Assembly: GCA_964450915.1 (NCBI GenBank)
Contig: CAYVFG010000001.1
Location: 1,694-65,693 of the forward strand
Origin: an uncultured Candidatus Saccharibacteria bacterium
GTDB taxonomy: Bacteria > Patescibacteriota > Andersenbacteria > UBA10190
Direction of reading: 5' to 3'
DNA: 64,000 nucleotides
Shown here: in pieces, positions 1-64,000 of the stretch
Layout: the number at the start of each line of letters is the position of its first letter
How positions within the stretch are numbered: the first letter of the stretch is position 1
The notes under the pieces: generated by a model
The model's database searches: none
The model's input: the letters and a program-made list of their open reading frames with translations, nothing else
Told to the model about the DNA's origin: nothing
Position numbers and translations under genes: made by a program

Positions 1-1
1 T

Positions 2-2161
2 ATCGTCAACAATTCGGCCAGCGTGCAGACGATTAGCTTTGGTGGTACGGGCATCACCCTGGGTGCAGCACAGACGTGGAATTCAGGCCTTGTCCCGTTG
101 GGGGGGCTGAGTGTGGGCTCTGCGGTTGATCTGGCAGGTCAGGCACTGACGGTCGATGGCACCAACAATACAACCATCTCGGGTGCGATCTCTGACACGG
201 TTGTCGGCGGCTCACTTGTCAAAAATGGTTTAGGAACGCTTCTTTTGAGCGGCACGAACACCTTCACTGGGACCACCACCGTCAATCAGGGCATCCTGCA
301 GCTTCAAAACGGAGCAGCGATTGCAGACACGTCCGCAGTGACCGTGACGGCACCAGGTTCACTCGACCTGCTCACAAGTGAAACCATCGGCAGCCTTGCA
401 GGCAGCGGCGACACCACCCTCAACGCCAATACCCTGACCACAGGCGGTGACAACACCTCAACCACCTACAGTGGTGTTCTGAGTGGCGTCGGCGGCTCAC
501 TGGTCAAAAATGGCGCAGGAACGTTCACGACATCGAACATCCTTCCCAACACCTATACGGGCACCACGGCAGTCAACGCGGGAACTCTCAATGTGCTGGG
601 CACCCATGCCGGTGGCGGAAATTACACCATTGCCGCAGGCGCCACGCTTTCAGGCACGGGAATCATCACAGAGGCTGCGGGAGCTTCCATCTTCAACAAC
701 GGGGCGATTGTTGTAGGCGATTCCACAGTCATTCCTGTTGCATCCACACTCTCAATCACCACCTCAGGCGCAGGCGCGATCACCATGGGAGCCGGCAGTA
801 CTTTGGCGGTCGATCTCTTCACCGGTGCCGGTCTTGGAAACAACACCGTCATTCCAGGTTCTTCTGACACGTTCAACCTCGGCGGCAATCTCAATTCTGT
901 TGCTGGCGGCACCCTGGTCATTGGCAATCCTACAGCGATGACAGGCTTCACGGGTGGAGACAGCTGGAAAGTGGTGAATCTCGTTCCAGGCTCCATTACC
1001 GGCAATCTGGGTCTCACCGGCAATCTCGACACCTCTGCTCTGAATCTCACAGCGACTCAGGTGGGCAATTTCAGCCAGACTTCCGGTGTCTTCACGATCA
1101 TCGACACCATCACCGGTTTGCAAATGGCCAACGCCATGGGGCAGGCCGTGCTTGCCAGTACTCAGAGTGTCCTCACGGATGTGAATGGACGCCTGTTCTT
1201 CCTCCGTGCGGGTCAGGGCGACCTGTCCGATGACAGCGAGTACGACCAGGCCGTGGTCAATGATCCGGGCAACGGTTCTGGCAAGAACCCTGCACCAAGA
1301 CCAACGGTTCAGCGCCGTCCCCAGACGGGTCTGTGGCAGGTTTTTGCCACGGCAAACTACAACAACGCCAGGCTCGGCGCTCTCGGCAGTCAGCAGGCGG
1401 GAATCCAGTCTGACAGCTGGAGTCCAGGAGTCGGCGCTGAGGTTCATGTCACACCGAATGTGGCCATTGGTTTCGCCCTCAACTGGCTGGAGTCCAAACA
1501 GACCTTCGGGAATGGCGTCGGCTCCATGGACATGAATGGTTATGCACTGAGCGCCTACACTTCTTATGTGAAGAAGGCATTTTGGGCGGATCTCCTTTAT
1601 AGCTTCGGCAGCTATGACATCGAAACGAACCGCAACCCGATCGGGTTCGGCATGGCTAACGGTAACACCGACGCCTACACCAACACGGTGCAGTTTAACT
1701 CGGGCTGGAACTTCCGTTTCCAGAACAACAGCTTGGTGACCGGTCCGTTCATTGGACTCGACTACACCCACGTCTCCATTGACGCCTATGGAGAGTCTGG
1801 TGGCGGCCTTGGGGCCCTGGCCTACAACAAACGTACCGCTGAGTCCCTGATCTCCCGCATTGGCTGGTCGGTGAGCAAGTATGTCAAAACAGACTTCGCC
1901 GTCATCACTGCACAGGCCCGTCTGAGCTACGAGCGCCAGAACTTGAGCAACAACAGCGGCGCCACCATTGGCCTCATCAATCAGCCATTCGTGGTAAGCG
2001 GCGGCAGTCAGAGCTATGGCCAGGATTACATGGTCGCAGGAGCTGGCCTGAACTTCCAGTTCACGCCAAACCTCGGTTTGCTCCTCAACTACCAGGGTCA
2101 GTTCTTCCGTCAGTCAGTGCAGGCTCATTACGTGGGCCTGCGCCTCAGCTACAAATTCTAA
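2..2161 (+). CDS. Autotransporter-family outer-membrane protein (passenger with beta-strand repeats plus C-terminal beta-barrel), 5'-partial: frame is open to the window start
   Basis: G/T/S-rich repetitive passenger (GTLLLSGTNTFTGTTTVNQGILQLQNG repeated); C-terminal beta-barrel-like domain ending ...LRLSYKF (aromatic terminal residue); intrinsic terminator follows. Confidence 0.7.
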   Translation: MVNNSASVQTISFGGTGITLGAAQTWNSGLVPLGGLSVGSAVDLAGQALTVDGTNNTTISGAISDTVVGGSLVKNGLGTLLLSGTNTFTGTTTVNQGILQLQNGAAIADTSAVTVTAPGSLDLLTSETIGSLAGSGDTTLNANTLTTGGDNTSTTYSGVLSGVGGSLVKNGAGTFTTSNILPNTYTGTTAVNAGTLNVLGTHAGGGNYTIAAGATLSGTGIITEAAGASIFNNGAIVVGDSTVIPVASTLSITTSGAGAITMGAGSTLAVDLFTGAGLGNNTVIPGSSDTFNLGGNLNSVAGGTLVIGNPTAMTGFTGGDSWKVVNLVPGSITGNLGLTGNLDTSALNLTATQVGNFSQTSGVFTIIDTITGLQMANAMGQAVLASTQSVLTDVNGRLFFLRAGQGDLSDDSEYDQAVVNDPGNGSGKNPAPRPTVQRRPQTGLWQVFATANYNNARLGALGSQQAGIQSDSWSPGVGAEVHVTPNVAIGFALNWLESKQTFGNGVGSMDMNGYALSAYTSYVKKAFWADLLYSFGSYDIETNRNPIGFGMANGNTDAYTNTVQFNSGWNFRFQNNSLVTGPFIGLDYTHVSIDAYGESGGGLGALAYNKRTAESLISRIGWSVSKYVKTDFAVITAQARLSYERQNLSNNSGATIGLINQPFVVSGGSQSYGQDYMVAGAGLNFQFTPNLGLLLNYQGQFFRQSVQAHYVGLRLSYKF

Positions 2162-2187
2162 GTCATTAACGTTCACCGTTAAATCCC

Positions 2188-2223
2188 GGGGGGCATTGCT
2201 GAAAGGCAATGCCTCCTTTTTTG
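2188..2223 (+). terminator. Rho-independent terminator after the autotransporter gene
   Basis: GC stem gggcattgc / gcaatgcc followed by tttttt. Confidence 0.6.
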
Positions 2224-2228
2224 TGGCT

Positions 2229-3353
2229 CTAAATTCCCGCACGTTTCGCCCGCAGCACTTCCTCCACCTCTCCCAGCGGCAGGCAGTTGATCACATCCTT
2301 CCGCGTGAGCCAGCCTTTGCGGGCGGCTTTGATGCCATAGATCACCGCCTGCAATCCGTGCGTGCTGTGGGCATCGGGGTTGATGCTGCATTTCACGCCT
2401 TTCGCTTTCGCGAGCTTCCACCAGCGCCAGTCCATGTCCAGACGCCACGCGCTGGCGTTGAGCTCGATGATGGTGCCGGTTTCCGCGGCGGCATCGATCA
2501 CGGCAGCCACGTTCACATTGTAAGCAGGGCGCTGCAGCAGCAGCCGTCCCGTGAGATGTCCCAGCATGGTGACGTGCGGATTCTCAATGGCTCGAATGAT
2601 GCGCTTCGTCATCTCCGCCTCGGGCAAATTGAAGACGTTGTGCACGGAGGCGACCACATAATCGAGCTGGCCCATAATCTCGTCACTGAAATCGAGGCTG
2701 CCATCCTTGAGAATGTCCACCTCGCTGCCGGCAAAGATGCGGAAGCCCTCTTCGGCCATCTCCTCATTCAGTGCCTTGATCTCTTCGATTTGTTTCAACA
2801 GTCGCTTCTCATCCAGCCCATTCGCCTGGAAAGACGACTTGCTGTGATCGGCGATGCCAAGGTACTGCAAACCCAGCTCATGCGCCGCCTCCGCCATCTC
2901 GCGCAAAGTCGCGCCACCATCGCTGGCGGTGGTGTGGTTGTGAAAGACACCGCGCAGATTCTCAAGCTGGATGAGGCGTGGCAGACCACCGTGCTCGGCG
3001 GCATCTATCTCGCCCGTGTTCTCCCGCAGCTCAGGATCGATGAAGTCGAGATCCAGCGCGCGGTAGAGTTCCGCTTCATCATGAACCGGTGGAATGACCG
3101 GCGCATCCGCATGATCCGGCACCGGCGTGAAGCCATACTCATTGAGCGACCAGCCACGAGCAAGCGCACGCTGGCGGATGGCCACATTGTGCTCCTTGCT
3201 GCCGGTGAAGTAGACCAGCGCAAAAGGGAACTCCTTGCTCGATACGGCACGCAGATCGCACTGCACCCCATGAGTGACGTGCACACTGGCTTTCGTCGGC
3301 CCTTTGGCGATGACATCCACCACCAGTGGCAGTTGCACAAAGGACTCGATTAC
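2229..3353 (-). pseudogene. DNA polymerase X family fragment (thumb + PHP phosphoesterase domain only); N-terminal 8-kDa/palm region missing; frame closes with a stop inside the first hairpin of the repeat island
   Basis: FALVYFTGSKEHNVAIRQRALARGWSLNEYGF (PolX thumb) followed by a PHP-domain histidine-rich region; no ATG start; in-frame stop at 3354-3356 coincides with hairpin 3354-3376. Confidence 0.55.
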
Positions 3354-3939
3354 CTAGTAAGATTTTTCACTTGCTCCGCGCCCCAGTCAAGACCAGCATG
3401 CTGGAGAAAACGCTACCTATCTTCACAGCATTTAACACCAGCAAGAACAAATTCCTGCTCACAACTCTACGGAACCATGCCATACGTTAGTTGACTCTAC
3501 TGAACTACGCGACGATACACTAGCAAAGTTTCTTGCTCGTAACTTCACACCGGCTTAGTGAGCTGGACGTTAGGTAGCGGTATGATACCAGCAAGAATTG
3601 CTTCCTGCTCTCCACAAAAGGCCAATCAAGTTTAGTTTAATCAAGTCCACTGAATTGTACTAAAGCACGCACCCTAGCAAGAAATAAATCTTGCTCACGA
3701 CATTATTGTAGCGAAGTATACAGCTCCTAATCGTAGGATACTGGACAATGCGATAACACCAGCAAAATTTCTTTGCTCTCTGCTTTAGTCTGCAAAGGGG
3801 AACAACGAATTACTGGAGTCCGCTCAAGTGTATACACTAGCAGAATTTTCATTCTGCTCGCCAAGCAGTACAGTCAACCTCAATTCAGGACAGGTTAAGC
3901 CACGGCAGCATGCCAACACCAGCAAACAGCTGTTTGCTC
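3354..3939 (-). repeat. Hairpin-unit array 1a: 8 units of conserved short stem-loop (AGCAAG-loop-CTTGCT) separated by ~50-65 nt of unique sequence; CRISPR-like but noncanonical
   Basis: Hairpins at 3354-3376, 3437-3460, 3519-3538, 3587-3610, 3674-3696, 3758-3778, 3836-3859, 3918-3939; loops differ; mismatches resolve to G-U pairs on the minus strand. Confidence 0.7.
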
Positions 3940-4050
3940 GCAACCACGCGAAACTATACGTGACTGAAACTCACGTAACGACACTGCACCGAACCTAATT
4001 GAATCAATTGTCAAACAACGATCAACATCCCCCTTTCTGCTGAATATCAG

Positions 4051-4088
4051 GAACGGATTAAAATAACATATTATCATATTTTTTGCAA
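4051..4088 (-). promoter_or_regulatory. Conserved AT-rich junction element, promoter-like (TTGCAA -35-like box directly abutting the upstream terminator T-tract), reading toward array 1a
   Basis: ggaacggattaaaataacatattatcatattttttgcaag; near-identical copies at 7378-7420 and 9606-9650. Confidence 0.4.
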
Positions 4089-4118
4089 GAAAAAAGCGAG
4101 AGTAATGAAACTCTCGCT
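4088..4118 (-). terminator. Intrinsic terminator (minus strand) closing array 1b / helicase transcription unit
   Basis: stem agcgagag...ctctcgct followed by a T-tract on the minus strand (A-tract 4088-4095 on plus). Confidence 0.6.
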
Positions 4119-4173
4119 GTGCACTGTTGTTAACTTCACAGGAGGAAGCAAAACAGCACTTTACTTAATGAAC

Positions 4174-4770
4174 ACTAGCAAGAATTTCATCCTGCCCTGG
4201 ACAATAGCCTAGCTAACTAAAGAACGCTGGAGCGAAGACTACTAAAGCTCAAATACCAGCAAAATTTCTTTTGCTCTATACTACACCAAGCAGCAAGGAA
4301 GTGTGCGTTAGTCTACCAGAGATCACGCTATTTTATAGAAGCGAGAATTCTAAAATTCCCGCCCTGGAACATAGGATAAGGTACTTGGCGGAAGCCCGGG
4401 ATACTCAGCCTAATTTAAACTAGCAAGTTTTCTTGCTCGTTATGCTACGTGAGCATACGTTAGTCCAGATTGCTTAAGTCTGCGACACTCCACTCCAATA
4501 CCAGCAAGAAATAAATCTTGCTCTACAGAAAGCATAAGAACAAATTACTGGAGCCAACAAGACTGGACACTATACACTGGCAAAATTTCTTTGCCCGAAA
4601 CGTTAGGCCAGCCTAATTAAGTCTAGCGAGCTACGACATACAGGACGACACTATGTACACTAGCAAAAAATCTTGCTCTTTACCGAAGAGAACTCCACAA
4701 AGCCCTGCGAGAGCCTACCTAACTTCAGTGTAAGATATAAGAGAAGCGAGGATGCAAGCATCCTCGCCCT
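4174..4770 (-). repeat. Hairpin-unit array 1b: 9 units; immediately downstream (minus strand) of the helicase gene
   Basis: Hairpins at 4174-4197, 4255-4276, 4339-4364, 4419-4438, 4500-4523, 4576-4596, 4658-4678, 4746-4767 (plus 4339 and 4746 long-stem gcgag variants); 4500-4523 identical to 9424-9447. Confidence 0.7.
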
Positions 4771-4815
4771 ACACTCGGCTTCGCTGCAATTCAGAGCAGG
4801 TCACCATACTTCACT

Positions 4816-6672
4816 TCATGTTCTCTGACTCAGCAAATCCTCTGCATCACGAATGCAGTTCTCAAACGGCAAGTCGCTTCGGTAGGATTTCTCCAACCAA
4901 GGAGGCAAAGCCCCCCACACAATCTTCTTGAATTGTTGCGAGATGAAGAATGTAACTCCAACATCTCGCGTACTTCGAACATTGCGTCCGCGCACTTGTA
5001 ACGCTTGCTGCATCACACGCCAATTCCACAGCGCCCACCTGGCACCACCGAACCGCTTCTCTTCGAACTGTGTTCCGGGATCCGTTGGTACAGGGTATCC
5101 GGGCCGCAGAAAGAAGATGATCGGTGCAGTCTGTTTTGGCAGATCAACACCCTCAGCGTAGTTGGAAGCAGTGCCTACCAAGCAGTCGCCTACCCCTTCC
5201 TTGAACTTGATTGCGGCTTGCTTTGCGGTAACGCCATTCCCGTAGCTGATCGCTTCAAGCTTCTCTTCTTTTGCAAGCTGAAGAAACTTGTCACGCTCAT
5301 CATTGGAGATGGTAACCACCAAGCTGCGATGCCCCTTGAGCGCAAATCGTTTTGCCGCACGAGCAATCTTTCGAATGCTTTGTGTCATGTCGCGCGCAGT
5401 CCGCGTGTTCATGGCAAGATTCGGCGTGTCCGTCGGCAAGTACAGCCTTGTATTTCCCGAAGGAAAGTTGGATTGCAACTGCAAGCACGGAAACCGAATC
5501 CCCGTTTCGTGTCCGAAGATTTCAGGATCACCGATCGTCGCAGAAAATGCGACAGTCAGCGGAGGCAGAATCTTTCGAATCAGCGGGGCCACATAATAGC
5601 ACCGCACCACGAGCTTGCACTCCACTAAGTCTCGCTCTCCTTTCTCGAACTTGTAGAAGGCACACGTGTAATTGAGCGGCTTTCGCTCTTCGGTCTCGAG
5701 CGAATACTCAAAAGAATGTGAATACCGGCGCAAATCTCGCACCAGTGTTTCCAATTTCTTGAGCGCCACTCGATCCTCTTTCGCGTCGATGGTTCCGTTT
5801 CTCACGGCCTTCTCAATACGCGAAAGAAGTTTTCCCGAATCCACGTCTTCCAAGATCACCATCAAGCGGCGAAGTTCTGCATCCGTAAGAAGTACTGGCT
5901 CGTCGAGTTTCCTCTTCTTGCAAATGTACTTCATGGAAGCAAGAAACTTTTCCAGCACTTCAACTTCCGGAGCATCTATCCGAGTCAGCAATTCGATAGA
6001 CCGTTCCAGATGGTAATCTGTAATGTCGTACGAAAGCGAACTGCGAACGATTTCCGCAATCCGATGCGCTTCATCAATCACGAGCGCGCCCGTTTCCGGG
6101 AACTCATGACTGAACAGTTGAGTGAACAAGTAGAACGACGTGGTGCAAACCACGACGCCCCCTTGCTTCGCTTCGAACTTCTGCTGAAGATACGGACAAG
6201 CAGTTGCCCCCGGCTCAAACGTTTCTCCTGTTGTTTGATCAACCCGGTGAGGGCATGCCTTCAACATCGAACACGGAACTTCGTCAGCTTTGATGGTTTT
6301 TGAATCCAACGTAAGCTGAACCAGCTCTTCGTCACCGATGACTGATTGCCCTTGGTAATACAAGCACGGATGCTCGCATCGCCCCAAGGCAATTTTTACG
6401 TCTGGAAACTCCTCCCTGATTTGCCCTACCAACGTTTTGTTGGGAGTGACAAAAAATGAGGTACCTCCATCGCGCTGCACCGATGCTTCAAGCCATGCTT
6501 TGGCAACTGCCGTTTTCCCTGAACCTGTCGGGGATTCAACGACCGCAGACCCGTTCTGGGCCAAAAATTCCATCATTTCATCTTGGCCTTTCCATGGGCC
6601 ATTTGCGTACCTTCCGCCTCGCGGAAAGCTAGCCTGCAATGCGTTCAGGCTAAGAGGGTTCTGATGTTTCAT
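4816..6672 (-). CDS. Rad3/XPD/DinG-like superfamily-2 helicase with Fe-S cysteine cluster between Walker A and B (Csf4/DinG-like)
   Basis: Walker A ESPTGSGKTAV, DEAH box VIDEAHRIAEI, Cys-rich insert (CEHPC, CSMLKACPH, ACPYL, VVVCTT) between them; start ATG at 6670-6672 (MKHQNP) with GAGAAGGAA RBS. Confidence 0.7.
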   Translation of the reverse strand: MKHQNPLSLNALQASFPRGGRYANGPWKGQDEMMEFLAQNGSAVVESPTGSGKTAVAKAWLEASVQRDGGTSFFVTPNKTLVGQIREEFPDVKIALGRCEHPCLYYQGQSVIGDEELVQLTLDSKTIKADEVPCSMLKACPHRVDQTTGETFEPGATACPYLQQKFEAKQGGVVVCTTSFYLFTQLFSHEFPETGALVIDEAHRIAEIVRSSLSYDITDYHLERSIELLTRIDAPEVEVLEKFLASMKYICKKRKLDEPVLLTDAELRRLMVILEDVDSGKLLSRIEKAVRNGTIDAKEDRVALKKLETLVRDLRRYSHSFEYSLETEERKPLNYTCAFYKFEKGERDLVECKLVVRCYYVAPLIRKILPPLTVAFSATIGDPEIFGHETGIRFPCLQLQSNFPSGNTRLYLPTDTPNLAMNTRTARDMTQSIRKIARAAKRFALKGHRSLVVTISNDERDKFLQLAKEEKLEAISYGNGVTAKQAAIKFKEGVGDCLVGTASNYAEGVDLPKQTAPIIFFLRPGYPVPTDPGTQFEEKRFGGARWALWNWRVMQQALQVRGRNVRSTRDVGVTFFISQQFKKIVWGALPPWLEKSYRSDLPFENCIRDAEDLLSQRT

Positions 6673-6758
6673 GACCTTGCGTTCCTTCTCATTAATCATC
6701 CAAATTGTCAAACAGCACTGTTCGCAGCGCCAAAAAAGGCACAAGCTACGAACTCATT

Positions 6759-6788
6759 TTTATAGCATATCTTACTATTTTTGTAAAG
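6759..6788 (-). promoter_or_regulatory. Sigma70-like promoter for the helicase gene (TTTACA-N18-TATAAA)
   Basis: -35 tgtaaa at 6783-6788 and -10 tttata at 6759-6764 read on the minus strand. Confidence 0.4.
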
Positions 6789-6798
6789 TATCTTTGGG

Positions 6799-6832
6799 TA
6801 AAAAAAGAAGCAGGCGTTTTGGAACACCTGCT
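6799..6832 (-). terminator. Intrinsic terminator (minus strand) closing array 2a
   Basis: agcaggcgttttggaacacctgct stem-loop followed by T-tract (A-tract 6799-6807 on plus). Confidence 0.6.
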
Positions 6833-6895
6833 CGGTAACTTGCTTCACTGTGCCTAAGTGGACATCAGGACAAAGAACAACGCCTCAGTGGATAT

Positions 6896-7321
6896 ACCAG
6901 CAAGAATAAACTTGCTCTAGACTACTCGGAAGAATACTTCACTCGAGGACAGGTTGCGCTACACCAGTGCATTACACTAGCAAGCCGAAGCTTACTCAAG
7001 ACTCAGGGGTACGCCAGATTAGGCTGCTTAGCGAAACCTCGCGCTAGGCCATAACACTGGCAAATCGCAATTTGCTCCCTACACGACATTAGTTTGCTTG
7101 GCTAGGGTCTACAGTGCAGAAACGCACTATACAAAATCAAAGAGTAGCAAGAATTATTTCTTGCTCTGGGGTGAAAAGGACCACAGGATACGGTAGTGAA
7201 CTGCGACAAACTAGAAACACCAGCAAGAATAAACTTGCTCTCCACACCTACACAACTTTGCAACAGTATGCGAGACGCCAAAGTACTGAGGAATAACACT
7301 AGCAAGAAGTTATTCTTACCC
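6896..7321 (-). repeat. Hairpin-unit array 2a: 6 units
   Basis: Hairpins 6896-6917, 6976-6997, 7056-7077, 7143-7166, 7219-7240, 7298-7321. Confidence 0.7.
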
Positions 7322-7377
7322 TACAAAAAATGGCAATCTAGACTACTCGACCCAAGCCCACGGAATTTAATGAGTTG

Positions 7378-7455
7378 TTAAAGAACAAACTAAAATAACA
7401 CAAGATTATATATTTTGCAAGTAAAAAAAGAAGCAGGCGTTTAGAAACACCTGCT
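7378..7455 (-). terminator. Terminator (7423-7455) plus conserved promoter-like junction element (7378-7420) separating arrays 2b and 2a
   Basis: agcaggcgtttagaaacacctgct + T-tract, then TTGCAA and AT-rich box; near-identical to 9606-9685. Confidence 0.55.
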
Positions 7456-7510
7456 ACGCACGGAGCGCGAATTAACTCTACGTCAGAACGCTGTAGTTAA
7501 CTTCATTACC

Positions 7511-7783
7511 CTAGCAAGGAAGAAACCCTGCTCATAACCGTACTTACAAGACACTTAAGCAGGCAGCTGTATACTGCAGAGCGCATAACTACATACACTA
7601 GCAAGAAATGAATCTTGCTCTGCACGTTGCTTTGCTGCTGAATAATGGACTGCAGATAGCTGCACCTAACCGCGCATACCGGCAAGAATGCTCTTGCCCG
7701 CCACCCTAACCAACTGCTCAGCAATGGAGAGGACCCCAGTTTACCTTACTCAGAAGTAACAATGGCAAAGCGATCCCTTGCTC
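7511..7783 (-). repeat. Hairpin-unit array 2b: 4 units; begins 18 bp after the stop of the 211-aa RAMP-like gene (likely co-transcribed)
   Basis: Hairpins 7511-7533, 7597-7620, 7678-7699, 7761-7783. Confidence 0.65.
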
Positions 7784-7800
7784 GAACCTGAACGAGACAA

Positions 7801-8436
7801 TTACGAAGTTTGTTCGTTCCATTCACGAACCCGAAATGCTCCATACGGCCCCTTCTTATTGGGACGATACAATCCTAGCCCTTGACCTTGTCCAGCCATC
7901 TGAAACAATCGAACAAGTTTTTCACGAAGTATCATGTTGTGATCATACGAAATGTTGATCACGAATCCCCACTGGTCAAACCGGGGATATGAAGTGTAGA
8001 CCAATCCTCGGTGTCTCGATGTTTGAGGTGATATGTGACGTACGTGGCATACCCAATCGGGCTCTCGTTCGTCATGCCCGTTGGAAAGAACCGTGAATTC
8101 ATCTTCGAAACGAATGACCTCACTGATAATGTCTTCCGCGCTTCTGCAGCATCTAAGCGAGTTCTGACAACGAAGCGCAGCAACTACTGCCCCGCAAAGC
8201 ATTGAATTTGGTATCGCCACTTTACCCGCCGGATTCCGATAGATGCATGCTGCGGCACGATCTCTAAAAGATTCTCTTTTGATGACACTCATCACTTCTT
8301 CGGAAAATTTGTTCATGATGAGCGGACTTGTACCGATGCAGGCAATGGCAACTGAGCGCATGTCTGCTTCAGGATCTGCGACTCGACCAATCAGTATGCG
8401 GTCATTTACGATTACCATACGACGAATCTTCCCCAT
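7801..8436 (-). CDS. RAMP-like protein (Cas5/Cas6-like size, C-terminal glycine-rich loop), 211 aa
   Basis: C-terminal AGQGQGLGLYRPNKKGPYGAFRV glycine-rich loop; internal IPNSMLCGAVVAALR motif; paralogous to 11550-12206 and 10440-11348; GAGGAA RBS. Confidence 0.45.
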   Translation of the reverse strand: MGKIRRMVIVNDRILIGRVADPEADMRSVAIACIGTSPLIMNKFSEEVMSVIKRESFRDRAAACIYRNPAGKVAIPNSMLCGAVVAALRCQNSLRCCRSAEDIISEVIRFEDEFTVLSNGHDEREPDWVCHVRHISPQTSRHRGLVYTSYPRFDQWGFVINISYDHNMILREKLVRLFQMAGQGQGLGLYRPNKKGPYGAFRVREWNEQTS

Positions 8437-8543
8437 TATTTATTCCTCAAATTGGAACAGAACAATCAAAAAATCATCCAATAGAATCATCTATTGGAAC
8501 ATGATAATTTAGCATAATATTGAAATAAAGTCAAAATTTACGC

Positions 8544-8575
8544 AAAAAAAGAAGCAGGCATATAAAACACCTGCT
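8544..8575 (-). terminator. Intrinsic terminator (minus strand) closing array 3
   Basis: agcaggcatataaaacacctgct + T-tract (A-tract 8544-8550 on plus). Confidence 0.55.
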
Positions 8576-8628
8576 CTAAAAGAAGCTACAGTGAACCTGG
8601 CTAGAATCTACGCTAGGACACGCAAATA

Positions 8629-9532
8629 CACTAGCAAGGGAACCCCTGCTCTGTGCCGTATTGAACCGCACGTTAGTTTACGCTGCGAGACCAAACGGCA
8701 ATACCAGCAAGACTAAACTTGCTCTCCCAGGACACAGTAATCTAGGTTACTGTACTACGCTCAAGTGATCTCTACAGAACAGAATAATACTAACAAGAAT
8801 GACAACACTCTTGCTCGATACGGCACCCTAGGAAACGTAACTCAACCCTAGAGTAGCGCTGACACAAGCAAAAACTTGCTCTCAACGAAACCTTTGTTCG
8901 CCTAACACCAGCCAACCGAGGGACACTGGGCATCAGAACACGCCAGTGCAAACAATAGCAAGATTTTTCTTGCTCGACACCAAAGGTGACGGGACTGAAC
9001 TACAGGCCAGAAAACTATATACACTAGCAGGAAGAGCCCTGCCCATAACTGCTGTGCGCACTAGTTGACGGGAACACACGTAACCCTGGGGGACCTAATA
9101 CACTAGCAAATCGGAACTTGCCCAACACCTTAGCCGGCATTAACACACTAAACGCAAGCCTAGCGGAACTAAGACAGAAGCAAGCAACGCTTGCTGATTA
9201 CTAAGGCGAAGAAAACTCTGCTCAAGTCAAGGACTCTCAACTCAAGTCTACCTAAAATACTAGCAAGGAAATTCTTGCTCAGCATGACACACTACCGCTC
9301 AGCACAACAGACTTCTGAAGAAAGCTACAGGCTAGAGAAGATTAATACTAGCAAGAAAACTTGCTCATCACTTCAGAAAGGAAAACGTTGCGAAAGTAGA
9401 CTGTGCGTTACTCTGGGTAATACACCAGCAAGAAATAAATCTTGCTCGCTAGCGGAGCGTATAATAGCGAACTCAAGAAAACCTGGCGGGGCTGCACTCC
9501 ACTTCAACACTAGTAAGAAAGGCTTCTTGCTC
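8629..9532 (-). repeat. Hairpin-unit array 3: 12 units
   Basis: Hairpins 8629-8651, 8703-8724, 8789-8816, 8864-8883, 8954-8975, 9023-9044, 9102-9123, 9177-9197, 9259-9280, 9347-9366, 9424-9447, 9509-9532. Confidence 0.7.
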
Positions 9533-9605
9533 TTTAGTACACTCGAAAATGGGCCACGAAACTAGGCAAGAGCAAACCTAAGTTCACTACACGTACTTCT
9601 TAAGT

Positions 9606-9685
9606 TGTTAAAGAACGAATTAAAATAACACAAGATTATATTTTTTGCAAGTAAAAAAAGAAGCAGGCGTTTGGAAACACCTGCT
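9606..9685 (-). terminator. Terminator (9653-9685) plus conserved promoter-like junction element (9606-9650) between arrays 4 and 3
   Basis: agcaggcgtttggaaacacctgct + T-tract; TTGCAA abuts the T-tract; AT-rich box follows. Confidence 0.55.
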
Positions 9686-9732
9686 CGAGACTGAGCCTAA
9701 GCCCACTAGAGAGCACGTAACATCACGTGAAT

Positions 9733-10305
9733 ACTAGCAAGAGACTTCTTGCTGCGCGCCAAAGATAACGACAAGAAAGAACACGATACTACGCCAGACG
9801 AACATACACCAGCAAGTCGAAACCTGCCCCAAACGCCACCGTGACATACAATATCGTACGACACTCAAACAAGCTATACTGAATCCAGCAAACCAGCAGA
9901 ACTATTTCTGCCCTCGACAAAACGGCGCCGTAGACGACTTGAATATAGGGTACTGTGCTAAACCAAATACACTAGCAAGGCTTGGCCCTGCTCCTCACGA
10001 AAGACGAGATTACCCCAGCAGACTCAACTTTAGAGTGCAGTGCGATAACACAAGCAAGAAAATTCTTGCTCTCGAGAACGGGGTGCTTTACGCCGGGGTA
10101 CGTAAGCCGACGCCAGGGTAACTTATAACACAAGCGAGCAACTTCTCGCTCTGCACCAAACCAAACTGGAATGTAGGTAACAGTGTCGTAGCGCAGAATA
10201 TCACACAAGCAAGAATAAACTTGCTCACCACTATAGCGGACCGTGCCAGGCATGAGTCCAGTCGACGTGACGAGAGCACATTATAATAGCAAGAGAGTCT
10301 TGCTC
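9733..10305 (-). repeat. Hairpin-unit array 4: 8 units
   Basis: Hairpins 9733-9754, 9808-9829, 9892-9913, 9971-9993, 10049-10073, 10129-10151, 10204-10226, 10287-10305. Confidence 0.7.
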
Positions 10306-10365
10306 ACAAACAATAGTCGAACGGACCGGAACAAACTGCACTAAAGCACGCTTGACGTTAATAAA

Positions 10366-10398
10366 GAAGCGGGCAATTCAGATGAATCACCCGCTTTG
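10366..10398 (-). terminator. Probable terminator after the 312-aa RAMP-like gene
   Basis: aagcgggcaattcagatgaatcacccgctt stem-loop with weak T-tract on the minus strand. Confidence 0.4.
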
Positions 10399-10439
10399 GA
10401 CTGCGCTGCAAAGCAGGTTAGTCAACAGCAGAACAGTAT

Positions 10440-11348
10440 TTACACCAGCGAGATGCCGTATGCCTGCTTGGCAAATGATGTTTGTCGAGGAGTGGAAAAT
10501 CTCCCACCCGACCGAACAAATGGTTCATCAAGCTTTTCGTACGTCACCCGCTCACCAGGTACCAAGAACTGCCGAAGTGGGCGCTTCGGAGCGTCTCGCC
10601 ATCCGACGCGCGCCGTAATCCGCTGATCACCCACGTAGGTGATGATCGTGCCGACACCTCGAGCTTGGTAGAAACTTTCCACCACGCCTTCGTTGTCTTG
10701 AAGATCATGCGGAACTTGCAACTCAGGCTCCTCCACATACTCCGCTCCCGAAGGAATGACGAGTTCTGGACGAACAAGTTGTTCCATCAACATCCAGTCT
10801 GCCAACAAATTGTTGAACGACTGGTGCCGTTCGAGCCGCGGAAATGTTGGTCCGTCTCGATCAACGCATTGCAATCGATCATAGGCAAGTTGAACGGTGA
10901 GAAAGAAGTTGCCGCCTTGCGAGACGACCGCCACCTTCCACACGTTCATAAGATTCGTAGGCGAGCTCCCGTTCAAGACAAGCCCTGCAATGCAGAGCAT
11001 GTTGTTGGGGTAGCTCACGAACGATTCGCCTTGGCCATCGGTGCTGGCTTCGACCGGCATCTTAATGCCGTACACCTTCGATCCAGAAGGAAGTCCGCGA
11101 GCGGCTACTGCCGCTTGCATCTCCTTCTGAAATGGCTTTTTGGGCTCGCCAGGCGCAGCCCAGTCTCGCTGAAGCCTGCACTCGTCGCTGCCTTGTCGGA
11201 TAAATCCGAAGCAAGGAACGCCGGGGTCAACCGTGGCATCCAACACGACATGCCCAGAATAGAGCTTGCCCATGGACCCGTCTTCCGCAACGTCGATCAA
11301 TCGACCTTGCTTGTAGACATTCAGCGTAACACCAGGAATCCGAATCAT
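10440..11348 (-). CDS. RAMP-like protein, ~303 aa (Cas7-like size), paralogous motif to the two ~215-aa proteins
   Basis: YPNNMLCIAGLVLNG motif shared with IPNSMLCGAVVAAL / LPAQMLIAALVTAG; upstream TTGACA-N17-TACAAA promoter; fully antisense ORF 10482-11375 judged to be a shadow. Confidence 0.4.
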   Translation of the reverse strand: MIRIPGVTLNVYKQGRLIDVAEDGSMGKLYSGHVVLDATVDPGVPCFGFIRQGSDECRLQRDWAAPGEPKKPFQKEMQAAVAARGLPSGSKVYGIKMPVEASTDGQGESFVSYPNNMLCIAGLVLNGSSPTNLMNVWKVAVVSQGGNFFLTVQLAYDRLQCVDRDGPTFPRLERHQSFNNLLADWMLMEQLVRPELVIPSGAEYVEEPELQVPHDLQDNEGVVESFYQARGVGTIITYVGDQRITARVGWRDAPKRPLRQFLVPGERVTYEKLDEPFVRSGGRFSTPRQTSFAKQAYGISLV

Positions 11349-11425
11349 GATTCCAACCCTTCTTTTGCAAATTGACAACGATCAACCACACAATCTCGAA
11401 AGGCACTCCCAATCGAGAACATTGC

Positions 11426-11454
11426 TTTGTAGCATGACTTGCATAAAATGTCAA
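11426..11454 (-). promoter_or_regulatory. Sigma70-like promoter (TTGACA-N17-TACAAA) for the 312-aa gene, directly abutting the upstream terminator
   Basis: tgtcaa 11449-11454 and tttgta 11426-11431 on plus. Confidence 0.45.
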
Positions 11455-11488
11455 GAAAAAAAGAAGCGAGAGTAATGAAACTCTCGCT
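11455..11488 (-). terminator. Intrinsic terminator after the 218-aa RAMP-like gene (same hairpin family as 4088-4118)
   Basis: agcgagagtaatgaaactctcgct + T-tract on the minus strand. Confidence 0.6.
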
Positions 11489-11549
11489 ATTTACTTCTCC
11501 TAACGTTGAATTGGGAACAGATAGACGTTTCAAGACACGTCCGAACGAA

Positions 11550-12206
11550 CTAAGCCGCCGCTTTGCCTTCTTCCTTTCCGTCGACCACGATCTTGATGGT
11601 GTTGTCGGATGAAGCGACAGCGTCGTCGTTCCATTCGATGACCCGGAACATTCCGTACGGCCCCTTCTTGTTCGGGCGGAACGATCCGAGTCCCTGGCTG
11701 GTACCGGCGTTGGCGAACAGCTTGAGAACCGAGTCGCGTCCGGCGATCTTTTCGTCGTACGTGAGCTCAACTTCGAACGCCCATTCGTCGCATCGCGGAC
11801 GGACGACGCACACAGCCACGGGACTCGCCGAAGCATTGCTGACGCCTCGCCTGCTGTCGGGAACCCATGTCGGCTCCTTCCCATCCCGACCGTTCGTGAG
11901 GTACAGGTGCTGGCTCGTCACCGTCAAGAAGTCGAACAAAGTCGTGGTCTGCGCTGTCGAGACCTGCTTCTTGCCGAGCTTGACATTGCGACCAGCGGTC
12001 ACCAACGCTGCGATCAGCATCTGTGCCGGCAGGGCGAGCTTACCATCCTTGTCGGTGTAGACCTTTTCCTTGGCCTTTTCCTCTTGAGGACGATCCTTCT
12101 GGAGTTGGAGCCGAACGCCGGTATCGAGGCTTTTGAGCACCTCTTCCGACATCCGATCCATCAACAAAGGGCTGATCCCCACGCACACGCATCGAACTTT
12201 TCGCAT
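11550..12206 (-). CDS. RAMP-like protein (Cas5/Cas6-like size, C-terminal glycine-rich loop), 218 aa
   Basis: AGTSQGLGSFRPNKKGPYGMFRVIEWND loop nearly identical to the 211-aa paralog; LPAQMLIAALVTAGR motif; GGAG RBS. Confidence 0.45.
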   Translation of the reverse strand: MRKVRCVCVGISPLLMDRMSEEVLKSLDTGVRLQLQKDRPQEEKAKEKVYTDKDGKLALPAQMLIAALVTAGRNVKLGKKQVSTAQTTTLFDFLTVTSQHLYLTNGRDGKEPTWVPDSRRGVSNASASPVAVCVVRPRCDEWAFEVELTYDEKIAGRDSVLKLFANAGTSQGLGSFRPNKKGPYGMFRVIEWNDDAVASSDNTIKIVVDGKEEGKAAA

Positions 12207-12303
12207 GGCTGAACTCCAATTCTTCTATTGTAAAGACACGAAACGATTGTTCCATCAAGACCTTTTCTTGCGGAACAAATGACCCTAGCATAATGATAAA
12301 ATC

Positions 12304-12352
12304 TTGTCAATAGCAAAAGAAAAAGACCCCGATGCCACGTGGCAAAGGGGTC
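12304..12352 (-). terminator. Terminator (gacccc...ggggtc + T-tract) with abutting TTGACA -35 box; marks the upstream boundary of the island operons
   Basis: Same terminator-then-promoter architecture as the internal junctions. Confidence 0.45.
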
Positions 12353-12377
12353 AGGGCAAATTCACCCTAAAACATTA

Positions 12378-12560
12378 TTACGACTTCTTGGCATTTTGAG
12401 AAAGATGAGCGTACTTGTTTTGCGCCTTCCCTCTCCTCAAGCGCCTGCTTTTGCGAGTCTCGCCGCCCGGTTTCTTCATCTTCTTGCTGCTGCCGCTTTT
12501 CCCACTTGTACCAGTAAAGTGGGTACTTTTGTGAGAATGCCCACGATTACTACGAGCCAT
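12378..12560 (-). CDS. Small lysine/arginine-rich hypothetical protein (60 aa)
   Basis: MARSNRGHSHKS...; followed by the terminator at 12316-12352; no family recognised. Confidence 0.3.
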   Translation of the reverse strand: MARSNRGHSHKSTHFTGTSGKSGSSKKMKKPGGETRKSRRLRRGKAQNKYAHLSQNAKKS

Positions 12561-12678
12561 TACGATTTCCCTTTCAATTTCGCACTAAGAAAGAACACGT
12601 TAGGATATTATACATATTATCTTAATAACGTCAAGTTGTGTTCGATGCATGTCGGTATACCCTTATATATGAAAAGAG

Positions 12679-13341
12679 GTGATATTTATGAATATACGAA
12701 ACACGTTTATAAAAACTGTCGGATTTGCTCTCGTACTTGTAAGTTCATTTTTACTTGTACCAGTAACGCATGCATCTACAGGATTACTTGATCGCGTACA
12801 TGAAGCGCTCGTTACTGCCAATCTTCCCACTGACCAAAAAACGCAGCAAGCATACGACGTATGCGTTATCAGCGGACACTATACAACATTCGAACAATTG
12901 GTAAACGCAATGAAATGGCAAAAACAACACGGCCATACTATTCCAGATGTAATGAAGTGCATGGACACGAAGAATGTTTGGAAATTCACCGGAGAAGTCA
13001 CAGAAGTAAACAAATGGAAGCTGGAAACAGTTGGTGTTACAAAAAATGGATTGGAAACTCGGCCGAAGTTCGATATTACCAACCATACCGTTGTAAAACA
13101 TGGCGTGCTGTTATTCGATGCAAACTACCAGATGCACTACAACGTGAAGGATGAAATTCGAAGAGGTTCTGCCGTTACCGTATGGGCAACACACAACAAT
13201 GAAGCGCTGATTATCCAGAACAATGCGCCGCACGGACAAGGAGACTATTACGGACACGTTGATTGCCCGTCATGCCAAGTAGACAATACATTTGCCGCAA
13301 CCCCAGATCCGATTATCAACGAATATCACTGCGAAGATTAA
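12679..13341 (+). CDS. Secreted hypothetical protein (signal peptide), paralog of 13480-13896
   Basis: AGAGGTGA RBS; N-terminal hydrophobic signal; C-terminal VTVWATHNNEALIIQNNAPHGQGDYYGHVDCPSCQ shared with the neighbour; terminator follows. Confidence 0.6.
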   Translation: MIFMNIRNTFIKTVGFALVLVSSFLLVPVTHASTGLLDRVHEALVTANLPTDQKTQQAYDVCVISGHYTTFEQLVNAMKWQKQHGHTIPDVMKCMDTKNVWKFTGEVTEVNKWKLETVGVTKNGLETRPKFDITNHTVVKHGVLLFDANYQMHYNVKDEIRRGSAVTVWATHNNEALIIQNNAPHGQGDYYGHVDCPSCQVDNTFAATPDPIINEYHCED

Positions 13342-13363
13342 CTCGAAAGCAACGCATGAAGTA

Positions 13364-13400
13364 TCAATACCCCCGTCATTAGCGGGGGTATTGATTTTTT
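13364..13400 (+). terminator. Rho-independent terminator
   Basis: tcaatacccccgtcattagcgggggtattga + tttttt. Confidence 0.65.
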
Positions 13401-13479
13401 GTCAGCAAATTATAACGCATTGCGTTTGCGAATACTGCCATGATTTGTATGGTGGATATATGAAAGAAGGTGATAGCGT

Positions 13480-13896
13480 ATGAAAACATTACACAAGATA
13501 CGCGCAGTAAGCGCCGCAGTTGCTGTTATTATTTCAATCGCTTTCTTTCAGTTTGCGCGTGCCGCAGACACCACATTTACTCCCGGAACCTGGGTATTTA
13601 CCGGCATGGTAACGGAAGTAAATCAGAACAAGATTGAGTTATTTGGAATGAATGCAAACGGAGTAGAGGCATGGCCAAAATTCAGCATCACGCCCGATAC
13701 TCAAGTAAAAAACGGGGTCTTATTGTTCAATGCAAGCAACGACGTTCGATGGAATGTTCCCAACGAAATCCAGCGAGGATCATCGGTAACAGTATGGGCG
13801 ACCACATCCGGCAAGGCAATGGTTATTAAAAACAATGCTCCGGCAGGCCAAGCAGACTACTACGGACAAGTTGACTGCTCGCATTGCGGCAGTTAA
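13480..13896 (+). CDS. Secreted hypothetical protein, shorter paralog of 12679-13341
   Basis: GAAGGTGA RBS; signal peptide; VTVWATTSGKAMVIKNNAPAGQADYYGQVDCSHCG. Confidence 0.6.
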   Translation: MKTLHKIRAVSAAVAVIISIAFFQFARAADTTFTPGTWVFTGMVTEVNQNKIELFGMNANGVEAWPKFSITPDTQVKNGVLLFNASNDVRWNVPNEIQRGSSVTVWATTSGKAMVIKNNAPAGQADYYGQVDCSHCGS

Positions 13897-14393
13897 AGCT
13901 CTTGATTGATGAGCTGGTCAATATCCAAATACTTGGTCACCATCGCAATTTGACCAGCCTCGTCTTTCAGCCATTGTTCTTGCGGGCGATCGCAATACAA
14001 CTCAATACCATTCCCATCCGGGTCATCGAGATACACGGCTTCCGAAACACCATGATCAGAAGATCCCGTAATCGGATATTTGGCATCTAAAATCCGCTTT
14101 ACCGTTTCGGCAAGCGCTTTTCTCGATGGCAATAAAATCGCAACATGATAGAGCCCCGTATGTCCCATAGGCGCCGGCCCCCCGTCTTTGCTTTCCCACG
14201 TATTAAGCCCAATATGATGATGGTAACCGCCTGCGGACAAAAAGACTGCCTGATCCCCAATGCGCGATTGCACTTCAAACCCCAAAATGTCGCGATAAAA
14301 CTTCAGCGAATTATCGATATTCGACACCTTTAAGTGCACATGCCCGATTGTTGTTTGTGGATCTATACTCATACTCTTGAGTATAGCGCACAA
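13893..14393 (-). CDS. VOC (glyoxalase/bleomycin-resistance/dioxygenase) family protein
   Basis: HVHLKVSNIDNSLKFYRDILGFEV... typical VOC fold motifs. Confidence 0.6.
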   Translation of the reverse strand: MCAILKSMSIDPQTTIGHVHLKVSNIDNSLKFYRDILGFEVQSRIGDQAVFLSAGGYHHHIGLNTWESKDGGPAPMGHTGLYHVAILLPSRKALAETVKRILDAKYPITGSSDHGVSEAVYLDDPDGNGIELYCDRPQEQWLKDEAGQIAMVTKYLDIDQLINQEL

Positions 14394-16205
14394 TTAGCTT
14401 TTCTTGTTTCCTCGCTTGCGCATGTTCTTCTTCAAGTGCATTTTGCGCAGTCGCAAGTTTTTCGGAGTAACCTCCAAAAGATCGTCATCGCCCAAGTATT
14501 CAATACATTCCTCTAAACTCATTGAAACGGGCGTATGATATGCCTCGGAAACTCCTTCACCGGCAGATCGCATATTTGTTAATTGCTTTTCTTTGCAGAT
14601 ATTTACGTCCAAGTCTTCAGCGCGAATATGCTCGCCCACGATCATCCCTTCATACACTTTCACCTGCGGACCGATAAACAATTTTCCGCGACCTTGTGCG
14701 CCAACCAATCCGTACGTTGTGCTTACGCCGTCTTCATGCGCAATCAGTGATCCATGATGGCTCGTTGCAATCTCACCGATATATGGCAAGTATCCATGGA
14801 AGATGGAATTGATAATTCCTTCTCCGCGAGTGTCTGTTAAGTACTCTGCTCGGTATCCGATCAACCCTCGAGTAGACACTAAGAAATGCATGTGCGCAGT
14901 TTTTCCTTCAACGCGCATATCTTTCATTTCTCCTTTGCGCTTTCCCATTTTTTCAATCACCGTACCGGCAGCTTCTTCAGGACATTCGAAATACACATCC
15001 TCGAATGGCTCTTCTTTCTTTCCATCTTTTTCATGGAAAATAACTTGCGGTCGTCCAACTTGGAATTCGTATCCTTCTCGAAGCATTTTTTCAATTAAGA
15101 TTGCCAAATGCAATTCGCCTCGTCCGAACACGGTAAACATTCCATCAGTTCCTTCACTGATTTCAACCTTCAATGCAACGTCAGATAATGTTTCTCGCTC
15201 CAGTCGCGCCTTCAAATGTCGAGCAGTTGAAAACTCTCCTTCTTGTCCGGCAAATGGGGACGTGTTTACAGAAAAGCTCATCTTTACTGTTGGCTCATCG
15301 ATATGAATCAACGGAAGCGCTACCGGATTCGCAAAGTCTGCAATCGTTTCTCCGATTTTTACGGGCTCAATTCCGGCAATGGCAACAATGTCGCCAGGGA
15401 ATACTTCGTCAACTTCTACGCGACCAAGCCCGTCGAATGTCATCACGGTCGAAACTTCAGCCGGTACATGCTCGCCATCGCGAGTGATGCGCATTACTTT
15501 TTGCAGCTTCTTAATGGATCCGCCCATAAGGGGTCCGATTACGATCTGGCCTTTATACGTATCGTATACAGCATTTACTACGAGCAGCTGCATCGGCTTG
15601 TCTGAAACTGCCGGTGCTGGAATATGTTCAATAATTGCATCAAAAATCGGCGTAATATCTTTCATCGCTGAAAGATCCGCCTCTTTGCCTGCCTTGCCGT
15701 TGATGGCAGATGCATACAATACAGGGAAATCGCACTGCTCGTCCGTTGCACCCAAATCGACGAATAATCCGAATGTCTGGTCAAGCACCCACTGTACTCG
15801 CGCTTCCGGTACGTCGATTTTGTTAATCACAACAATCACGCGATGCCCTGCCTCAAGCGCTTTTTTAAGCACAAACTTCGTCTGCGGCATCGGACCGTCT
15901 TTTGCATCTACAAGCAGCAATACGCCGTTTGCCATGCTCATGATGCGCTCTACCTCTCCTCCGAAATCGGCATGGCCGGGAGTGTCGATAATATTAATTT
16001 TGTAGCCCTTGTATTGAACGGCTGCATTCTTTGAGAAAATAGTAATTCCTCGTTCTCGTTCCAATTCGTTGCTATCCATGATTAAGTTGCTCGTATCTTC
16101 TTTTGCACGAAATTCCTCAGACTGCCGGAGAAGAGCATCTACTAATGTAGTTTTGCCATGATCTACGTGAGCGATAATTGCAACGTTTCGAATTTGGATA
16201 GCCAT
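14394..16205 (-). CDS. typA: Translational GTPase TypA/BipA
   Basis: IRNVAIIAHVDHGKTTLVDALL, DTPGHADF, NKIDxP G-domain motifs; ~603 aa; EF-G-like domain order. Confidence 0.9.
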   Translation of the reverse strand: MAIQIRNVAIIAHVDHGKTTLVDALLRQSEEFRAKEDTSNLIMDSNELERERGITIFSKNAAVQYKGYKINIIDTPGHADFGGEVERIMSMANGVLLLVDAKDGPMPQTKFVLKKALEAGHRVIVVINKIDVPEARVQWVLDQTFGLFVDLGATDEQCDFPVLYASAINGKAGKEADLSAMKDITPIFDAIIEHIPAPAVSDKPMQLLVVNAVYDTYKGQIVIGPLMGGSIKKLQKVMRITRDGEHVPAEVSTVMTFDGLGRVEVDEVFPGDIVAIAGIEPVKIGETIADFANPVALPLIHIDEPTVKMSFSVNTSPFAGQEGEFSTARHLKARLERETLSDVALKVEISEGTDGMFTVFGRGELHLAILIEKMLREGYEFQVGRPQVIFHEKDGKKEEPFEDVYFECPEEAAGTVIEKMGKRKGEMKDMRVEGKTAHMHFLVSTRGLIGYRAEYLTDTRGEGIINSIFHGYLPYIGEIATSHHGSLIAHEDGVSTTYGLVGAQGRGKLFIGPQVKVYEGMIVGEHIRAEDLDVNICKEKQLTNMRSAGEGVSEAYHTPVSMSLEECIEYLGDDDLLEVTPKNLRLRKMHLKKNMRKRGNKKS

Positions 16206-16229
16206 AATAATTGGATGTGAATAAAAATC

Positions 16230-17573
16230 TTATAAATGAACTCTCGGTTTGCGAGATGAGGAAGAACGACTGCCATGAGGCTTGCGAGAAAATCCGCTCG
16301 CGTTTCGTGTTCCACTTGGACGGTTACTTCGAGGACCTCGTGAATGGGATTGCGGACGAGCATACTTGAATGTTGCTCTGCGATGTCCTTGCCCAACTCG
16401 GCGATCATCTTCGATGAACATATTGTGCGATGTAACTGCTCGCGCCTTCGGAAGTTCCGGCAATGCGGAGATCGAAAGCTGTGTGCGCACCAATCGTTCA
16501 ATAGCACGAAGCTTGTAGCGCTGATCAGGAGTAATAAATGTTACAGCCTTTCCCTTCAACCCTGCTCGGCCAGTTCGGCCAACTCGATGCACATAATCAT
16601 CAGGGCTTTCCGGCAAATCGTAATTTACCACAAGCTCAATATTTGTTACGTCGATTCCTCGTGCAGCAATGTCCGTTGCAACCAATACTCGGTAATCCCC
16701 AGACTTAAACCCTGCAAGAGAGCGTCGTCGTTGAGATAATGACAAATTGGAATGAATTTCCGCAGTCGTATGCCCCATGTGCTTAATTGCTCGGCAAATT
16801 TTCTTTGCGCCGTACTTTGTTCGAGAAAATACCAATACCGTTCCTTTGAATTCTGCTAATAGCTTATCAAGCATTCGGTCTTTTTGGTCTCGAGAAACTA
16901 AGTAAAAATCCTGATCAACTTGCTCAGATACCGACCCTGCTCGCGCAACCTCAATCCGTACAGGAGTTTTCATGTACTTCGTTGCAATAGCAACAATTTC
17001 TTGCGGCATTGTCGCTGAGAACAATAATGTTTGTCGTTCTTTTGGAACGTGTCGTAAAATTTCGTTAATCTGTGGAGCAAATCCCATATCGAGCATTCGA
17101 TCTGCTTCGTCTAATACAAGTACTCCAATATTGTTAAGCTGTAATTTCTTTTGCTCTAAATGGTCATTAATACGCCCTGGTGTTCCGATAATCACATGAG
17201 GACCCCGCTTTAATGACATGATCTGGTGATACATGGACGCTCCTCCAATAAGTACTGCTGTTCGAATTCCGAATGACTGGCCGATTGTTCGAATGGCTTC
17301 CTCAACCTGAATTGCCAGCTCTCGAGTCGGAAGAATAACAAGCCCCTGCTTCTTATTAGCAGCAAGCTGCTGAATCATAGGAAGAGAGAACGCAAACGTC
17401 TTTCCGGTACCCGTTTGGGCGATACCAATCACGTCTTTGCCTTCAACAGCAACAGGGATTGCCTGCGCCTGAATGGGCGTAGGAGTAGTGAACTTTAATT
17501 TATCTAATACAGCAATAATGCTGGGTTTTAAGCCTAATTCGGCAAATGTTGACATAGTTATATAGTGTGACAT
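16230..17573 (-). CDS. DEAD-box ATP-dependent RNA helicase
   Basis: Q-motif, AQTGTGKT, DEAD, SAT, HRVGRTGRAG motifs; basic R/S-rich C-terminal tail. Confidence 0.9.
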   Translation of the reverse strand: MSHYITMSTFAELGLKPSIIAVLDKLKFTTPTPIQAQAIPVAVEGKDVIGIAQTGTGKTFAFSLPMIQQLAANKKQGLVILPTRELAIQVEEAIRTIGQSFGIRTAVLIGGASMYHQIMSLKRGPHVIIGTPGRINDHLEQKKLQLNNIGVLVLDEADRMLDMGFAPQINEILRHVPKERQTLLFSATMPQEIVAIATKYMKTPVRIEVARAGSVSEQVDQDFYLVSRDQKDRMLDKLLAEFKGTVLVFSRTKYGAKKICRAIKHMGHTTAEIHSNLSLSQRRRSLAGFKSGDYRVLVATDIAARGIDVTNIELVVNYDLPESPDDYVHRVGRTGRAGLKGKAVTFITPDQRYKLRAIERLVRTQLSISALPELPKARAVTSHNMFIEDDRRVGQGHRRATFKYARPQSHSRGPRSNRPSGTRNASGFSRKPHGSRSSSSRKPRVHL

Positions 17574-17785
17574 GCTCCCGTAATGTCACAAAATATGCCA
17601 TGTGGGCTCAGGTCCGATTAAGTTGTTAGTGCATGCATCATAGAACATACGGGAAAACATGTCAAATCTCCCGCACTAGACAAGCTCCCTATTTCGTACT
17701 ATTATACTCCTCGTCCTAAATACCTATGGTTGGTATGCCACGGACGGCTCGTTAAAAATTCAAGACGATAGAAAAGGAAGCAAAC

Positions 17786-18535
17786 GTGGAAGACCTGGCG
17801 ATTCAGTGGGGCAACATGTCGATTTACAATCTGCAGAAAATGCCTGGTATGGCTCTGTGGGTGTTCGACAACAGCCTGCTTGTCGACAATGTACCAATTG
17901 TGGCATTCGATGGCTTTGGGGCAATGCGCGCGGAAATCACCGAGCATCTGTGGAAGAAACTAGGTCTTTGCAATGAATATCCGAAAGGATGGCTCAAAAG
18001 CAAGTCTCAGCCCCACAAAACCTGGAGCCCCGCAGGGGTATCCATCCCGGACCTAGGAGATCAGTGCATCCTTGCCCGAAGCATTCATTCGAACATCATC
18101 CAATGCACGATCGATGAACATGGACAATGCGCAAAACAGTGCGTATTCACGCTAGGCGGGAAGAAGGCACCCTTGGAAGAAAGCACCGTGTTCATGTCCC
18201 AAACGGTTATTGAGGAAACTCAAAAAAGATCCGAGGAGATTGCTGATCGTTTGCGCAAGCTATGCGACGCAAACGGAGTCATTGGGATGTCTGGAACACG
18301 AATCTCTTGGGGAATTACAGTAGAAGACGAAGTACTTACTCCAGTTGGCGGAATCGGACTTCCAGACCACACCCGCTATTTCCTGAAAGTTAACGGCCCG
18401 GAACATTTCCTTGATCGCCGAGCGCTTAAGGAAATACTGAGAAACTATCAAAACGCCTCGTTACTTCGAATCGCAGGAAATATCCAGGTAAGAAGCAGAT
18501 ACGAGGCAACACGAGCAATGCTTGTAGCACAGTAG
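17786..18535 (+). CDS. Hypothetical protein (249 aa)
   Basis: Long ORF with terminator hairpin at ~18565-18600; no recognisable family. Confidence 0.4.
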   Translation: MEDLAIQWGNMSIYNLQKMPGMALWVFDNSLLVDNVPIVAFDGFGAMRAEITEHLWKKLGLCNEYPKGWLKSKSQPHKTWSPAGVSIPDLGDQCILARSIHSNIIQCTIDEHGQCAKQCVFTLGGKKAPLEESTVFMSQTVIEETQKRSEEIADRLRKLCDANGVIGMSGTRISWGITVEDEVLTPVGGIGLPDHTRYFLKVNGPEHFLDRRALKEILRNYQNASLLRIAGNIQVRSRYEATRAMLVAQ

Positions 18536-18640
18536 CAGTTCAGCGCACCTTCGTAAAAACTCAACACCCCGTCGTTCAATTGAACTTCTGGGTGTTTTAA
18601 TTTGTCCTTGCAAATTACCCCGAGCGTAGTCGAGGGGTTA

Positions 18641-19015
18641 CTATTCCTCTTTCAAACTCAAGCAAACCGAATTAATGCAGTAGCGCTTTCCGCCCTTATC
18701 TGCCGGGCCGTCATCAAACACATGCCCCAAATGCGCTTTGCAATTTTTACATACCACTTCCGTACGCTTCATGCCGTATTCGTTGTCTTCAAGCAGTTCA
18801 ATATGCTCCAAATTCTTCGGCTCCGTAAAGCTCGGCCATCCGGTACCGGAATCAAACTTCGTATCAGAAGAAAACAGCTCCTGCCCGCACACGGCGCACA
18901 TATATGTACCCTTCGTATGTTCATCTACATACTTGCCCGTAAATGGCGCTTCTGTCCCCTTTTCTCGGGCTACTTTATACAACTCTGGATCTAGTTCGTT
19001 ATCGTTCTTCATCAT
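18641..19015 (-). CDS. msrB: Peptide-methionine (R)-S-oxide reductase MsrB
   Basis: Two CxxC zinc motifs (CAVCGQ, CKNCKAHLGHVF), GTGWPSF; ~124 aa. Confidence 0.85.
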   Translation of the reverse strand: MMKNDNELDPELYKVAREKGTEAPFTGKYVDEHTKGTYMCAVCGQELFSSDTKFDSGTGWPSFTEPKNLEHIELLEDNEYGMKRTEVVCKNCKAHLGHVFDDGPADKGGKRYCINSVCLSLKEE

Positions 19016-19047
19016 TCCATCATACAGCCCGTAGTAGGGTTACTGCA

Positions 19048-20532
19048 ATGAAATTTTCCTATAAAAATCCATATCTAATCGGAGGAGTTATCGTTATTGT
19101 TGCTGCCGGAATATGGTGGATTAATTCCAGCAAAAAAGCAGTAACCACGACTCCAATCACAGCACCCGCTCAACAAGGCACGCTCGTGCAATCAGTTTCC
19201 GGAAGCGGTTCTTTGGATGCGAAAATTCAGGCAGACATTTCTTCGGCAACATATGGCCGAGTTACAAATGTATTAGTAAAAAATGGCGACATCGCAAAAG
19301 CAGATCAGCCGCTTGTACAAGTACAATCGCTCGCAACTCCTCAAGACTTAGCAAAGGGCTTAGCGTCGTACTTGTCTGCGCAGGATTCATTCAATCAAGC
19401 AGTAACAAAACTCACCAGCCTGCAAGGGTCATTAACGAGCGCACAACAATCCCTCCAAGATGCGCAAAAAAATGAGAAGATAACGGCAAGCGCGCTTACA
19501 AGTGCTCAACTTGCATATAGCAAAAGTTCCGTAGATGCGAAATCGACAAGCCTGTCTGCGCAGCAATCCGTATACAGCGCAGGCACTGCGCAAGATAAAG
19601 CCAGCACCGACAACGAACAATCCGCAGCAGATCTGCAGGCTCAGCAAGCGCAATTAGGATTGAAGTCTTCTGCGATTTCTGCAAAAAAATCAGTAAACGA
19701 CGCATTGAACGCTTTGCAACAAGCACAGCGCGACGAAGCGTCTATTAAGCTCAAGACCCAATCAGCGCAAGATGCATACGCCGTAGCGCAAGCGAATTTG
19801 AATAATCAAAACACCTCCATTGCTGCAGCCCGCGCAAATTTGAACGCAGCTAAAATTGCATACCAAATCCTCACCAGTCAGCCGATCACAGCGCCTGTTG
19901 GAGGAACGGTGGTAAATATGAATCTTATTCCCGGCCAAATTGTAGGAACGAGCAATTCTTCAACAGCGTCTACCACAACTCCGCCCACACTCTTTTCTGT
20001 GATCGACTACGACAGCATGAGAGTATCTGTTGCAATGAGCGAGGTAGACATTTCCTCGGTAAAGCTTGGGCAAATCGCGACTGTAACATTCGACGCGCTT
20101 CCCGATTCTACCTTTACAGGAAAAGTTACATACGTCGCATCTATCGGAACAACAACGCAAGGCGTAACAACATACGACGTAGAAATTACGCTTGATGCAA
20201 TCACGCCAGCACTTAAGCCAGGAATGAGCGCCAGCGCAAACATTATTACCAACACCACAGAAAACGCCGTCATCGTTCCTTCTACTGCAGTACAAACTTC
20301 TAGCGGACAAAGCGTTGTGCAAGTAGTAAAGAATGGAAAAACAACATCAACCCCCGTAACAATCGGAGCAAGCAACGATAGCGAAACGCAGATCGTAAAA
20401 GGAATAAGCGTTGACGATGCAGTAGTAACAAATCCTGCAACTGCTACCACCTCATCTGCAACGCGCAGCACGGGCGGATTCTCTGTATTCGGCGGAGGCG
20501 GAGGGCAACGAAACGTTCGAATTGGCGGATAA
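19048..20532 (+). CDS. HlyD/MacA-family periplasmic adaptor subunit of a tripartite efflux system
   Basis: N-terminal TM anchor, long Q/A-rich coiled-coil, C-terminal beta-barrel; precedes MacB-like ABC pair; start ATG 19048 (MKFSYKNPYLIGG). Confidence 0.65.
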   Translation: MKFSYKNPYLIGGVIVIVAAGIWWINSSKKAVTTTPITAPAQQGTLVQSVSGSGSLDAKIQADISSATYGRVTNVLVKNGDIAKADQPLVQVQSLATPQDLAKGLASYLSAQDSFNQAVTKLTSLQGSLTSAQQSLQDAQKNEKITASALTSAQLAYSKSSVDAKSTSLSAQQSVYSAGTAQDKASTDNEQSAADLQAQQAQLGLKSSAISAKKSVNDALNALQQAQRDEASIKLKTQSAQDAYAVAQANLNNQNTSIAAARANLNAAKIAYQILTSQPITAPVGGTVVNMNLIPGQIVGTSNSSTASTTTPPTLFSVIDYDSMRVSVAMSEVDISSVKLGQIATVTFDALPDSTFTGKVTYVASIGTTTQGVTTYDVEITLDAITPALKPGMSASANIITNTTENAVIVPSTAVQTSSGQSVVQVVKNGKTTSTPVTIGASNDSETQIVKGISVDDAVVTNPATATTSSATRSTGGFSVFGGGGGQRNVRIGG

Positions 20533-21227
20533 TGATTACCCTTACCGACATTACAAAAAGCTACCAAATGGGGCCGAATACGTTTCAAGCGTTAAAAGGC
20601 ATTACGCTTACCGTTGAAGAAGGCGACTTTGTAGCAATCATGGGGCCATCCGGTTCCGGCAAATCGACGCTGATGCATATCATCGGCGCACTGGATATTC
20701 CAACTTCTGGAAAATATATTTTAGATGGCGAACCGGTAGAGAAACTATCCGAAGACGAATTGGCAGATATTCGAAACCGCAAAATCGGCTTCGTATTTCA
20801 ATCGTTCAATCTATTACCCCGCATGAGCATTTTAAAAAATGTCGCACTCCCCCTTGCGTATGCCGACGATCCGGGTCGAATGGAAAAAGCGAAAAAAATG
20901 CTTGAGCTTGTAGGATTAGGCTCAAAGCTTGAAAACAAATCGAACGAGATTTCCGGGGGCCAGGTGCAGCGAGTTGCCGTTGCACGAGCTCTGGTTACAA
21001 ATCCGAGATTACTGCTGGCAGACGAACCGACAGGAAATTTAGATACGAAAACAGGAGATGAAATTATGCATTTTTTTACTCAATTAAATAAAGACGGCCA
21101 CACGATTGTCATGGTTACGCACGAACCGGAAATTGCCGCTCATGCAAAACGCGTTATCACGCTGCGCGACGGGCTCGTTCATAGCGACGTTCGCCAAAAA
21201 CCTCACCACGAAACCTATGGAAATTAA
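20532..21227 (+). CDS. ABC transporter ATP-binding protein (MacB/LolD-like)
   Basis: GPSGSGKST Walker [16 protein letters not shown] signature, [11 protein letters not shown] Walker B. Confidence 0.9.
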
Positions 21228-22440
21228 AGAAACAGCCATCACTGCATTCGAAGCCCTACTCGGCAACAAGCTGAGAACTGGCCTCGCAATTCTCGGTATT
21301 GTCATCGGTATCGGCGCCGTTGTCGCGCTTATTACGCTGGGGCAAGGAGCAACCGCTTCCGTACAAAACAGCATTAGCTCACTGGGTGCAAATCTCCTCA
21401 CCGTGTCGCCAGGCGCTGCGTCACAAGGCGGGGGTATACGAGGCGCTGCCGGTTCCGGAACAAGCCTTTCACTTGAAGATGCGCAAGCAATTGCAACATC
21501 CCCCTCCCTTACAGCCGTAAAAGCAGTGAGCGCCGAAGCCTCTCGCAATTACCAAATTACCTACAAGAAACAAAATACGAATGCTCGTGTTACCGGGGCA
21601 CTTTCAGCATACCTAACAGTCCACGATGACACCCTCGCACAAGGTTCATTTTTTACAGATAAAGACGTAACAAGCATCGCGAAAAAAATCGTACTCGGCG
21701 CAACAGTTGCAACAGACTTATTCGGAACCGCAAGCCCCATCGGCCAAACCGTACAGGTAAATCACATTCCGTTTAAAGTGGTGGGCGTACTTGCGAGCAA
21801 GGGTGGTACGGGATTTTTCAGCGAAGACGACACTACGCTCATTCCGCTCGTCACTGCGCAAAAATTATTACTGGGCAACTCGAACGTCCAAAGCATTTCC
21901 ATCACTGCTACAGACTCTTCCACGATGACACTGGCTACGCAGCAAATCACCACGCTCCTCCTTTCCCGCCATCATATTGCAGATCCGACAAAAGCAGATT
22001 TCAATATCCGCTCCCAAGCAGATATTTTGGGCGCCGCGACGTCCGCAACAGGAGCATTAACCGGATTGCTATCCGGTATTGCAGCAATTTCATTGTTAGT
22101 AGGAGGAATCGGAATTATGAATATTATGTTGGTGACTATCACAGAACGCACGCGCGAAATCGGGATACGAAAAGCAATTGGTGCAAAGAAAAAAGATATT
22201 CTTCTCCAATTCTTATTTGAATCTATCGTACTCACATTAACGGGCGGAATACTGGGAATATTGCTCGGCTTCGCACTTTCCTATTTTGGAGGCAAGTTGC
22301 TTTCTATTCCGTTTACGGTCACGTTCTTTGCTCCGTTTATTGCATTCTCCGTATCATCCGGCATCGGGATTATTTTCGGCTACTACCCTGCGCGCAAAGC
22401 GGCGACCATGCAGCCTATCCAAGCATTGCGCTATGAATAA
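21217..22440 (+). CDS. ABC transporter permease, FtsX/MacB-type
   Basis: N-terminal TM, large periplasmic domain, C-terminal FtsX 3-TM bundle; overlaps the ATPase stop (coupled). Confidence 0.8.
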   Translation: MEIKETAITAFEALLGNKLRTGLAILGIVIGIGAVVALITLGQGATASVQNSISSLGANLLTVSPGAASQGGGIRGAAGSGTSLSLEDAQAIATSPSLTAVKAVSAEASRNYQITYKKQNTNARVTGALSAYLTVHDDTLAQGSFFTDKDVTSIAKKIVLGATVATDLFGTASPIGQTVQVNHIPFKVVGVLASKGGTGFFSEDDTTLIPLVTAQKLLLGNSNVQSISITATDSSTMTLATQQITTLLLSRHHIADPTKADFNIRSQADILGAATSATGALTGLLSGIAAISLLVGGIGIMNIMLVTITERTREIGIRKAIGAKKKDILLQFLFESIVLTLTGGILGILLGFALSYFGGKLLSIPFTVTFFAPFIAFSVSSGIGIIFGYYPARKAATMQPIQALRYE

Positions 22441-22470
22441 TTTCATACTTGAAAGGAGGTGTTTGAACAT

Positions 22471-22893
22471 ATGAACACAAAAGCAATGCTACTTCTTACG
22501 GCAATTATCGCATTAGCTGTCGGATTCGGCACGGGATACTACACAAAAGGAGCAATGACTCCGCAGCGAGGTGTGCGATTCGCACAAGGGCAAGCAGGCG
22601 CTCAGGCAGGCAGGTTCGGCGCAAACGGCCAGCGTCCTGTTACCGGAACCATCCAAAGCATTTCTGCAACGAGCATGACGGTGCAATCGCCTGACGGGTC
22701 TACGCACGCAGTATTATTGGATAACAATACCCAGTACAAAAAGACTGCCGATGCAACTCAAACAGACTTCGCGCAGGGCGCACAAGTCATGGTTGTAGGA
22801 ACGTCTAATCCGGACGGCAGCGTCACCGCAGCGAGCGTTCAAACAGCTCCGCAGCGTCCAGCATCCCAATCCCCAGCACCAGCAGCACAGTAA
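22471..22893 (+). CDS. Hypothetical membrane-anchored/secreted protein (~140 aa)
   Basis: GAAAGGAGGT RBS 8 nt before ATG 22471; N-terminal hydrophobic helix; bidirectional terminator at 22905-22945. Confidence 0.55.
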   Translation: MNTKAMLLLTAIIALAVGFGTGYYTKGAMTPQRGVRFAQGQAGAQAGRFGANGQRPVTGTIQSISATSMTVQSPDGSTHAVLLDNNTQYKKTADATQTDFAQGAQVMVVGTSNPDGSVTAASVQTAPQRPASQSPAPAAQ

Positions 22894-22939
22894 ATAAACA
22901 CACACGCATAACAAATCCTCCGTGTGGAGGATTTGTTAT

Positions 22940-24688
22940 TTATCCATGAACGAAATGCCAGCACATTGCGCCATACAACTTTTTCCAATCACGCTTATCG
23001 TGCTCGTATCGATATGCCCAATACTTCCATTCCTCAAACGTAGGCAAGCGATGATATACGGAAAAGAATATATCGTTAAGCGGCTGTAATTCTTCAAGTG
23101 TAACTTTTTTTAATTTACTCGTAGATGCACCCAACACTTTGCCGTGCTTTTTTATGGGCTGAATCGAATCATGCCCCGCACAGCAATCCCCCTCATCCCC
23201 TCGCGGATGATCGCCAGAACCTCCAGACGATGGAGAATCATTTTTAATTTCAGAAACATCTGCGCCATCATCACTAATTTTTACAGTGAAAGATTCTTGT
23301 TTACCCGGTGTCGTAGTGCCTGTCAGAGTTTCTGAAGTATTGCCGCCATCCTCATTTCCATATGTCAGCACCACATGGTACTCCCCCGTGCCGGTTCCTG
23401 TAAGATTTACCGTGTATATTCCGCTCGGCACATTTTGCAAAATAATAACTTTTGGATCATCCGATGATGAATCTGGTGAAATGCTAATGTACGCATCGTC
23501 GCCATAATCATTTACATCTTTAGACACCTTCTTCCCATTCGGATCCGTAATAATGACCGACACAGGAGATAATACCGCGAGGCCAAATAAACTTTTCGGC
23601 GCTTGGTAAATAAATTCTGGCCCATGATTATCAGATATTCCAAGAGCATTTAATATTTGATCTTGTGCATGTTCCGGCAAATCAATATGTTTTACGCCGT
23701 CAACAATAACCGGCTCATTTGCGCCAAAACTTTCGTCGAGAACTGCGCTCGATTTCAATACGGTAGAATCTCCTTCGTCCGTATTCGGCGATGGCACTTC
23801 TTCGGCTGGGTGCCCGTCCCTCCAGCGGTCCAGCGCTTTGTCTTGATCCGTCTGATCGCCAGACAGTGCAATTGTTCCGAGCGTTTGTTCGCCATTACCG
23901 GCAATCGTTGCAATATTCACGTCTTGTAAAATATTCTCCAAATTATCATGCAAAGATTGCAAAATTGGATTTGTATCTACGTCGCTTAGCTGAGCATCGC
24001 CTCCATCTTTTATGAGAAACGGCTGCGACGGTAACAGTTCTTTTAATGATGGAAAGAACTGACGATAACCGGCAGGGTTTTGTAGATCCGGTTGCTTTGT
24101 TACAACCTTCAAAGCGCCTTCTATTAAGTTGACATAATTATTCAAGACAAAACTCCAGCTTTTCGGCAACACCCCGCCTTCCCACGGCAAGTATACATCA
24201 CTCGCCCCCTCATTAGGAGTTCCCAACATTACAAGATTTCCGATTTCTCCGGGCGTGTAATCGTCACTGTTCATATACTCCTGCACGACCAACCCACCCA
24301 TACTATGTGCCACTATATCCACCTGTCCCGTTTTTTGTTTCGCCGCCTTAATCATGGGCATAAGAAAATTGTGAGCAGACTCTGCATTCGGTTTTCGCCA
24401 GTCGTAATATGCGGTAAAAAGATCTACATCGTTTTTATATCCCGCAGAATGTAATCGAACGCGCAAACCCGCATATATATCGTAAGATGGTACAGCTTGC
24501 CATGTTCCACCTGATTTATTTTCAAATAACGCCAATGAATTAAATGACCCTAGGAGCCCAGGAACAATGATGACAGGATTCTTCGGGGGAGGCGGAGCTA
24601 CAATAATTTGCGCATCTGCGCCACTGGACCGAAATAAGAAAAAGATTAGAAAAAGAAAACCGAATAAATATTTATATCGTTCCGCCAT
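22940..24688 (-). CDS. Secreted alpha/beta-hydrolase, lipase/esterase-like (PGAP1/triacylglycerol-lipase-like) with C-terminal extension
   Basis: Signal peptide; PGLLGSF ... VAHSMGGLV nucleophile-elbow (GHSMGG). Confidence 0.6.
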   Translation of the reverse strand: MAERYKYLFGFLFLIFFLFRSSGADAQIIVAPPPPKNPVIIVPGLLGSFNSLALFENKSGGTWQAVPSYDIYAGLRVRLHSAGYKNDVDLFTAYYDWRKPNAESAHNFLMPMIKAAKQKTGQVDIVAHSMGGLVVQEYMNSDDYTPGEIGNLVMLGTPNEGASDVYLPWEGGVLPKSWSFVLNNYVNLIEGALKVVTKQPDLQNPAGYRQFFPSLKELLPSQPFLIKDGGDAQLSDVDTNPILQSLHDNLENILQDVNIATIAGNGEQTLGTIALSGDQTDQDKALDRWRDGHPAEEVPSPNTDEGDSTVLKSSAVLDESFGANEPVIVDGVKHIDLPEHAQDQILNALGISDNHGPEFIYQAPKSLFGLAVLSPVSVIITDPNGKKVSKDVNDYGDDAYISISPDSSSDDPKVIILQNVPSGIYTVNLTGTGTGEYHVVLTYGNEDGGNTSETLTGTTTPGKQESFTVKISDDGADVSEIKNDSPSSGGSGDHPRGDEGDCCAGHDSIQPIKKHGKVLGASTSKLKKVTLEELQPLNDIFFSVYHRLPTFEEWKYWAYRYEHDKRDWKKLYGAMCWHFVHG

Positions 24689-25064
24689 ACATTGAATACG
24701 CCGCGAGACTTCCTAAAATTGCCACAAATAACCAAGGAATAACATAATGACCCAGAAGGAATGCTCCAATCGAATAAAGCACTATCTTCCATACAAATTT
24801 TTTAGGATCTTTTTTATAGCGCCCTTTTTTAATAAAAAAGAATACCCAAACAACTAACATAAGAGCATATGGCAAATAGGGAAATACGTAATACAACAAA
24901 ACATGATCTTCAATCTCAATCCACTTATCCGACGTCTGCACATACGCATCCGGATTATCACCAATCATTCTCAATAACGTGTCTACAAACATGAAGATAT
25001 CGTACCACCGTCGCTCAACAGCGCAAAAATAATGCGTCAAAGGTCGTTGACAACCCCACACCAC
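24672..25064 (-). CDS. Small integral membrane protein
   Basis: Two to three hydrophobic helices; overlaps the lipase-like gene start. Confidence 0.4.
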   Translation of the reverse strand: MVWGCQRPLTHYFCAVERRWYDIFMFVDTLLRMIGDNPDAYVQTSDKWIEIEDHVLLYYVFPYLPYALMLVVWVFFFIKKGRYKKDPKKFVWKIVLYSIGAFLLGHYVIPWLFVAILGSLAAYSMYGGTI

Positions 25065-25075
25065 AGGCCTACGCT
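25047..25075 (+). promoter_or_regulatory. Sigma70-like promoter TTGACA-N17-TACGCT upstream of 25139 gene
   Basis: ttgaca 25047-25052, tacgct 25070-25075; AAAGGAG RBS at 25124-25130. Confidence 0.35.
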
Positions 25076-25138
25076 AGCAGTGCGAGCTAGTACAGACTAT
25101 CTGAAACACGTTCCTGTCCTTTTCCAAAGGAGAACATA

Positions 25139-25858
25139 ATGTACAACGTTATTGGTATCGACGCCGACATCAGCTGCGGTTGCGGAACTGCCATCCCTGT
25201 TGTTCAAGATAACGACAAAAACGGAAAATGGTGCTGGCTGCACCACGATGGCAGAAATCCGTTATGGTATCCAAAAACGAGACTGTCGGAAGAAATTGCG
25301 CTAGGAAACTTTCACCCTCTTGATACTTCAATCCCATTTAACCAAAAACAATCAGATACCCCCGTATTCGTCTCCACGGAGTTCCTGGATTTTAATCGCA
25401 TCGGCCTGCCAAAATTCTTTAGCAATAAGCGATGCTGCTGGGAATGCCTTTCCGGAGTACAGCCTTACACCTTAGTAACCTGCACTTCCTTACTGTGCTC
25501 CATGTATTGGCTCGATGATTTGGCGCGAATGACAGCGTATAGTATTGATCGCCATATTCGAAAGCCTTCAGATGCCGCTGGAGAAAACGCTATGCTTCGA
25601 AGAATGGCGGGGATCGCAATACGAATCGCGAACGACCAGTCGATTGTCTTAAATCTGCACATTCGCATCTGCGCCTTCCTGATTGATCAAGAAGAGATAT
25701 ATGGCTACTTCTGTGACCATGTTGCAGAAAAGCACCACATGGAAGTAACGGACAATATTACACGAAGAACGAAGCGCAAAAATGTTGAATTCTGGGATTT
25801 TAAGGAGATGATCCTTGCCCACATTGAAAAGATCGGGTCGTTACAGCATGCACTTTGA
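25139..25858 (+). CDS. Hypothetical protein (239 aa, Cys-rich N-terminus)
   Basis: Strong RBS; terminator ccgcgc...gcgcgg+TTTTTT at ~25885-25915. Confidence 0.5.
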   Translation: MYNVIGIDADISCGCGTAIPVVQDNDKNGKWCWLHHDGRNPLWYPKTRLSEEIALGNFHPLDTSIPFNQKQSDTPVFVSTEFLDFNRIGLPKFFSNKRCCWECLSGVQPYTLVTCTSLLCSMYWLDDLARMTAYSIDRHIRKPSDAAGENAMLRRMAGIAIRIANDQSIVLNLHIRICAFLIDQEEIYGYFCDHVAEKHHMEVTDNITRRTKRKNVEFWDFKEMILAHIEKIGSLQHAL

Positions 25859-25991
25859 GGATAGAAAACTAACCCACACACCCCTCGCCGCCCCACGCAC
25901 CGCGCGGGGCTTTTTTATTGACAAAAAGCTATTAAAAGCCTAACGTAGATATGCGTTTGATCGTTTCATCCCCCATTGAGGAGGCAGGAAG

Positions 25992-26354
25992 ATGCTGTAC
26001 ATCGTCCGGATTACCCAACCAATCAGCATGGAAATTCACGGCGCTCTTATGGTCGCCACGTACAGAATGCTGGCGAACATGGATCGGCGTCGAAGAATTT
26101 GCTCTTCAACGTGCGAAGGCTGGGTTCAAACGAACCGCCGCGAAATCACCATCAGCAGTCTTCGAGGCGTTGCGTGCGAAGCAAAATTCGACTGCGACCC
26201 GTACGACGAACCGGTCACTGCAAACTTCGTGATGCCGTACGCCGGAATCGCCCAGCTCGAGCAAGCAAAATCTCTCGGACGGATCAGTTCGATCTTTGGC
26301 GTGCAGGAAGGCATCCCGAACCCAATCCGCGACTTGCTCCGCAGAGCTGCATAA
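25992..26354 (+). CDS. Hypothetical protein (120 aa)
   Basis: GGAGG RBS at 25980; terminator ccccgtgcacatgctcgggg+TTTTTT at ~26388-26415; overlapping Arg-rich 25976 frame rejected. Confidence 0.45.
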   Translation: MLYIVRITQPISMEIHGALMVATYRMLANMDRRRRICSSTCEGWVQTNRREITISSLRGVACEAKFDCDPYDEPVTANFVMPYAGIAQLEQAKSLGRISSIFGVQEGIPNPIRDLLRRAA

Positions 26355-26485
26355 GCAACCCGTCACCATCCGCTCCTTGCCCTTTCGCCCCGTGCACATG
26401 CTCGGGGCTTTTTTATGTAAAAAAAATCCTGCTTAAGCATCATGCTAAGCAGGAACACAGATCTTCGGGAATATTGCATACATGT

Positions 26486-26917
26486 TCAAAATTCTCGCCC
26501 CTCCGCAATCATTTGATGCTTTCGAGGCTTGGATGCCCGCATGAGCTGAACACCGTTTGGAGTATCGACCACTTCCAGCCCTTCCAACACAACATGAAAT
26601 GTGAGCAGCGTGCCATCGTCTTGCTCAAACACAGCCCGCAGCATGAAACTCTTGTCGGGCCTCGTCCAGATCGGAGTAACTGATTCAAGTTTGCCAGACG
26701 GACAAAGCTGAAACATCACTGCAAACCCTTGCACCTGTTCAACATTTATCACGGAGTCCGGCGCATCTTGAAGCATCATTCTTGGAACAGGCCGCTCCGA
26801 CACTGCTTGCCGGGTTCGAATACGACGCTCCCACTGATCCCCAATACACAGCAGAAAAATCACCGTGCTTATCACCAATACTTGCCTCGACGAGATAGAG
26901 CAAAAAATCCTTCTCAT
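26486..26917 (-). CDS. Hypothetical secreted/membrane-anchored protein
   Basis: N-terminal hydrophobic segment; no family recognised. Confidence 0.4.
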   Translation of the reverse strand: MRRIFCSISSRQVLVISTVIFLLCIGDQWERRIRTRQAVSERPVPRMMLQDAPDSVINVEQVQGFAVMFQLCPSGKLESVTPIWTRPDKSFMLRAVFEQDDGTLLTFHVVLEGLEVVDTPNGVQLMRASKPRKHQMIAEGREF

Positions 26918-27142
26918 GGCTCACTCCCCAGACTAAAGAACTCGTGAATTGGAAAAGAGCGTATTGCTCCCTATTGGGAAGTATCTGCTTTTTTGTTCAC
27001 TAGGCAAATGCAGTTGTGCACCGAACTTCGTTACTATCAATGTCAATATTGCCTGACAACTCGATCATAAAATTGCCTTGTTGCGCATTTTTATAGGCTG
27101 TATATATGGATTTATGAAGATAAATATACACCATCAAAGGAG

Positions 27143-27370
27143 GTGTTCGTCATGACAACAGTCGTTAATACTCCCCCGTCATCCGGAGATAATGGAAATT
27201 CGGGGATCATTATCGGAGTAGTCATACTGCTCATAGTGCTTTTCCTCCTCTTCTTCTTTGGCGCTCCATTCCTTCGAGGAAATCGAACGGCTCCGGCTCC
27301 ACAATCAGGAGGAGTACAAGTCCCTAGCCAGATTGACGTAAATGTTAATAAAGCTCCTCAGCCATCCTAA
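27143..27370 (+). CDS. Small membrane protein (75 aa)
   Basis: AAAGGAGGTG RBS; single TM (GIIIGVVILLIVLFLLFFF). Confidence 0.5.
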   Translation: MFVMTTVVNTPPSSGDNGNSGIIIGVVILLIVLFLLFFFGAPFLRGNRTAPAPQSGGVQVPSQIDVNVNKAPQPS

Positions 27371-27795
27371 CCCTGCGCCATGGTTGTGGGTTGCAAAAGC
27401 GATACTCGATTGCCTTCGGTGTCTACAATAGATGCGAATAATCCAACACCGGGAATTTCATCGGGCTGGCCATCTTTCAAGTGTCCGCCAATAACTTTTC
27501 CGCCTGCATCGGCAACCTTTTTCATCGCAGCTTGAATATCGTCTACGGAAATAACGATAGATGGATACTGCGACATCGGATCCTCCGTCTTTTGGTAAAA
27601 TCCGCCGTTAATAGCGCCGGGAGTTGTGGGGCGTCCGGCAGGATCGTTCGGGTCAGTGTCTGTCGTCGTCACCGTTACATAATCGCCCATTTCCGGGCCC
27701 ATCTGATTCGTTTTCCAGCCGAACGCTGTTTCGTAAAATGCGCGCATGCGCGCTCGATCTTCTGCTGGCATTTCAAAATGAACTACTGGATTCAT
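27367..27795 (-). CDS. VOC (glyoxalase) family protein
   Basis: MNPVVHFEMPAEDRARMRAFYETAFGW...; typical VOC N-terminal motif. Confidence 0.65.
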   Translation of the reverse strand: MNPVVHFEMPAEDRARMRAFYETAFGWKTNQMGPEMGDYVTVTTTDTDPNDPAGRPTTPGAINGGFYQKTEDPMSQYPSIVISVDDIQAAMKKVADAGGKVIGGHLKDGQPDEIPGVGLFASIVDTEGNRVSLLQPTTMAQG

Positions 27796-27905
27796 ACATT
27801 ATAGAGATAAAAAATTATATATTCAGTATACAAAAAATCGCTCGCCTTGAACAAAAAAGTTCGAAGCGAGCGCGGTTGGAAATGGTGTTGCGTTACTCCG
27901 CAAGA

Positions 27906-28334
27906 TCAATGGGCAGCCGAGCACAGTTGTCGAAATTCCCGATGGCTTTCTTCGTAGTGGACGGAGAAGCTCACATCAATCGGCTCCGTCTTCGTGATCC
28001 GGCCGCTCAGCTGGATATGTCCGTTGCTGTGCACAAAACCGTGCAAACGAACGAACCCGTGGGGCGGCGCCTCTTGGAAAATCCGTCGGCGCAAGTTATT
28101 GCTCACCGCAACTCGAGACGGGATCGGCTGTCGGCGCTCTTCTGGCGTACCTTGCTGCAAAACCGTAACCCTGAGCACACTCGATGGGCAGAACGAGAGC
28201 ACGAGGCGGTCATCTCGCTGACGAACGCCAACGCCGTCAAGCGTAATTTTTGCTGTATCGCCATGCATGATGCCCGCAGCTTCCAGCCGGTCAATCAACG
28301 ATGGTTCCTGGTCAAAGATCAAAGGTCGATTCAT
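27906..28334 (-). CDS. Hypothetical protein
   Basis: ORF in a locally GC-richer segment; overlapping + frame is Arg-rich and judged spurious. Confidence 0.35.
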   Translation of the reverse strand: MNRPLIFDQEPSLIDRLEAAGIMHGDTAKITLDGVGVRQRDDRLVLSFCPSSVLRVTVLQQGTPEERRQPIPSRVAVSNNLRRRIFQEAPPHGFVRLHGFVHSNGHIQLSGRITKTEPIDVSFSVHYEESHREFRQLCSAAH

Positions 28335-28792
28335 GATCCTGCTCCTGTGCAAGAGTTCCGACGGATTTCAATCCCCACATTGAGAACGAAATCTGCATAT
28401 ACCGTACGCCTAACTACAGCATCCCTGCAAGCGTTTTTGCCGGCCTGCGATAATAAAGAAAAACGAGTACCGATATCGCTATCAGTACTCGACTAAAACA
28501 TACTTCATTTACTCGTCACCACCGACGGTGCACGCAGCCATTCGCCGCTGACACTCCGCACAAGTAGCTACGTGCGCCCCAATAATCGCATGGCTTGTTG
28601 CCTCAAAATCACCAGGACTTTCCGCATAATGCTGAATTAACGGAAACACACGTTCGTGCAATTGCGCTGCGTCGTCCGTCATTTCAATGCGAATGGGTTC
28701 GCGCGCTTGCTCGTTCATAGTAAGCTCCTCCTTTCAAAGAACTGAACTGGTATTAGGTTGGAAACTATATGTAGCATGAGTAATTACTTATG

Positions 28793-29773
28793 TCAAGCTG
28801 CGCTTGATTGATTAGCTGCTTCATCGATTCCTCGCAACTGCCCCGCAACCTCTCTGGCAAACTGAGGGCTTGGCATCCCGGTTTGCTTGTTTATATACTC
28901 TCCGCTTGCAGAAATACGCATAAGAAATCCCTTTGTTTGGTTTTCTTGTAATTCGTTATCTTTCACAAAGTCGTACATCCCTCGGCTAGCTTGGTCCGCA
29001 TATGCGGAGGGTTCTCCTGCCACAGGAAATACTTGCTCCATATTCCATGCTCCGTCCGTCTTTTTTTCCATTGGCTTGAGCTGAAATAAATAGGCAATAT
29101 CGCTTTTGGAACTCAGCCCAACGAGATCGATTTTATTAATTGCATCAACGCGAATGTCATCATGAGGCACAATGTCCCATCCGCATTCTTCGCGAATAAC
29201 CCATTGCAAAGCAACATCTCGCAGAATCCCATTTTTCCATCCATCAAACGTGAGCCCCTTTGGATTTTGATGAAAATACCTGCCTAAATACGTTTCTTGT
29301 GTATTCCAAAAAATAGCTGCTTTTCGAACTGCTTCAGCGGGATTATTTCTGTGATTATCATTCAATTCAGTCAGATACGATGCAATGGAAGATTGCACGG
29401 AAATATTTTCTTCAAACTCTAATGGCAACGAAGACGCTCCTCTTTTTTCCAACCCGCCGAATATTGCATGTTGACTAAGAATAAACGTACCCAGCATTGC
29501 TTGCACGGCAGTCTTGTTTGCCTGCGGCTCTTTTTGGCGATCAGCGATTTGCAAATATTTATCACGAAACCGATGAATAAGTTCCAAGTATTTCGAATCG
29601 CGTTGAGCTTTATTGAGAGTGGCATCGCTGTCCGCCATGTGCTCGGCTGTCTGTCGAATTCTATCTACCTCTACGTTGAAATTCTCCGGAGTAAAGTCTA
29701 TATGAAGAGCTTCCGGCGAAGCAGGCTTCTTGGGCGCCTCACGTTCCGCTCGTGGCATTGTTTCCATTCTCAT
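28793..29773 (-). CDS. Hypothetical protein (326 aa)
   Basis: Long ORF, no recognisable motif. Confidence 0.45.
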   Translation of the reverse strand: MRMETMPRAEREAPKKPASPEALHIDFTPENFNVEVDRIRQTAEHMADSDATLNKAQRDSKYLELIHRFRDKYLQIADRQKEPQANKTAVQAMLGTFILSQHAIFGGLEKRGASSLPLEFEENISVQSSIASYLTELNDNHRNNPAEAVRKAAIFWNTQETYLGRYFHQNPKGLTFDGWKNGILRDVALQWVIREECGWDIVPHDDIRVDAINKIDLVGLSSKSDIAYLFQLKPMEKKTDGAWNMEQVFPVAGEPSAYADQASRGMYDFVKDNELQENQTKGFLMRISASGEYINKQTGMPSPQFAREVAGQLRGIDEAANQSSAA

Positions 29774-29787
29774 ACAAAAATAATACC

Positions 29788-30012
29788 CTACTTTACGCTA
29801 ATCTCCAGCAGCTTTTTGGTACTTGTTCGCCCGCGTGCCAGCCTCACCTGCGTCGTCGGCACGCCATAATACTGCGCCACCAGTTTTATTATCGCCCAAT
29901 TCGCCCGCCCCTTTTCGGGCGCCTCCTTCACATACACAACCAAATTCTCCTCGTCGATTTTCTCAACCCGACTCTCCCGGGCATGAACCTTCGCCTTGAT
30001 TGTGATGTACAT
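29788..30012 (-). CDS. DUF167/YggU-family small protein
   Basis: MYITIKAKVHARESRVEKIDEENLVVYVKEAPEKGRANWAIIKLVAQYYGV resembles the UPF0235 fold signature. Confidence 0.55.
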   Translation of the reverse strand: MYITIKAKVHARESRVEKIDEENLVVYVKEAPEKGRANWAIIKLVAQYYGVPTTQVRLARGRTSTKKLLEISVK

Positions 30013-30179
30013 ATTTAAACTTTAGCATACTGGTCGCTTGCCCTGCGAAGCTCGTAAGCGTAGTAGGGTCATCCCGGACTTGATCCGGGATCCAGAAAAT
30101 CCCTTGCAAACTCACGAACACTTTCGGAACAATAGAAATATTGAAAAATTAATCACTTATTTTCAATTTAATCATACAT

Positions 30180-30389
30180 ATGAAACCAAAATATCTTCGA
30201 AATAGCGGTAAGCAATGGACACCACAAGAGCAAATAACTCTTTTAAATTTGGCTATGCGAAATACACCAACACGAGTAATAGGGCTCGAATTAGGAAGAC
30301 CTGAAGCAGGCGTTTATGCGAAAGCAAGAGAGCTTGGCATCAGTCTTCATCCAACAAATCAATCTCCCTATAACCGAAGGGCAAAATAG
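30180..30389 (+). CDS. Small putative helix-turn-helix protein (69 aa) at the edge of the AT-rich island
   Basis: WTPQEQITLLNLAMRNTPTRVIGLELGRPEAGVYAKARELGISL resembles an HTH. Confidence 0.35.
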   Translation: MKPKYLRNSGKQWTPQEQITLLNLAMRNTPTRVIGLELGRPEAGVYAKARELGISLHPTNQSPYNRRAK

Positions 30390-30506
30390 GAAAAAATTAT
30401 AACTTCTTTAATAGCGCCTGGTATAGGATCGATTTTTTTCAAGCGTATCTCTTTCTGCATCACGTGGTAGGAATTTACAATCCTATATATTCGCAAGAAT
30501 CGACTT

Positions 30507-31847
30507 CTAAACGATTCGAATATTTACCCTGTCTTTAGCGACACAGATCGAATTATTTATAGCATAGCATTCGACATAAGATCTGCTCGGAAATGCAGTG
30601 CTCTCTATACCATTTTTCGTACCGCCTTTAGTAATTTCACCTCTTGGATCTTTAGAATTATCACTATTCTTAACCTTCCACCAATAATCATCTGCTCCGG
30701 TTTCATTATTTCTGATAGAAAATCTTATTTTTCGTGTCCTATGACCGCCCGAGGAAACGCCATTTTTTCTTAAAAGAGGCGTTGCTTTTAACCAGCCATG
30801 CAAGAAGCCGCTAAGGGGGTGAACATTCCCATCAATTTTAAATACCAGGCCCTGATCAATCAGAGTTTTGATTTTAAAATCGAATAGATATTCTTCCGAT
30901 GCTATTCTTGAAGTAAAATCAATTTCCATTAGTTTTTCTATCGAACCTTCTTCGCTGAGTCGCTCTAGCTTGATTAGAAAATTATCCCTCGCTGTTTTGA
31001 TTTTTTCCTTCTGAACCTCCGTTAGCTTGTCTAGATAGTCATCAATAAATTTATCGCTATTTGCACGGTCATGAATTTGGTTAGGCTTATTTATTATATC
31101 CGGCAATTCAACAAAAAATTTAAAAATGGCATCAAATATCTCTAGATTATTGTTCTCTTGGAAAAATATTGTGACAATTTGCTCAAGATGAAATGACTTT
31201 AGTTTGAGCTCATTATCCATGTCTTCCAAATTATTTTTCCATTTTTTGACAATCTTGGAAGTTTTTCTAAATTCTCCGCTGGTAGCATTATCTATTTCCG
31301 AAGCCACTTTAATATATCCCCTAGGATCAGATGTAATCCATCCCATATCGCCATGCTGCTGCGAAAGCTTCTCATAATACATAGTACGGTTTTTATGTTT
31401 TTCCTGAATCACTTCCGGCACCTTATATACATCTTCACTAAATTCATTTTTTGAGAAAATATAAACAGGAACAATATCAACAGAGAATACCTCCTCGCTA
31501 CTCTCAAAATATGCAACAGTTACAGAGTGGGTTTGTAGCTGCACTTTAATCTTATAATCAGTAGGGTTGCTATAGTCGCTTTCAATTTTATCCCGCAATT
31601 CTTCTAAAGAGTCTAATGGATTATGAATATTTTCATCCCAATTTCCCAAAAAATACAGGATATCAAGGTCCTGTACATGGGTAATAGCTGTAAATCGCGG
31701 ATACGATCCAATTTGGATACAATTATTATCCCCTAGCAAATCCTGAAAAGATTCGTAGATCTCCTTAATTTGTTCCCGCTCACCCTCCTTCGGAGATAGC
31801 GTTCGTGCGTAACTCCGTAACTTTTCGTTAAACTTATCTTTTTTCAT
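30507..31847 (-). CDS. Minimal nucleotidyltransferase, SMODS/CD-NTase-like (446 aa) with uncharacterised C-terminal region
   Basis: IGSYPRFTAITHVQDLDILYFL (GS...DxD NTase motif) and downstream FSVDIVP third acidic residue; AT-rich. Confidence 0.5.
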   Translation of the reverse strand: MKKDKFNEKLRSYARTLSPKEGEREQIKEIYESFQDLLGDNNCIQIGSYPRFTAITHVQDLDILYFLGNWDENIHNPLDSLEELRDKIESDYSNPTDYKIKVQLQTHSVTVAYFESSEEVFSVDIVPVYIFSKNEFSEDVYKVPEVIQEKHKNRTMYYEKLSQQHGDMGWITSDPRGYIKVASEIDNATSGEFRKTSKIVKKWKNNLEDMDNELKLKSFHLEQIVTIFFQENNNLEIFDAIFKFFVELPDIINKPNQIHDRANSDKFIDDYLDKLTEVQKEKIKTARDNFLIKLERLSEEGSIEKLMEIDFTSRIASEEYLFDFKIKTLIDQGLVFKIDGNVHPLSGFLHGWLKATPLLRKNGVSSGGHRTRKIRFSIRNNETGADDYWWKVKNSDNSKDPRGEITKGGTKNGIESTAFPSRSYVECYAINNSICVAKDRVNIRIV

Positions 31848-32391
31848 AACTCGTGGTGATCATTGATATCATGATGTCGTTAAGTAATCGGCCACGAAAA
31901 TTACTAAGGATCACATTGCGTATTTCGTTAATTTTTTTGATCTCAGTAATAGGGATTGATCCAAGCTCTTGAGGAGCATATATAATAAGTGCTGTCTGGT
32001 CGTTTTTCTGCCTTAAAATATCGTCTATTGAATCAGCCCAATCATGCCAAAATATTAAAAAAAGTGTAGCTTTTTCAGCACGACCAATATCACGCCTATC
32101 CATTATTTCAATAATATTCTTATCACTAAACAGTTCCGAATCTAAGAGCATATTCTTTAAATGTGGAAGGTTTTCACCTTTTGCAAAAACTGCAATTTTC
32201 CTCCTAGCAAGACCATTTCCTAACCTAAGCAACGCTGGCCATATGCCTATAGCCCAAGTAATTACTCCAGCTACCACAGTAATCAGGACAACAAGCGTAC
32301 TTAGTCTCCCCAACCAATCAATTACTGTTAAAAAATCCATAATTACAATATTAGAATGAAAAGTAGAACGTGTAAATACGTTCTTGTGCAC
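31834..32391 (-). CDS. 2TM membrane protein with C-terminal Rossmann/TIR/SLOG-like domain, translationally coupled to the NTase (putative effector)
   Basis: Two N-terminal TM helices (LVVLITVVAGVITWAIGIWPALL); alternating beta-strand/helix pattern IAVFAKG...ATLFLIFW...ALIIYAP; 14-nt overlap with downstream NTase. Confidence 0.4.
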   Translation of the reverse strand: MHKNVFTRSTFHSNIVIMDFLTVIDWLGRLSTLVVLITVVAGVITWAIGIWPALLRLGNGLARRKIAVFAKGENLPHLKNMLLDSELFSDKNIIEIMDRRDIGRAEKATLFLIFWHDWADSIDDILRQKNDQTALIIYAPQELGSIPITEIKKINEIRNVILSNFRGRLLNDIMISMITTSYEKR

Positions 32392-32417
32392 ATCTTATCC
32401 ACAGGTATAATGAAAAT

Positions 32418-33038
32418 ATGTCCAAACTATTACCAAAGCTTCATCCGACGCAAAAAAAAATTCTTGATCTCTTAAAAGAGCATTCTGATAATCCCCTTAC
32501 GATGATTGAGCTCAAAGACTTGGTCGGAGCCTCCTCTACGAGTGTAATTCATCACCACATATTACGCTTAGAGAAGAAGGGGTACTTGAGACGCAACCCA
32601 TCAAATCCTAGAGACTACAGAATTCTTACAGATTCCCCAGATAACTATATGGCATATATTAATTTGTATGGCCTCGCACAGTGCGGTCCTAACGGATCGC
32701 TTCTGGAAGGAGATCCTGTTGATCGTATTAAGATGGAGTCTCGAATGTTAGGTTTTCCATCCGAAGAAGCGTTCATGGTACAGGCTAAGGGTAACTCGAT
32801 GGCACCTCACATTAAGTCTGGAAATTTAGTAATTGCACAAAAGACACAAGACTTTAGTAGGCTAAATGGGAAAGTAGTTGTTTGTGTTAATGATGGAAAA
32901 GCGCTGATTAAAAAAATGACAATTCAAAATCAAGAAATATTACTATCTTCGTTTAATGAAAAATATCATCCATTTGCCGCGGCGGATGATTTTCGAGTGG
33001 AAGGACTAGTTCGCGGAGTCCTGTCGAGATCGTTCTAG
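32418..33038 (+). CDS. LexA-like repressor (N-terminal winged HTH + C-terminal S24 peptidase domain)
   Basis: GNSMAPHIKSGNLVIAQ (Ser nucleophile) ... VVVCVNDGKALIKKM (Lys general base); divergent from the NTase operon. Confidence 0.7.
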   Translation: MSKLLPKLHPTQKKILDLLKEHSDNPLTMIELKDLVGASSTSVIHHHILRLEKKGYLRRNPSNPRDYRILTDSPDNYMAYINLYGLAQCGPNGSLLEGDPVDRIKMESRMLGFPSEEAFMVQAKGNSMAPHIKSGNLVIAQKTQDFSRLNGKVVVCVNDGKALIKKMTIQNQEILLSSFNEKYHPFAAADDFRVEGLVRGVLSRSF

Positions 33039-33091
33039 TCCGAACTATTCTTTTTGGTCAAAAATAATCAATCTTCTGATTTAGCAATTCG

Positions 33092-35428
33092 TTAAAGTAA
33101 TTCCATGAAATCAACCCAGGAGGTATTATCATTTACTTCAAAACCATCCACAGATTCGTTATCGCATTTCCAAATACCGCCTATGTTTGCCACGATGCCA
33201 CCGACAATGTTTTTACCTTGCTTGTTCCATTTTTGTATGTAGGCATACAGGCCCTTTGATTTGTCGATTGTTTCAAATGATTCCACAGTCTGTTTTTTCT
33301 TTGTATCAAATAATCCGATGCGCCCATCTTTGAACTGGACTATAAAATCAACATAAAATGCATCTACGGTATGCGTGCTTCTATTCTCGTACGGCACTGC
33401 AAAATGCTCGCTTCCGTGATCGCCATTCTTATACCACCATGCAATTTTTTCGCTATTTGCTTCTAGGAAGTCCATGAAAGCCGTTTCGTTGATTCTGCCA
33501 GTGTATTCTTTGCGAATATAGCAGGGGGCCATAGCAGCGAGCTTGTACTGCTCTAAGGCCTCGTATTCGTCCGTATAGGATAATTGATCTGGTACATTCC
33601 ATAGCCTTCCTGCTTGGCTCATAGCAAACTGTTGTTTTGCTTCTATTTCTTCACGTCGAACCGGACCATATACAGCAAGTGCCTTGTCGATTATATGCCT
33701 CAATTCACTCTTCTCTTTTTTTGCCATGTCATTGACGAGGATTTTATATATCTCGTAGCTGTCGCTATCAACAATGCTTTTGATCCATACGCGCAACGCT
33801 GATTTGAGCGTGCCCCATGATCGTTCAGGAGCATATTTTTTGCCGTTATCTTCTTGTATCGTTAATATCTCATAGCAATATAAGTTGAACAGTTTTTCTA
33901 AGTCATTGTGCGATATTTCGTGCTCCAATTCTTTATCGCTTTTGCGTATCTCTTTAATAAAATCGTCATACACTTTAATTTCTGCATCTACGATCAAGCG
34001 ATTGTTCAGCTTAAAGTTTTTCAGCTCAAATTTCTTTTTTACCTTAGCAAGTTTTGCAGTGAGAATATCGGAGCCTGTTATGCCGAGTTCGCTGTCTGCG
34101 ACTTCTGCAAAAGTAGTTTGAAACGATGCACCCAGGTCGCCATAGTCTGTACGGCTCAAATAGATTGATTCTAGATCAATATTTTCGACGCCTTTTCTCT
34201 TATTACTTATCAGACTAGTAGCTTTATTTTTTGTGCCTTCCGGTAGCTTGATTTCGTTCTTCTTATAGTTCGTATACAGATAAGCGATGTTGATTAAAGG
34301 CTGTGTTGCATAATGATATCCACGAGGCATACGCAATATACGGCCTACGGTTTGCTCGTGAAAAATAGGACTTTTCACTTCTCGAAACATGACGAGTATG
34401 CTGGCTCGTGGGCAATCCCAGCCGGTAGCTGCCGCTTGTTTAAATATCAAAAATTGCACACTTGATCGATTACTTTCAACGGCTTCAAGATTCTCTTTTT
34501 CTTTTGATAGCCAAACTGCAATCTCATTTTCTTTCACGCCTTTTTGCTTTAGGTATCTTTTTACAGTTTCAAGTTTGCTTTCAGTCTCAACGTCTTTCTT
34601 CTCTGATTCGTCACTAGGAAGCTGGATCAATACAAGCGGGTTTATGTCCTCGTCGATTTCTTGGTATGCGCGTAAAAGCTCGAGACGTTTATTGTACGCC
34701 ATTTCAAGCAACATTCTGTCTTGGTCATCTTCCGTTACTTTTGCAAAGTCTTCTTTTGTTTGTACGACAATTTTTTCTTTGATCAATCCTTGCTCAATAA
34801 CGTCTTCGTGTCGAACGTATACATATCCGGCCTTGCCGTCGTCTTCATCTTCTCGGCTTGGTACGTTTATCGGGGTAGCTGTTACGTGAACGATAATGCG
34901 AGGGCTTATAAGTTCAACCAAGTCATCTGCGAGCGTTGTGCTTGCGTCTCTGTGTGCCTCGTCAATAAGCAATACGATTTCTCGGCCATCTTCTTGGGTA
35001 TTGCGTATAAATTCATCAAATGTCGTGTTTTGTTCGCCTTCTCTGCGTAGTAAGCGGTTTTCTTTACTTGTCGATTTTAGTTTTTGCCAGTTGATAAAGA
35101 ATATCTCGTTTTTCTTCAACTTCTTTTCCTTCAAATCGTTCAAGTCTGTTAACTGTAATTCGCTTGCACCGCCATAATACTCGAAAAACTTTTTCTTGCT
35201 TTGTTCATATGATTCTTCACTGAAACTAACCCATACATATGCTCGGTCCGCATCAAATTGAGGATCATTTACAAGATCACGCAAGAAATGTGCCATCACT
35301 ACAGTCTTTCCACTACCTGTAGGAGCTTTAAACGTAAGCGGTAATTGTTTGTTGCCGGTTTCCCATAGAGTAAGAAACTTCTTTCGTAATTCGGTAATCG
35401 CTGTTTGTTGGAATGGCTTTAGTTTCAT
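33092..35428 (-). CDS. Type III restriction enzyme Res subunit (SF2 helicase/endonuclease)
   Basis: APTGSGKT Walker A, LIDEAHR DEAH box, helicase C motifs; 4-nt overlap with the upstream mod gene. Confidence 0.8.
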   Translation of the reverse strand: MKLKPFQQTAITELRKKFLTLWETGNKQLPLTFKAPTGSGKTVVMAHFLRDLVNDPQFDADRAYVWVSFSEESYEQSKKKFFEYYGGASELQLTDLNDLKEKKLKKNEIFFINWQKLKSTSKENRLLRREGEQNTTFDEFIRNTQEDGREIVLLIDEAHRDASTTLADDLVELISPRIIVHVTATPINVPSREDEDDGKAGYVYVRHEDVIEQGLIKEKIVVQTKEDFAKVTEDDQDRMLLEMAYNKRLELLRAYQEIDEDINPLVLIQLPSDESEKKDVETESKLETVKRYLKQKGVKENEIAVWLSKEKENLEAVESNRSSVQFLIFKQAAATGWDCPRASILVMFREVKSPIFHEQTVGRILRMPRGYHYATQPLINIAYLYTNYKKNEIKLPEGTKNKATSLISNKRKGVENIDLESIYLSRTDYGDLGASFQTTFAEVADSELGITGSDILTAKLAKVKKKFELKNFKLNNRLIVDAEIKVYDDFIKEIRKSDKELEHEISHNDLEKLFNLYCYEILTIQEDNGKKYAPERSWGTLKSALRVWIKSIVDSDSYEIYKILVNDMAKKEKSELRHIIDKALAVYGPVRREEIEAKQQFAMSQAGRLWNVPDQLSYTDEYEALEQYKLAAMAPCYIRKEYTGRINETAFMDFLEANSEKIAWWYKNGDHGSEHFAVPYENRSTHTVDAFYVDFIVQFKDGRIGLFDTKKKQTVESFETIDKSKGLYAYIQKWNKQGKNIVGGIVANIGGIWKCDNESVDGFEVNDNTSWVDFMELL

Positions 35429-37101
35429 AGCTCGGCATTTATCTGCTTATATACTTCGATAATTGGCTCAGGTATATCGTTTACGGTAATGTTTGGAAAT
35501 TCTGCAAAGTCATCTTGATATTGACCTGTAGTCCAAGAGAAAATATATAGAGCGACTTTTTCTAGCTTTGCCAGCTTCTTTGTTAGTTCGGGCAGTTTTC
35601 GCATGTCTTCTCGAAAATATATCGCGCAATGTCGCTTGCCATCTGTAAAAATCTGATAGTACTCAGTTTCATCCGTTTTTTCCCTCAATGTGTTTTCACG
35701 CAATGCAATCATCTCGCCTATATGACGAGCAAGCCTCACTCTGTCGTCATCAGTTACTTCATCTTCACTGTTTTTTTGAACAAAGTTTCGGCGATAATAT
35801 CTTAAATTACCTGGAATAGGATTTACTATTTTTCCATTATACTCATAACCCTCTATTACTTTTTTAATACGAGGGTAACAAACTCTTTCTGCGATAGCAT
35901 TCTCGTTGTTTGTGCATAAAATAAATTGCCTCTGACCCCCGTCTTCTTTATTGAGCATCATTGCAGCATGCCCAGTAGTTCCCGACCCTGCAAAGAAATC
36001 TAGGACTACTGCATCTTGCTTCGCCCCGTGACGCAAAAAGAATTTTATCAGTTCTGTTGGTTTTGGATTTTCAAATATATCTTTTTTACCAAAAATTCTT
36101 GTTAATTCGTTAGTTCCATCTGTAGTAGTTGCAACATCAAGTAGGATGCTTCTTTCTTTGATTTTTTTCACCTCTCCTTCTTTGAAATAGATTTTTTCAT
36201 ACGATAACCATTTTCCTCTTTTCTTTTGCCAAAAAATCAGATCTTTCTCAACTAGCATATTCATTCGTTTCTTACCTACGCGCCATCGCCCATCACCACC
36301 ATCGGGAGCAATAGGATAAACATTTTTTCCGTCAGGAGATTTAATCGAGAAATACATTTTTGGCCTATCTTCTCGTCGAGCTGTATTACCCCATTTCGCT
36401 AATTTGACTGCTGTAAACTTCCCGCTTTGATCTTCTTTATTAAATTCTGATTCTTCAATAAGTATTTCTTCGTCAAGCCATTTAAATTCTTGAGATCTAG
36501 CATATACAAGAACATACTCATGCTCTGTAACAAAATAAGCATCCGCTTGACCTCCGCCTTCCTTTTTTCTCCAAATTAGAGTTCCAACAAAATTATTCTC
36601 ATCAAAGATTTCATCACAAAGCATCCTTAACGGTGCTTGCTCATTATTATCGATACTAATAAAAATTGCTCCTGTTGATTTTAGAAGAGACTTCGCAATT
36701 TTAAGACGTTTTTCCATAAAAGAAAGCCAGGCACTGTGCCGAAAACCATCTTCTTTATCAACAAGCTTGTCATTATATATAAAATCGTTATTGCCAGTGT
36801 TATAAGGCGGATCAATATAAATAACATCTATTTTTCCCGTATGAGTATATCTCAAAACTGAAAGCGCATGATAATTATCACCCTCAATCATTATATTCGT
36901 AGGACCTGTTTCGTCATTGCGTATATCTTTATCGTTTACTGGTTCCAATATTGGAAAATTGTTTTTGCACATTTCCGCAACATCTTCAGGTTTATCCCTC
37001 CATACAAGACCATACTTCTTTCCATTTAAAACGTTTTCAAGCTCGTGCACGAGCTCTTCTTTTGTTAGTTTTGAATAGTCTTTTTTCTTTAGTCTGCTCA
37101 C
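35425..37101 (-). CDS. Type III DNA methyltransferase Mod subunit (N6-adenine, DPPY)
   Basis: VIYIDPPYNTGNNDF catalytic motif; FFAGSGTTGHAA AdoMet motif. Confidence 0.8.
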   Translation of the reverse strand: MSRLKKKDYSKLTKEELVHELENVLNGKKYGLVWRDKPEDVAEMCKNNFPILEPVNDKDIRNDETGPTNIMIEGDNYHALSVLRYTHTGKIDVIYIDPPYNTGNNDFIYNDKLVDKEDGFRHSAWLSFMEKRLKIAKSLLKSTGAIFISIDNNEQAPLRMLCDEIFDENNFVGTLIWRKKEGGGQADAYFVTEHEYVLVYARSQEFKWLDEEILIEESEFNKEDQSGKFTAVKLAKWGNTARREDRPKMYFSIKSPDGKNVYPIAPDGGDGRWRVGKKRMNMLVEKDLIFWQKKRGKWLSYEKIYFKEGEVKKIKERSILLDVATTTDGTNELTRIFGKKDIFENPKPTELIKFFLRHGAKQDAVVLDFFAGSGTTGHAAMMLNKEDGGQRQFILCTNNENAIAERVCYPRIKKVIEGYEYNGKIVNPIPGNLRYYRRNFVQKNSEDEVTDDDRVRLARHIGEMIALRENTLREKTDETEYYQIFTDGKRHCAIYFREDMRKLPELTKKLAKLEKVALYIFSWTTGQYQDDFAEFPNITVNDIPEPIIEVYKQINAEL

Positions 37102-37176
37102 AATATCAACACTACAACATAAAACGGTCCTTCACACACTCAATATAGCCCAGGGAGGTACATTTTGCGAACGTTC

Positions 37177-37887
37177 TCAGTTCTTGAGCATCCCCTCTTC
37201 CCGAAAACTGAAAAACTCTGTTTTACTGATAATAACGTGATCGAGCAGGCCAATACCCATTAATATTCCGGCGTCGAATAGTCGTTTTGTAACCTCGATA
37301 TCCGCTTCGCTGGGATGCGGGTCGCCGGATGGATGATTGTGCGATACTGCGATACTTGCAGCATGATGGGATATGGCCGCTTGGAATGTTTCGCGAGGAT
37401 GGACGAGGCTGGAATTGAGCGTGCCTACGGTAAGCAAGTCCGTGCCTACTATCCTGTTTCTATTATCAAACGAAATAACGTAAAAATGTTCTTTATTCCA
37501 GTTTCGGATTTCTTGGCGAATATGTTCCGCAATATGCTCAGGAGATGCGACGGCGCGTGCAGTATTTTTTATTTTCTCTTTACTACGTTCAGTTTTTAAA
37601 ACTCTTCTGGCAATTTCTAGACTTGCTTTTAATTGCAACGCTTTTGCAGACCCAAGGCCTTTAATATTTTGCAAATCTTCAAGCGATGCATTAACGATGC
37701 TATCTAATGATCCGAACGTTGCCATAAGTTCTTTTGCGATATCCATAACCGGATTACCTGCAACACCTCGACCTATTAACACAGCGAGTAATTCTTGAGC
37801 GGATATTTTTTCGGCACCATCTTTTATCATTCGCTCGCGCGGACGTTCTTCGAATGGTAAATCATGAACGGTGAAGGAGCTCTTCAT
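37177..37887 (-). CDS. radC: RadC-like JAB/MPN domain protein
   Basis: N-terminal HhH region; HNHPSGDPHPSEADIEVTKRL JAMM motif. Confidence 0.85.
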   Translation of the reverse strand: MKSSFTVHDLPFEERPRERMIKDGAEKISAQELLAVLIGRGVAGNPVMDIAKELMATFGSLDSIVNASLEDLQNIKGLGSAKALQLKASLEIARRVLKTERSKEKIKNTARAVASPEHIAEHIRQEIRNWNKEHFYVISFDNRNRIVGTDLLTVGTLNSSLVHPRETFQAAISHHAASIAVSHNHPSGDPHPSEADIEVTKRLFDAGILMGIGLLDHVIISKTEFFSFREEGMLKN

Positions 37888-38515
37888 ACATACAGTATAG
37901 CCCTTCGACTTGGCTCAGAGTAATTTGCACAGGCAAAATAAAAACGCGTGGGCCAATGGCACCACGCGCATACACACAACGACTACCTACACACGAACCC
38001 CATAGCGCTTCGCCTTGCCGTTTGTAAGTCGCCTGCTGCGGGATGATTTCTGCTTATCCCTGGATAGCAACCAAGCCAAATGATCGCGCCTTTGAGCAAG
38101 AATCCTCATGCTGTTCGAGAACGTACTCACAAGCGCAGCAGATTCCGGTGCATTCAAGAATTCCGTCACCGCACGAACGAGAGTATCGGCAGGCCCACGA
38201 ATATTCCCGATCGTTTTTTGGGTTGCGTGTTCCAATTTATGGATGACTTCATCGCAAGAAGCTGTGAGATTGGAAATCTGTGAGTAATCAACCTGAGTCT
38301 TCACGTGATCTCTCCTATAAAGAACCTTCGAAATCTTCCGGACCAAAGATACTGTATGCCCAACTCTGGATAGATGTCAACGTTCATGAACAGTGAAGGA
38401 GTTCTTCGTAATTGCAGTATAATAGCCCCCACTACGCCAAGGCTTCGCGGGGTTACTTGCAAAGGCAAGTAAAAATTAAAACACGGCATCACTTGATACC
38501 GTGCGACATGCATCC

Positions 38516-39331
38516 TCATTCGAACGCAGGGTTGGTTGCGGCTTCCAGTTTCACATATTCGCGAAACTGCCTGCCGGACATTTGGAGCACCTGCCCGCGA
38601 AGCGCCATGGAAGCAAGCATGCGCGTCGTCATGATTTGCTGCCGCATAAGGAGAGGAACTTGATCCTGCCTCATGCACATCTCCAGCTTCTGCTGAAGCT
38701 GTTGCGACATGACCTGCTTCATATGCATTCCCCTAGGCTCGCGCGCAACCCGCTGCATCGTTGCATTGTACTCCCTGCGATCGGCATCATCGGTAAGCTG
38801 GGGGCGGCAATCCTCTTTGCACAGATTGTAGCCCCACACCATATCGAAGAATTCGCCAATGGCATCCACATTCGCGTTCACCATCGGACCGATCGTGTTC
38901 ACCAGCGTCCGAGAGCGTTCGATATCGCGACCGTTTATTCGAAAGCGCTGGCGGGTAACCGTTTTGAGTAACGGCTGCCCGCGGAAATCGATCTGCTTGC
39001 CGTGAAGCGCGAATTGCGATTGCGTTTCCTTGAACGTCGCTTCCACTTTGGGGAAGTCGAGCATCGTAATCTCGATCGCCAAGCGACCGTCTCGGTTGTT
39101 GTGATCAGGAATAATCTCAACATACTTCAGATCCGGGTCGACGGGGAAATGCTCGCGGCGGCATACATATACATGTGGTGAAATGCGCGCGAACATGACA
39201 TCGCTTGCTACAACGGCAGACACGACATCCGACCACACCGGAATATCGATCGTAAAATTGCCATCCACAAACGCGAAGCAATTTTCGATCATCGCCTTCC
39301 ACGGCCTGCTTTCATACATTGGGCGAGTCAT
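38516..39331 (-). CDS. Hypothetical protein (271 aa)
   Basis: Long ORF; Q/M-rich C-terminus; no family recognised. Confidence 0.4.
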   Translation of the reverse strand: MTRPMYESRPWKAMIENCFAFVDGNFTIDIPVWSDVVSAVVASDVMFARISPHVYVCRREHFPVDPDLKYVEIIPDHNNRDGRLAIEITMLDFPKVEATFKETQSQFALHGKQIDFRGQPLLKTVTRQRFRINGRDIERSRTLVNTIGPMVNANVDAIGEFFDMVWGYNLCKEDCRPQLTDDADRREYNATMQRVAREPRGMHMKQVMSQQLQQKLEMCMRQDQVPLLMRQQIMTTRMLASMALRGQVLQMSGRQFREYVKLEAATNPAFE

Positions 39332-39420
39332 GACAATGCTCCGTTTGCGAGAGGGAATATTGTAAAGTGTGCTTGTTCTTATATACTTTTATTTATAGTA
39401 TTTGTCAAGATATACGATAC

Positions 39421-40014
39421 TTACCGATTTTTCGCTGTCCACAAATTGTCCCACCAAGCGGATGGAGCCGTGGTGTAAATAGCTTTGCCGATTTCTTTAG
39501 ATTTTTTATGCGTTAATTTTTGCAACTGCGCATTACCTTTTTGCTTTCCTTTTCCGTTCAGCCAGATGCTTGCCTCTTTATTGCCTTGCCATTCGTATTC
39601 GCGAAGGAGCAACACCTGATCGAGCAAATCTGCGTCTTTGGCAATGGTGGATTCTTTTGATTCCCGAATTTCGTATTCATCGATCAATTCTTTCAAGTCC
39701 GGAAACGGCAATGTGCCCAATTGATCTGCGTGCACTTCGTCTTCAAATAGTTTCGCGTAGCGCTTGTGCACCCAATTGTGATCGCCCGTACGCGCCTCGG
39801 CCATGTCATGGATAAGCGCCATCAGCGTTGTTTTATACGGATCGGCACCTTCTTCTTTTGCCAGAATCCACGCAATAATTGCCACACGGTAGGAGTGCGA
39901 CGCAATGGTATCCGAATCGTCATCCGTAAGGAGCATCTGCCGATGCATGCGAGGCAATTTCCTCATCGTACCGATTTCAAATAAGAAGTTCGCAATTCGT
40001 TTGTATTTATTCAT
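39421..40014 (-). CDS. HD-domain phosphohydrolase (YfbR-like 5'-nucleotidase family)
   Basis: HSYRVAIIAW...LIHDMAEARTGD HD motif; start ATG 40012-40014. Confidence 0.65.
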   Translation of the reverse strand: MNKYKRIANFLFEIGTMRKLPRMHRQMLLTDDDSDTIASHSYRVAIIAWILAKEEGADPYKTTLMALIHDMAEARTGDHNWVHKRYAKLFEDEVHADQLGTLPFPDLKELIDEYEIRESKESTIAKDADLLDQVLLLREYEWQGNKEASIWLNGKGKQKGNAQLQKLTHKKSKEIGKAIYTTAPSAWWDNLWTAKNR

Positions 40015-40064
40015 ATCCAAACTATATCCCTGGCAATGCGCTTTATACAAGGTATAGTAGGTGT

Positions 40065-40526
40065 ATGTTACAAGAAGGCACCAAGGCTCCCGATTTTTCC
40101 GCCCAAGACCAATTTGAAAAGACGCATACGCTTGCAGACTACGCGGGCAAGTGGCTGATACTGTATTTTTATCCGAAAGACGACACGCCAGGATGCACGA
40201 AGGAAGCATGCGCCATTCGCGATGCCTGGACGGATTTTAATACTGCGGGATTGAACGTGTTAGGGGTAAGCAAAGATTCTGTTGCAAGCCATATGAAATT
40301 TGCGGAAAAATATGCATTACCGTTTCCGCTCTTAGCTGATGAAGATAGGAAGATATTAGAAGCATACGAAGCGGAAGGCGAGAAGAATTTGTACGGAAAG
40401 ATGCATTTCGGAACGCTCAGGATTACCTACTTAATTAATCCGGATGGCGTGATTGCAAAAGCATACCCGAACGTAAAACCGGATAAGCACGCAAAGCAGA
40501 TTTTGGAGAATTTTAAGAATCTGTAG
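40065..40526 (+). CDS. bcp: Peroxiredoxin Bcp (thiol peroxidase)
   Basis: YFYPKDDTPGCTKEAC peroxidatic Cys motif. Confidence 0.85.
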   Translation: MLQEGTKAPDFSAQDQFEKTHTLADYAGKWLILYFYPKDDTPGCTKEACAIRDAWTDFNTAGLNVLGVSKDSVASHMKFAEKYALPFPLLADEDRKILEAYEAEGEKNLYGKMHFGTLRITYLINPDGVIAKAYPNVKPDKHAKQILENFKNL

Positions 40527-40661
40527 AAAAACTACTTAATACCTCAATAGGGCTATTTTTATACAATAATTGACATAATTTAACATATGAAGTATAATTA
40601 AAATGTTGATCGTGTGATCAACACACAGCTCCCCCAGTACCTCGACAACAAGGAATGCAGA

Positions 40662-41129
40662 ATGAAGAACGTCGTCCCCGCCCTAATTATCGCTGGTTTA
40701 TTCACCGTCTTGGGATTCGTGTTGCACGATCTTAAAGAACGACCGGTTCAACAACCAGCACAGGTGACCGCCGCCTCTCAAAAGATCGTCGTCCCCCAGC
40801 TCGAGTTAGCTTTCGGCGACAAGTTTAAGGCTGGAGTACCGATCACCATATCTGTCGAAGGAAACCAGAACGAAGAAGAACAACTTCTGCTGGTGTACAA
40901 CGAAGATAAAGTTCAGGTGATGCCATTCTTGGAGAATCCCGGAACTCGCCCTCGAGTTGAGTTTCGATCGCGAACAAGCAAGGAGCAATTTTATCTGTAC
41001 CGAGTGAAAGAAGAAGGTTCGGATCCTACGTGCACCGGCTGTTGGCGAATCGTTCAAAAAATCGAAAAAGGTACTCGAGACCGCGTGGTCTCACAGAAAG
41101 ATATTCAAAACGAGATCGATCTTCTGTGA
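40662..41129 (+). CDS. Hypothetical membrane-anchored protein
   Basis: N-terminal TM; bidirectional terminator at ~41150-41195. Confidence 0.45.
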   Translation: MKNVVPALIIAGLFTVLGFVLHDLKERPVQQPAQVTAASQKIVVPQLELAFGDKFKAGVPITISVEGNQNEEEQLLLVYNEDKVQVMPFLENPGTRPRVEFRSRTSKEQFYLYRVKEEGSDPTCTGCWRIVQKIEKGTRDRVVSQKDIQNEIDLL

Positions 41130-41191
41130 TCAGATCAACAGCATTAAAATCAACAGCCCGCGCGGAGAATTTTCTCCCCGGGCTGATTTTT

Positions 41192-41722
41192 TTATTTCTT
41201 CAACAATTCCGAAAACTTTGCCTGAAGCTTTTCCAGTTTCGGACTGATAGTCGCCTCGCAGTACGGATTGTCTTTATTTTTTTCGTAATACTTTTGGTGA
41301 TAATCTTCTGCGAAATAAAATTCGGTGAACGGCGTCACTTCCGTCACAACTTTTTTGCCGTCTTGATTTAATTGATCTATAAATTTTTTCGCCTCCATTT
41401 CCTGTTCGGGCGTCGTGAAGAAAATAGCAGATCGATACTGCGTACCCACATCTGCGCCTTGGCGATTGAGCGTTGTGGGATCGTGCGTTGCAAAAAACAC
41501 GGTCAGCAAATCGTTATACGTAATTTTCGACGGATCAAACACAATCTTCGTCGCTTCCGCATGCCCCGTATTTCCTGAACAAACTTGTTCGTATGTCGGG
41601 TTTGAAACGGTGCCGCCGGCATAGCCCGGCTTCACATCCTCAACGCCTTTTAAGCTGGAAAAGACAGCTTCCGTACACCAGAAGCATCCTCCGCCAAATA
41701 CTGCTGTTTCTGTATTGTTCAT
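41192..41722 (-). CDS. msrA: Peptide-methionine (S)-S-oxide reductase MsrA
   Basis: AVFGGGCFWCTEAVF active-site motif. Confidence 0.9.
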   Translation of the reverse strand: MNNTETAVFGGGCFWCTEAVFSSLKGVEDVKPGYAGGTVSNPTYEQVCSGNTGHAEATKIVFDPSKITYNDLLTVFFATHDPTTLNRQGADVGTQYRSAIFFTTPEQEMEAKKFIDQLNQDGKKVVTEVTPFTEFYFAEDYHQKYYEKNKDNPYCEATISPKLEKLQAKFSELLKK

Positions 41723-41737
41723 AAATAGGTAAAAATA

Positions 41738-42850
41738 TTATCCGAATGTAAACGTATATGCCTGCAAGCCCGGATTTTGAATGATGAGTTTCAGCGTATG
41801 CGTGCCGGGAGTAGCCTCATCGATCAGATTATAGAGCTGATTTGCCTGTACGGAAATTGTTTTTACCAATACGCCATCGCGGTACACCTGTGCTGCGTTT
41901 TCTGCATTCGATCCTGCAACAAAGTACACGTGCTTGGCATGATATTTATATGAGATAGATGCGCCTGCGGAAATGGTTTGCGCATACTCCTGTTGAATAT
42001 CCCACGAGCCGTCCAAGTAAAATGTATTATCTTTCAGAATTGCCGGTATCTGGAATTGCCCCATGCCCGTTTTGCCAATCGTTCCGTTCCCTAGATATTG
42101 ATTGCGTGCCGATCCGAAATACGTTTCCGGACTACCCACCTGCGCAACATCTACCGAAATTGCGTTCGTCGGATTAGCCATATCTGTTTTGATATCTTCT
42201 TTTTGGCCCAATACTTGCGCGCGCTCTTTGAGCGCATCTTGAATTGCCTTTTCTGTCACATCATAATCGCCCTCGCCCGCATGATCATGCACAATAAAAC
42301 CGTCGATATCTATAAGATACTCCCGCGGCCAATATTGATTTTGAAATGCATTCCATGTGCCGTAATCGTTATCGAGCACCACAGGATACTTTACTCCATA
42401 TTTCTGAGTGGCAGCTTGTACGTTATTGATATCGTGCTCGAATTGAAACTCCGGGGTATGAACACCGATGATTTCTAACCCCTGATCTTTATATTTGTCA
42501 TACCAAGCCGTTACATACGGAAGCGTGCGCTGGCAGTTAATGCAGCTGTACGTCCAAAAATCTATTAAGATAACTTTTTTGCCGATCAAATCTTGAATTT
42601 TAAACGGGTCCGTATTGATAAATCCGCTTGGATTCACAAAGTCTACTGCGCGAGGATACTGCTTCTCTTTTTGCGCAATAATAGCGGACCGATCAGCGGA
42701 TCCAGCCATGGTTGCAACAGGAATAGCAGCGCCCGGGCCAGTTGCGCCATGGTGCGACGAAATGGATTCCAAATACCACACTGCGCCGGCAATAAGAATT
42801 AACACTATTCCTAAAATAGTATTTCTATGACGACGTGATAACGGTTTCAT
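41738..42850 (-). CDS. Thioredoxin-fold thiol-disulfide oxidoreductase (TlpA/ResA-like redoxin) with C-terminal extension
   Basis: N-terminal TM, FWTYSCINCQ CxxC motif; upstream of ccdA. Confidence 0.7.
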   Translation of the reverse strand: MKPLSRRHRNTILGIVLILIAGAVWYLESISSHHGATGPGAAIPVATMAGSADRSAIIAQKEKQYPRAVDFVNPSGFINTDPFKIQDLIGKKVILIDFWTYSCINCQRTLPYVTAWYDKYKDQGLEIIGVHTPEFQFEHDINNVQAATQKYGVKYPVVLDNDYGTWNAFQNQYWPREYLIDIDGFIVHDHAGEGDYDVTEKAIQDALKERAQVLGQKEDIKTDMANPTNAISVDVAQVGSPETYFGSARNQYLGNGTIGKTGMGQFQIPAILKDNTFYLDGSWDIQQEYAQTISAGASISYKYHAKHVYFVAGSNAENAAQVYRDGVLVKTISVQANQLYNLIDEATPGTHTLKLIIQNPGLQAYTFTFG

Positions 42851-43548
42851 GATTGCAATAATATGCTATTTAACACTCCCCAATTTGCAATAAGGCTCAA
42901 GCTTTGAGTAAACACTAAAATACCCAATAAAATTAATATCACTCCGAAGATAATAGATAGAATTTCGAATCTTGATGCGTATTTGTTAATAAACACTTGC
43001 GCTTGGGAAGCAAAGAATCCGACAACGATAAATGGGATGCCAAGCCCGAGCGAATATGCCAGCAGGAGCGCAAACGATTGACCAGGTTGAGTAACAGCAA
43101 GCGATAAGATTGCTCCGAGCGCAGCACCAACGCACGGCGTCCACCCGGCTGCAAATGCGGCACCAAACAGCATCGATGTTACATATCGAGAAGAAAACGT
43201 GTGAACGGAAAATTTATGATCGCGTTCCAGAAACGGAACTTTGATAAGTTTGGTTAGATACAGACCGAAGAAGATAATAAACAATCCGCCGATACGGGCA
43301 AGCCACGATTGAACCGTTGGAGCAATATGAAGTAATACCGTATTAAGAAGAACCCCGAGCAATGCGAACAGAATCGAAAAACCTAGCACGAAAAACACGC
43401 TATTGATAACCATTTCTTTCCTGCTTGGCGTCTTAGTGCCCGCACCTGCCAAATACGCTAAGAATCCCGGAATAATCGGCAATACGCACGGTGCAAAAAA
43501 CGATACTACCCCACCAATAAACGCAACGTAAATGGAAATCGACGTCAT
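42847..43548 (-). CDS. ccdA: Cytochrome c-type biogenesis / thiol-disulfide transporter CcdA (DsbD-family)
   Basis: FFAPCVLPIIPGFLAYLAG and second conserved Cys (WTPCVGAALG). Confidence 0.85.
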   Translation of the reverse strand: MTSISIYVAFIGGVVSFFAPCVLPIIPGFLAYLAGAGTKTPSRKEMVINSVFFVLGFSILFALLGVLLNTVLLHIAPTVQSWLARIGGLFIIFFGLYLTKLIKVPFLERDHKFSVHTFSSRYVTSMLFGAAFAAGWTPCVGAALGAILSLAVTQPGQSFALLLAYSLGLGIPFIVVGFFASQAQVFINKYASRFEILSIIFGVILILLGILVFTQSLSLIANWGVLNSILLQS

Positions 43549-44093
43549 GCTGAATGCGCCCTAACGCGCCTCATGCGCGCCATCCCCAAATATCCGATAC
43601 AAGCTAAAATCACTAAAGCTCCCCACGCACCACCAGCAATTTGCAACACGCTATTTTCCCTTTTTTCCACTTCTCGCAGTGATCGGCCAACTGCAACGTA
43701 CCCGTCTTTATACGGAACAACCACGAGCGCGATGCGCACACCCTTTCTTGGCTGCCATGTAACGCGATCTTGGCCCATCTTTTTTGTACTATCGAATACG
43801 CCCAACGGAATCGCAGGATCTTTGCCATCGAGCTGGCCCGTCGTTTCAAGCACTGCTCCCTTTGAATCCGTCACCACCAAAAACGGCGCAAGACTTGCTG
43901 CCATATCGATACGACTGGTGCTTGCCAAGTCAGACGGCTTTGCCGTTCCATCAAGCAAATGCGCAATATCTTCCGCCAATTGAATCTGCGGGTCGTTCGC
44001 ACTCTGGCGCAATATCTGCTGTCCTACGGCGTATATCGTGCCAAATACGACGATGCTCACAAGTAAACAGATTGCGAAATTGCGTGGTTTCAT
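43545..44093 (-). CDS. Hypothetical signal-anchored protein
   Basis: TM near N-terminus and C-terminal TM; 4-nt overlap with ccdA. Confidence 0.4.
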   Translation of the reverse strand: MKPRNFAICLLVSIVVFGTIYAVGQQILRQSANDPQIQLAEDIAHLLDGTAKPSDLASTSRIDMAASLAPFLVVTDSKGAVLETTGQLDGKDPAIPLGVFDSTKKMGQDRVTWQPRKGVRIALVVVPYKDGYVAVGRSLREVEKRENSVLQIAGGAWGALVILACIGYLGMARMRRVRAHSA

Positions 44094-44158
44094 ATGGTTA
44101 TATAATACACTCTCGGCGCAGACGTGCAATAAAAAACCTGTCAAGGTAGTCTAAAAGA

Positions 44159-45001
44159 ATGAAACAAGAGTTTCAAAAACATACCATAACCATTCAACAG
44201 TCATCTGTAGCGTATTGGACGTATGGCGATCCATCGAAACCAACCGTTCTGCTCATCCATGGATTCAGAGGGAATCACTTTGGATTCACCTCTATCGCTA
44301 AGCACCTGGATTCGTACCATGTTGTTATCCCCGATCTGCCCGGATACGGCGAATCACAATCGTGGCAGACTACGCCACACGCCATTGAAGCGTATGCCGA
44401 GTGGCTGCACGAATTTTGCATCGCAACAAACATTGCGCACCCTATCGTTGTCGGACACTCATTCGGAGCAACAATTACCCTACTGTTCGCTCATCTCTAT
44501 GGCGACGAGATCAGCCAACTTATCCTGATGAGCCCCGTAGTATCTGAAAACTCTCTGCGAGCCGCCATCGGTTCGATATACTACTCATCTGCTCGATATG
44601 TCCCATCATTGTTCCGCCGCACGTACCTTATCAATCCAATTTCCGATGTGTGCGCAAACCTCATGCTCTTTAAAACTGGATCGGTACATAATCGGTTGCG
44701 CATTTTATCTGAAGGGTTGCACAATACAAAAAAATTCCACGAGAATGTTATTTTTGAAAACTTCGCAAGCCTCCAGCGCATTAATCCATTTTCGTACACC
44801 GCAAGTCTCGCTATGCCCGTGTGCATCATTGCCGGGACACACGACGTGTTCTGCAAACCAAACGATATAGAGCGCCTCTGCGGCGGTATTGCGAATATAA
44901 CGTGCACCTACTTGGATAAAGAAGGGCACTTGCTCCCTCTTGAGCAGCCAAAGCGAGCAGCATCTGCGCTGTGCGCCTTCATCTCATCTTCACCAGCGTA
45001 A
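44159..45001 (+). CDS. Alpha/beta hydrolase fold protein
   Basis: VVGHSFGATI nucleophile elbow (GHSFG). Confidence 0.7.
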   Translation: MKQEFQKHTITIQQSSVAYWTYGDPSKPTVLLIHGFRGNHFGFTSIAKHLDSYHVVIPDLPGYGESQSWQTTPHAIEAYAEWLHEFCIATNIAHPIVVGHSFGATITLLFAHLYGDEISQLILMSPVVSENSLRAAIGSIYYSSARYVPSLFRRTYLINPISDVCANLMLFKTGSVHNRLRILSEGLHNTKKFHENVIFENFASLQRINPFSYTASLAMPVCIIAGTHDVFCKPNDIERLCGGIANITCTYLDKEGHLLPLEQPKRAASALCAFISSSPA

Positions 45002-45015
45002 GGTACGATAGAACC

Positions 45016-45678
45016 ATGCGAATATTAGTAGTTGAAGACGAACCAAAGCTCAATAAAGGCTTGGTAAAAGGCCTGCAAAACAAGGGGTATGCAGTCGATT
45101 TTGCATTCGACGGGCTTGCCGGAGAAACACTGGCACGAAAACAGGCATACGATTTGATTATCTTGGATATTATGATGCCCCGCCGAGACGGCATCACCGT
45201 ATGCAACAACCTGCGGACATCCGGGATTGAAACTCCGATACTATTCTTAACTGCAAAAGATGAAATCGCCGATAAAGTAAAAGGGCTCAATATTGGCGCC
45301 GATGATTACTTGGTAAAGCCATTCGCATTCGAAGAATTGTTCGCCCGAATCAAAAGTATTCTGCGCAGGCCAAAGCAAGTTGTTCCGGATATATTAAAAC
45401 TTGAAAAATTGACGCTCGACACAAAAGCGCAGCAACTGACTATTAATAATAAAGTCATCCCGCTCACGCTTCGAGAATACAGCCTGCTTGAATATCTGCT
45501 ACGCAACGAGGGGGCAGTCATTACGCGAGAAGACCTCCTCGACCATGTATGGGATATATTCTATGATTCCCAAAGCAACGTCGTTGACGTGCACGTAAAA
45601 AATATTAGAAAAAAATTACCAACTGCGTATGCAAAACGTATTGAAACAATTCGAGGAAAAGGGTACCGCATTGCTTAG
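45016..45678 (+). CDS. OmpR-family response regulator
   Basis: MRILVVEDE receiver, winged-helix C-terminus (RGKGYRIA). Confidence 0.85.
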   Translation: MRILVVEDEPKLNKGLVKGLQNKGYAVDFAFDGLAGETLARKQAYDLIILDIMMPRRDGITVCNNLRTSGIETPILFLTAKDEIADKVKGLNIGADDYLVKPFAFEELFARIKSILRRPKQVVPDILKLEKLTLDTKAQQLTINNKVIPLTLREYSLLEYLLRNEGAVITREDLLDHVWDIFYDSQSNVVDVHVKNIRKKLPTAYAKRIETIRGKGYRIA

Positions 45679-46684
45679 CGGACAATTTTCGCGTGCGCGA
45701 ATCGAGCTGACGCTCATTTATGCTGTTATTTTGCTGTTCGTGTTAATGGTTTCAAGCGTCATTACGTACTCCAGATTTTCTACGCGAATCGATCTTCGGT
45801 GGGCCGCACACCGCATTATGATTCAACAGCCGATCCCACTGCCCCCATTTGACCCCGAGCAAAACTTCCCTGATGAAGCGCGAACAGAATTAGCCCTATC
45901 ACTATTTCTCGTAAACGGCGTGCTCATCGTCGGCGGAATCGGATTAAGTTACATACTGGCCGGAATTACGCTGCAACCGATCCAGCAAGCATACGAGAAG
46001 CAGCGTCGATTTTTAAGCGATGCATCGCATGAATTGCGAACTCCGCTTGCGATTATGCAAACAGACTTGGAAAACGAGCTTGCAGATAAAAAAATTAGCC
46101 AGCACGCGAAAGAGCAGGCAGAAAGCCATTTGGAAGAAGTGGGCCGTATGTGCGCAATCGTAAAAGATTTGCTGTTAATATCTCGGCTCGATAGAGAAAA
46201 CAATAAAGATGCGCCAAGCCAGCTCGTCGATTTTAGCGCAATTGCAGCTGCGGTCATCGACCGGCTTACGCCGTATGCCGAAAAGCATGCAGTAGCGCTT
46301 GTTTCAAAACTTCCTGAATTACCAGTTACCATACTGGCGCATCCGGAACACCTTTCCCAAGCAATTATGAACCTTGTAAAAAATGCTATCGATTACAATC
46401 AAAAAGACGGCTCCGTAACAGTATCTCTTACCATCGAAAAAAACGTGGCAACGCTCATTGTCCAAGACACGGGCGTCGGTATTCCCAAAAAAGATCTGGA
46501 AAAAATATTCGACCGATTCTATCGAGCAGATGAGAGCAGAACACGTGCAACAGGAGGAAGCGGACTGGGCCTCTCCATCGTGCAATCAATTGCAAAAACT
46601 TATAACGGAAATATCTCTATACAAAGCGACGAAAAAACAGGAACACGCGCAAACCTTTCCTTTCCACTCAAAAATGCATCATAA
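45629..46684 (+). CDS. Sensor histidine kinase (HisKA + HATPase_c); true start probably downstream of 45629, overlapping the regulator
   Basis: SHELRTPL H-box; N, G1 (DTGVGI), G2 (GGSGLGLSI) boxes. Confidence 0.8.
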   Translation: MQNVLKQFEEKGTALLSGQFSRARIELTLIYAVILLFVLMVSSVITYSRFSTRIDLRWAAHRIMIQQPIPLPPFDPEQNFPDEARTELALSLFLVNGVLIVGGIGLSYILAGITLQPIQQAYEKQRRFLSDASHELRTPLAIMQTDLENELADKKISQHAKEQAESHLEEVGRMCAIVKDLLLISRLDRENNKDAPSQLVDFSAIAAAVIDRLTPYAEKHAVALVSKLPELPVTILAHPEHLSQAIMNLVKNAIDYNQKDGSVTVSLTIEKNVATLIVQDTGVGIPKKDLEKIFDRFYRADESRTRATGGSGLGLSIVQSIAKTYNGNISIQSDEKTGTRANLSFPLKNAS

Positions 46685-46693
46685 TGTCGGGTT

Positions 46694-48817
46694 ATGCCTA
46701 TTCCCTGGCCAACCATGCGCCAAAACGCCCAAAATACCGGATTGGGCGTTTTTCGCATTCCTCAAAGCGACTCTCCGTCCGCAAGCGCCTTTCCTACAAA
46801 TGGGCTCATCTTTTCCACTCCGGTTATCGATGAACATGAAATAGTGTATGCAGGCAGCGCAGATCACTACTTGTACGCATACGATCCAAACCGGAAACAA
46901 GTGCTGTGGAAATTTGAAACGGGCGAAATTATCGATTCTGCAGCTGCCTTGCACCCGAATGGAACGATCATAGTTCCGTCAGGCGATGGAAATATATACT
47001 GCCTGGATAAAAGCGGAAAAAAGATATGGGCGTTCGACGTCACAAGTGCTAGAACGCCGGATCAATTCACACTTGCGACAAGCTATTGGTGGGAAGGCAA
47101 TATAGCAATCGGACCTGATGGGAACATCTACGCAGGCAATGATGATTTCTTTTTATACTCGCTTACCCCCGAAGGAACGTTGCGCTGGAAATTCAGAACT
47201 GGATTATTTATCTGGTCGGCTGCCGCATTTGATACAAGCGGCGTGGTATACGCCGCATCGTTCGACGGATACATATACGCGCTCAAGTGCGAAGACGGCT
47301 CGCTGCTCTGGAAAACGGATTTGAAAAATCCGATGATTTCATCTCCTGTTATATACGATGATTACCTGATCGAATGCACGCTGAATGGGACTATGGTTGT
47401 AATGAATCGGCATACGGGCAAAGTGCTGTGGACTACTTCAACTCCGACGCACGCATATGCAACCCCGCTCGTAACTCCAGACGGGCATATTGTCACAGCA
47501 TCCAGTTCCGGAGAAATTATCATGCACGACATCAAAACAAGAAGCAGCGTATGGACGCATACGGAAACATCTGTAGTGCGCGCATCGCTCGTTGCAGGCA
47601 TCGACCCGGAACAAAAAGAGGAATATCTCATCTACGGCGGAAATGCGGAAGGGCACGTGTTTGCGCTAACTCCTTCAGGACAGCAACGCTACCGATTGCA
47701 CACTGCGCCTACAGAAGAAAATCCGAATAAATTTGTCATTAATGCATCGCTTGCATTAGGCAATCATGGCATTGCACTAGCTGCAGGGAAATATATCTAC
47801 TACCTTCCATACAAGCATTACCTTGATAGGAATGCCGACTATGCAATACAGCCGGAGATTCAAAAGCAATTAACGCATACAGATCTCGCGCAAGCAAACG
47901 CTTATATTTTCGATACTATCCATATCACCTCTCCGACAATCGTCCCTACGCTTGATCAAATCGGCCTGCAAAGCCTGCGCGTATACATAGGAGTTGTGGC
48001 GCGCAATGAATCAAACAACACGTTCCTTGCACACGGCATGCTGATGTTCGGAAGAAACGAAGAAGGAGAATTGCTCGGAGTCCCCCATGCGCAAACATAT
48101 TCATTCGCATTTCATGGGAATACATATCCGGACCGCATGGAATTTACAACAGAGAATATTTATTTTGAAACATCCGGCTTTCCGTTCCCGCTCGACAGTC
48201 TCACCATTGCAACCATTCAAGCTCCTACGGATTCTAACGCAACCATCCATGCGCACGTCCATAAAAAGGGGGCGCTGCGAACGTTCTTTGCTGCCATGCG
48301 CGCATACAACGCCACGAATCCCGCACGCAATATATTTAAAAATATCAAAACTATTCATGAAATTCCCCACATGGTCGCGGCATGGCTGCTTTTTGCGAGC
48401 ACGGGGATAAAATTCATCATAAGAAAATACTGGGACGGCTTCGACCTATTTGACGAACATGGGAGCATCGATTGCGTCGGCATGGCGTCGCTCAGGCCGC
48501 TTCACCATGCGCCCAAATCCAAATGGGCCATATCTTCGCGTTCATACAATACGTTTTTCAGAAGAATTGCTGTGCACCTCACTACCACGGATCAGCATGC
48601 GCTACCCGATGAAGTATCGATCATTCTTGCGGACAGCGCTACGCTCGTGCCGCTTGCAATCAATTACAGCAAACTGGTACGACACACGACACTATCGGAA
48701 ACAACAGCTCACGTTTCGCTGTCTATTCCCGAGGGCTATAAAACATCCACCCTTACTGCGTACGTTGTCGATAAAACAACTCTTCTGGAATCTTTCCCCC
48801 TCTACTCCGTAAAATAA
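46694..48817 (+). CDS. PQQ-like beta-propeller repeat protein (BamB-like repeats) with C-terminal domain
   Basis: Repeated ...DG..Y/LW blade motifs (YAYDPNRKQVLWKF, LYSLTPEGTLRWKF, IYALKCEDGSLLWK). Confidence 0.6.
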   Translation: MPIPWPTMRQNAQNTGLGVFRIPQSDSPSASAFPTNGLIFSTPVIDEHEIVYAGSADHYLYAYDPNRKQVLWKFETGEIIDSAAALHPNGTIIVPSGDGNIYCLDKSGKKIWAFDVTSARTPDQFTLATSYWWEGNIAIGPDGNIYAGNDDFFLYSLTPEGTLRWKFRTGLFIWSAAAFDTSGVVYAASFDGYIYALKCEDGSLLWKTDLKNPMISSPVIYDDYLIECTLNGTMVVMNRHTGKVLWTTSTPTHAYATPLVTPDGHIVTASSSGEIIMHDIKTRSSVWTHTETSVVRASLVAGIDPEQKEEYLIYGGNAEGHVFALTPSGQQRYRLHTAPTEENPNKFVINASLALGNHGIALAAGKYIYYLPYKHYLDRNADYAIQPEIQKQLTHTDLAQANAYIFDTIHITSPTIVPTLDQIGLQSLRVYIGVVARNESNNTFLAHGMLMFGRNEEGELLGVPHAQTYSFAFHGNTYPDRMEFTTENIYFETSGFPFPLDSLTIATIQAPTDSNATIHAHVHKKGALRTFFAAMRAYNATNPARNIFKNIKTIHEIPHMVAAWLLFASTGIKFIIRKYWDGFDLFDEHGSIDCVGMASLRPLHHAPKSKWAISSRSYNTFFRRIAVHLTTTDQHALPDEVSIILADSATLVPLAINYSKLVRHTTLSETTAHVSLSIPEGYKTSTLTAYVVDKTTLLESFPLYSVK

Positions 48818-48818
48818 A

Positions 48819-49454
48819 CTATCTCGGCGGAGGAACGGTTGGTCGTGAAGAAGGTGTCGGAAACACAAATTGTGAAGGAGTTGGCGAAGGCTTGAATGTT
48901 GGGGTAGTGGTAGGTGTTTGGCTTGGTGTTGGCTTAGGAGTGTTAGTTGGTTTTGAGGTAGGGCTTGGTGTTGGCGTCAATTTTGGTGTAGGGCTTGGAG
49001 TGGGAGAGGATTTGCAGAGTGGTAAGTCTAATATTTTTTGCGCCTTGATAAGTTCATATTGATCTTTCGCGAGGAGAGTTTCCAAATAATCTCTTTTTTC
49101 TTTCGCCTGCTGAAGCTTTTGATATGTTTGCTGAAGCTTAAGGTTATCAAACGGAACTGCATCATCTAGAATAACATAGAGAAGCTGAAGATCGTTGACG
49201 GCTTTATTCGCGATTGCCAGGCTATTGGTCGAATCTTTGATGTTAAGTTTTGCTAGATCGGCATCTTTCTTTGCCGCATTCTTTTCATCTTGAGTTGCGC
49301 ACTTTGCATTTGCAGCAGGTGCATTCGCAGGGCTGAACGTTTGCGTCGTAATATTTTTTCCGTATAAGCCTACTAGCACAAGAACCAAAACAACAATTAC
49401 TCCACCACCAATTATCAATACCTTTTTGTTCATCCATTGATTTTTATTTGCCAT
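48819..49454 (-). CDS. Membrane-anchored coiled-coil protein with Pro/Thr-rich low-complexity C-terminus
   Basis: N-terminal TM; [35 protein letters not shown]. Confidence 0.5.
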
Positions 49455-49500
49455 AGCCTGATCTTACCATGAAATTTGCTTCATGAAGTGGAAAACTCAA

Positions 49501-51000
49501 TTACGCGGCAAATCCGGGGAAGTAGTCGGTGATGATTTTTTTCTTCGGAATATCCATTTCTCGAATTGTTTTTTCCAGCGCCTGAACCATCAGCTGAGGG
49601 CCTGAAATATAAAACATGCGCTCTGAGAAATCTGGAATTTCATTTTGAATCATTGCAGAATCTATCATTCCAACCTCGCTCGTAATCGTATACACGGTAT
49701 TCACGCCATATTCCCGCGCTTTTTCTAAAATATCTACAAACGCAGCGTCTTGGATTGTTTTCAGAGAATACAATAGTACGATATCGCACGTTTTGTTCTC
49801 CTGAATAATATGCTCGATCATGCTAATATACGGCGTAATTCCAATTCCCCCTGCGATAAAAACTAATTTTTTATTCTCAAAATTTCTCGAGAGCGTAAAA
49901 TCCCCTCCAACTTGAGATGCAATAATTTCTTCGCCAACTTCTAAGTTTTTCAATTTGGTTTTATACGTGCTCGAATTGTCATAAAACTTTACAGCAATAG
50001 ACAGCCTATCGGATTTCGGAGCAGATAGAAGGCTGAAGTATCGCCTATTTCCCCGACTATCCACATGCGCATGCGGCAATGTCCATTCCATATATTGCCC
50101 CGCTGTAAAGGCAAGATGTTCTGCAGGCTTAAAAATAAATTGCAGCGTATCAGGTGTAAGCTGAATTTTTTGTTGCAGCGCAAGCACAAGACGGCTGCGA
50201 GGAGTCATAAAATATGCAACGATATTTCCAATACATAGCGCCTCTTCAGGAGTAAAATTTATTGGAGAAAAGCGCATTTGCTCCGTTGCAACAAGAAGCC
50301 CTACCAAGCTCGCATATACTAATTGAGGTCGCTTGCGAGAAGGCGCAGTGAGCGGTTCCGTTAACATCACCAAACCTAAAAACCACACGGGAGAATGAAA
50401 GAGCAGAACCTTAGCTATCGCTACAAACGAGGCAAAGAATGTCCCCTGAATCATAAATGCAATAGCAGATGCGACTACGTATACAGCAAAAAATGTATAA
50501 ACCATTCCTTCTCTCCTAATTCTTCGCAATAGCAGCAGACCGCCCCCCAGCACAAATGGCATCATAACAGGATTGCCCATCCACCACGTGGCAACGTGTT
50601 CGGGAGATAATAAAGAAATCCCAAGCACTCCGACCGCTGCTGGATTGAAGATATGCTGCTTTTCGATCGTCAAAAGATACTTCGACCCCATCGCGAATAT
50701 GCACGCAGCAGCGAGAAACAATGCATTGTGCGGAAACGCAACAGGAACCAGGCACGCAATAATAAGCGCGGTGATAAATACTGATTCCGTGTTCGTGGTT
50801 GCGCGAACAATTTTCGCAAACCCGTAATTTGCAATCCAAGAAACTATAACAGCAAACAGAGAATCAATAATAATATCCAACGGATTGTACGGAAGCCATC
50901 CCATAGCGCTAAACCCTGCTGCAAGCACAAGCAGCGCGATGAGATAATACAGCGTCAGCCGATACATCGTAATACTATTGAGAAGTTTATCGATGAACAT
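49501..51000 (-). CDS. Membrane-bound ferredoxin-NADP-reductase-like oxidoreductase (multi-TM N-domain + FAD/NAD-binding C-domain)
   Basis: RRYFSLLSAP (FAD RxYS motif), FIAGGIGITP (NAD GxGxxP). Confidence 0.6.
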   Translation of the reverse strand: MFIDKLLNSITMYRLTLYYLIALLVLAAGFSAMGWLPYNPLDIIIDSLFAVIVSWIANYGFAKIVRATTNTESVFITALIIACLVPVAFPHNALFLAAACIFAMGSKYLLTIEKQHIFNPAAVGVLGISLLSPEHVATWWMGNPVMMPFVLGGGLLLLRRIRREGMVYTFFAVYVVASAIAFMIQGTFFASFVAIAKVLLFHSPVWFLGLVMLTEPLTAPSRKRPQLVYASLVGLLVATEQMRFSPINFTPEEALCIGNIVAYFMTPRSRLVLALQQKIQLTPDTLQFIFKPAEHLAFTAGQYMEWTLPHAHVDSRGNRRYFSLLSAPKSDRLSIAVKFYDNSSTYKTKLKNLEVGEEIIASQVGGDFTLSRNFENKKLVFIAGGIGITPYISMIEHIIQENKTCDIVLLYSLKTIQDAAFVDILEKAREYGVNTVYTITSEVGMIDSAMIQNEIPDFSERMFYISGPQLMVQALEKTIREMDIPKKKIITDYFPGFAA

Positions 51001-51007
51001 AGAAAAG

Positions 51008-51514
51008 CTATGTGCGAGCTTGCTTTAGCGCATTGGCAAGCGACTGTTCAAACGCCTGGCTCGTAGCAGACGCCCCTGAAACTCCGCTCACCTTTTCGCT
51101 TTGCGCAGCAATTGCCTCGGACTGCAATATCGGCATCGCCTGCTGATTAATAAACTCGCTCGTTCTTTGATCGTTCGGATATTGCAAAAAATTCACCTGC
51201 GCAATCTTTCCGCCAGTTACTACCACCTGAATTTGCACGTTCCCATAAAACGCGTCCGCGACCGTTCCGGTAAATGTTCCGTCTTTATATTGAGACGCTC
51301 GCGGAGTTGGGGTCGGCGTAGCGACTGAATTATTCGTAGCAACAGGTGTGGGAAGCGAAGCTATGGCAGTGGTGTTTGGAACAATGGCAGTACCCGTTTT
51401 TTGATCGCCACCGAACATATTTTTAATAAAAACAAGGGCGAAAAACGCAGTCAGCACAGTCGTAATTTGGACATACTTTCTAAACTTCATGAATGCAGTA
51501 TAGCAATAATTCAT
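51008..51514 (-). CDS. FMN-binding domain protein
   Basis: DGTFTGTVADAFYGNVQIQVVVTGGKI typical of FMN_bind domains; adjacent to the reductase. Confidence 0.55.
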   Translation of the reverse strand: MNYCYTAFMKFRKYVQITTVLTAFFALVFIKNMFGGDQKTGTAIVPNTTAIASLPTPVATNNSVATPTPTPRASQYKDGTFTGTVADAFYGNVQIQVVVTGGKIAQVNFLQYPNDQRTSEFINQQAMPILQSEAIAAQSEKVSGVSGASATSQAFEQSLANALKQART

Positions 51515-51551
51515 GACACAAAGATGAAGTTTCTATATAATCAGCCATACT

Positions 51552-52661
51552 ATGCGTCGATTATTCTTTGTCCTCATCCCAGCTGCCACGCTAATCGTGC
51601 TCGTATCTCCGATTGCAATCATATCTGCAAATCCGCAGCTCGCATCAGATATTGCTGATAACATTGCGCGCCCCCTCATTGGGGATGCAGCGGTCATCTA
51701 TCTTGAAAAAATATTTTTCAATACATCAGATGCGATCAAAAAAATTACCTACCACGGGGCTCTTCCCGCCTCTGCAACATCCCAAACAGATGTAAGCAAT
51801 ACACACAATACAAACACGCGTCTGGATCTTGCTCCGCTCCCAGTTCCGGCACATATGCCCGCTATGCCCTATGAAGGAGTATGGAAAAAAGTCATTCTCG
51901 ACCAATTTCCAAACGAAGAACCTGTCGCCACAACATTTATCCGTCCGGATGCTGACAGGCCGTATGCGCTCGTAACGATTATTCAAATGGATATAAAAAA
52001 GCTATCGCTCGGCATTGTTGCAGGCATAAAAGAACCGGGCGAATCATTCGGACATCCGGGAACCGGCAGAATTCCTCAAGATAGGATCCAACACGACAAT
52101 GTAATCGGCGCATTTGACGGGGGATTCTTATATAATGACGGACAATACGGGATGATCGCAGACGGAATCACGTATGCGCCCCTCAAGCAAAACATTGCAA
52201 CCCTTGTAGCACGAACAAATGGAGAACTTAGCATCATGAACTACACTGGCCAAGACCTCGGAAATAATATCGCATTCGTACGGCAGAATTGCCCCGTTTT
52301 AATCGAGAACGGCAACCTTTCAGTCACCGATCCGAAAAATAAAGCGCAGTGGGGGAGAACGCTTACCTCACAAACGTATACATGGCGTTCCGGAATCGGT
52401 ATTACAAGTACGGGCAATCTTCTGTATGCGGGAGGAAACAATCTCACGCCCGCAACACTGGCATATGCCCTTAAAGCCGCAGGAGCAGTAAATGCGATGC
52501 AGCTCGATATTAACCCTGCGTGGGTATCGTTCAACTTTTTTACCAAGAATCCTGCAACAGGAATCCTGACATCTATCCCCTTTATGAAAGATGCTCATGA
52601 CAGATCAAAACAGTACATACATGGCCACAATAAGGACTTTTTCTACTTGTATAAAAAATAG
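51552..52661 (+). CDS. Phosphodiester glycosidase-family (DUF2233-like) secreted protein
   Basis: Signal peptide; VIGAFDGGF...GIGITSTGNLLYAGG pattern. Confidence 0.4.
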   Translation: MRRLFFVLIPAATLIVLVSPIAIISANPQLASDIADNIARPLIGDAAVIYLEKIFFNTSDAIKKITYHGALPASATSQTDVSNTHNTNTRLDLAPLPVPAHMPAMPYEGVWKKVILDQFPNEEPVATTFIRPDADRPYALVTIIQMDIKKLSLGIVAGIKEPGESFGHPGTGRIPQDRIQHDNVIGAFDGGFLYNDGQYGMIADGITYAPLKQNIATLVARTNGELSIMNYTGQDLGNNIAFVRQNCPVLIENGNLSVTDPKNKAQWGRTLTSQTYTWRSGIGITSTGNLLYAGGNNLTPATLAYALKAAGAVNAMQLDINPAWVSFNFFTKNPATGILTSIPFMKDAHDRSKQYIHGHNKDFFYLYKK

Positions 52662-52777
52662 TGCCACATTTTTTTGACATATCTTAGTACGGATCTATAC
52701 TGAAGAACGTTGACCCCCGCCTGCCGATACCGACGACGAAGGCCACAGCATTTATATATTAATAACATTCTTTTCAT

Positions 52778-54058
52778 ATGATCGAGTTATTCGCTGCAAT
52801 TCTTTTTATTGCAGGCTATGGAATGATAACAATGGAACAAAAGCTGTTCGTGAGCAAAGCTGCAACAGCAACACTTCTTGCCGTATTCCTTTGGGTTCTT
52901 GCTGCCCTAACGATTCCTATGCAGTCGTTTAATCAACAAATAACTCAAACAGGGTCTGATTTGTTTGGCTTGCTCGTATTTTTACTTGCCGCAATGACAT
53001 TGGTAGAAATTCTTATCCACTACCACGCATTCGACTTGCTCGAATCCTGGCTGCGTTCCATTAACTTTTCTATGCGAAACCTTGCATGGGTGCTCCTTGG
53101 AATTACCTATTTTGCCTCCATGTTTATTGCCAATCTCACGATCACCATCATTATGATTCAGATTGCGAGAAGATTGTTCCCGAAAGAACTTCTTATCCCC
53201 GTTTCAATTGCAATCGTAATTGCCTCGAATACGGGCGGATCCACATCCCCTATCGGAGACTTGAATACGATCATGCTGTGGTTTGCGCATAAATTTACCG
53301 CACTCCAAATTCTATCCCTTGGCTTTCTCCCGAGTCTTGCCACGACATGCGTAGCAGGGGCCCTGTTATTCAGAAAGATATCTGCCAAAGATTTTGTTAC
53401 AGCTAGCAACGAAGCGCCGATGGCAAAGATTTCACGATCGGATACTGCAATTATTATTGCCTCTTTGATTGCATTCCTCATGCCCCTGGCAGCATCTTTA
53501 TTCAATATCCCCGCGTATATGGGAATCATCTTCGGACTTGGAATTGTATGGGTCATGATTGATTTCGCAAAACGCGTGCGCCCACAGACAACGCATCTGC
53601 AAGCAAAGATTCAAAATTTCATGCAACGCAGCGATATTGAAAGTATTCAATTCTTTATCGGAATATTGCTATCAGTAGGAGCATTGACAGCTCTTGGAGT
53701 TCTGCAAACTATTACAAATTCCATCTTAGGCCAGTTCCCAGACACGATCAGGACCGTTGAAGCGTTTATCGGTCTTGGGTTCGCATCCGCAATCGTGGAC
53801 AATATTCCCCTTACTGCAGCTGCCATCAACGCTCTTCCGAATGTATCCCCAAGCTTATGGGTACTCCTTGCCCTATGCGTAACTTCGGGAGGATCTCTTC
53901 TCATCGTAGGATCAGCATCGGGCGTGGTCGCGATGGGTATGGTCAAAGAACTTTCATTTGGAAAATATTTCAAAATAGGAACAGTCCCAGCGCTTCTTGG
54001 ATTCACTGCGGGAATACTCGTATGGGTATTAGAGCAATACGCTGGCGGACTACTATAA
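52778..54058 (+). CDS. ArsB/NhaD/CitMHS-superfamily anion permease
   Basis: ~12 TM helices with internal repeat typical of the ion-transporter superfamily. Confidence 0.5.
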   Translation: MIELFAAILFIAGYGMITMEQKLFVSKAATATLLAVFLWVLAALTIPMQSFNQQITQTGSDLFGLLVFLLAAMTLVEILIHYHAFDLLESWLRSINFSMRNLAWVLLGITYFASMFIANLTITIIMIQIARRLFPKELLIPVSIAIVIASNTGGSTSPIGDLNTIMLWFAHKFTALQILSLGFLPSLATTCVAGALLFRKISAKDFVTASNEAPMAKISRSDTAIIIASLIAFLMPLAASLFNIPAYMGIIFGLGIVWVMIDFAKRVRPQTTHLQAKIQNFMQRSDIESIQFFIGILLSVGALTALGVLQTITNSILGQFPDTIRTVEAFIGLGFASAIVDNIPLTAAAINALPNVSPSLWVLLALCVTSGGSLLIVGSASGVVAMGMVKELSFGKYFKIGTVPALLGFTAGILVWVLEQYAGGLL

Positions 54059-54059
54059 A

Positions 54060-54605
54060 CTACGCACGACCATAAAAATCTTGGAGACGATGATTGTCCG
54101 CTTCATCTGACGGATGTTCAGGGTCGGTATGTTGCCAAATTTCTGCAACAACACCCCAGCCGCCGAGCCCCACTAAGCGATGCCGCGTACCTTGCGGAAT
54201 CTGTATCAAGTCGCCTGCTTGATAGGTAACCGCTTCAGGTTGATCATCTGTTTCGGAAAGCGGATATGCCACAGGACCTTCTACAACCTTATGCCATTCC
54301 GCCCGACGGTCATGATACTGCCATGACAGTTGTTGCAATGGCCCTACAACAAGAATCTTTGGACTTAATTTTGCCTCTTGTTTCGATAATGCTTCTTGGT
54401 GATCTTTGAAAAACTCTTCAGTGAACTTTTTGGTTTGGTCATCTGCAATTACAAAATACCCGCCCCATTGTTTCTCAAAATTCCGATCTGCAATTACAAA
54501 ACCTCTTTCTTCCAGCATTGCTTCAATGCGCTGCTCCGTATCCATTTTCTCTTGCTGGTCTAAAACCGGTAAACGTGGCTCTTGTTTTGGAAGTTTTTCA
54601 TTCAT
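54060..54605 (-). CDS. Cupin-domain protein
   Basis: WHKVVEGPVAY...GDLIQIPQGTRHRL cupin motifs. Confidence 0.45.
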   Translation of the reverse strand: MNEKLPKQEPRLPVLDQQEKMDTEQRIEAMLEERGFVIADRNFEKQWGGYFVIADDQTKKFTEEFFKDHQEALSKQEAKLSPKILVVGPLQQLSWQYHDRRAEWHKVVEGPVAYPLSETDDQPEAVTYQAGDLIQIPQGTRHRLVGLGGWGVVAEIWQHTDPEHPSDEADNHRLQDFYGRA

Positions 54606-54618
54606 ACAACATACTATA

Positions 54619-56382
54619 TCAGGGTTTTTTAGTATCGCCATGCATCAGCATTTCTACCGCATGTTGCATGGAGCCTGCAAGCGTTACTGCTCCTCCGCCC
54701 ACAAAGAAAATCTCGTCCGCATCTTCTATCGTATTCAGCCGATGAGCAATAATAACCTTGGTAGTTTCTTTCGGGAGTTTGCGCAAAATATTCTCAAGCA
54801 GCTGCTCGGTTACAGTATCAATATTCGCAGTTGCTTCATCTAAAATCAGAAGCTTTGGATGCCTGAGCACCGCGCGCATAAATGCGATAAGCTGCTTCTG
54901 TCCCAAAGAAATGGATTCTCCGCTCGACATCACTTTGGTTGCAAGGCCGTCTTCGAACCGTGCCAATAATTCCGACAGCCCTTCTTGCTCTAATAATACC
55001 TGCAGCTGATCGTTCGTATATTCAAAGTAAACATCGTTTCCATATACGATATTATCTCGAACCGTGCCTGTGAACAGGAATGGATCCTGCAGAATAAACC
55101 CGATAATAGCTGCGCGCCGGGCATCTTCATACGACCGAATGTCCATACCATCAAGAAAAACCTCTCCTTTCGTAGGGTCATACAGCCGCGCCATAAGCGA
55201 TGCCGTAGTCGTCTTCCCTCCGCCCGTCGGCCCCACAAGAGCGTATGTTTTTCCTTTTTCGAGAACAAGCGAAATATCTTTCAAGACTTCCTTCCCTGCC
55301 GCGTACGTAAATGAAACACTCTTGAATTCCAAAAGATTCCCCGATCCATCTTTTGTTTTGCCAGGCAGCGTCTTCATATCGGATTCCATACCGAGGACTT
55401 CGGAGATACGGTCGAGCCCTGCGAGAGCCAGCTGCCACGAAGACCAAATTTGCGCCAACTGACGAAGCGGCAAGTAGAAATTTTGGACATAGAGCAAGAA
55501 TGCTACAAGCAGTCCGATAGAAAGCGAGCCCTGGATTATAAAATATACGCCGGCCAAAAGCACGAGCAGCTGCGCAATCTGGCTTGCAAACCCATAAATA
55601 GGAGTTGCGATATTGCTTGCAACTCCGGCCTTCACCGATGCGTTGTAATTTTCCTCATTTACCAATTTAAATTTTTCTTGAAAATAATCCTGCCGATTAA
55701 ACGCGGCGATAATTCTAAAGTTTGTAATGCTTTCTTGTATTTCAGCGCTGAGCGCCCCGAGGGTTTGCAAGCTCCGCACCGTAGAACGGCTCACATATCC
55801 GCTTATCAGGCGAGTAACAATCGCAATGCCGATCGCAGGAACGAGCGCCACCAAGCCCAATTGAATATTGAGAGATAGCAAGAATATGCCCGCACCAACA
55901 ATAAGGAATAAATTTCCCAAAAATTGCACGAGCGCCTGAGCGAAAAAGTTATTTAATTTTTCCGTATCGCTGTTGATGCGAGAAATAATATCTCCTGCCG
56001 TATTCTGATTGAAGAATGCGACGGGCAACGACTGCAGCTTGCTAAATAACGTATTCCGCAGCTGAAATAAAACTCTGCGCCCCACCTTGCCCATAGTAAC
56101 GATCTGCGTGTAGTTTGCGCCAAGCGCCACAATGTACACCGCCCCCAACAGCGCCGTTCGCATAATAAGCCCCATCATGTCGTGCTGCTTGATTGCCTCG
56201 TCGATTGTTTTTGCAATGATGATCGGCCCTGCCAGTGTTGCCACAGAGTTGATAAACATCATGCCGAGCGCAATAGCCACATTGCGCTTTTCCGGGGCCA
56301 TCAACGGCACAAGCCGCCGAATCGCCAGCATCAACGGATTCTTCTTTTCGTATTGATCAGTAGTTTTAAGCTTGTAATTCAT
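54619..56382 (-). CDS. ABC exporter, fused permease/ATPase (MsbA-like), subunit 1 of a tandem pair
   Basis: 6-TM domain + GPTGGGKTT Walker A, SGESISLGQKQL signature, ILDEATANID. Confidence 0.85.
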   Translation of the reverse strand: MNYKLKTTDQYEKKNPLMLAIRRLVPLMAPEKRNVAIALGMMFINSVATLAGPIIIAKTIDEAIKQHDMMGLIMRTALLGAVYIVALGANYTQIVTMGKVGRRVLFQLRNTLFSKLQSLPVAFFNQNTAGDIISRINSDTEKLNNFFAQALVQFLGNLFLIVGAGIFLLSLNIQLGLVALVPAIGIAIVTRLISGYVSRSTVRSLQTLGALSAEIQESITNFRIIAAFNRQDYFQEKFKLVNEENYNASVKAGVASNIATPIYGFASQIAQLLVLLAGVYFIIQGSLSIGLLVAFLLYVQNFYLPLRQLAQIWSSWQLALAGLDRISEVLGMESDMKTLPGKTKDGSGNLLEFKSVSFTYAAGKEVLKDISLVLEKGKTYALVGPTGGGKTTTASLMARLYDPTKGEVFLDGMDIRSYEDARRAAIIGFILQDPFLFTGTVRDNIVYGNDVYFEYTNDQLQVLLEQEGLSELLARFEDGLATKVMSSGESISLGQKQLIAFMRAVLRHPKLLILDEATANIDTVTEQLLENILRKLPKETTKVIIAHRLNTIEDADEIFFVGGGAVTLAGSMQHAVEMLMHGDTKKP

Positions 56383-58093
56383 AGGCGTTGATTGATTGTT
56401 GAGAATCGTAAATCTGAACGTATTCTGGAGATGTTTTCATCAGCTCCTGGTGAGTTCCTTTGGCAAGCAGCTCTCCTTCCATCAATAAAATAACCTGATC
56501 ATAATTCTCAATTGGAGCAATTTTTTGGCTGATAGAAAGCAATGTAATATTCGGATAATTTTTTTCTATATTTCGAACAATGCGCTGCTCCGTATCGATA
56601 TCAACTCGGGCAGTGAAATCATCAAGCACCAAAATACTTGGATTTTGTGCCAATGCTCGAGCAAGCATGACGCGCTGTTTCTGGCCGCCCGATAAACTTG
56701 TCCCCCGCTCAGACACTATAGTATTAAGTCCGTCCGGGAGCGTAGCAATAAAGTCCGCGATCTCTGCAGTTTGCATCGCACGTTCCAAATCATCGCCTTT
56801 AACATCGTCCGTAAATGCGATATTTTCTTTGAGGCTCAAATTAAACAAGATGCTATCTTGAAACACAAAACCGATCTGGCGGCGAAGCGCGTGCTGGTCG
56901 TAATCCGCAGCCGGAACATCGTCGAATGTAATAACTCCGGCTTCAGGCTGCAGCAATCCGGTAATCACATAGAGCAGTTGCGTTTTCCCCGCAGCGGTAG
57001 GCCCTACAATCGCAGTCTTTTTACCCGCACCGACATCAAACGAAATATCATCTAAAACGAGCTTACCGTTATGCTTGACGGTAACATTCTGCACTGCAAT
57101 ATCGCCCCGTATTTTCTTAGATACCGCCCCCGAAGCTTTTCGAGTCGGCGCATCCAACACTTCCGCAATGCGTTGGTATGAAGCAGACGACATTGCAATC
57201 ATATTCGAGGTAAAGCCTAATATGATGATCGGAAACACAAGAATAGCTAAGTACCCGTTAAACGCGGTAAAGTCTCCGAGCGACATAGTCCCGGCGATCA
57301 CAAACCGGCCGCCAAGACCCAAAATAATAATCGTTGCCAGATTCGTCGCAAACGTAATAACTGGAATTAATGTTGCGAACATCTTCAGAATATTTAAACT
57401 GATATTTTTTGCATTATCGGCAGCATCGAAAAACTTTTTGCTTTCCACATGCTGGGCATTCAACAAGCGAACAAGCGATGCAGCGAAGATGCTTTCCTGA
57501 ATTACCTTGTTCAGCCAATCTAACGCCTCTTGCCCGATCTTGAACAGGTGCCGAACGCGACGAAGGACAAAATAAAACGTTACCACGATAATGGGGATGA
57601 TAATCATGACTGCCGACGCTAATCGCCAGTTCGTTATAAAGAGCAATGCGCTGGCGCCGATAATCAAAAAGATGGAAGAAATGATCGATGGAATTGCCTG
57701 CGATACGAACATTTTCACCGCGTCGACGTCGCTCGTTACGTTTGTGAGAAGCTTTGCAGATGTCACGCTTTGGATATACATGTAATCATGCTTGGCAATC
57801 GTCTCCACGAGCTGCTTTCGCAAATCGCGTGCAACGCGCTCCGATGCAATAACCTGCACATATATCTGCAAAAAAGTGAACACGAAAATACCGAGCGCCA
57901 CTGCGCAAAACACCCAGAAGATAAACGAGACATTGAACGTTCCATGAGAAAATTGGTCGATGCCATACGCAACGATTTTCGGTATCGCCAAATTAAGCGC
58001 GTTCGCGCCAACAGTCATTGCAACAAGTCCGGCGACAAGCCCTCTGTAAGGGCCCAGTAGGCTCATGAGATTTCGCTTTGGATTATCAGGCAT
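56366..58093 (-). CDS. ABC exporter, fused permease/ATPase, subunit 2 of the tandem pair
   Basis: GPTAAGKTQ Walker A, LSGGQKQRVMLARAL, LVLDDFTARVD; overlaps downstream partner by 17 nt. Confidence 0.85.
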   Translation of the reverse strand: MPDNPKRNLMSLLGPYRGLVAGLVAMTVGANALNLAIPKIVAYGIDQFSHGTFNVSFIFWVFCAVALGIFVFTFLQIYVQVIASERVARDLRKQLVETIAKHDYMYIQSVTSAKLLTNVTSDVDAVKMFVSQAIPSIISSIFLIIGASALLFITNWRLASAVMIIIPIIVVTFYFVLRRVRHLFKIGQEALDWLNKVIQESIFAASLVRLLNAQHVESKKFFDAADNAKNISLNILKMFATLIPVITFATNLATIIILGLGGRFVIAGTMSLGDFTAFNGYLAILVFPIIILGFTSNMIAMSSASYQRIAEVLDAPTRKASGAVSKKIRGDIAVQNVTVKHNGKLVLDDISFDVGAGKKTAIVGPTAAGKTQLLYVITGLLQPEAGVITFDDVPAADYDQHALRRQIGFVFQDSILFNLSLKENIAFTDDVKGDDLERAMQTAEIADFIATLPDGLNTIVSERGTSLSGGQKQRVMLARALAQNPSILVLDDFTARVDIDTEQRIVRNIEKNYPNITLLSISQKIAPIENYDQVILLMEGELLAKGTHQELMKTSPEYVQIYDSQQSINAYELQA

Positions 58094-58143
58094 ATGCAGC
58101 CTCCAGTATGCCAGATTTTAGTATGTTGTGTACACTTATTTCT

Positions 58144-59565
58144 ATGAAATCCCCCTGGATTATCGTCATACTTGCTGCCATCCTCTATGGCGCAATCTGC
58201 TGGATACAGTATGCAAATCTGCGAAACGGCATCGACTTGGGGACCTATACTCAAATTTTATACAATATTTCTTCATTCCATGCATTTCCTCCGTTCAATT
58301 CCATACTAGGAGAAAGCGCCTGGGGCGATCATGCGCACTTTATCATGATTGTACTAGCCCCATTATTCGCGCTGTATCCGCACGATATAACGCCGATCAT
58401 TCTGCAAATTCTCGCCATCGCAACGTCTGGGTGGGCATTGTGCGATATTGCATACCGAAGATTCAAAAACATATTTTTTGCATACGCAATACTCATTGCG
58501 TATCTGCTCTTTTTCGGAATTCAATATGCGCTAAGCTTTGACATTCACGCGAACGTGTTCACATGCGCATTTCTCGCATGGCTATTTTGGGCATATGAAA
58601 CGGATAAGAAAAAAACGTACTGGATCCTTTTCGCACTAACATTATTAACGCGCGAAGATGCGGCGCTATTCACCGGAGCGTTTGGATTTTACGTAGCGGC
58701 CGTATCGCTATTCCCTGCCCCGTATGGCCGAAACCGCGGCCTCGGCATTATGACGCTATGCTTCTCTATCGCATATTTTTTAGTAACAACGTACTCCATT
58801 ATGCCGGCTCTCCAAGAAAACCATACGGCACTGGCATATTTTGATATCGATAAGCGAATATTCTTCCACCCTGTAAAACTCTTTGAAAATATGTTCGATG
58901 ATTCTGTAAAAGTGCGAACGTTTACCAATTCATTTGGATCATTTAGCTACCTGCCCTTGTTTTCACCATTCTCATACCTGGCGACAGCTCCAAACTTCAT
59001 CGCACGCTTTCTATCCGGCGAACAGCAGCGCTGGGGAATGAAATTGCACTATAGCGCCAGTCTGGCATCTATCCTTGCGTACGGAAGCATATTGGGAACA
59101 GCCACAATCATGCGAATTGCGCGGCGCATACCCGTACTTGCGACCAAAGAAGGCTACATACTGATCATCGCGAGTATCGCACTCCTGTACAGCACATACG
59201 TCGTATCGCTTCGCGACGTCGATTTACCGATCCATCAATTTTTCACTCAAACAAATACTGCCATTACCCCCGACGCACTTTCAATGCGTTCGCGCATTGA
59301 AAAAATCCAACAGCAAATCCCAGAACAAGATAGTATCGCGACAATCAGTTCGTTTGTCCCGATATTCGCAACAAGAGAAACAGTGAACTACATCGACAGC
59401 ACTACAAACTTTTCAGCAGACTGGATCATTGTTTCCAACCAATTTACTTCGTGGCCATTATCTCGAAAAGAAATAAACACGGCAATACACAATCTTAAGC
59501 AAAATCCGGACTACGCGCTACTAGATGATACAGGCAATTTGTTTGTATTTAAGAAAAATAAATAA
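58144..59565 (+). CDS. DUF2079-like polytopic membrane protein
   Basis: Many TM helices, pattern resembles predicted membrane glycosyltransferase-like DUF2079. Confidence 0.4.
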   Translation: MKSPWIIVILAAILYGAICWIQYANLRNGIDLGTYTQILYNISSFHAFPPFNSILGESAWGDHAHFIMIVLAPLFALYPHDITPIILQILAIATSGWALCDIAYRRFKNIFFAYAILIAYLLFFGIQYALSFDIHANVFTCAFLAWLFWAYETDKKKTYWILFALTLLTREDAALFTGAFGFYVAAVSLFPAPYGRNRGLGIMTLCFSIAYFLVTTYSIMPALQENHTALAYFDIDKRIFFHPVKLFENMFDDSVKVRTFTNSFGSFSYLPLFSPFSYLATAPNFIARFLSGEQQRWGMKLHYSASLASILAYGSILGTATIMRIARRIPVLATKEGYILIIASIALLYSTYVVSLRDVDLPIHQFFTQTNTAITPDALSMRSRIEKIQQQIPEQDSIATISSFVPIFATRETVNYIDSTTNFSADWIIVSNQFTSWPLSRKEINTAIHNLKQNPDYALLDDTGNLFVFKKNK

Positions 59566-59621
59566 AAAAATATTGCGCACAAACTGCACGCAATACAAAG
59601 ACTCAAATGAACTACATACTA

Positions 59622-60233
59622 CTAGCTCCCGAAGAGTTTCAGGAGCGAACGATACATGCCCAATCTCACTTCGTAGAATCCCGTAAGTCGATCGTCGACT
59701 GGAAATTCTTTTGTGAGATCATGATGACCCCCATCATCAGAATCAAGACGAATATGCCGTTCCAAAAAGTATCTGTATGCGGAAAGACTTGTGCCAGACC
59801 AATCGGGCGCAGTCAGAATCTGCTCAAAAATCCCCGAAAGCTCCTCCTCGCGACTAAAGACGGACATTGCGCGAACTTCGGCTGAAAGTGCTCGGCAATA
59901 CGCCAAATACACATCGCCCGCTTCCAGGACGGCATCAATTGGCTCGATTGCCTCCTTTTGCAAAAAGTGCAAAAGGAACGCAGAGTGATCCCCTTGAGCG
60001 GAGTAGTCCTCAAACACAAGATTCGACGTTTCCAGCTCTCCTGCCATAAGACTACTGACGTTAGAATTTTCCGCGTACAAGCCCCCGGCAATCCTCAAGG
60101 CTTCAGCAAACTCGAGAGCAGCAATGTACGACAAGTACATCAACTGTCTCAATCCATCCGCATCAAGAGCGCCCCAGCGCAAATACTTGATTTGATCAAC
60201 AATAGCTCGGTAACCAGTTCGCAGGCTAGACAT
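59622..60233 (-). CDS. Hypothetical protein, possibly heme-oxygenase-like/DUF3050 fold
   Basis: ORF only; weak resemblance. Confidence 0.35.
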   Translation of the reverse strand: MSSLRTGYRAIVDQIKYLRWGALDADGLRQLMYLSYIAALEFAEALRIAGGLYAENSNVSSLMAGELETSNLVFEDYSAQGDHSAFLLHFLQKEAIEPIDAVLEAGDVYLAYCRALSAEVRAMSVFSREEELSGIFEQILTAPDWSGTSLSAYRYFLERHIRLDSDDGGHHDLTKEFPVDDRLTGFYEVRLGMYRSLLKLFGS

Positions 60234-60390
60234 GCGATTTCCTCAGATAAATTCCTGTGAGTTTTTAACCCCGATTATATATTCGGATCGTCCAATGACG
60301 ACCATAAATAGTACTCTTATTTTTAAGATTTGTCAACTATTTTTTAAAAGTATCAATAAAATGATTCTATAGCGCAGAATAAGCAATTTT

Positions 60391-61449
60391 CTAAACAACC
60401 GGCTCCAGGTTTTTCTTTTTCTTGAACAGTTTTGCTCCAAGCGTATATTGGTCGTAGCCATGCAAGAAGATGGCGATATTCACTCCGAATAAAATAAGAT
60501 GCGGCCACACGGATTCGCCAAAATAGATAATAGACATCGTAAGAAATACCAAGAAAAATACTGCAAAGAATCGAATGAATATACCCACGATAAACGCTAT
60601 GCCGATCAAACTTTCAACCAAGAACGCGCCGAGAACCAAAAATAGCGGGGTAAAATGGAAAAATTGCGTTAAGTGGTAATCGTTCACGGTATCCAATGCC
60701 AAGTCGCTATGCAAAAACTTTGCATACGCAGATGCGTAGAGAAGCGATACTCCGAATAATATGCGCAGAATAAAGAAGCCGTGTTTTTCAAACGTCGTAT
60801 GGATAGGTTTAAAAAACTTTTGAAGAAATTGCAATTTGCTCCAATGATGATCAAACGACCACATTCCTCCGCCTAATATCAAGATGATCAGCATCTCTCC
60901 TAAATAATTTACATACGTCAGCATGTAGCTGTGGTACGTAAATACGGCACCGGCAAATAACAGCAAACTAATAATCGCAGCAACGCGGGTAAAAAACCCA
61001 AACACAATGCATACCCCCAACGCTACGAACAACCACGAAACAGGAGATGCCAAGTGATGGTATTCAGCAGACAGCGTGAGCTCTGGCCCGAAGATATCTT
61101 GAAAATACCCGGAAAAAATCAAACTGCCTCCGAGCGTAAGGCGGGCAACGAGCGGAGCGAATTTCTTCATGAACTGTATCGGTGTTGCAAAAAATTTCTG
61201 CAATGGCATGTTTGCAGAAATGAATGCGAGCAATACCAGCACCAACACGACTATTCCAAACCACTCCGCAAATTCGCCGGCATGTCCTGCAATTGCCGTA
61301 AACGGATTAGGAGAAGATACCGCAATATCGCTCGCAATCTTGCCGGGCTGAAGAACGTACACTTCGTGTGCAGATGCCACTGGAATAAGCCAACTCATAT
61401 GCTTGTAATCATACACCGCGAAGATAATTTTACAGAACCATCTATCCAC
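60391..61449 (-). CDS. Polytopic integral membrane protein (DoxX-like?)
   Basis: ~8 hydrophobic helices; start may be Met at 61398. Confidence 0.45.
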   Translation of the reverse strand: MDRWFCKIIFAVYDYKHMSWLIPVASAHEVYVLQPGKIASDIAVSSPNPFTAIAGHAGEFAEWFGIVVLVLVLLAFISANMPLQKFFATPIQFMKKFAPLVARLTLGGSLIFSGYFQDIFGPELTLSAEYHHLASPVSWLFVALGVCIVFGFFTRVAAIISLLLFAGAVFTYHSYMLTYVNYLGEMLIILILGGGMWSFDHHWSKLQFLQKFFKPIHTTFEKHGFFILRILFGVSLLYASAYAKFLHSDLALDTVNDYHLTQFFHFTPLFLVLGAFLVESLIGIAFIVGIFIRFFAVFFLVFLTMSIIYFGESVWPHLILFGVNIAIFLHGYDQYTLGAKLFKKKKNLEPVV

Positions 61450-61466
61450 AGTATGCTGATTAGCTT

Positions 61467-63455
61467 ATGCAAAAACGTTCATCTAACGCTTTTTTTATTT
61501 TTGTTCTCGTGCTCTTTGGGCTCGAGATGTTCGGCATTGCCTACACCATCAAGCAATACCGAAGCTACATCATTCCGGAAGAAAATACGTTATTGCACAC
61601 GAGGGATTCTGGCCTGACTATCGAGGATCGCGAAGGTAGTCCGTTTTTTACCTTTGAATCTCCTGCGCGTAAAACATTCGTACCGATCTCCCAAGTACCG
61701 GAATATGCCCAGCAAGCAATTCTGGCATCTGAAGATCGAAATTTCTACAAGCATGGCGCACTTTCGTTTTCTGGAATTATTCGCGCAGTCATAGACGATA
61801 TTAAACTGAAAAAATTAGCATATGGCGGCTCGACACTCACGCAGCAAGTAGTGAAAAACACCATGCTGTCGCCAGAAAAAAGCTTTGCGCGCAAATACAA
61901 AGAAATGCTTTTGGCATTCAAGCTGGAAAAGCAGCTTACCAAGCAGCAAGTCCTAGAACTCTACATAAATACTGCCTACTTCGGACAAAATGCGTTCGGC
62001 ATCGAAGCGGCTTCCGAAACATATTACGGCAAGCACGCTTCAGATCTCACCGTCGGAGAAGCAACCACGCTAGCTGCGCTCCTGCCAGCACCATCAGACT
62101 TAAACCCTGCGCATGGAATATCGCCAACACTGACCGCAAGAAAGACGAGTATTTTAGAGTACTTAGTGGAGCAGCAAAAGATCGCAAAGCAAGACGTTGC
62201 GAAATATAAAGATGATTACGGAACCTTTATTCCAAGAAAAGATCAAAATATCGGCGCCCCCTATTTTGCAACCATGGTACGGGACCAGCTTCTTGCCCAC
62301 TTTGGCGAACAATTCGTGTACGGCGAAGGATTGCATGTCCGAACGACTCTCGACCCAGAGCTGCAGCAGCAAGTAGAAAACATTATTCTCGGCCAACAGC
62401 AGCGGCTGGCTCGATACAATGCGCACAACGCATCGGCTGTTGTCATCGATACCGCAAGCAGGCAAGTGCTCGCCCTTGTTGGAAACATTTCCTGGAACGA
62501 GGGCAAAAACGGGCAAATCAACATGGCCGTATCTCCACGCCAGCCCGGGTCGTCATTCAAGCCTATCGTGTACGCGACCGCGCTCGAGCAAGGCGACATT
62601 ACTCCAGCCACGCCCCTCCACGATATTCCCACTACGTACCAAATCAGCAAAACAAAAACATACACCCCCCAAAATTATACCCGCTCCTTTTTCGGAATAG
62701 TGTCTGCAGGATTCGCCCTGGCAAATTCCCTCAACGTCCCTGCTGTGGAAGTACTCCATTTGGCCGGCGGCAGCAATGTAGCAGCAAAGGCAGTTGGCAT
62801 GGGAATTTCCAACTTGCCAGAATCCGCAAAGACAAGCCTCTCCCTTGCACTTGGCTCATACGAAGTATCGCTATACGACATGACAAATGCGTATGCTACA
62901 TTCTCAGACAACGGACTGTATAAAGAACCGCGAACAATTATAGAAATTCAAGATAAATTCGGAGCAACTATACAGCCGCCAACATTGCAAGAACATCAAG
63001 CGGTATCCGAAGGAGTTGCATCGCTTATCACATCCATGCTTTCGGACGAACAAATGACTACATCAGTATTCGGATCTCTTTTGCACTTCAACCAGCCGCT
63101 TGCATTAAAAACGGGCACCAGCTCGGATTACCGGGATGAATGGACGCTTGGATACTCCGCACGCACTGCCATCGGCGTGTGGGTGGGCAATAGCGACAAC
63201 ACGCCAATGATAAGCCAGCCGAGCGTGGTCACTGCGACCCCGATCTGGAAACAAATTATGGACACTGTAGCGCAAACTAATCCGCTCATTCCATTCGAAC
63301 CATCCGACGAAACAACCATGGCGTATCTGTGCGTTACCCCATCTGCCAAAGGACAGAAGCAATCTCAGCTATTTCTCAAAAATACTATCGACCCGAATTA
63401 CTGCCTTCCAAATACTGCGCCGATTAGTAGAATTCCGAACCTTCCGTTGCCGTAA
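61467..63455 (+). CDS. Class A penicillin-binding protein (PBP1A-type: GT51 transglycosylase + transpeptidase)
   Basis: [13 protein letters not shown] (GT51 motif), TLTQQ, SSFKP (SxxK), KTG. Confidence 0.85.
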
Positions 63456-64000
63456 TGATGCTTGTCATCATTTTCACTGTTCGAACTGGATACTTCCCCA
63501 TTGCAGATTCTCCTGAGAGCATAACGGCGTCGGTGTGATCAAGTACTGCATTTGCAACGTCAGATACTTCTGCGCGAGTCGGGCGAGGATTATATTGCAT
63601 TGACCCCATCATTTCTGTTGCCGTGATCACGAATTTCTTCGCTTCTCGGCACTTCTTAATCATGCGCTTCTGCCAAATCGGCACTTCATGCATTGGGGAT
63701 TCCAACCCAAGGTCGCCTCGAGCAACCATAATACCGTCAACCTCTTTCAAAATTTCATCAAAATTTTCCAGTGCCTGCGGCATTTCAATCTTTGCAATCA
63801 CAAGCGGCATCTTCGCACCTTCCGGCAAGAATTCAGCCATTTTAGCTCGCAAAATTTTAATATCTTCTGCGGATCGTACGAACGAAAGCGCAACGTAGTC
63901 CATGTTGTGCTGCAACCCAAACTGCAAATCATCAATATCCTTGTCCGTCATTGCTTCATCAACCAATGAAACGTTCGGAACGTTAATTCCTTTTTTCGAA
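63424..64000 (-). CDS. pyk: Pyruvate kinase, 5'-partial (N-terminus lies beyond the window end)
   Basis: [25 protein letters not shown] pyruvate-kinase barrel motifs; ORF open to position 64000. Confidence 0.8.

Follow-up and report, generated by a model that had tools for sequence, protein, structure and literature searches.

The window, meaning the whole 64-kb stretch of DNA that was analysed, begins with the C-terminal part of an autotransporter gene and, convergent with it, a fragment of polX (Table 1). The polX fragment ends at a repeat island. The island contains six arrays of short hairpin units, a helicase gene, the genes of two small RAMP paralogs and the gene of a 302-aa protein. 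Its right edge is at position 12630, and chromosomal genes continue from there to the end of the window.

Table 1. Positions of the genes, arrays and other features along the window.
Feature	Position	Strand	Description
Autotransporter gene, C-terminal 719 codons	1-2161	+	Pfam Autotransporter and PATR
Intrinsic terminator	2188-2217	+	Between the convergent autotransporter and polX genes; 13-pair stem, then T run
polX fragment	2229-3353	-	Thumb and PHP, matching the whole protein from residue 209 to 582; true Prosthecobacter sequence
Seam	3353-3356		Minus strand: B ...CTTACTAG then GTAATCGAG... polX; shared sequence at most 2 nt
First hairpin	3356-3375	-	3' tail hairpin of the last (promoter-distal) vrRNA unit of array 1; one C-A mismatch
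vrRNA array 1	3356-4000	-	8 units, ~82-nt period; promoter module at the right, no terminator at the left
Terminator-plus-promoter module	4050-4118	-	AGCGAGAGT...ACTCTCGCT, T run, then TTGCAA-17-TATTTT
vrRNA array 2	4119-4771	-	~8 units
Helicase terminator	4744-4769
DinG/XPD-like helicase, 618 aa	4816-6672	-	PADLOC typeIV_DinG, E 3e-41, full length
vrRNA array 3	6834-7330	-	6 units; ends at terminator 6808-6833
vrRNA array 4	7456-7705	-	3 units; ends at terminator 7432-7455
Vipr paralog 1, 211 aa	7801-8436	-	35% identity to the 218-aa paralog; phrog_4652
vrRNA array 5	8577-9560	-	~11 units; ends at terminator 8552-8576
vrRNA array 6	9687-10310	-	~8 units; ends at terminator 9661-9686
Terminator of the genes upstream of array 6	10367-10396
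Protein of 302 aa	10440-11348	-	No recognisable family
Vipr paralog 2, 218 aa	11550-12206	-	Cas7-like RAMP; family profile against PDB chain 36pp_D
Right edge of the VIPR locus	12630		Rightward, the window matches related Andersenbacteria contigs

The polX fragment and the left segment

The minus-strand ORF at 2229-3338 encodes 369 aa from a GTG codon; counted from 3353, where the open frame starts, it has 374 aa. An in-frame ATG does not occur until 2897. Upstream, the open frame is closed by an in-frame TAG at 3356-3354. The hairpin AGTAAG-atttttca-CTTGCT (3356-3375) has this TAG at its 5' foot. The original prediction had the frame running to a stop inside the first hairpin. The stop is where it was placed, and the hairpin coordinates given for it, 3354-3376, are right within 2 nt.

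In the Pfam search, the fragment contains DNA_pol_B_thumb (PF14791; residues 45-111, E 5e-20) and PHP (PF02811; residues 137-300, E 2e-9) and no domain besides these two. It shares 93-96% protein identity with Prosthecobacter PolX proteins of 579-584 aa and aligns to their residues 209-577. Approximately 208 N-terminal residues are absent, the region in which the relatives carry HHH_8, HHH_5 and palm domains. The earlier claim that the ORF retains only the thumb and PHP domains and lacks an N-terminal core of ~200 aa is therefore confirmed by both the Pfam search and the alignment. Bacterial PolX has an N-terminal 8-kDa/HhH region, fingers and a palm with the catalytic site, as well as a thumb and a C-terminal PHP domain; only the thumb and PHP are found here. 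The fragment resembles Prosthecobacter PolX in protein and DNA identity and in its synteny with a convergent autotransporter gene, but residues 1-208 and a proper start codon are missing. As judged from its domain content, the fragment cannot be a polymerase, because HhH/8-kDa, fingers and palm are missing. The missing 5' 623 nt do not lie elsewhere in the 64-kb window, which contains no second polX match.

Positions 1-3354 of the window are 99.4% identical to a 317-kb contig of the Prosthecobacter sp. MAG GCA_054605445.1, with 20 mismatches and no gaps. They are likewise 99.4% identical to an independent Logan contig from SRR36271378. In both sequences (L013/L014), an intact 582-aa polX is followed by lpxD. 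L013 also encodes a 1329-aa PQQ protein upstream, as well as NlpC/P60 and an M20 peptidase. Two less close relatives (L003 and L012) have a whole polX as well, so the comparison with related genomes that had been proposed does recover an intact gene and an empty site. Nucleotide homology to five Prosthecobacter polX loci stops at window positions 3343-3355, and at 3354 for the three closest loci (L003, L012 and L013/L014). Of the 20 positions that differ from the Prosthecobacter MAG, eight lie in the final 80 nt before the seam, nearly all of them at third codon positions. The polX stretch just before the seam appears to be a strain-variable patch, and assembly graphs are prone to fragmenting at such patches.

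Two short PolX proteins were considered as further cases of the truncation and rejected: in one (P0015, 386 aa) a scaffold run of N splits the gene, and in the other (P0078, 394 aa) the gene is cut by the contig end. Exact protein look-ups with seven alternative starts of the fragment gave no further contig that encodes the 369-aa protein.

The autotransporter is 100% identical to P0165 (838 aa, from a 143,829-nt contig) and to P0166 (839 aa, from a Prosthecobacter sp. MAG). The source contig extends at least 357 nt beyond the left end of the window, since the autotransporter is full length (838 aa) there. Syntenic Prosthecobacter DNA is present over at least 3.7 kb.

The GC content is 57.8% in positions 1-3354, 47.9% in 3355-12630 and 45.0% in 12631-64000. 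In 100-nt windows, it drops from 0.59 (3250-3349) to 0.46 (3350-3449), that is, within ~100 nt. The step that had been noted near 3350 is thus present, and the figure of ~45% GC downstream is right on average, with local values of 35 to 55% to the right of the seam. The suggested tetranucleotide comparison also sets 1-3354 apart from the rest of the window (r = 0.02-0.09), while the correlation of this segment with Prosthecobacter loci is 0.86-0.88. The island has r = 0.6 with Andersenbacteria and r = 0.12-0.14 with Prosthecobacter. The left segment is unameliorated, and both ORFs in it are intact.

The hairpin arrays and the proteins of the island

VIPR systems consist of a Vipr RAMP and vrRNA arrays; seven types have been published, some of them with a helicase-type accessory gene (bioRxiv 10.64898/2026.04.26.720920, 10.64898/2026.04.26.720927). 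Two Vipr RAMP paralogs, ~42 vrRNA units and a DinG-like helicase make the repeat island a VIPR locus.

The units form six arrays delimited by promoters and terminators, except that array 1 is without a terminator. Each unit consists of a pentanucleotide tract and a hairpin tail. The promoter-like and terminator-like sites predict transcription from the minus strand. A hairpin of 6-9 bp is present in every unit, with mismatches that can be read as G-U pairs of the minus strand. The first hairpin aligns with 37 other tail hairpins, and compensatory changes occur at five of seven pairs in the family. In 32 tracts, the power at period 5 is high compared with shuffles (z = 11) and periods 3, 4, 6, 7, 8 and 10 are without signal. 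With the phase chosen to fit, position 1 of the minus-strand pentamers is G/C in 81% and position 2 is T/C in 94%. Tandem pentanucleotide repeats in the YNNGG form or a variant of it, followed by a conserved structured 3' tail, are characteristic of VIPR systems, and both are found here.

The terminator hairpin at 4095-4118 has a second copy at 11465-11488. Array 1 alone of the six arrays lacks a minus-strand terminator, which indicates that it is cut by the seam. Exact DNA searches of genome and metagenome collections gave no match to an array-1 tract or to the terminator module. No tRNA genes or Rfam families are found in the hairpin units.

A family profile built from 81 relatives matches PDB chain 36pp_D, 'SUSP1 Vipr protein', over the full length with E 1.2e-12 (positions 4-198 against 1-192 of 202). 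The AF2 model of Vipr paralog 2 has a pLDDT of 95.9, and its best PDB folds are Cas7, Csm3 and Cmr4. This corresponds to the small, single-RRM, Cas7-like RAMP of VIPR systems. A copy of Vipr paralog 1 that is 100% identical is present in Logan contig L009. In a single-protein scan of viral contigs with Vipr, one distant relative was found (L015), with a strong period-5 signal directly downstream of the gene. The helicase contains Pfam Helicase_C_2, DEAD and DEAD_2, and its NCBIfam YoaA/DinG match is well under the family cut-offs. It is probably the vap accessory gene of the locus. The 302-aa protein, which has no match in Pfam, NCBIfam, PADLOC, PHROGs or PDB sequences, is possibly a second accessory gene.

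The locus resembles published VIPR systems in its Vipr homologues of ~20-24 kDa, its helicase-type accessory gene and its arrayed guide genes of less than 100 nt, in which pentanucleotide repeats precede a conserved structured 3' tail. The published pentamer is YNNGG, whereas here it is S-Y-N-N-N (a G-Y-N-N-N or 'YNNNG' variant). The locus also differs in its simple hairpin tail, its ~42 units in six arrays, its two Vipr paralogs and its CPR host.

A degenerate type IV CRISPR-Cas locus, with the first hairpin as the terminal CRISPR repeat, is a highly improbable identity for the island. The accessory helicase does match PADLOC typeIV_DinG over its full length (E 3e-41), as Csf4/DinG of type IV-A would, and the minus-strand units resemble class 1 repeats in having a hairpin followed by a conserved stretch of 7-8 nt. 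However, a type IV locus has Csf1, Csf2 (Cas7), Csf3 (Cas5) and Cas6/Csf5 together with an array of identical repeats. No Csf1, Csf2, Csf3 or Csf5 gene is found with NCBIfam, PADLOC or PHROGs, and the 'repeats' are non-identical with co-varying stems. The 'spacers' have the strong 5-nt periodicity (z = 11), and the small proteins are Vipr homologues. The type IV reading concerns the identity of the island only and not the seam. REP/RAYT elements, IS200/IS605 ends and integron attC sites were also considered and rejected: there is no HUH transposase or integrase, the units all point in the same direction and the tracts are 5-nt periodic.

The chromosome to the right

Positions 12630-64000 are Candidatus Andersenbacteria (CPR) chromosome and match independent contigs at 98-100% identity. 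At 90% identity, the TypA, NhaD and PBP proteins of the window cluster with Candidatus Andersenbacteria MAG proteins, whose accession numbers run in the gene order of the window. Over positions 12630-23019, Logan contigs of as much as 70 kb match at 98-99% identity, and contigs from SRR8931222 match at 100%. The gene order of the CPR part matches that of a 470-kb Andersenbacteria MAG contig. In all, at least 60 kb to the right of the break is CPR chromosome, with genes for TypA, a DEAD-box helicase, MacB/HlyD, NhaD, PBP and ABC transporters.

In related Andersenbacteria contigs, ParB and an integrase are found where the window has the VIPR locus. The leftward continuation in related CPR strains consists of CPR genes (ParB, integrase, P-type ATPase) over more than 55 kb. 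Two independent Logan assemblies from two runs (L010 and L011) span positions 10364-13212 at 100% identity and cross the edge at 12630. These spans, the recurring terminator hairpin, the Vipr paralogs at both 7801 and 11550 and the tetranucleotide profile together place the repeat island (3355-12630) on the CPR chromosome. No integrase or transposase is found with Pfam, NCBIfam, PADLOC or PHROGs in any ORF from 3354 to 12630.

The seam and its origin

The seam is 2 nt past the tail hairpin of the last vrRNA unit and in register with the repeat structure. The chance of such register in an 80-nt unit is roughly 5-10%. This hints at a hairpin-dependent event, which is equally possibly biological. 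The 8 nt following the hairpin (AGGTAATC) score poorly against the post-hairpin motif of the units, and the rank of the native polX site against this motif is unremarkable. This limits the shared sequence to 2 nt at most, and target-site mimicry cannot be claimed. Junction 30-37-mers are absent, by exact search, from GTDB genomes and JGI metagenome contigs, collections that appear to be without the source sample. Logan contigs of the window's strain are only 1.6-3 kb long.

By best match and by composition, the two sides of the seam are from different organisms, and these belong to different phyla: Prosthecobacter to Verrucomicrobiota, Andersenbacteria to the CPR (Patescibacteria). The cut in polX and the jump in GC coincide with the point at which Prosthecobacter and CPR DNA meet, which makes a mis-joined contig likelier than an island within a gene. 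The contig is probably a chimeric mis-join in which Prosthecobacter DNA is fused to a CPR chromosome. The original prediction had offered insertion or replacement by the repeat island and, alternatively, a chimeric assembly join. The second of these is favoured, as Prosthecobacter assemblies at 99.4% identity to the left side carry a whole polX, the composition switches completely at one position and the CPR locus is broken in mid-array; the first is not supported. Where unameliorated chromosomal DNA of two phyla meets in a MAG contig, an artefact is generally far more frequent than a recent transfer. The shortening of polX is likewise likely to be the end of a Prosthecobacter chromosome fragment and no biological truncation within a genome.

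In such a mis-join, the end of the CPR contig would have been inside the repetitive, strain-variable vrRNA array and the end of the Prosthecobacter contig in the strain-variable polX patch. An assembler, a scaffolder or a chimeric template molecule from library preparation may have artificially fused the two ends. The hairpin at the seam would then be merely the tail of the last vrRNA unit surviving on the CPR side. Inter-genome chimeric MAG contigs are similar in that phylum signal and composition flip at one base, the join is in a repetitive, strain-variable region, and the foreign genes are intact and near-identical to those of a free-living organism. The join in the window differs from these in having no shared k-mer and in being in register with a repeat unit. 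Because 2 nt or fewer are shared, too short to mislead a de Bruijn graph assembler, an additional artefact must be assumed. This is taken to be a chimeric template or an error of a scaffolder or merger.

It is less probable, and on balance unlikely, that the junction is real. Andersenbacteria would have taken up Prosthecobacter DNA, and illegitimate, near-blunt end joining beside the vrRNA hairpin would have been accompanied by deletion of the remainder of array 1. The position of the seam exactly at a unit boundary, 2 nt past the tail hairpin, is congruent with this. Microhomology of 2 nt or less typifies illegitimate joining and is unlike what k-mer mis-assembly needs. A real junction would also fit the known proneness of inverted repeats to breakage and the common view that CPR bacteria possess competence genes and scavenge foreign DNA. 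However, the fragment is 99.4% identical to free-living Prosthecobacter, its ORFs are whole and its composition is entirely that of Prosthecobacter. This leaves room only for an extremely recent transfer, one that is nevertheless already dominant among the CPR cells. As cargo, half a polymerase and an autotransporter of the outer membrane would be of no use to the recipient, and the syntenic Prosthecobacter DNA is possibly much longer than 3.7 kb. The junction is also seen in no independent contig of the collections searched, which appear not to hold the source sample.

The insertion of a mobile or horizontally acquired hairpin-repeat island into a Prosthecobacter polX, or the replacement of part of the gene by it, is very improbable and close to refuted. 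The gene is cut cleanly at the edge of the island with a sharp GC drop, and VIPR loci are often carried by mobile elements (bioRxiv 10.64898/2026.04.26.720920). The 'island', however, would amount to over 60 kb of CPR chromosome that includes housekeeping genes and is syntenic to the 470-kb Andersenbacteria contig, and the boundary has no integrase or transposase. The 5' 623 nt of polX are absent from the window. Genomes at 99.4% identity to the left side keep polX intact, although an empty site in relatives is equally expected for a chimera and does not discriminate between the two. Prophages and ICEs that split a host gene also truncate it at a sharp compositional boundary, but such elements have a recombinase near one end and the other half of the gene with a duplicated att at the far end. 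Neither an integrase, an att repeat nor a second gene half is present within the window, and the 'element' is the chromosome of another organism.

If the junction is an artefact, a public 143.8-kb MAG contig mixes two phyla and would contaminate an Andersenbacteria genome. It might be taken for a case of CPR-Verrucomicrobia gene transfer or of a 'truncated polX', and a split at window position 3354 would be warranted. A real junction would document recent DNA capture across phyla by a CPR bacterium, for which direct evidence is rare, and would give a clue to the host of that bacterium. It would directly record the uptake of several kb of DNA from a neighbour or host, and would suggest Prosthecobacter as a physical partner of the episymbiont lineage. 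The presence of a large VIPR locus in a CPR chromosome extends a newly described RNA-guided system to a further lineage, with a rich guide repertoire.

The polX fragment and its Prosthecobacter relatives

The truncation of polX is most probably not a biological feature. It lies at a seam (window ~3354) between Prosthecobacter (Verrucomicrobiota) DNA on the left and Candidatus Andersenbacteria (CPR) DNA on the right. As the original prediction held, the PolX open reading frame encodes thumb and PHP domains only and lacks its N-terminal part. Only two domains, thumb (E 5e-20) and PHP (E 2e-9), are identified by Pfam. When aligned with full-length Prosthecobacter PolX (579-584 aa), the fragment covers residues 209-577 with 93-96% identity, and the ~208 N-terminal residues (the portion with HhH, fingers and palm) are absent. 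The frame was predicted to run without a start codon up to a stop in the first hairpin. It is open between the stop at 2229 and an in-frame TAG at 3356-3354, which is at the foot of the hairpin AGTAAG-atttttca-CTTGCT (3356-3375). A GTG at 3338 is a possible start; the earliest in-frame ATG is at 2897. The predicted sharp GC discontinuity at ~3350 is also present: GC content is 57.8% at 1-3354, 47.9% at 3355-12630 and 45.0% beyond 12630, and 100-nt windows between 3250 and 3450 show a fall from 0.59 to 0.46.

In related genomes, polX is intact. lpxD, intact polX and a convergent autotransporter follow in the same order on L003 (JGI) and L012 (Logan), two contigs with 85-88% nucleotide identity to the window; the alignment stops at 3354. 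Two much closer contigs were located by a search with the autotransporter: L013, a 317-kb contig of the Prosthecobacter sp. MAG GCA_054605445.1, and L014, an independent Logan contig (SRR36271378). Window 1-3354 differs from both by 20 mismatches and no gaps (99.4%), and in both an intact PolX of 582 aa is followed by lpxD. At the seam (slash), the window reads ...CTCGATTACC/TAGTAAGATTTTTCACTTGCTC and L013 reads ...CTCGATCACC/AGCTCCGGCTTCCG.

Eight of the 20 mismatches to the Prosthecobacter MAG fall within the final 80 nt before the seam (3276-3351), and another seven cluster at 2373-2475. The clustered mismatches are at third codon positions almost throughout, which marks the sequence near the seam as genuine polX, diverged under selection within a patch that varies between strains. 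Both clusters look like strain-level recombination patches. Two database proteins with a similar apparent truncation are artefacts, one split by a scaffold gap and one cut off by a contig end. On the source contig (143,829 nt) the autotransporter has its full length of 838 aa, and that contig therefore extends at least 357 nt further left of the window.

The Andersenbacteria chromosome right of the seam

Tetranucleotide composition agrees with the assignment to two organisms. For the left segment, the correlation is r 0.86-0.88 with Prosthecobacter loci and r 0.02-0.09 with the rest of the window; for the right part of the window it is r 0.95-0.98 with Andersenbacteria contigs. From 12.6 kb on, the open reading frames encode TypA/BipA, a DEAD-box helicase, HlyD/MacB, RadC, a sigma-54 fragment, a histidine kinase, ABC exporters, NhaD and a penicillin-binding protein (PBP). 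By exact look-ups, TypA, NhaD and PBP cluster at 90% identity with proteins encoded by a Candidatus Andersenbacteria MAG; their counterparts are on one 470-kb contig, where accession spacing mirrors gene spacing in the window. The same TypA is present in Logan contigs from four groundwater runs. Three of these are 98-99% identical to window 12630-23019, and a SRR8931222 contig is 100% identical to 14221-17231; a sister run of this series is termed a groundwater metagenome (PMC8528159).

A low-GC block (35-40%) at 30500-37100 contains defence-type genes. The match of the ORF at 38516-39331 (271 aa) to the sigma-54 activator-interacting domain model is confined to what amounts to its C-terminal 41 residues; the ORF may have a mis-called start or be an rpoN fragment.

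Features of the window and of related contigs
Feature	Position	Strand	Remark
PolX fragment	2229-3353	minus	thumb + PHP domains
SMODS/AGS_C nucleotidyltransferase	30507-31847		
ResIII/SWI2-SNF2 helicase	33092-35428		
N6/N4 DNA methylase	35425-37101		
RadC	37177-37887		after defence-type block
Counterpart of variable site, Andersenbacteria contig L005	11861-14070		98-99% identity right of 12630
Counterpart of variable site, Andersenbacteria contig L006	7383-9592		98-99% identity right of 12630

The island of hairpin repeat units (3355-12630) belongs to the Candidatus Andersenbacteria chromosome. Left of 12630, within the promoter region of a 220-aa gene, the window diverges from related CPR contigs, in which this place is taken by ParB, a tyrosine integrase and a P-type ATPase; 12630 is thus a strain-variable site, with a VIPR locus in the window. 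Two independent Logan assemblies cross it at 100% identity (10364-13212, SRR8931222; 10370-12940, SRR8931208), which ties the right part of the island physically to the CPR chromosome. A third Logan contig covers 7458-9104 at 100% identity. Three features connect the left part of the island with the right: a terminator hairpin that recurs, terminator-promoter modules that recur, and a pair of paralogous genes. The 24-nt terminator hairpin (minus strand, AGCGAGAGT-ttcatt-ACTCTCGCT) is identical at 4095-4118 and 11465-11488, 7.4 kb apart, and the modules at 6760-6833, 7380-7455 and 9596-9686 have ~60-70 nt in common. Such repeats probably break short-read assemblies of the VIPR locus.

Origin of the junction

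The array adjoining the seam (array 1) runs leftward on the minus strand from a promoter module near 4050-4090 and contains eight units. The eighth and last unit has hairpin 3375-3356 as its tail, and polX begins two bases (AG) past that hairpin (minus strand, ...CTTACTAG/GTAATCGAG...). On the minus strand, there is a promoter-like site for each array. Each gene and, array 1 excepted, each array is closed by a strong intrinsic terminator on that strand, which for the arrays is a terminator hairpin with a T run; a scan finds 29 terminator-like sites (11.6 +/- 3.3 expected). Array 1 alone has no closing terminator, and the CPR locus is therefore cut in mid-array.

An artificial join of Prosthecobacter and CPR DNA, which the original prediction gave as its alternative, is the likely explanation. 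Organism and composition switch completely at one base. The left segment is unameliorated, with intact foreign ORFs and 99.4% identity to a free-living Prosthecobacter, and its cargo is of no use to a CPR cell, which lacks an outer membrane. The CPR locus is broken, and both parents are prone to assembly breaks at this point (one in a repeat array, the other in a patch that varies between strains).

Real capture of Prosthecobacter DNA by a CPR cell is unlikely. In its favour, the parents have at most 2 nt in common at the join, with no common k-mer to account for a graph mis-join, and the seam falls at a unit boundary beside a hairpin, a coincidence expected by chance in perhaps one of every ten to twenty cases. 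A hairpin-dependent event at the seam could be in vivo break repair or, equally, in vitro template switching. The resemblance of the polX site to the post-hairpin motif of the units is unremarkable in a motif-score test. The junction sequence was not found in other genome and metagenome collections, which appear not to hold this sample. The original proposal, by which the island was inserted into a Prosthecobacter polX or replaced part of it, is effectively excluded: the 'island' would be >60 kb of chromosome from a different phylum, it has no recombinase, and the window contains no second polX half.

The island as a VIPR locus

Whatever joined it to polX, the island is a VIPR locus, an RNA-guided system. 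Its genes encode a DinG-like helicase, two paralogous Vipr RAMPs (211 and 218 aa, 35% identity) and an orphan protein of 302 aa, and it has six arrays. The helicase (618 aa) matches the PADLOC typeIV_DinG model over its full length (E 3e-41). Pfam assigns the paralogs to no family. They are members of a large one (1448 cluster representatives match at E <= 1e-3). A profile of 81 members matches PDB chain 36pp_D, 'SUSP1 Vipr protein', over its whole length (E 1.2e-12), and the closest folds to the AF2 model (pLDDT 95.9) are Cas7-type RAMPs.

The arrays comprise ~42 vrRNA units with a period of ~80 nt, each with a 6-9-bp hairpin (AGCAAGA-loop-TCTTGCT). Among 38 aligned units, compensatory changes occur at five of the seven stem pairs, and many stem mismatches are G-U-compatible on the minus strand only. 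The 32 inter-hairpin tracts have a 5-nt periodicity (z = 11 against shuffles) and no signal at other periods.

In published VIPR systems, of which there are seven types, the Vipr RAMP is ~20 kDa, helicases are among the accessory genes, and the guide RNAs are <100 nt and consist of 9-16 pentanucleotide repeats and then a conserved structured tail (bioRxiv 10.64898/2026.04.26.720920). The island matches this description in its RAMP, helicase and guides. Its tail is the co-varying hairpin, and its pentamer consensus is S-Y-N-N-N (minus strand), which corresponds to the YNNNG variant; published pentamers are YNNGG, with variants NNNGG, YNNNG and NNNNG (bioRxiv 10.64898/2026.04.26.720920). A distant Vipr relative (26% identity) is present on a viral contig (IMG/VR UViG_3300030380_001143, 7001-7856). 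In the stretch directly after it, which is presumably its vrRNA array, 5-nt periodicity is very strong. For CPR bacteria, the island provides a good new case of a VIPR locus.

Follow-up and report, generated by a model that had tools for sequence, protein, structure and literature searches.

What kind of system is encoded by a 9-kb island in which a helicase gene and three genes for small proteins lie among arrays of short hairpins? A sequence-only reading of this DNA had offered two answers, a highly derived CRISPR-Cas variant or a new hairpin-guide RNA system. The arrays do look like guide-RNA genes, but the system they appear to belong to is neither type IV CRISPR nor new to the literature. 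VIPR (Viral Interference Programmable Repeat) is a form of RNA-guided DNA recognition, related to CRISPR and first described in 2026, whose guide RNAs (vrRNAs) carry 9-16 tandem pentanucleotide repeats of the form YNNGG or the related NNNGG, YNNNG or NNNNG, with YNNNG named as an alternative vrRNA type in the preprint methods (bioRxiv 10.64898/2026.04.26.720920, 10.64898/2026.04.26.720927). Further literature searching found no other description of the same architecture beyond these two preprints. The island, analysed here as part of a 64,000-nt stretch of DNA (the window), is very probably a helicase-associated VIPR system that uses the YNNNG repeat variant, and as such a further member of an already described group, not an undescribed system. 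Its VIPR type would be type IV by elimination from the preprint text: types III-V carry nucleases or helicases, and the nuclease types are III and V only.

The island holds two Vipr paralogues, an XPD/DinG-like helicase, an OB-fold protein and ~48 vrRNA genes in six transcription units. The four genes and six arrays are interleaved and lie on the minus strand throughout, with the arrays spanning 3355-10305 (Table 1); the four open reading frames proposed from the letters alone were all found in place on that strand. The locus is minimal, consisting of vipr and candidate vap genes with long non-coding flanks, and it has no CRISPR array by TRF and no cas1/cas2 by profile comparison with the four island proteins, in keeping with the earlier remark that classical cas1/cas2 and canonical repeats are lacking. 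The sole Cas profiles to match any of these four proteins are helicase models of the DinG/Cas3 type. The island is chromosomal and no prophage genes adjoin it. The last hairpin of array 6 abuts a 5'-truncated polX. Rfam at gathering thresholds and ARAGORN found nothing in the whole window, and megablast matched the island to none of 50,697 phage records.

Table 1. Genes and vrRNA arrays of the island, in minus-strand order (window coordinates)
Feature	Coordinates	Strand	Basis or signals
vipr-1, 218-aa Vipr, minimal single-RRM RAMP	11550..12206	-	profile match to SUSP1 Vipr, AF2 model, Foldseek
302-aa accessory protein (from ATG), candidate vap, OB/S1/cold-shock-like domain	10440..11348	-	weak OB/S1-like fold
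vrRNA array 1, 8 guides of 10-13 YNNNG pentamers, hairpin-capped	9661..10305	-	last hairpin (9685-9662) doubles as intrinsic terminator
vrRNA array 2, ~13 guides	8552..9651	-	own promoter TTGCAA-17-TATTTT ~9651-9622; terminator 8576-8552
vipr-2, 211-aa Vipr paralogue	7801..8436	-	37% identical to vipr-1 (alignment), phrog_4652
vrRNA array 3, 4-5 guides, in vipr-2 3' UTR	7432..7800	-	terminator 7455-7432
vrRNA array 4, 7 guides	6808..7421	-	own promoter; terminator 6833-6808
XPD/DinG-family SF2 helicase, 618 aa, candidate vap effector	4816..6672	-	Pfam, PADLOC, PDB, motifs
vrRNA array 5, 9 guides, from helicase stop codon	4095..4815	-	terminator 4118-4095
vrRNA array 6, leader guide + 7 guides	3355..4090	-	own promoter; last hairpin 3375-3355

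The arrays are punctuated by a hairpin that is conserved in structure only. The pattern GAGCAAG-N(2-12)-CTTGCT occurs 15 times within 3676-10305, where 0.01 occurrences would be expected by chance; all 15 are on the minus strand, the orientation claimed for every array, and the motif is absent from the plus strand and from the window's other 55 kb. A looser search finds ~48-50 hairpins spaced 73-93 nt apart, close to the 47 units in six arrays counted previously. RNAalifold folds 42 of the hairpins into a 7-bp stem with compensatory changes in five of its seven pairs, and TRF detects no near-identical tandem direct-repeat array. With a stem of 6-7 bp, the hairpin sits directly 3' of every pentamer tract and is followed by a conserved RGTRT motif. 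It covaries between loci too, reading GGGCAGG...CCTGCC in another locus (L005). A strong hairpin followed by a T-run closes each array, and a TTGCAA-17-TATTTT promoter-like element, read from the sequence, comes directly after it; the picture of intrinsic terminators abutting the next promoter thus stands. The promoter of array 1 is uncertain: it may be TTGTGA-18-TATAAT at 10309-10280, or transcription may read through from the gene upstream. Two genes do run into arrays, as had been noticed: a guide tract begins right at the helicase stop codon, and a hairpin follows the vipr-2 stop codon 18 nt on.

The ~55-nt segments between the hairpins had been taken for unique sequence, and here the earlier description fails. 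In 44 measured tracts they are made of 9-15 tandem pentamers, 5'-Y N N N (G/C)-3', with a strict 5-nt periodicity: over lags 5, 10 and 15 the autocorrelation is 0.351, where the null gives 0.257 (z = 19), and none of 1000 shuffles attains that value. Y opens 88% of the 526 pentamers, and G or C closes 79%; in a logo anchored at the 3' end, the Y position is T in 72% and C in 20%, the last position is G in 55% and C in 28%, and the three between are near-uniform. Anchoring the register at the 3' end yields 1.29 bits per pentamer, against 0.26 for the 5' end. Being locked to the downstream hairpin, the register identifies that hairpin as the structured 3' tail of each vrRNA, a 3' cap in place of the Cas6-type 5' hairpin repeat plus handle envisaged before.

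Which positions of the pentamer specify the target? According to the published NN code, they are the two bases after Y, and the remaining positions are scaffold (bioRxiv 10.64898/2026.04.26.720920, 10.64898/2026.04.26.720927). Between the window and a related locus (L004), 40 orthologous pentamers show 4 changes at N4, 6 at N5, 8 at Y3, 11 at G2 and 15 at N1. In this small hand-aligned sample of four guide pairs, picked by overall similarity, N4 and N5 together changed least (10/80) and N1 most (15/40), and the comparison of N4+N5 with N1+G2 gives a Fisher p of 0.004. The greater conservation of the two bases after Y in shared guides appears to fit the NN code. Position 1 was also considered as a third specificity base (NNN rules) and was rejected: it is the least conserved position, and NNN and NNNx self-matches do not rise above the null.

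The two ~215-aa proteins connect these guides to VIPR. A profile built on 27 family members matches PDB entry 36pp_D, 'SUSP1 Vipr protein', with E = 5e-14 over positions 1-195 of 205 (hmmsearch). The AF2 model of vipr-1 is confident (pLDDT 88.5) and has a Cas7-like fold; its best Foldseek matches in the PDB are Cmr4, Csm3 and type VII Cas7 (probability 1.0, TM ~0.5). Sequence identity between Vipr and the Cas7 structures is 10-17%, and Cas7 profiles do not match the Vipr proteins by sequence. Structure prediction, which had been proposed as a check, thus upholds the RAMP-like character of the two ~215-aa proteins. Both match phrog_4652, a PHROGs family without assigned function (vipr-2 at 2.7e-14), and Pfam, PADLOC and NCBIfam return nothing for the three non-helicase proteins. 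The C-terminal glycine-rich motif noted earlier is present as a G-loop, GLGSFRP in vipr-1 and GLGLYRP in vipr-2, and vipr-2 has a counterpart of 42% identity in a further locus (L009). Viral look-alikes of Vipr include one annotated 'RAMP superfamily protein'.

With the class 1 Cas7 backbones (Csm3, Cmr4, type VII Cas7), Vipr shares the fold, the glycine-rich loop GxGxxR...GxFxV and, probably, a periodic thumb-interrupted filament on RNA. However, Cas7 has a 6-nt period with one base flipped out, whereas Vipr has a 5-nt period and sequesters guide bases, and the large and small subunits of class 1 Cas7 systems have no equivalent in Vipr. The relaxed YNNNG code would follow from the replacement of precisely those two residues by which G1 is read in the SUSP1 cryo-EM structure: in the profile alignment, H17 is D and D177 is S in the island Vipr. 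Equivalents of SUSP1 R138 and R179 are conserved in the island Vipr family, and that of W178 is aromatic (F/Y). The alignment suggests that pentamer position 1, G1 in SUSP1, has become free while the contacts to G2 and Y3 (R138, W178 to F/Y, R179) are kept.

The only characterised VIPR systems are phage-borne type II systems with a DNA-binding Vap (SUSP1 and P. fulva; bioRxiv 10.64898/2026.04.26.720920, 10.64898/2026.04.26.720927). The island has in common with them a ~20-kDa single-RRM RAMP with G-loop and thumb, guide RNAs of tandem pentamers (9-16) followed by a structured 3' tail, guide-RNA arrays that flank vipr, an accessory gene for a DNA-acting enzyme, and a lack of cas1/cas2 and of CRISPR repeats. 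It differs in its code, which is YNNNG with G1 free in place of GGY/NN, and in its tail, a plain hairpin where theirs is pseudoknotted. Each of their loci has 1-4 vrRNAs, whereas the island has ~48 guides in six transcription units; they have a DNA-binding Vap, and it has a pair of Vipr paralogues together with a helicase and an OB-fold protein. The island is also chromosomal, not phage-encoded. Distinctive at this locus are the ~48 guides, the two Vipr paralogues and an apparent shuffling of guides between arrays.

The XPD/DinG-like nature of the helicase is confirmed by Pfam (Helicase_C_2, DEAD and DEAD_2), by a full-length match to the PADLOC typeIV_DinG model PDLC01439 at 3e-41, its best in the defence library, and by PDB sequence matches, which are to XPD only (1e-4). 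Its translation contains Walker A (GSGKT) and DEAH motifs with Cys residues between the two, and the helicase region of L005, its DNA read by eye, appears to encode four matching Cys. Relatives sought in phages by tblastn are limited to remote Rad3-like matches. The third protein that had been called RAMP-like, of 302 aa, has a weak OB/S1-like fold and is not a demonstrable RAMP. It does carry the xPxxML motif that had been used to link it to the other two, but no homology to Vipr is detectable behind the shared motif (hhalign probability 0.5%).

Does the same gene set stand beside such arrays elsewhere? As the earlier reading had suggested looking for, vipr, helicase and periodic arrays form the same combination in at least 10 more loci, most of them in Patescibacteria/Parcubacteria MAGs. 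A helicase lies within ~4 kb of every Vipr that is at least 38% identical to vipr-1 and has enough flank (10 loci), and 5-nt periodic tracts lie beside vipr in nearly all loci, three cultured phages included. The gene-plus-array architecture recurs in unrelated genomes. A profile search suggests that the Vipr family is larger than reported, with 7,448 clusters at 50% identity. Guides are replaced almost wholesale between relatives with 73-88% protein identity: ~4-5 of the ~48 are common to such a relative, and the shared guides lie in different arrays, apparently shuffled between them.

Could the island still be a highly derived type IV CRISPR-Cas system, with a degenerate Cas6-type hairpin repeat, contiguous ~55-nt spacers, Csf2/Csf3-like small proteins and a CasDinG helicase? 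Type IV-A CRISPR-Cas likewise joins a guide-RNA RAMP backbone to an XPD/DinG-family helicase, with no nuclease and with adaptation genes absent from the locus, and the full-length typeIV_DinG match, the Cas7-like fold of the small proteins and the hairpin followed by conserved RGTRT, like a Cas6 product, all point in this direction. However, the segments carry a 5-nt periodic code and not random spacer content, the register of this non-contiguous code is set by the downstream hairpin, and there are no identical direct repeats (TRF). Type IV-A loci have Csf1, Csf3, Cas6 and a CRISPR array, none of which the island has; profiles for Cas1/2, Csf1, Csf3, Csf5 and Cas6 match no island protein, and the search for Cas5, Cas6 and Csf relatives that had been put forward as a check came back empty. 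Against NCBIfam TIGR03117 (cas_csf4) the helicase scores 16.5 bits, far below the curated cut-off of 400 bits. It has Cys residues between Walker A and DEAH, in contrast to CasDinG, in which the Fe-S domain is only vestigial. Type IV CRISPR-Cas systems are found mostly on plasmids, but tblastn found no relative of the helicase in 72,556 plasmids. The small proteins match the solved Vipr by sequence and none of the Cas7 models. Derivation from type IV CRISPR-Cas is thus largely refuted, and we consider it very improbable. Another non-CRISPR system, with a Nop-domain Tas effector, has array-encoded guide RNAs in dual-spacer units, compact effectors and no PAM. The island shares with that system its non-CRISPR array-encoded guides, the absence of a PAM and the compactness of the effectors, but the effector is unrelated, its dual-spacer guides have no pentamer code, and nothing in the island matches it.

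In having short hairpins, variable loops and no long repeat of identical sequence, the arrays also bear a superficial likeness to structured intergenic repeats of a generic kind (REP-like elements, satellites or sRNA arrays) with no functional tie to their neighbours. Such an origin is hardly credible here: within the window the motif is confined to the island and to one strand, the arrays are bounded by promoters and terminators of their own, the association of vipr, helicase and periodic arrays is repeated across genomes with hairpins that differ yet covary, and the pentamer code is what Vipr is known to bind. A VIPR-type machine might instead regulate the host's genes or do some other job outside defence, such as silencing resident elements or chromosomal loci. 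Transcriptional silencing is how the published type II systems work, and resident prophages can be their targets, and no self-targeting is reported for any VIPR type examined in the preprint (bioRxiv 10.64898/2026.04.26.720920, 10.64898/2026.04.26.720927); the former favours such a role and the latter opposes it. In its favour, too, are the chromosomal setting without adjoining prophage genes and the result of six exact-pattern NNx scans of IMG/VR, which gave no viral target. A metagenome scan gave a single non-coding site on two near-identical contigs, with the next pentamer mismatched, at about the chance rate. But the guides match the 64-kb window no better than shuffled ones do, whichever of five decoding rules is applied, and the near-complete turnover of guides between relatives is expected of arms-race targets, not of housekeeping regulation. 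A non-defence role is accordingly judged improbable.

How would a helicase-associated VIPR system with YNNNG guides work? By analogy with the published work on SUSP1 and P. fulva, Vipr protomers would polymerise along the vrRNA, one per pentamer, and they would hide the G-Y bases while leaving the two bases after Y exposed. The exposed bases would pair with double-stranded DNA in such a way that every third target base is skipped and an R-loop triplex forms. For the island guides this 1-nt-skip rule is an extrapolation, their pentamer being YNNNG where the characterised one is YNNGG. The helicase may be recruited to the bound target as effector, in the manner of CasDinG in type IV-A CRISPR or of Cas3 in type I, and the system would defend the host chromosome from phages or other mobile elements.

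The few guides shared between relatives, their placement in different arrays and the concentration of the clade in Patescibacteria allow a more speculative and rather doubtful reading. The helicase-type VIPR clade might maintain a chromosomal immune library of dozens of guides, renewed by a mechanism such as hairpin-mediated cassette shuffling together with some way of writing the 5-for-3 code, which simple integration of target DNA cannot produce. A RAMP filament combined with a DinG-like helicase could also represent the evolutionary link between VIPR and type IV or class 1 CRISPR-Cas. As a natural example of helicase-associated VIPR, the locus is well resolved. It offers material for asking whether YNNNG guides obey the 1-nt-skip rule, what a silencing filament gains from a DinG-like helicase, and how large guide repertoires turn over without Cas1-Cas2.

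Six non-coding arrays are interleaved with four minus-strand genes in an island spanning 3355-12310, and the layout that a sequence-only reading had given for it (genes, hairpins, arrays, terminators and promoters) is borne out by open reading frames (ORFs), hairpin searches and RNAalifold. The exact hairpin form GAGCAAG-loop-CTTGCT occurs 15 times in the window against 0.01 expected, always on the minus strand and within the island, and looser searches bring the count to about 48-50, with a spacing of 73-93 nt. Its 7-bp stem shows compensatory changes in five of seven pairs (RNAalifold, 42 hairpins). Every array ends in a longer hairpin with a T-run, in register with the unit hairpins, and a near-identical promoter-leader cassette directly follows each terminator. 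Copies of the terminator-promoter-leader cassette lie at 9686-9600, 7455-7372 and 4118-4040 in the window and at 12405-12493 and 16413-16540 in the syntenic relative L004; between the two loci they are 88-92% identical, above the protein-coding genes (78-82% at the DNA level). Read by eye, the four protein-gene promoters have in common a -35 element resembling TTGAC(A/T) or TTTACA and a -10 region with ATGCTA, and the array promoters differ from them in sharing TTGCAA-17-TATTTT.

Coordinates of the island and of other features of the window
Feature	Position	Strand	Remark
A (vipr-1), 218 aa	11550-12206	minus	ORF
B, 302 aa	10440-11348	minus	ORF
C (vipr-2), 211 aa	7801-8436	minus	ORF
Helicase, 618 aa	4816-6672	minus	ORF
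Array 1	9661-10305
Array 2	8552-9651
Array 3	7432-7800
Array 4	6808-7421
Array 5	4095-4815
Array 6	3355-4090
Protein-gene promoters	12310-12282, 11457-11428, 8534-8506, 6796-6765		read by eye
PolX ORF	2229-3338	minus	thumb and PHP domains only
CBASS-like cyclase	30507-31847		SMODS and AGS-C sensor domain
res-like helicase	33092-35428		type III restriction-modification pair
N6/N4 methylase	35425-37101		type III restriction-modification pair

The segments between hairpins, previously taken for unique stretches of about 55 nt, turn out to be periodic. Base identity is 0.34-0.36 at lags of 5, 10, 15 and 20 versus 0.21-0.26 at all other lags, and the 5-nt periodicity (z = 19 against 1000 within-segment shuffles) was not found in coding regions. 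When units are right-aligned on the following hairpin, a pyrimidine (Y; T 72%, C 20%) recurs at each fifth base, preceded by G (55%) or C (28%), and the three positions between are near-uniform. In most of the 44 units measured the pattern extends for 50-55 nt, each unit holding 9-15 pentamers, mostly 11-13. Segment length is not divisible by five, and anchoring on the downstream hairpin gives the register 1.29 bits per pentamer, versus 0.26 bits for anchoring on the upstream one. Since the register is locked to the downstream hairpin, each tract goes with the hairpin after it, which is its 3' cap and not the 5' repeat with a handle that had been proposed.

Two 2026 preprints describe VIPR (Viral Interference Programmable Repeat). 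According to them, its RAMP protein Vipr is ancestral and about 20 kDa in size; its guide RNA (vrRNA) comprises 9-16 YNNGG pentamers and then a structured 3' tail, with NNNGG, YNNNG and NNNNG as other repeats; double-stranded DNA is read via NN dinucleotides with a one-base skip as an R-loop triplex forms; and seven types are distinguished, with nuclease or helicase accessory genes in III-V and nucleases in III and V only. In the structure of SUSP1, a characterised type II VIPR, H17 and D177 read G1, R138 and W178 read G2, and the Y3 pocket includes R179 (bioRxiv 10.64898/2026.04.26.720920 and 10.64898/2026.04.26.720927).

Proteins A and C are paralogues, 37% identical, with the C-terminal loop G-L-G-x-[FY]-R-P...G-P-[YF]-G-x-F-R-V. 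They have no match in Pfam, PADLOC or NCBIfam, and match the PHROGs family phrog_4652, of unknown function. A profile of 27 homologues matches one solved structure, 36pp chain D ("SUSP1 Vipr protein"), over its whole length (E = 5e-14). The best PDB matches of the AlphaFold model of A (pLDDT 88.5) are Cas7 proteins (Cmr4, Csm3 and type VII Cas7; probability 1.0, TM about 0.5), and among viral models it matches three phage proteins of about 200 aa, one annotated RAMP. The RAMP-like character once assigned to three proteins thus holds for A and C, but not for B, which has seven homologues only and an insignificant profile-profile comparison with the Vipr family; rejected on this ground as a third RAMP, B is probably a nucleic-acid-binding accessory protein. 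Equivalents of R138 and R179 are kept in the family and W178 is F or Y (HMM and family alignments); the H17 equivalent is D, and that of D177 is S or L (HMM alignment to the 36pp chain and family alignment). These swaps would agree with the logo, in which Y and G2 are kept and G1 is degenerate.

By its sequence, the helicase classes as an XPD/DinG-family SF2 enzyme, with the Pfam domains Helicase_C_2, DEAD and DEAD_2, Cys residues flanked by a Walker A and a DEAH motif, and PDB sequence matches to XPD only. Four of its Cys seem matched in the related locus L005 (DNA read by eye, without alignment). Of the two affinities suggested for it, DinG is upheld by PADLOC's type-IV-associated model, which covers its full length (3e-41), but Csf4 is not (16.5 bits on the NCBIfam model against a cut-off of 400). 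No relatives were found among 72,556 plasmids.

Could the island be a highly derived CRISPR-Cas variant or a new hairpin-guide system, as the sequence-only reading held? It lacks a CRISPR array and adaptation genes, and it combines all the sequence-level marks of VIPR: Vipr homology, an accessory helicase, and RNAs that are coded in pentamers of the YNNNG form and carry a structured 3' tail. Both readings were rejected: the island is neither a CRISPR variant nor a new kind of system. It is an unusually large new member of the helicase-associated VIPR type, in an already described family; as III and V are the sole nuclease types in the preprint text, it would be type IV by elimination.

Homologues of A were fetched with flanking sequence for comparison of gene neighbours. 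All those at least 38% identical with sufficient flank have the helicase within about 4 kb, and the examined flanks of more distant Vipr homologues lack it. The helicase-bearing loci (L004, L005, L007/L012, L008, L009, L010, L011, L013, L014 and L015) come mostly from MAGs of Andersenbacteria, Parcubacteria, Paceibacterota and other Patescibacteria, and in L009 all of A, B and C are present together with the helicase. The gene-array association is conserved: helicase and vipr occur together in 10 loci, and 5-nt periodic tracts adjoin vipr in nearly all loci, the cultured phages LESphi2, Ecliptus and LittleE included. In L005 the hairpin is GGGCAGG...CCTGCC and the pentamer logo is as in the window (G 62%, T 63%). 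A whole-library search with the Vipr-family profile returned 7,448 clusters at 50% identity (E <= 1e-3).

The phage Vipr homologues, LESphi2 gp9 (Pseudomonas), Ecliptus gp19 (Gordonia) and LittleE gp34 (Mycobacterium), are annotated "hypothetical protein". Each gene is placed like a moron, next to non-coding DNA of strong 5-nt periodicity (L001 5501-5950; L002 6526-6850; L003 5601-5900 and 7101-7500), so these three sites are apparently unannotated VIPR loci.

The window is bacterial chromosome, and its other genes encode an autotransporter, a PolX fragment, BipA, a DEAD-box helicase, a MacB/HlyD pump, a CBASS-like cyclase and type III restriction-modification. The PolX ORF (369 aa) starts 17 nt past the last array 6 hairpin; Pfam first matches it at residue 40, and it lacks about 200 residues of the N-terminal polymerase part. 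The genes that flank this end of the island differ in L004, so polX was probably truncated by rearrangement or insertion. The CBASS-like cyclase and the type III restriction-modification pair share a low-GC stretch at 30507-37101 (35-42% GC), a defence island of its own that lies about 18 kb away from the VIPR locus.

What the guides recognise was approached by exact matching only. Six guides decoded as NNx had no exact match in IMG/VR, and under five decoding rules no match in the 64-kb window was better than those of shuffled guides. One metagenome scan gave the only matches to any decoded guide, in two near-identical contigs (L032 1729-1757, L033 1940-1968); the site is non-coding, overlapped by no ORF of 80 aa or more, the next pentamer mismatches, and the match was judged chance, its frequency being about as expected. 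Missing targets in such searches are weak negative evidence.

The most likely mechanism borrows its filament and its skip rule from the type II work: Vipr-1 and Vipr-2 would line every vrRNA, a single protomer to each pentamer, hiding the G-Y bases and offering the NN pairs to the double-stranded DNA of an invading element. The DinG-like helicase may then act on the bound target, in a system presumed to serve defence.

Comparison with L004, whose proteins are 73-88% identical to those of the window, bears on the code and on the history of the guides. Four or five guides are recognisably common to both, and over 40 orthologous pentamers the changes number 15 at N1, 11 at G2, 8 at Y3 (mostly exchanges of C and T, in either direction), 4 at N4 and 6 at N5. 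N4+N5 differ from N1+G2 in these few, hand-aligned guide pairs (Fisher p = 0.004), and in guide 7058-6997 nine internal NN pairs are unchanged despite altered N1 and G2 between them. This pattern would fit the published NN code and argue against a three-base code, which was rejected with N1 the most changed position in the same few hand-aligned pairs. Three neighbouring L004 guides (11887-12190) correspond to window guides 9349-9280, 9973-9913 and 7058-6997, in arrays 2, 1 and 4, so units appear to move between arrays. No orthologous guides are detectable between the window and L009, notwithstanding a helicase 79% identical. With so few common guides and such scattered positions, guide repertoires appear to turn over and shuffle far more quickly than the proteins diverge.

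What the first reader, a model, noticed from the sequence alone, without database searches (positions are those of the whole stretch)
3354..10305. Hairpin units show compensatory G-U pairing on the minus strand and recurring loop variants; 'spacers' are partly related to each other
- Across the 47 units the stem is the conserved feature (AGCAAG/CTTGCT, or GGCAAA/TTTGCC, GCGAG/CTCGC), while loops vary from 4 to 12 nt.
- Where the stem is imperfect, most mismatches are C-A on the plus strand but become G-U on the minus strand (units at 3437, 4174, 6976, 7298, 7511, 8629, 8789, 9023, 9808, 9971, 3354). Two exceptions (7056, 9509) go the other way. This points to a structured RNA transcribed from the minus strand.
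- Some complete hairpins recur in different arrays. The loop aaataaatc appears at 3674, 4500 and 9424. The loop aataaac appears at 6896, 7219 and 10204.
- Some inter-hairpin segments are recognisably related. 3795-3838 and 4540-4580 share gaacaa..attactggag..caag..atacact. The motif RCRTACGTTAGT recurs at 3478, 4456, 4308 and 8668.
- So units look like diverged whole-unit duplications rather than Cas1-Cas2-acquired spacers.
Basis: seen in the sequence. Interest (0 to 1): 0.8.

Follow-up and report, generated by a model that had tools for sequence, protein, structure and literature searches.

The report
VIPR guide-RNA arrays, not CRISPR
The hairpins are the 3' tails of about fifty small guide RNAs of a VIPR system, a CRISPR-like RNA-guided DNA-binding system first described in 2026 preprints, so this is a large new example of a known kind and not a new kind of element.

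Summary
There are 46 hairpin units, plus 5-6 terminator hairpins with a related stem, at 3354-10395. All read best on the minus strand: 95.6% of stem cells pair there against 89.3% on the plus strand, with 26 G-U pairs against 6, and compensatory changes exceed every shuffle.

On the minus strand each inter-hairpin segment is a run of 8-15 pentamers of the form Y-N-N-N-S. That shared scaffold explains why the "spacers" look related, because phase-preserving shuffles reproduce the similarity.

Two paralogous 211/218-aa proteins in the locus are homologues of the SUSP1 Vipr protein (PDB 36pp, E=5e-14). Their predicted fold is Cas7-like. A DinG/XPD-family helicase sits between the arrays.

This matches published VIPR systems: a Vipr RAMP filament on a pentamer-repeat vrRNA with a structured 3' tail, plus an accessory gene. 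Patescibacteria relatives carry the same Vipr, helicase and hairpin-array layout. One of them uses hammerhead ribozymes instead.

Homologous guides keep the two bases after Y conserved, which fits the published dinucleotide code. No target was found.

Verdict: a new member of a known, very recent kind. The minus-strand RNA and non-Cas1-Cas2 readings are right. The "diverged whole-unit duplication" reading is not supported.

The parts
11550..12206 (-). vipr1: 218-aa Vipr protein, a single-RRM RAMP with G-loop GLGSFRPNKKGPYG
   Evidence: A family profile hits PDB 36pp 'SUSP1 Vipr protein' at E=5e-14 over 195 of 205 positions. It hits phrog_4652 at 1.4e-19. The AlphaFold2 model has pLDDT 88.5, and its best PDB folds are Cas7 subunits Csm3/Cmr4/type VII.
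10440..11378 (-). Accessory protein: 312-aa ORF, probably 302 aa starting at 11348, function unknown, with a weak OB/S1/cold-shock-like domain
10368..10395 (-). Terminator-type hairpin after the accessory gene, preceded by about 9 pentamers; possibly an extra vrRNA
9700..10366 (-). vrRNA array B: 8 units with hairpins at 10288, 10208, 10133, 10053, 9974, 9895, 9811 and 9736, plus a last unit that ends in the terminator
9661..9686 (-). Intrinsic terminator whose hairpin also serves as the tail of the last vrRNA of array B
9622..9650 (-). Predicted promoter TTGCAA-N17-TATTTT for array C
   Evidence: Read from the sequence. The module is conserved at three places in the window and in L001 and L006.
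8552..9600 (-). vrRNA array C: 12 units (hairpins 9512 to 8633) plus a terminator-tailed unit (8576-8552)
7801..8436 (-). vipr2: 211-aa paralogue of vipr1, 35% identical
   Evidence: BLASTP E=1e-41 against vipr1. phrog_4652 at 2.7e-14. A counterpart is present in L006 and absent from L001.
7432..7800 (-). vrRNA array D: hairpins at 7764, 7681, 7600 and 7513, plus terminator 7455-7432. The 7764 hairpin follows the vipr2 stop codon and has no clean pentamer tract.
7392..7420 (-). Predicted promoter TTGCAA-N17-TATTTT for array E
   Evidence: and the sequence.
6808..7380 (-). vrRNA array E: 6 units (hairpins 7301 to 6899) plus terminator 6833-6808
4816..6744 (-). Accessory DinG/XPD-family SF2 helicase (vap). 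Walker A GSGKT and the DEAH box are present.
   Evidence: Pfam Helicase_C_2, DEAD and DEAD_2. PADLOC typeIV_DinG profile PDLC01439 at E=3.7e-41. It co-occurs with Vipr in L001, L002, L004, L006, L007, L008, L010, L011 and L012.
4095..4780 (-). vrRNA array F: 8 units (hairpins 4745 to 4177) plus terminator 4118-4095
4060..4088 (-). Predicted promoter TTGCAA-N17-TATTTT for array G
   Evidence: and the sequence.
3354..4040 (-). vrRNA array G: 8 units (hairpins 3921 to 3356)

Best explanation
The region is the RNA part of a chromosomal VIPR (Viral Interference Programmable Repeat) locus.

Shown:
- Six minus-strand arrays together encode about 50 vrRNAs of roughly 80 nt. Three of them have a predicted TTGCAA-N17-TATTTT promoter, and five end in an intrinsic terminator.
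- Each vrRNA is a tract of about 9-13 pentamers Y-N-N-N-S followed by a conserved hairpin tail: G-AGCAAG, a variable loop, CTTGCT, then RGUGU.
- The locus encodes two Vipr paralogues, a DinG/XPD-family helicase and a 302-aa accessory protein.

Inferred from the published type II mechanism:
- One Vipr protomer binds each pentamer and sequesters the G-Y junction.
- It presents the two bases after Y, so the filament reads double-stranded DNA discontinuously.

Inferred by analogy only:
- The helicase is recruited to the bound target and turns binding into interference.

How the arrays are cut into single units is unknown. The guides' targets are also unknown.
For: - Vipr homology: (E=5e-14 to PDB 36pp SUSP1 Vipr).
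- Pentamer phase on the minus strand: position 1 is T 70% / C 18%, position 5 is G 52% / C 24%, and positions 2-4 are near uniform, over about 580 pentamers. L001, L002, L006 and L008 show the same pattern.
- Hairpin tail with covariation. Across 112 hairpins in relatives, 97.2% of cells pair and 143 cells have changes on both sides (0 of 500 shuffles).
- Transcription signals.
- Conserved Vipr, helicase and array layout in nine Patescibacteria-type loci.
- Hammerhead ribozymes between the units of L007 show that such arrays are cut into single RNAs.
- The preprints 10.64898/2026.04.26.720920 and 10.64898/2026.04.26.720927 describe Vipr plus vap plus vrRNAs of 9-16 pentamers (YNNGG, with alternatives including YNNNG) and a 3' tail. 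They also describe helicase-encoding types and ribozyme-interspersed arrays.
- Homologous guides from different genomes are more conserved at positions 2-3 (89%) than at position 4 (60%) or position 5 (61%), p about 1e-5. A second way of choosing pairs gives 82% against 64%, p=0.014.
- The residues that read the first G in SUSP1 Vipr (H17, D177) are not kept here. Those for the second G and the pyrimidine (R138, W178 as F, R179) are kept. This fits a pentamer with a single, weak G.
Against: - There is no expression or processing data for this locus.
- No natural target was found under any skip rule, either locally or in five viral scans and one metagenome scan. The hits obtained are at chance level once redundant contigs are collapsed.
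- The tail is a plain hairpin with a freely variable loop, not a pseudoknot.
- Position 5 is G in only 52% of pentamers.
- The conservation-by-position result rests on 5-6 guide pairs chosen by overall identity.
- I could not see the preprint's figures or data tables, so I cannot confirm that this clade is among its 667 systems, or which type it is.
- The helicase has no tblastn match in 72,556 plasmids, so its link to true type IV-A CasDinG rests on one PADLOC profile.
Confidence: 0.88

Rival explanations
1. A decaying or highly divergent type IV CRISPR-Cas locus: the hairpins are degenerate CRISPR repeats cut by a Cas6-like enzyme, the segments between them are spacers, and DinG is the effector helicase.
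For: The helicase matches the PADLOC typeIV_DinG profile at E=3.7e-41. The small proteins are RAMPs with a Cas7-like fold. Each hairpin is followed by a short conserved tail that resembles a repeat handle.
Against: - The hairpins differ in loop length and sequence. CRISPR repeats are copied at each acquisition.
- The 'spacers' carry a 5-nt compositional scaffold.
- None of the 20 ORF translations scanned matched a Csf1, Csf2, Csf3, Cas6 or Cas1-Cas2 profile.
- The RAMPs match Vipr by sequence.
- The helicase has no tblastn match among 72,556 plasmids, where type IV-A systems are usually found (my own knowledge).
Confidence: 0.03
2. One reading: a family of structured small RNAs that grew by whole-unit duplication and then diverged. 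On this view the hairpin is the functional part and the sequence between hairpins is drifting linker, not guide.
For: Identical hairpins recur three times each. One unit pair (3761 and 4503) is related beyond the scaffold. Four to five units have homologues in L001.
Against: - The similarity between linkers is no greater than in phase-preserving shuffles.
- The linkers keep a strict pentamer frame over about 580 pentamers and across genomes. Drift would erase it.
- Identical tails go with unrelated linkers.
- In homologous units, positions 2-3 are preferentially conserved.
Confidence: 0.05
3. DNA-level palindromic elements (REP/BIME-like repeats, integron attC-like sites or protein-binding palindromes) with no RNA role.
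For: These are short palindromes in non-coding DNA at regular spacing.
Against: - The strand asymmetry of wobble pairs (26 against 6) argues for a single-stranded, minus-sense molecule.
- Each array is bracketed by a promoter and a terminator.
- The nearby ORFs scanned gave no RAYT (Y1 transposase) or integrase hit.
- Variable loop length rules out recognition by a dimer on double-stranded DNA.
Confidence: 0.02

Closest known systems
Type II VIPR systems (Escherichia phage SUSP1, Pseudomonas fulva prophage), bioRxiv 10.64898/2026.04.26.720920 and 10.64898/2026.04.26.720927
   Same: A Vipr single-RRM RAMP of about 20 kDa. Guide RNAs under 100 nt, made of about a dozen pentamer repeats followed by a conserved structured 3' tail. 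Several vrRNAs arranged in arrays next to the gene. No adaptation genes. An accessory gene in the locus.
   Different: - The pentamer here is Y-N-N-N-S with a single weak G, not YNNGG.
- The tail is a simple hairpin with a free loop, not a pseudoknot.
- There are about 50 vrRNAs in six arrays, against four in SUSP1.
- There are two Vipr paralogues.
- The accessory gene is a DinG/XPD helicase, not a DNA-binding Vap1.
- The locus is chromosomal and syntenic in Patescibacteria-like genomes, not in a phage.
Helicase- and nuclease-associated VIPR types (types III-V of the same preprint) and its alternative YNNNG vrRNAs
   Same: The preprint says that types III-V encode nucleases or helicases, that some vrRNAs use YNNNG repeats, and that some arrays are interspersed with hammerhead ribozymes. 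All three features occur in this clade (window, L007).
   Different: The text available to me gives no description of a helicase type. It does not name its helicase family, array size, tail structure or taxonomic range. The type number cannot be assigned without the figures and data S4.
Type IV-A CRISPR-Cas (Csf complex plus CasDinG)
   Same: A RAMP filament on a guide RNA is paired with a DinG-family helicase and no nuclease. One PADLOC type IV DinG profile matches the helicase at E=3.7e-41.
   Different: There is no CRISPR array, no Csf1, Csf3 or Cas6, and only a single kind of RAMP. The guide has a gapped pentamer code. The helicase has no BLAST-level similarity to plasmid-borne type IV systems.
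Class 1 Cas7 backbone subunits (Csm3, Cmr4, type VII Cas7)
   Same: The predicted fold of Vipr1 matches them (Foldseek E of 2e-6 to 1e-5, TM about 0.5). It has a glycine-rich loop, and one protomer is thought to bind each RNA repeat.
   Different: Sequence identity is only 10-17%. It is smaller, with a single RRM. The RNA periodicity is 5 nt rather than 6 nt.

Membership tests
VIPR system | Vipr protein: a small RAMP homologous to characterised Vipr, with a G-loop and thumb | tested here: met
   A profile of the 211/218-aa family hits PDB 36pp SUSP1 Vipr at E=5e-14 over nearly the full length. The G-loop aligns as G-x-G-[S/D]-[F/W]-R-P. The predicted fold is Cas7-like.
VIPR system | vrRNA body: tandem pentanucleotide repeats (9-16 x YNNGG, or related NNNGG / YNNNG / NNNNG) on the transcribed strand | tested here: met
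   There are 8-15 clean pentamers per unit, usually 11-12. Position 1 is a pyrimidine in 88% and position 5 is G or C in 76%. L001, L002, L006 and L008 show the same pattern.
VIPR system | A conserved structured 3' tail after the repeat tract | tested here: met
   A 6-10 bp hairpin follows every tract. 95.6% of stem cells pair, with compensatory changes, and 97.2% pair across relatives. It is a plain hairpin, not the SUSP1 pseudoknot.
VIPR system | A minimal locus without a CRISPR array or adaptation genes, with an accessory (vap) gene | tested here: met
   None of the 20 ORF translations scanned (23-2161, the locus and its flanks to 16205, and ten ORFs between 16230 and 35428) matched a Cas1, Cas2, Cas6 or Csf profile. 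A DinG/XPD helicase is conserved next to Vipr in nine loci.
VIPR system | vrRNAs are expressed, cut into units and bound by Vipr | not testable with these tools
   Only indirect support: promoters and terminators, and hammerhead ribozymes between the units of relative L007.
VIPR system | Gapped recognition of DNA by the NN bases (1-nt skip rule), with targets in mobile elements | tested here: inconclusive
   Positions 2-3 are preferentially conserved between homologous guides. No above-chance target was found locally or in six collection scans.
VIPR system | Assignment to one of the seven published types | not testable with these tools
   The type definitions are in figures and data files that are not held as text. 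The preprint says that types III-V encode nucleases or helicases, and that types III and V are the only nuclease types. By elimination this points to type IV.
Type IV CRISPR-Cas | A CRISPR array of near-identical direct repeats separating unrelated spacers | tested here: not met
   Tandem Repeats Finder finds no array. The hairpins differ in loop and stem. The spacers share a pentamer scaffold.
Type IV CRISPR-Cas | Csf1/Csf2/Csf3 effector genes, with or without Cas6/Csf5 | tested here: not met
   The ten proteins around the arrays give no PADLOC or NCBIfam Cas hit apart from the helicase.
Type IV CRISPR-Cas | CasDinG (Csf4) helicase | tested here: inconclusive
   PADLOC PDLC01439 matches at E=3.7e-41, but NCBIfam cas_csf4 gives only E=0.0018. 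There is no tblastn hit in 72,556 plasmids.
Type III toxin-antitoxin RNA arrays (ToxIN-like) | Tandem near-identical RNA repeats upstream of an endoribonuclease toxin gene | tested here: not met
   The units are not near-identical. No toxin family was detected in the neighbouring ORFs.

The most novel reading that the evidence does not exclude
The DinG-associated Vipr clade of Patescibacteria could be the living link between VIPR and type IV CRISPR-Cas. Both pair a RAMP filament with a DinG helicase and have no nuclease. The loci with two Vipr paralogues (the window and L006) could record the first split of one RAMP into a backbone subunit and a tail-binding or processing subunit. Because these bacteria live attached to other cells, some of the roughly 50 guides might be aimed at host or competitor chromosomes and not at phages. 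The single exact metagenome match (L031) lies in a high-GC bacterial transporter gene, with the skipped bases at wobble positions, but that match is at chance level.
Probability: 0.1. Interest if true: 0.8.

Novelty: new member of a known kind. Interest (0 to 1): 0.45.

Why it matters
VIPR was reported only in 2026, and only the phage type II systems have been studied experimentally. This locus and its relatives give a concrete, sequence-level description of a helicase-associated form. It has about 50 guides per genome and a simple hairpin tail. Promoters and terminators are built into the arrays. The pentamer has lost one of the two guanines, and the Vipr residues that read that guanine are lost as well. 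The guide repertoire differs almost completely between close relatives. This is useful material for three questions: how the pentamer code varies, how arrays are processed without ribozymes, and what a helicase adds to RNA-guided DNA binding. It also shows that hairpin-spaced non-coding arrays flagged as 'odd CRISPR' should be checked for 5-nt periodicity.

Tried and rejected
- Rfam: no hit in the window at gathering thresholds and none in the arrays even at E<=1. So there are no ribozymes, tRNAs or known sRNAs here.
- Fourier detection of 5-nt periodicity in sliding windows was too insensitive, because the hairpins break the phase. Anchoring on the hairpins worked.
- Eight target rules were tested against the window and all fetched loci: NN or NNN with 0-3 skipped bases. 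None beat shuffled guides. The only strong 'colinear' hits were homologous vrRNAs in relatives.
- Exact 1-nt-skip patterns of guides conserved between genomes were scanned in collections:
  - Three viral scans gave 0 hits.
  - Guide 8957 gave 23 viral loci, but these collapse to two sequence families: 20 near-identical copies plus 3. That is the chance expectation.
  - Guide 4503 gave one hit.
  - Guide 4177 gave one metagenome hit, in an ordinary high-GC ABC substrate-binding gene.
  - No contig is hit by several guides beyond control level.
- The type IV CRISPR reading was considered first, because of the DinG hit, and dropped (see rivals).
- The source organism could not be named from the exact-sequence look-ups. 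It is inferred to be Patescibacteria-like from L006 (Candidatus Andersenbacteria, same gene order) and from the synteny of L001.
Full report
**What is in the sequence**

Between 3354 and 10395 the plus strand carries 46 short hairpins. The stem is AGCAAG/CTTGCT or close variants, and the period is 68-90 nt. They form six blocks. The blocks are separated by two minus-strand genes (7801-8436 and 4816-6744) and by five longer hairpins. On the minus strand those longer hairpins are followed by a T-run, so they are intrinsic terminators: 9686-9661, 8576-8552, 7455-7432, 6833-6808 and 4118-4095.

The terminator stems (AGCAGG.../...CCTGCT) are variants of the unit stem. Three terminators are followed at once by a conserved TTGCAA-N17-TATTTT element, at 9650-9622, 7420-7392 and 4088-4060 (and the sequence). 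The region is therefore a set of separate minus-strand transcription units, co-oriented with the genes.

I aligned the same 46 units in both orientations and counted the same seven stem pairs.
- On the minus strand 95.6% of cells form a standard pair. On the plus strand 89.3% do.
- There are 26 G-U cells on the minus strand and 6 on the plus strand (binomial p=5e-4).
- 26 cells carry changes on both sides of a pair, for example A-U to G-C at the fourth pair. None of 500 column shuffles reaches this, and sliding the partner column destroys the pairing.

A covariance model of the minus-strand units finds all 46 units, and four of the five array terminators, full length on the minus strand. On the plus strand it finds only partial stem matches, and nothing else convincing in 64 kb. 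That model was built from the minus strand, so the fair strand test is the pair count above.

The recurring complete hairpins are real. Some motif coordinates are approximate.

When the minus strand is read backwards from each hairpin, the inter-hairpin segments fall into pentamers.
- Position 1 is T in 70% and C in 18%.
- Position 5 is G in 52% and C in 24%.
- Positions 2-4 are close to uniform.

A simple Viterbi phasing gives 8-15 uninterrupted pentamers per unit, most often 11-12, and about 580 in all. The segments before the terminator hairpins are phased in the same way. So the last RNA of each array uses the terminator as its tail, and the total is about 50 units.

This scaffold explains the "related spacers". 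42 segment pairs share at least 15 of 20 bases. Mononucleotide shuffles give 6.4 +/- 1.7, but shuffles that keep only the composition of each pentamer phase give 35 +/- 8. The recurrent motif ACGTTAGT is the pentamer TAACG plus its neighbours read on the other strand.

**The genes**

- The 218-aa (11550-12206) and 211-aa (7801-8436) proteins are paralogues (35% identity). They have no Pfam, PADLOC or NCBIfam hit.
- A profile of their family matches PDB entry 36pp, "SUSP1 Vipr protein", at E=5e-14 over 195 of 205 positions. It also matches PHROG 4652.
- The AlphaFold2 model (pLDDT 88.5) is most similar to Cas7 backbone subunits of type III and type VII CRISPR complexes.
- Distant homologues are hypothetical proteins of Pseudomonas, Gordonia and Mycobacterium phages.
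- The 642-aa protein is a DinG/XPD-family helicase. Its best match is one PADLOC type IV DinG profile at E=3.7e-41.
- The 302/312-aa protein upstream has only seven homologues and at most a weak OB-fold similarity.

**Identification**

Two 2026 preprints describe VIPR systems (10.64898/2026.04.26.720920 and 10.64898/2026.04.26.720927).
- The Vipr protein is a small RAMP that forms a filament with one protomer per repeat.
- It sits on a vrRNA made of 9-16 pentamer repeats followed by a conserved structured 3' tail.
- The canonical repeat is YNNGG. NNNGG, YNNNG and NNNNG are reported as alternatives.
- The GGY bases are sequestered. The NN bases pair with double-stranded DNA, skipping every third target base.
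- Loci are minimal: vipr plus an accessory vap gene.
- Seven types are defined. Types III-V encode nucleases or helicases, and some arrays are interspersed with hammerhead ribozymes.

The window meets every sequence-level criterion. It has a Vipr homologue, a pentamer tract on the transcribed strand with G followed by a pyrimidine at the repeat junction, a structured tail, no adaptation genes and an accessory helicase. The hairpin units of the finding are therefore the vrRNA tails, and the "spacers" are the guide tracts.

**Relatives**

- The family is rare (53 clusters). Its closest members are in soil metagenomes and Patescibacteria genomes: Andersenbacteria, Parcubacteria, Paceibacterota and Saccharibacteria.
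- Every locus with a Vipr at least 38% identical also encodes the helicase. More distant Viprs in Proteobacteria and other phyla do not.
- The model finds about 40-45 units in L001, about 50-55 in L006 and about 16-18 in L008, nearly all on the strand of the adjacent genes.
- Their stems covary strongly: 97.2% paired, 143 double-change cells, 0 of 500 shuffles (note that this alignment was fitted to the model).
- The same Y-N-N-N-S phase is present.
- L002 and L004 use other stem sequences (GGGCAGG/CCTGCC and GGGGCGAGGG/CCCTCGCC) in the same layout.
- In L007 the units are separated by type III hammerhead ribozymes. Four copies score E=2.7e-6 to 4e-4, below Rfam's gathering score but with the full catalytic core.
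- The window has none, even at E<=1, so its arrays must be processed some other way.
- L001 and L006 share the flanking genes or the gene order of the window, so the locus is chromosomal and stable.

**Guide turnover and the code**

The genes of L001 are 77-81% identical to the window in DNA. Its arrays align only at promoters, terminators, hairpins and four or five units. Most guides have therefore been replaced, not slowly diverged.

In the six homologous guide pairs found, one of which is with a Saccharibacteria genome, identity is 94% at position 2 and 84% at position 3. It is 60% at position 4 and 61% at position 5 (Fisher p about 1e-5). A second, hairpin-anchored selection gives the same direction more weakly (82% against 64%, p=0.014). 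The sample is small and the pairs were chosen by overall identity.

The result fits the published code, in which the two bases after the pyrimidine carry the specificity. It also fits the protein. The SUSP1 residues that read the first guanine (H17, D177) are not conserved here. Those for the second guanine and the pyrimidine (R138, W178 as F, R179) are conserved.

**Targets**

None was found. Eight pairing rules gave nothing above shuffled guides in the window and the fetched loci. Exact 1-nt-skip patterns of five conserved guides gave 0, 0, 0, 1 and 23 viral hits. The 23 collapse to two sequence families, one of them 20 near-identical copies. The single metagenome scan (guide 4177, whose viral scan gave 0) gave one hit, in an ordinary high-GC transporter gene. 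All of this is at the level expected by chance, and no contig is hit by several guides.

**Mechanism: what is shown and what is inferred**

Shown:
- the anatomy of the RNAs;
- the strand;
- the transcription signals;
- the homology and predicted fold of Vipr;
- the conserved association with the helicase.

Inferred from the type II work:
- filament assembly with one protomer per pentamer;
- capping of the filament by the tail;
- gapped recognition of double-stranded DNA.

Inferred by analogy only:
- the helicase acts on the bound target, as CasDinG does in type IV-A CRISPR (my own knowledge of that system). The helicase has no BLAST-level similarity to plasmid-borne systems, so that analogy is functional and not a family assignment.

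Unknown:
- the processing enzyme;
- the role of the second Vipr paralogue and of the 302-aa protein;
- how new guides arise.

**Verdict**

The proposed origin by whole-unit duplication is not supported. The element is a member of the recently described VIPR family, probably its helicase-associated type. It is therefore a new member of a known kind. It is of moderate interest because that type is not yet characterised.

Noticed in passing
L007:2470-3830: In a Parcubacteria relative (Vipr 55% identical, same helicase), the vrRNA units are separated by type III hammerhead ribozymes. Rfam RF00008 matches at E=2.7e-6 to 4e-4, with the full CUGAUGAG...CGAAA core but below the gathering score. The window's arrays have none.
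   Followed up: partly
L004:10992-11068: A tRNA-Asp gene sits inside the hairpin array of a Patescibacteria relative, between two units. It might supply RNase P/Z processing sites.
   Followed up: partly
window 9686-9622, 7455-7392, 4118-4060 (also 8576-8552, 6833-6808): The array terminators use a variant of the unit stem and are preceded by phased pentamers, so the terminator doubles as the tail of the last guide. Three are followed directly by a conserved TTGCAA-N17-TATTTT promoter. L001 and L006 carry the same module at 86-92% identity.
   Followed up: yes
window 8957-9022 and L021:338-382 (minus strand): One guide is shared with a Saccharibacteria genome whose Vipr is only 48% identical. 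17 of 18 bases at pentamer positions 2-3 are the same, but only 5 of 9 at position 4 and 5 of 9 at position 5. This hints at a common conserved target.
   Followed up: partly
L031:5242-5273: This is the only exact metagenome match to a 1-nt-skip pattern (guide 4177, 21.5 specified bases). It lies in an ABC substrate-binding gene of a high-GC contig, with the skipped bases at codon third positions. It is about what chance predicts, and no other guide hits the contig.
   Followed up: partly
window 30507-37101: A low-GC stretch (35-40%) encodes a SMODS nucleotidyltransferase with an AGS-C sensor domain and a type III restriction (ResIII/SNF2) helicase. It is probably a separate defence island about 20 kb from the VIPR locus.
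   Followed up: no
window 11457-11498: A weak model hit (12.7 bits, E=0.31) lies between vipr1 and the accessory gene. It resembles the array terminators of L001 and L006 (85-91% over 31-46 nt) and may be a terminator or attenuator after vipr1.
   Followed up: no
window 11550-12206 (G-loop, residues 172-178) and relatives P0048, P0051, P0052: The G-loop residue that reads the first guanine in SUSP1 Vipr (D177) is S here but D in some relatives. In L004, which encodes P0048, pentamer position 4 is G in 51% of cases. A correlation between this residue and the pentamer consensus could be tested across the family.
   Followed up: partly
window 10440-11378: The 302-aa accessory protein has only seven homologues. 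In the fetched loci it occurs only in the Andersenbacteria-like subclade (the window, L001 and L006) and is absent from the other Vipr-helicase loci. Its only structural lead is an OB/S1/cold-shock-like domain.
   Followed up: partly

What the first reader, a model, noticed from the sequence alone, without database searches (positions are those of the whole stretch)
4816..6788. XPD/DinG-type Fe-S helicase with its own promoter, co-transcribed with a hairpin array
- The Walker A and DEAH motifs are separated by a ~150-aa insert carrying at least four cysteines (CEHPC, CSMLKACPH, ACPY). This is the hallmark of the Rad3/XPD/DinG Fe-S domain.
- Type IV CRISPR systems use a DinG helicase (Csf4) as signature protein.
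- A TTTACA-N18-TATAAA promoter lies at 6759-6788.
- Array 1b starts 46 bp after the stop codon with no terminator in between.
Basis: partly seen in the sequence, partly recalled or inferred. Interest (0 to 1): 0.6.

Follow-up and report, generated by a model that had tools for sequence, protein, structure and literature searches.

The report
Fe-S helicase of a VIPR guide-RNA system
The gene is a real XPD/DinG-type iron-sulfur helicase, but it belongs to a recently described VIPR RNA-guided system (two small RAMP proteins and about 51 pentamer-repeat guide RNAs) in a candidate-phyla-radiation bacterium, not to a type IV CRISPR-Cas system.

Summary
A 618-aa minus-strand ORF (6672-4816) carries Walker A, DEAH and a 145-aa insert with four family-conserved cysteines. 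Its model superposes best on E. coli DinG and archaeal XPD.

The type IV CRISPR hint does not hold. The score against the Csf4 model is 16 bits (cut-off 400), and there are no csf/cas genes and no true CRISPR repeats.

The "hairpin arrays" are six transcription units with about 51 units in total. Each unit is 9-15 pentamers of the form [G/C][T/C]NNN followed by a covarying 7-bp hairpin. Two paralogous ~215-aa proteins in the locus match the solved SUSP1 Vipr protein (E 6e-14) and fold like Cas7.

This is therefore a VIPR system (bioRxiv 2026) of the YNNNG repeat class, with the helicase as its accessory (vap) gene.

- In 71 related loci, almost all Patescibacteria, 68 have period-5 tracts beside the helicase.
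- A Vipr gene lies within the flanks in 68 of 74 sources.

The most likely role, by inference only, is a 5'-3' motor recruited to Vipr-vrRNA-bound DNA, analogous to CasDinG. No targets were found. I rate it a new member of a known kind.

The parts
4816..6672 (-). XPD/DinG-type Fe-S helicase (618 aa), the accessory (vap) gene of the VIPR locus
   Evidence: Pfam Helicase_C_2, DEAD and DEAD_2. Walker A, DEAH and four conserved Cys. AF2 model pLDDT 88; best folds are DinG 6fws and XPD 9p55. Linked to Vipr in 68 of 74 sources.
6759..6787 (-). promoter-like site of the helicase: TTTACA, 17-nt spacer, (TGc)TATAAA
   Evidence: Read. Same TTGACA-N14-TGC-TAnnnn layout as the promoters of vipr1, p302 and vipr2. 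Consensus match only.
4095..4815 (-). vrRNA array E: 9 units downstream of the helicase, ending in terminator 4118-4095
   Evidence: Tail hairpins and tracts. Terminator. The first tract starts at the helicase stop codon.
3356..4088 (-). promoter (TTGCAA 4088-4083, TATTTT 4065-4060) and vrRNA array F (8 units), cut off at about 3356-3340
6808..7420 (-). promoter (TTGCAA 7420-7415, TATTTT 7397-7392), vrRNA array D (7 units) and terminator 6833-6808
7432..7800 (-). vrRNA array C (5 units) downstream of vipr2, with terminator 7455-7432
7801..8436 (-). vipr2: second Vipr paralogue (211 aa), promoter 8534-8506
   Evidence: 35% identical to vipr1, E 1e-41. Vipr HMM E 1.9e-63. phrog_4652. Promoter.
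8552..9650 (-). promoter (TTGCAA 9650-9645, TATTTT 9627-9622), vrRNA array B (13 units) and terminator 8576-8552
9661..10366 (-). vrRNA array A (9 units), promoter-like TTGTGA-N18-TATAAT at 10309-10280, terminator 9686-9661
10440..11348 (-). p302: orphan 302-aa protein, lineage-specific extra gene directly after vipr1
   Evidence: Homologues lie directly after the first vipr gene in L001 and L005, and after two Vipr ORF fragments in L040. Seven clusters in total. No Pfam, PADLOC, PHROG or PDB match.
11550..12206 (-). vipr1: Vipr-family minimal RAMP (218 aa), promoter TTGACA 12310-12305, terminator 11488-11465
   Evidence: Family profile against PDB 36pp_D 'SUSP1 Vipr protein': E 5.8e-14, full length. 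AF2 pLDDT 89. Foldseek top hits are Cas7-family Cmr4/Csm3/type VII Cas7.

Best explanation
The helicase is the accessory (vap) protein of a chromosomal VIPR (Viral Interference Programmable Repeat) system in a Candidatus Andersenbacteria-like CPR bacterium.

The locus (about 12310-3356, minus strand) encodes two Vipr paralogues (minimal Cas7-like RAMPs), an orphan 302-aa protein and the helicase. It also holds six promoter-to-terminator units with about 51 vrRNAs. Each vrRNA has 9-15 pentamers of the form [G/C][T/C]NNN, which is the 'YNNNG' relaxation of the canonical YNNGG repeat. Each ends in a 7-bp tail hairpin.

Shown here: the homology, the anatomy and the conserved linkage.

Inferred from the SUSP1 work: Vipr protomers coat each vrRNA, one per pentamer. 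They hide the (N)-G/C-Y bases and present the variable bases. The filament then binds double-stranded DNA of a mobile element by gapped pairing.

Inferred by analogy with CasDinG and Cas3: the Fe-S XPD/DinG-type helicase has no nuclease domain. It is recruited to the bound target, loads on displaced single-stranded DNA and translocates 5'-3'. This would extend or enforce interference by clearing polymerases or blocking replication, without cutting.

Confidence in the identity is about 0.85. Confidence in the helicase's exact role is about 0.4.
For: Helicase family:
- Pfam Helicase_C_2 and DEAD_2.
- Four conserved Cys between Walker A and DEAH.
- Profile hits to XPD 8e-20, CHL1, FANCJ and E. 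coli DinG 1e-9.
- AF2 model fits DinG and XPD at TM 0.62-0.71.

Vipr:
- Profile of the 211/218-aa family hits the solved SUSP1 Vipr at E 5.8e-14 over its full length.
- Cas7-like fold.
- Both paralogues hit phage family phrog_4652.

vrRNAs:
- In 45 tracts, period-5 power has z=15.7 and period-2.5 power z=25.7 against shuffles.
- 81% of 486 pentamers start with S-Y, against 26% expected.
- In 51 tail hairpins, 5 of 7 stem pairs show compensatory changes.

Linkage:
- A Vipr gene lies within the flanks in 68 of 74 sources.
- Period-5 tracts lie within 1.5 kb of the helicase in 68 of 71 loci. Their density is 13-15 per kb, against 1 per kb beyond 4 kb.

Guide tracts are not conserved between relatives with 77-79% identical helicases, whereas promoters, terminators and tails are.

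Literature: VIPR types III-V carry nuclease or helicase vap genes, and YNNNG repeats are a recognised variant. The structural basis of GGY sequestration is described.

In this family the SUSP1 G1-contacting residues H17 and D177 are replaced by D17 and S175. The G2 and Y contacts R138, W178 and R179 correspond to R136, F176 and R177. This fits a relaxed first G.
Against: - No target was found. There is no self-match above shuffled controls in the window or 73 loci. Seven pattern scans of viral contigs gave nothing beyond chance.
- The decoding rule for this repeat class is untested.
- The preprint text does not describe the helicase type. Its figures and supplements were not readable, so assignment to 'type IV VIPR' is by elimination only.
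- Nothing here shows expression, RNP formation or helicase recruitment.
- In the SUSP1 structures the non-target strand is held inside the filament, so where a helicase would load is unclear.
- In L003 the downstream array has its own terminator and promoter after the helicase. Co-transcription is therefore not a conserved feature.
Confidence: 0.8

Rival explanations
1. It is Csf4/CasDinG of a degenerate or novel type IV CRISPR-Cas system, and the hairpin arrays are CRISPR arrays.
For: - The best PADLOC hit is a profile named typeIV_DinG 'CAS-IV-A; associated': 3e-41, full length. All 36 family members hit it, best 7e-49.
- The arrays are regularly spaced hairpins with unique sequence in between.
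- A RAMP protein is present.
Against: - cas_csf4 TIGR03117 scores 16.5 bits against a 400-bit cut-off.
- The other Csf4 PADLOC models score at most 20 bits.
- No solved CasDinG appears in the 60 listed profile matches (E up to 0.006), whereas XPD scores 8e-20.
- Fold ranking puts CasDinG at ranks 24-36 (TM 0.57) below DinG and XPD.
- No Csf1/2/3/5 or Cas1/2/6 hits.
- The repeats are degenerate, with only the stem and RGTGT conserved.
- The 'spacers' are themselves pentamer repeats, which CRISPR spacers are not.
Confidence: 0.03
2. It is a housekeeping DNA-repair helicase (DinG/YoaA/XPD orthologue) that merely lies next to unrelated non-coding repeats.
For: - An intact Fe-S helicase core with no extra domains.
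- The locus is chromosomal. In L001 and L005 it sits among translation genes, between fusA and tuf.
Against: - Scores against the curated DinG, YoaA and rad3 equivalogs are 26-46 bits, against cut-offs of 247-789.
- The family is a compact clade of 69 50%-identity clusters, with a sharp drop to other XPD-like proteins.
- It is found almost only in Patescibacteria.
- It is nearly always flanked by Vipr and period-5 arrays.
- Its genomic context differs between genomes.
Confidence: 0.03
3. The helicase is a genuine VIPR component but acts on the RNP rather than on target DNA. It might unwind or strip vrRNA precursors, recycle Vipr filaments, or help generate new guide units.
For: - No processing enzyme is recognisable: no Cas6, no ribozyme, and Rfam finds nothing.
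- The guide repertoire turns over quickly between relatives.
- The helicase gene sits inside the array region and appears to be co-transcribed with one array.
Against: - XPD/DinG-family enzymes are 5'-3' DNA helicases (established knowledge). Some also act on R-loops and DNA-RNA hybrids, which fits action at the target.
- The closest functional precedents, CasDinG and Cas3, act on target DNA.
- No polymerase, integrase or ligase that could support guide acquisition was recognised among the locus proteins.
Confidence: 0.12

Closest known systems
VIPR systems (Viral Interference Programmable Repeat; bioRxiv 10.64898/2026.04.26.720920 and 10.64898/2026.04.26.720927), in particular the helicase-bearing type (probably type IV)
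   Same: - A Vipr-family minimal RAMP.
- vrRNAs made of tandem pentamers with a structured 3' tail.
- Arrays in the intergenic regions flanking vipr.
- One adjacent accessory gene predicted to act on DNA.
- The YNNNG repeat variant is listed in the preprint.
   Different: - The characterised systems (SUSP1, P. fulva; type II) are phage- or prophage-borne. They have 1-4 vrRNAs, strict GGY, a pseudoknot tail and a DNA-binding Vap.
- Here the locus is chromosomal in a CPR bacterium with about 51 vrRNAs in six transcription units.
- It has two Vipr paralogues, an extra orphan protein, a simple hairpin tail and relaxed (N)(G/C)(Y).
- It has an Fe-S helicase that the preprint mentions only as 'helicases'.
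Type IV-A CRISPR-Cas (Csf complex plus CasDinG/Csf4)
   Same: - A RAMP-based RNA-guided DNA-binding complex.
- It is paired with an XPD/DinG-superfamily helicase and no nuclease.
- It has no adaptation module of its own.
- The likely outcome is interference without cleavage.
   Different: - Not a Csf4 family member (16.5 bits against 400).
- It keeps four Fe-S cysteines, whereas CasDinG is reported to have only a vestigial Fe-S domain (from my knowledge of Domgaard et al. 2023; not tested here).
- No Csf1, Csf3 or Csf5.
- Guides are pentamer repeats rather than contiguous spacers.
XPD/Rad3 and bacterial DinG/YoaA repair helicases
   Same: - Walker A and DEAH.
- An Fe-S domain with four Cys, an Arch domain, and HD1/HD2.
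- These are the best sequence and fold matches.
   Different: - Far below the curated family cut-offs.
- A separate compact clade.
- Dedicated genomic linkage to Vipr and vrRNA arrays.

Membership tests
XPD/Rad3/DinG Fe-S helicases (SF2) | Walker A (GxGKT) and DEAH motifs | tested here: met
   GSGKT at 50-54 and DEAH at 200-203.
XPD/Rad3/DinG Fe-S helicases (SF2) | Fe-S domain with four conserved Cys inserted between motifs I and II | tested here: met
   C103, C140 and C159 in 36 of 36 members, C134 in 32 of 36. C99 is not conserved.
XPD/Rad3/DinG Fe-S helicases (SF2) | Pfam DEAD_2 plus Helicase_C_2 signature and the four-domain fold | tested here: met
   Helicase_C_2 scores 45.5 bits (cut-off 25.3). 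DEAD_2 scores 21.8 bits (cut-off 21), which is borderline. The AF2 model matches DinG 6fws/6fwr and XPD 9p55 at TM 0.62-0.68 and E 1e-25.
XPD/Rad3/DinG Fe-S helicases (SF2) | Bound 4Fe-4S cluster and 5'-3' DNA unwinding | not testable with these tools
   Needs purified protein.
CasDinG / Csf4 (type IV CRISPR-Cas) | Match to the curated Csf4 model (TIGR03117, cut-off 400 bits) | tested here: not met
   16.5 bits. PADLOC Csf4 models score at most 20 bits. Only the 'CAS-IV-A; associated' profile PDLC01439 scores 140 bits.
CasDinG / Csf4 (type IV CRISPR-Cas) | Neighbouring csf1, csf2, csf3 and cas6/csf5 genes | tested here: not met
   No Pfam or PADLOC hit for the four other locus proteins scanned at E <= 0.01; the 60-aa ORF was scanned only against PHROGs.
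CasDinG / Csf4 (type IV CRISPR-Cas) | CRISPR array of near-identical direct repeats separated by non-repetitive spacers | tested here: not met
   The repeats are degenerate hairpins with covarying stems. The spacers are 5-nt periodic.
VIPR system | Vipr protein: minimal RAMP homologous to SUSP1 Vipr, with an RRM core and G-loop | tested here: met
   Profile against PDB 36pp_D: E 5.8e-14, aligned 1-194 of 205 profile positions and 1-192 of 202 residues. Invariant G-loop G172-x-G174-x-x-R177-P178. Cas7-like fold.
VIPR system | vrRNA made of tandem pentanucleotide repeats (YNNGG or a related consensus) | tested here: met
   Period-5 z=15.7. The pentamer matrix is [G .55/C .26][T .73/C .17]NNN, with 9-15 pentamers per unit. 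This is the YNNNG class named in the preprint.
VIPR system | Conserved structured 3' tail capping each repeat tract | tested here: met
   51 hairpins with a 7-bp consensus stem, 5 pairs showing compensatory changes. It is a hairpin rather than the SUSP1 pseudoknot.
VIPR system | Adjacent vap accessory gene conserved with vipr | tested here: met
   Helicase and Vipr co-occur in 68 of 74 sources. Most misses are contig edges.
VIPR system | vrRNAs expressed, bound by Vipr, and directing gapped (1-nt-skip) recognition of DNA | not testable with these tools
   Needs RNA sequencing and biochemistry.
VIPR system | Guides match mobile-element targets | tested here: inconclusive
   No match above shuffled controls locally. 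Seven viral-contig pattern scans gave zero hits or chance-level extension. Only exact-seed searches were possible.

The most novel reading that the evidence does not exclude
The CPR helicase-type VIPR is a host-domesticated, nuclease-free interference machine. A Vipr filament reads a relaxed (N)(G/C)(Y)NN code and hands the target to a true Fe-S XPD-like motor. It would then be either the closest surviving relative of the ancestor of type IV CRISPR-Cas (Csf plus CasDinG) or an independent convergence on the same RAMP-plus-DinG solution.

On this reading, the ~51-guide, fast-turning-over, non-CRISPR repertoire implies an unknown way of generating new guides in episymbiotic bacteria.
Probability: 0.2. 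Interest if true: 0.75.

Novelty: new member of a known kind. Interest (0 to 1): 0.45.

Why it matters
VIPR was described only in 2026, and only its phage-borne, DNA-binding-Vap type has been characterised. The helicase-bearing type is mentioned there in one phrase.

This locus offers a well-delimited example for study:
- clean promoters and terminators;
- about 51 guides;
- two Vipr paralogues;
- an intact Fe-S XPD-like helicase.

It also shows that the helicase, Vipr and pentamer arrays travel together across Patescibacteria.

It makes three questions directly testable. How does an accessory motor couple to a triplex-forming RNA-guided filament? Does the relaxed YNNNG code change the decoding rule? 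Did RAMP-plus-DinG interference arise before CRISPR?

It also warns annotators that 'typeIV_DinG' profile hits in CPR genomes mark VIPR, not CRISPR-Cas.

Tried and rejected
- **Rfam and tRNA scans of the whole window:** nothing found, so no ribozyme or known RNA family between units.
- **Type IV CRISPR-Cas:** rejected, as set out in the membership test.
- **TIGR-Tas:** it surfaced in the literature search, but the 'DinG' hit was an author's name. TIGR arrays yield 36-nt RNAs and use Nop-domain proteins, so it is not applicable.
- **Type III toxin-antitoxin repeats, integron attC sites, plain terminator/REP arrays:** considered from the anatomy. Dropped once the 5-nt periodicity and the Vipr homology appeared.
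- **Coherent Fourier analysis over whole arrays:** failed because the phase resets in every unit. Per-tract analysis worked.
- **Target prediction, local:** no self-match above shuffles in the window plus 73 loci, testing only the three variable bases per pentamer with 0- or 1-nt skips; the 2-nt-skip case merely recovers each guide's own locus. The NN + 1-nt-skip rule was tested only in the viral-contig scans.
- **Target prediction, viral contigs:** seven exact-pattern scans. Three used three bases per pentamer, with 1-nt skip or 0 skip. Four used NN plus 1-nt skip. The 17 seed hits extend at chance level.
- **p302:** homologue search, Pfam, PADLOC, PHROGs and a profile against PDB all gave nothing.
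- **Exact look-up of the helicase's contig:** not on record. The organism was inferred from the BipA cluster names.
- **Preprint supplements and figures:** not available. The VIPR type number is therefore inferred by elimination.
Full report
**1. The observation**

The minus-strand ORF 6744-4816 most likely starts at ATG 6672. That gives 618 aa, the length of the identical public protein P0001.

It carries Walker A (GSGKT, residues 50-54) and DEAH (200-203), 145 residues apart. Five cysteines lie in between. Across 36 family members, C103, C140 and C159 are invariant and C134 is present in 32 of 36. C99 is not conserved.

Pfam finds Helicase_C_2, DEAD and, at the borderline, DEAD_2.

The promoter-like site is TTTACA (6787-6782), a 17-nt spacer and TATAAA (6764-6759) with a TGc extension. 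It sits just after the terminator of the upstream unit (6833-6808).

The first hairpin begins 46 nt after the stop codon. The scanner calls that hairpin terminator-like, but its T tail is weak.

**2. What surrounds it**

All on the minus strand, from about 12310 to 3356, there is a chain of transcription units. Each has a promoter of one recurring design and a strong terminator.

| Unit | Content |
|---|---|
| 1 | 218-aa protein (12206-11550) |
| 2 | 302-aa protein (11348-10440), then array A |
| 3 | array B |
| 4 | 211-aa protein (8436-7801), then array C |
| 5 | array D |
| 6 | helicase, then array E |
| 7 | array F |

I catalogued 51 hairpins spaced 68-90 nt apart. Their alignment gives a 7-bp consensus stem (AGCAAGn...nCTTGCT). 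Five of the seven pairs keep pairing through changes on both sides. A conserved RGTGT follows the stem. Six of the hairpins are extended and double as the terminators.

**3. The 'spacers' are pentamer repeats**

The 45 inter-hairpin tracts are 50-76 nt long. They have strong per-tract periodicity at 5 nt (z=15.7) and at 2.5 nt (z=25.7), and at no other period tested.

An expectation-maximisation fit gives the pentamer [G .55/C .26][T .73/C .17]NNN. There are 9-15 pentamers per unit. Of 486 pentamers, 81% begin with S-Y, against 26% expected. All six arrays use the same code.

The tract of the first unit of array E starts at the helicase stop codon.

**4. The small proteins are Vipr homologues**

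The 218-aa and 211-aa proteins are paralogues (35% identity, E 1e-41). They have no Pfam or PADLOC hit.

A profile of their family matches PDB 36pp_D, 'SUSP1 Vipr protein', at E 5.8e-14 over the full length.

The AF2 model (pLDDT 89) finds Cas7-family subunits first (Cmr4, Csm3, type VII Cas7; E about 1e-6, TM about 0.5). That structure library predates the Vipr entries. Both paralogues also hit the phage family phrog_4652.

VIPR systems were reported in 2026 (bioRxiv 10.64898/2026.04.26.720920). Their features, are:
- Vipr is a minimal RAMP.
- vrRNAs are 9-16 YNNGG pentamers followed by a structured tail.
- Double-stranded DNA is read through the variable bases with a one-nucleotide skip.
- Seven types carry different vap accessory genes.
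[quoted passage not shown]' Types III and V are said to be the only nuclease types.
- Variant repeats NNNGG, YNNNG and NNNNG are noted.

The present repeat is the YNNNG variant.

The companion structure paper gives the SUSP1 contacts. G1 is read by H17 and D177. G2 is read by R138 and W178. Y3 is read by R179.

In the alignment, these residues correspond here to D17, S175, R136, F176 and R177. The G1 contacts are therefore lost while the G2 and Y contacts are kept. That fits a relaxed first G and suggests the two bases after Y are the pairing bases. This last step is inference.

**5. The helicase belongs to the system**

Its homologues are 50-88% identical over the full length. They come almost entirely from Patescibacteria MAGs.

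Against 1.84 billion cluster representatives, only 69 score E <= 1e-30. There is a sharp drop from family members (E 1e-91 at 35% identity) to generic XPD-like proteins at about 27% identity.

| Test across fetched loci | Result |
|---|---|
| Vipr gene within the flanks | 68 of 74 sources |
| Period-5 tracts within 1.5 kb of the helicase | 68 of 71 loci |
| Density of flagged windows near the helicase | 13-15 per kb |
| Density beyond 4 kb | 1 per kb |

Most of the sources lacking Vipr are contig edges. L003, a complete 692-kb Paceibacterota genome, shows the minimal layout: vipr, array, helicase, array. In L003 the downstream array has its own terminator and promoter.

The genomic neighbourhood differs between genomes. 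In L001 and L005 the locus lies between fusA and tuf. In L003 it is next to metabolic and ribosomal genes. Here it is next to BipA.

**6. Helicase versus known families**

| Comparison | Result |
|---|---|
| Curated YoaA, DinG, rad3 models | 26-46 bits (cut-offs 247-789) |
| Curated Csf4 model | 16.5 bits (cut-off 400) |
| Family profile vs human XPD | 8e-20 |
| Family profile vs CHL1, FANCJ | about 3e-16 and 6e-16 |
| Family profile vs archaeal XPD | 4e-13 |
| Family profile vs E. coli DinG | 1e-9 |
| Family profile vs CasDinG | not among the 60 matches shown (E up to 0.006) |
| AF2 model (pLDDT 88) vs DinG 6fws/6fwr, XPD 9p55 | TM 0.62-0.68 |
| AF2 model vs CasDinG structures | ranks 24-36, TM about 0.57 |

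One loose end remains. PADLOC profile PDLC01439 ('typeIV_DinG; CAS-IV-A; associated') hits every family member, at best 7e-49. That indicates a related but distinct group. I could not determine which sequences built that profile.

**7. Biology**

Guide tracts are not shared with relatives whose helicases are 77-79% identical. Promoters, terminators and tails are shared. The repertoire therefore turns over quickly, as expected for conflict with mobile elements.

I found no targets.

The host is probably Candidatus Andersenbacteria, judging from the BipA cluster names.

**8. Mechanism proposed**

Vipr1/2 coat each vrRNA and bind matching double-stranded DNA. This rests on homology to the SUSP1 work.

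The Fe-S helicase has no nuclease domain. I propose that it is recruited to the bound site and translocates 5'-3' to enforce interference, as CasDinG does for type IV-A and Cas3 does for type I. This is analogy only and is not shown here.

The roles of p302 and of the second Vipr are unknown.

**9. Verdict**

This is a real and well-organised system.

It is a member of the recently described VIPR kind, probably its helicase type. It has lineage-specific elaborations: about 51 guides, two Viprs, p302, a hairpin tail and a relaxed code. Interest is moderate.

Noticed in passing
window 30507-37101: A low-GC (37-40%) defence island. It holds a SMODS plus AGS_C (CBASS-like) cyclase, a 185-aa unknown protein, a LexA-like S24 repressor, and type III restriction-modification Res (778 aa) and Mod (558 aa). 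RadC lies at 37177-37887.
   Followed up: partly
window 1-3356: A 57% GC segment carries an autotransporter (23-2161, +) and an N-terminally truncated PolX/PHP gene (2229-3338, -). It abuts the last, cut-off vrRNA unit (tail 3375-3356). An outer-membrane autotransporter is unexpected in a CPR bacterium, so this is probably an assembly chimera or contig junction.
   Followed up: partly
window 10440-11348 (-): An orphan 302-aa protein encoded directly after vipr1. There are only seven clusters in 5.8 billion proteins. In related Andersenbacteria-like loci L001 and L005 it sits directly after the first vipr gene, and in L040 after two Vipr ORF fragments. It has no Pfam, PADLOC, PHROG or PDB match.
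   Followed up: yes
window 12378-12560 (-): A 60-aa extremely basic ORF (MARSNRGHSHKS...KKS). It has its own strong promoter (TTGACG-N16-TATAAT, 12634-12607) and a terminator, and lies immediately upstream of vipr1. It has weak hits to small ORFs next to the helicase in L051, L006 and L030.
   Followed up: partly
window 12679-13341 (+) and 13480-13896 (+): Two paralogous predicted secreted proteins (220 and 138 aa, E 5e-36 to each other) flank the locus. They have no family assignment.
   Followed up: no
L001 5816-17814; L005 3661-12640: In the two closest genomes the whole VIPR locus sits just upstream of tuf; in L001 it lies between fusA and tuf of the str operon, while in L005 only the tuf-like gene downstream was identified. 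The layout matches the window: vipr1, p302, array, (vipr2, array in L005), helicase, array. About 13 of the related loci fetched also show two Vipr hits, some of them overlapping ORF fragments.
   Followed up: partly
window 4744-4769 and 4340-4363 (-): Two tail hairpins in array E (units E1 and E6) have longer GC-rich stems. They are followed by TCTnTnATA rather than RGTGT. They may act as attenuators or as a second tail class.
   Followed up: no
helicase family (alignment A2): PADLOC profile PDLC01439 'typeIV_DinG; CAS-IV-A; associated' matches all 36 family members at 1e-41 to 7e-49, while true Csf4 models do not. Annotation pipelines may therefore mislabel CPR VIPR loci as type IV CRISPR remnants.
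   Followed up: partly
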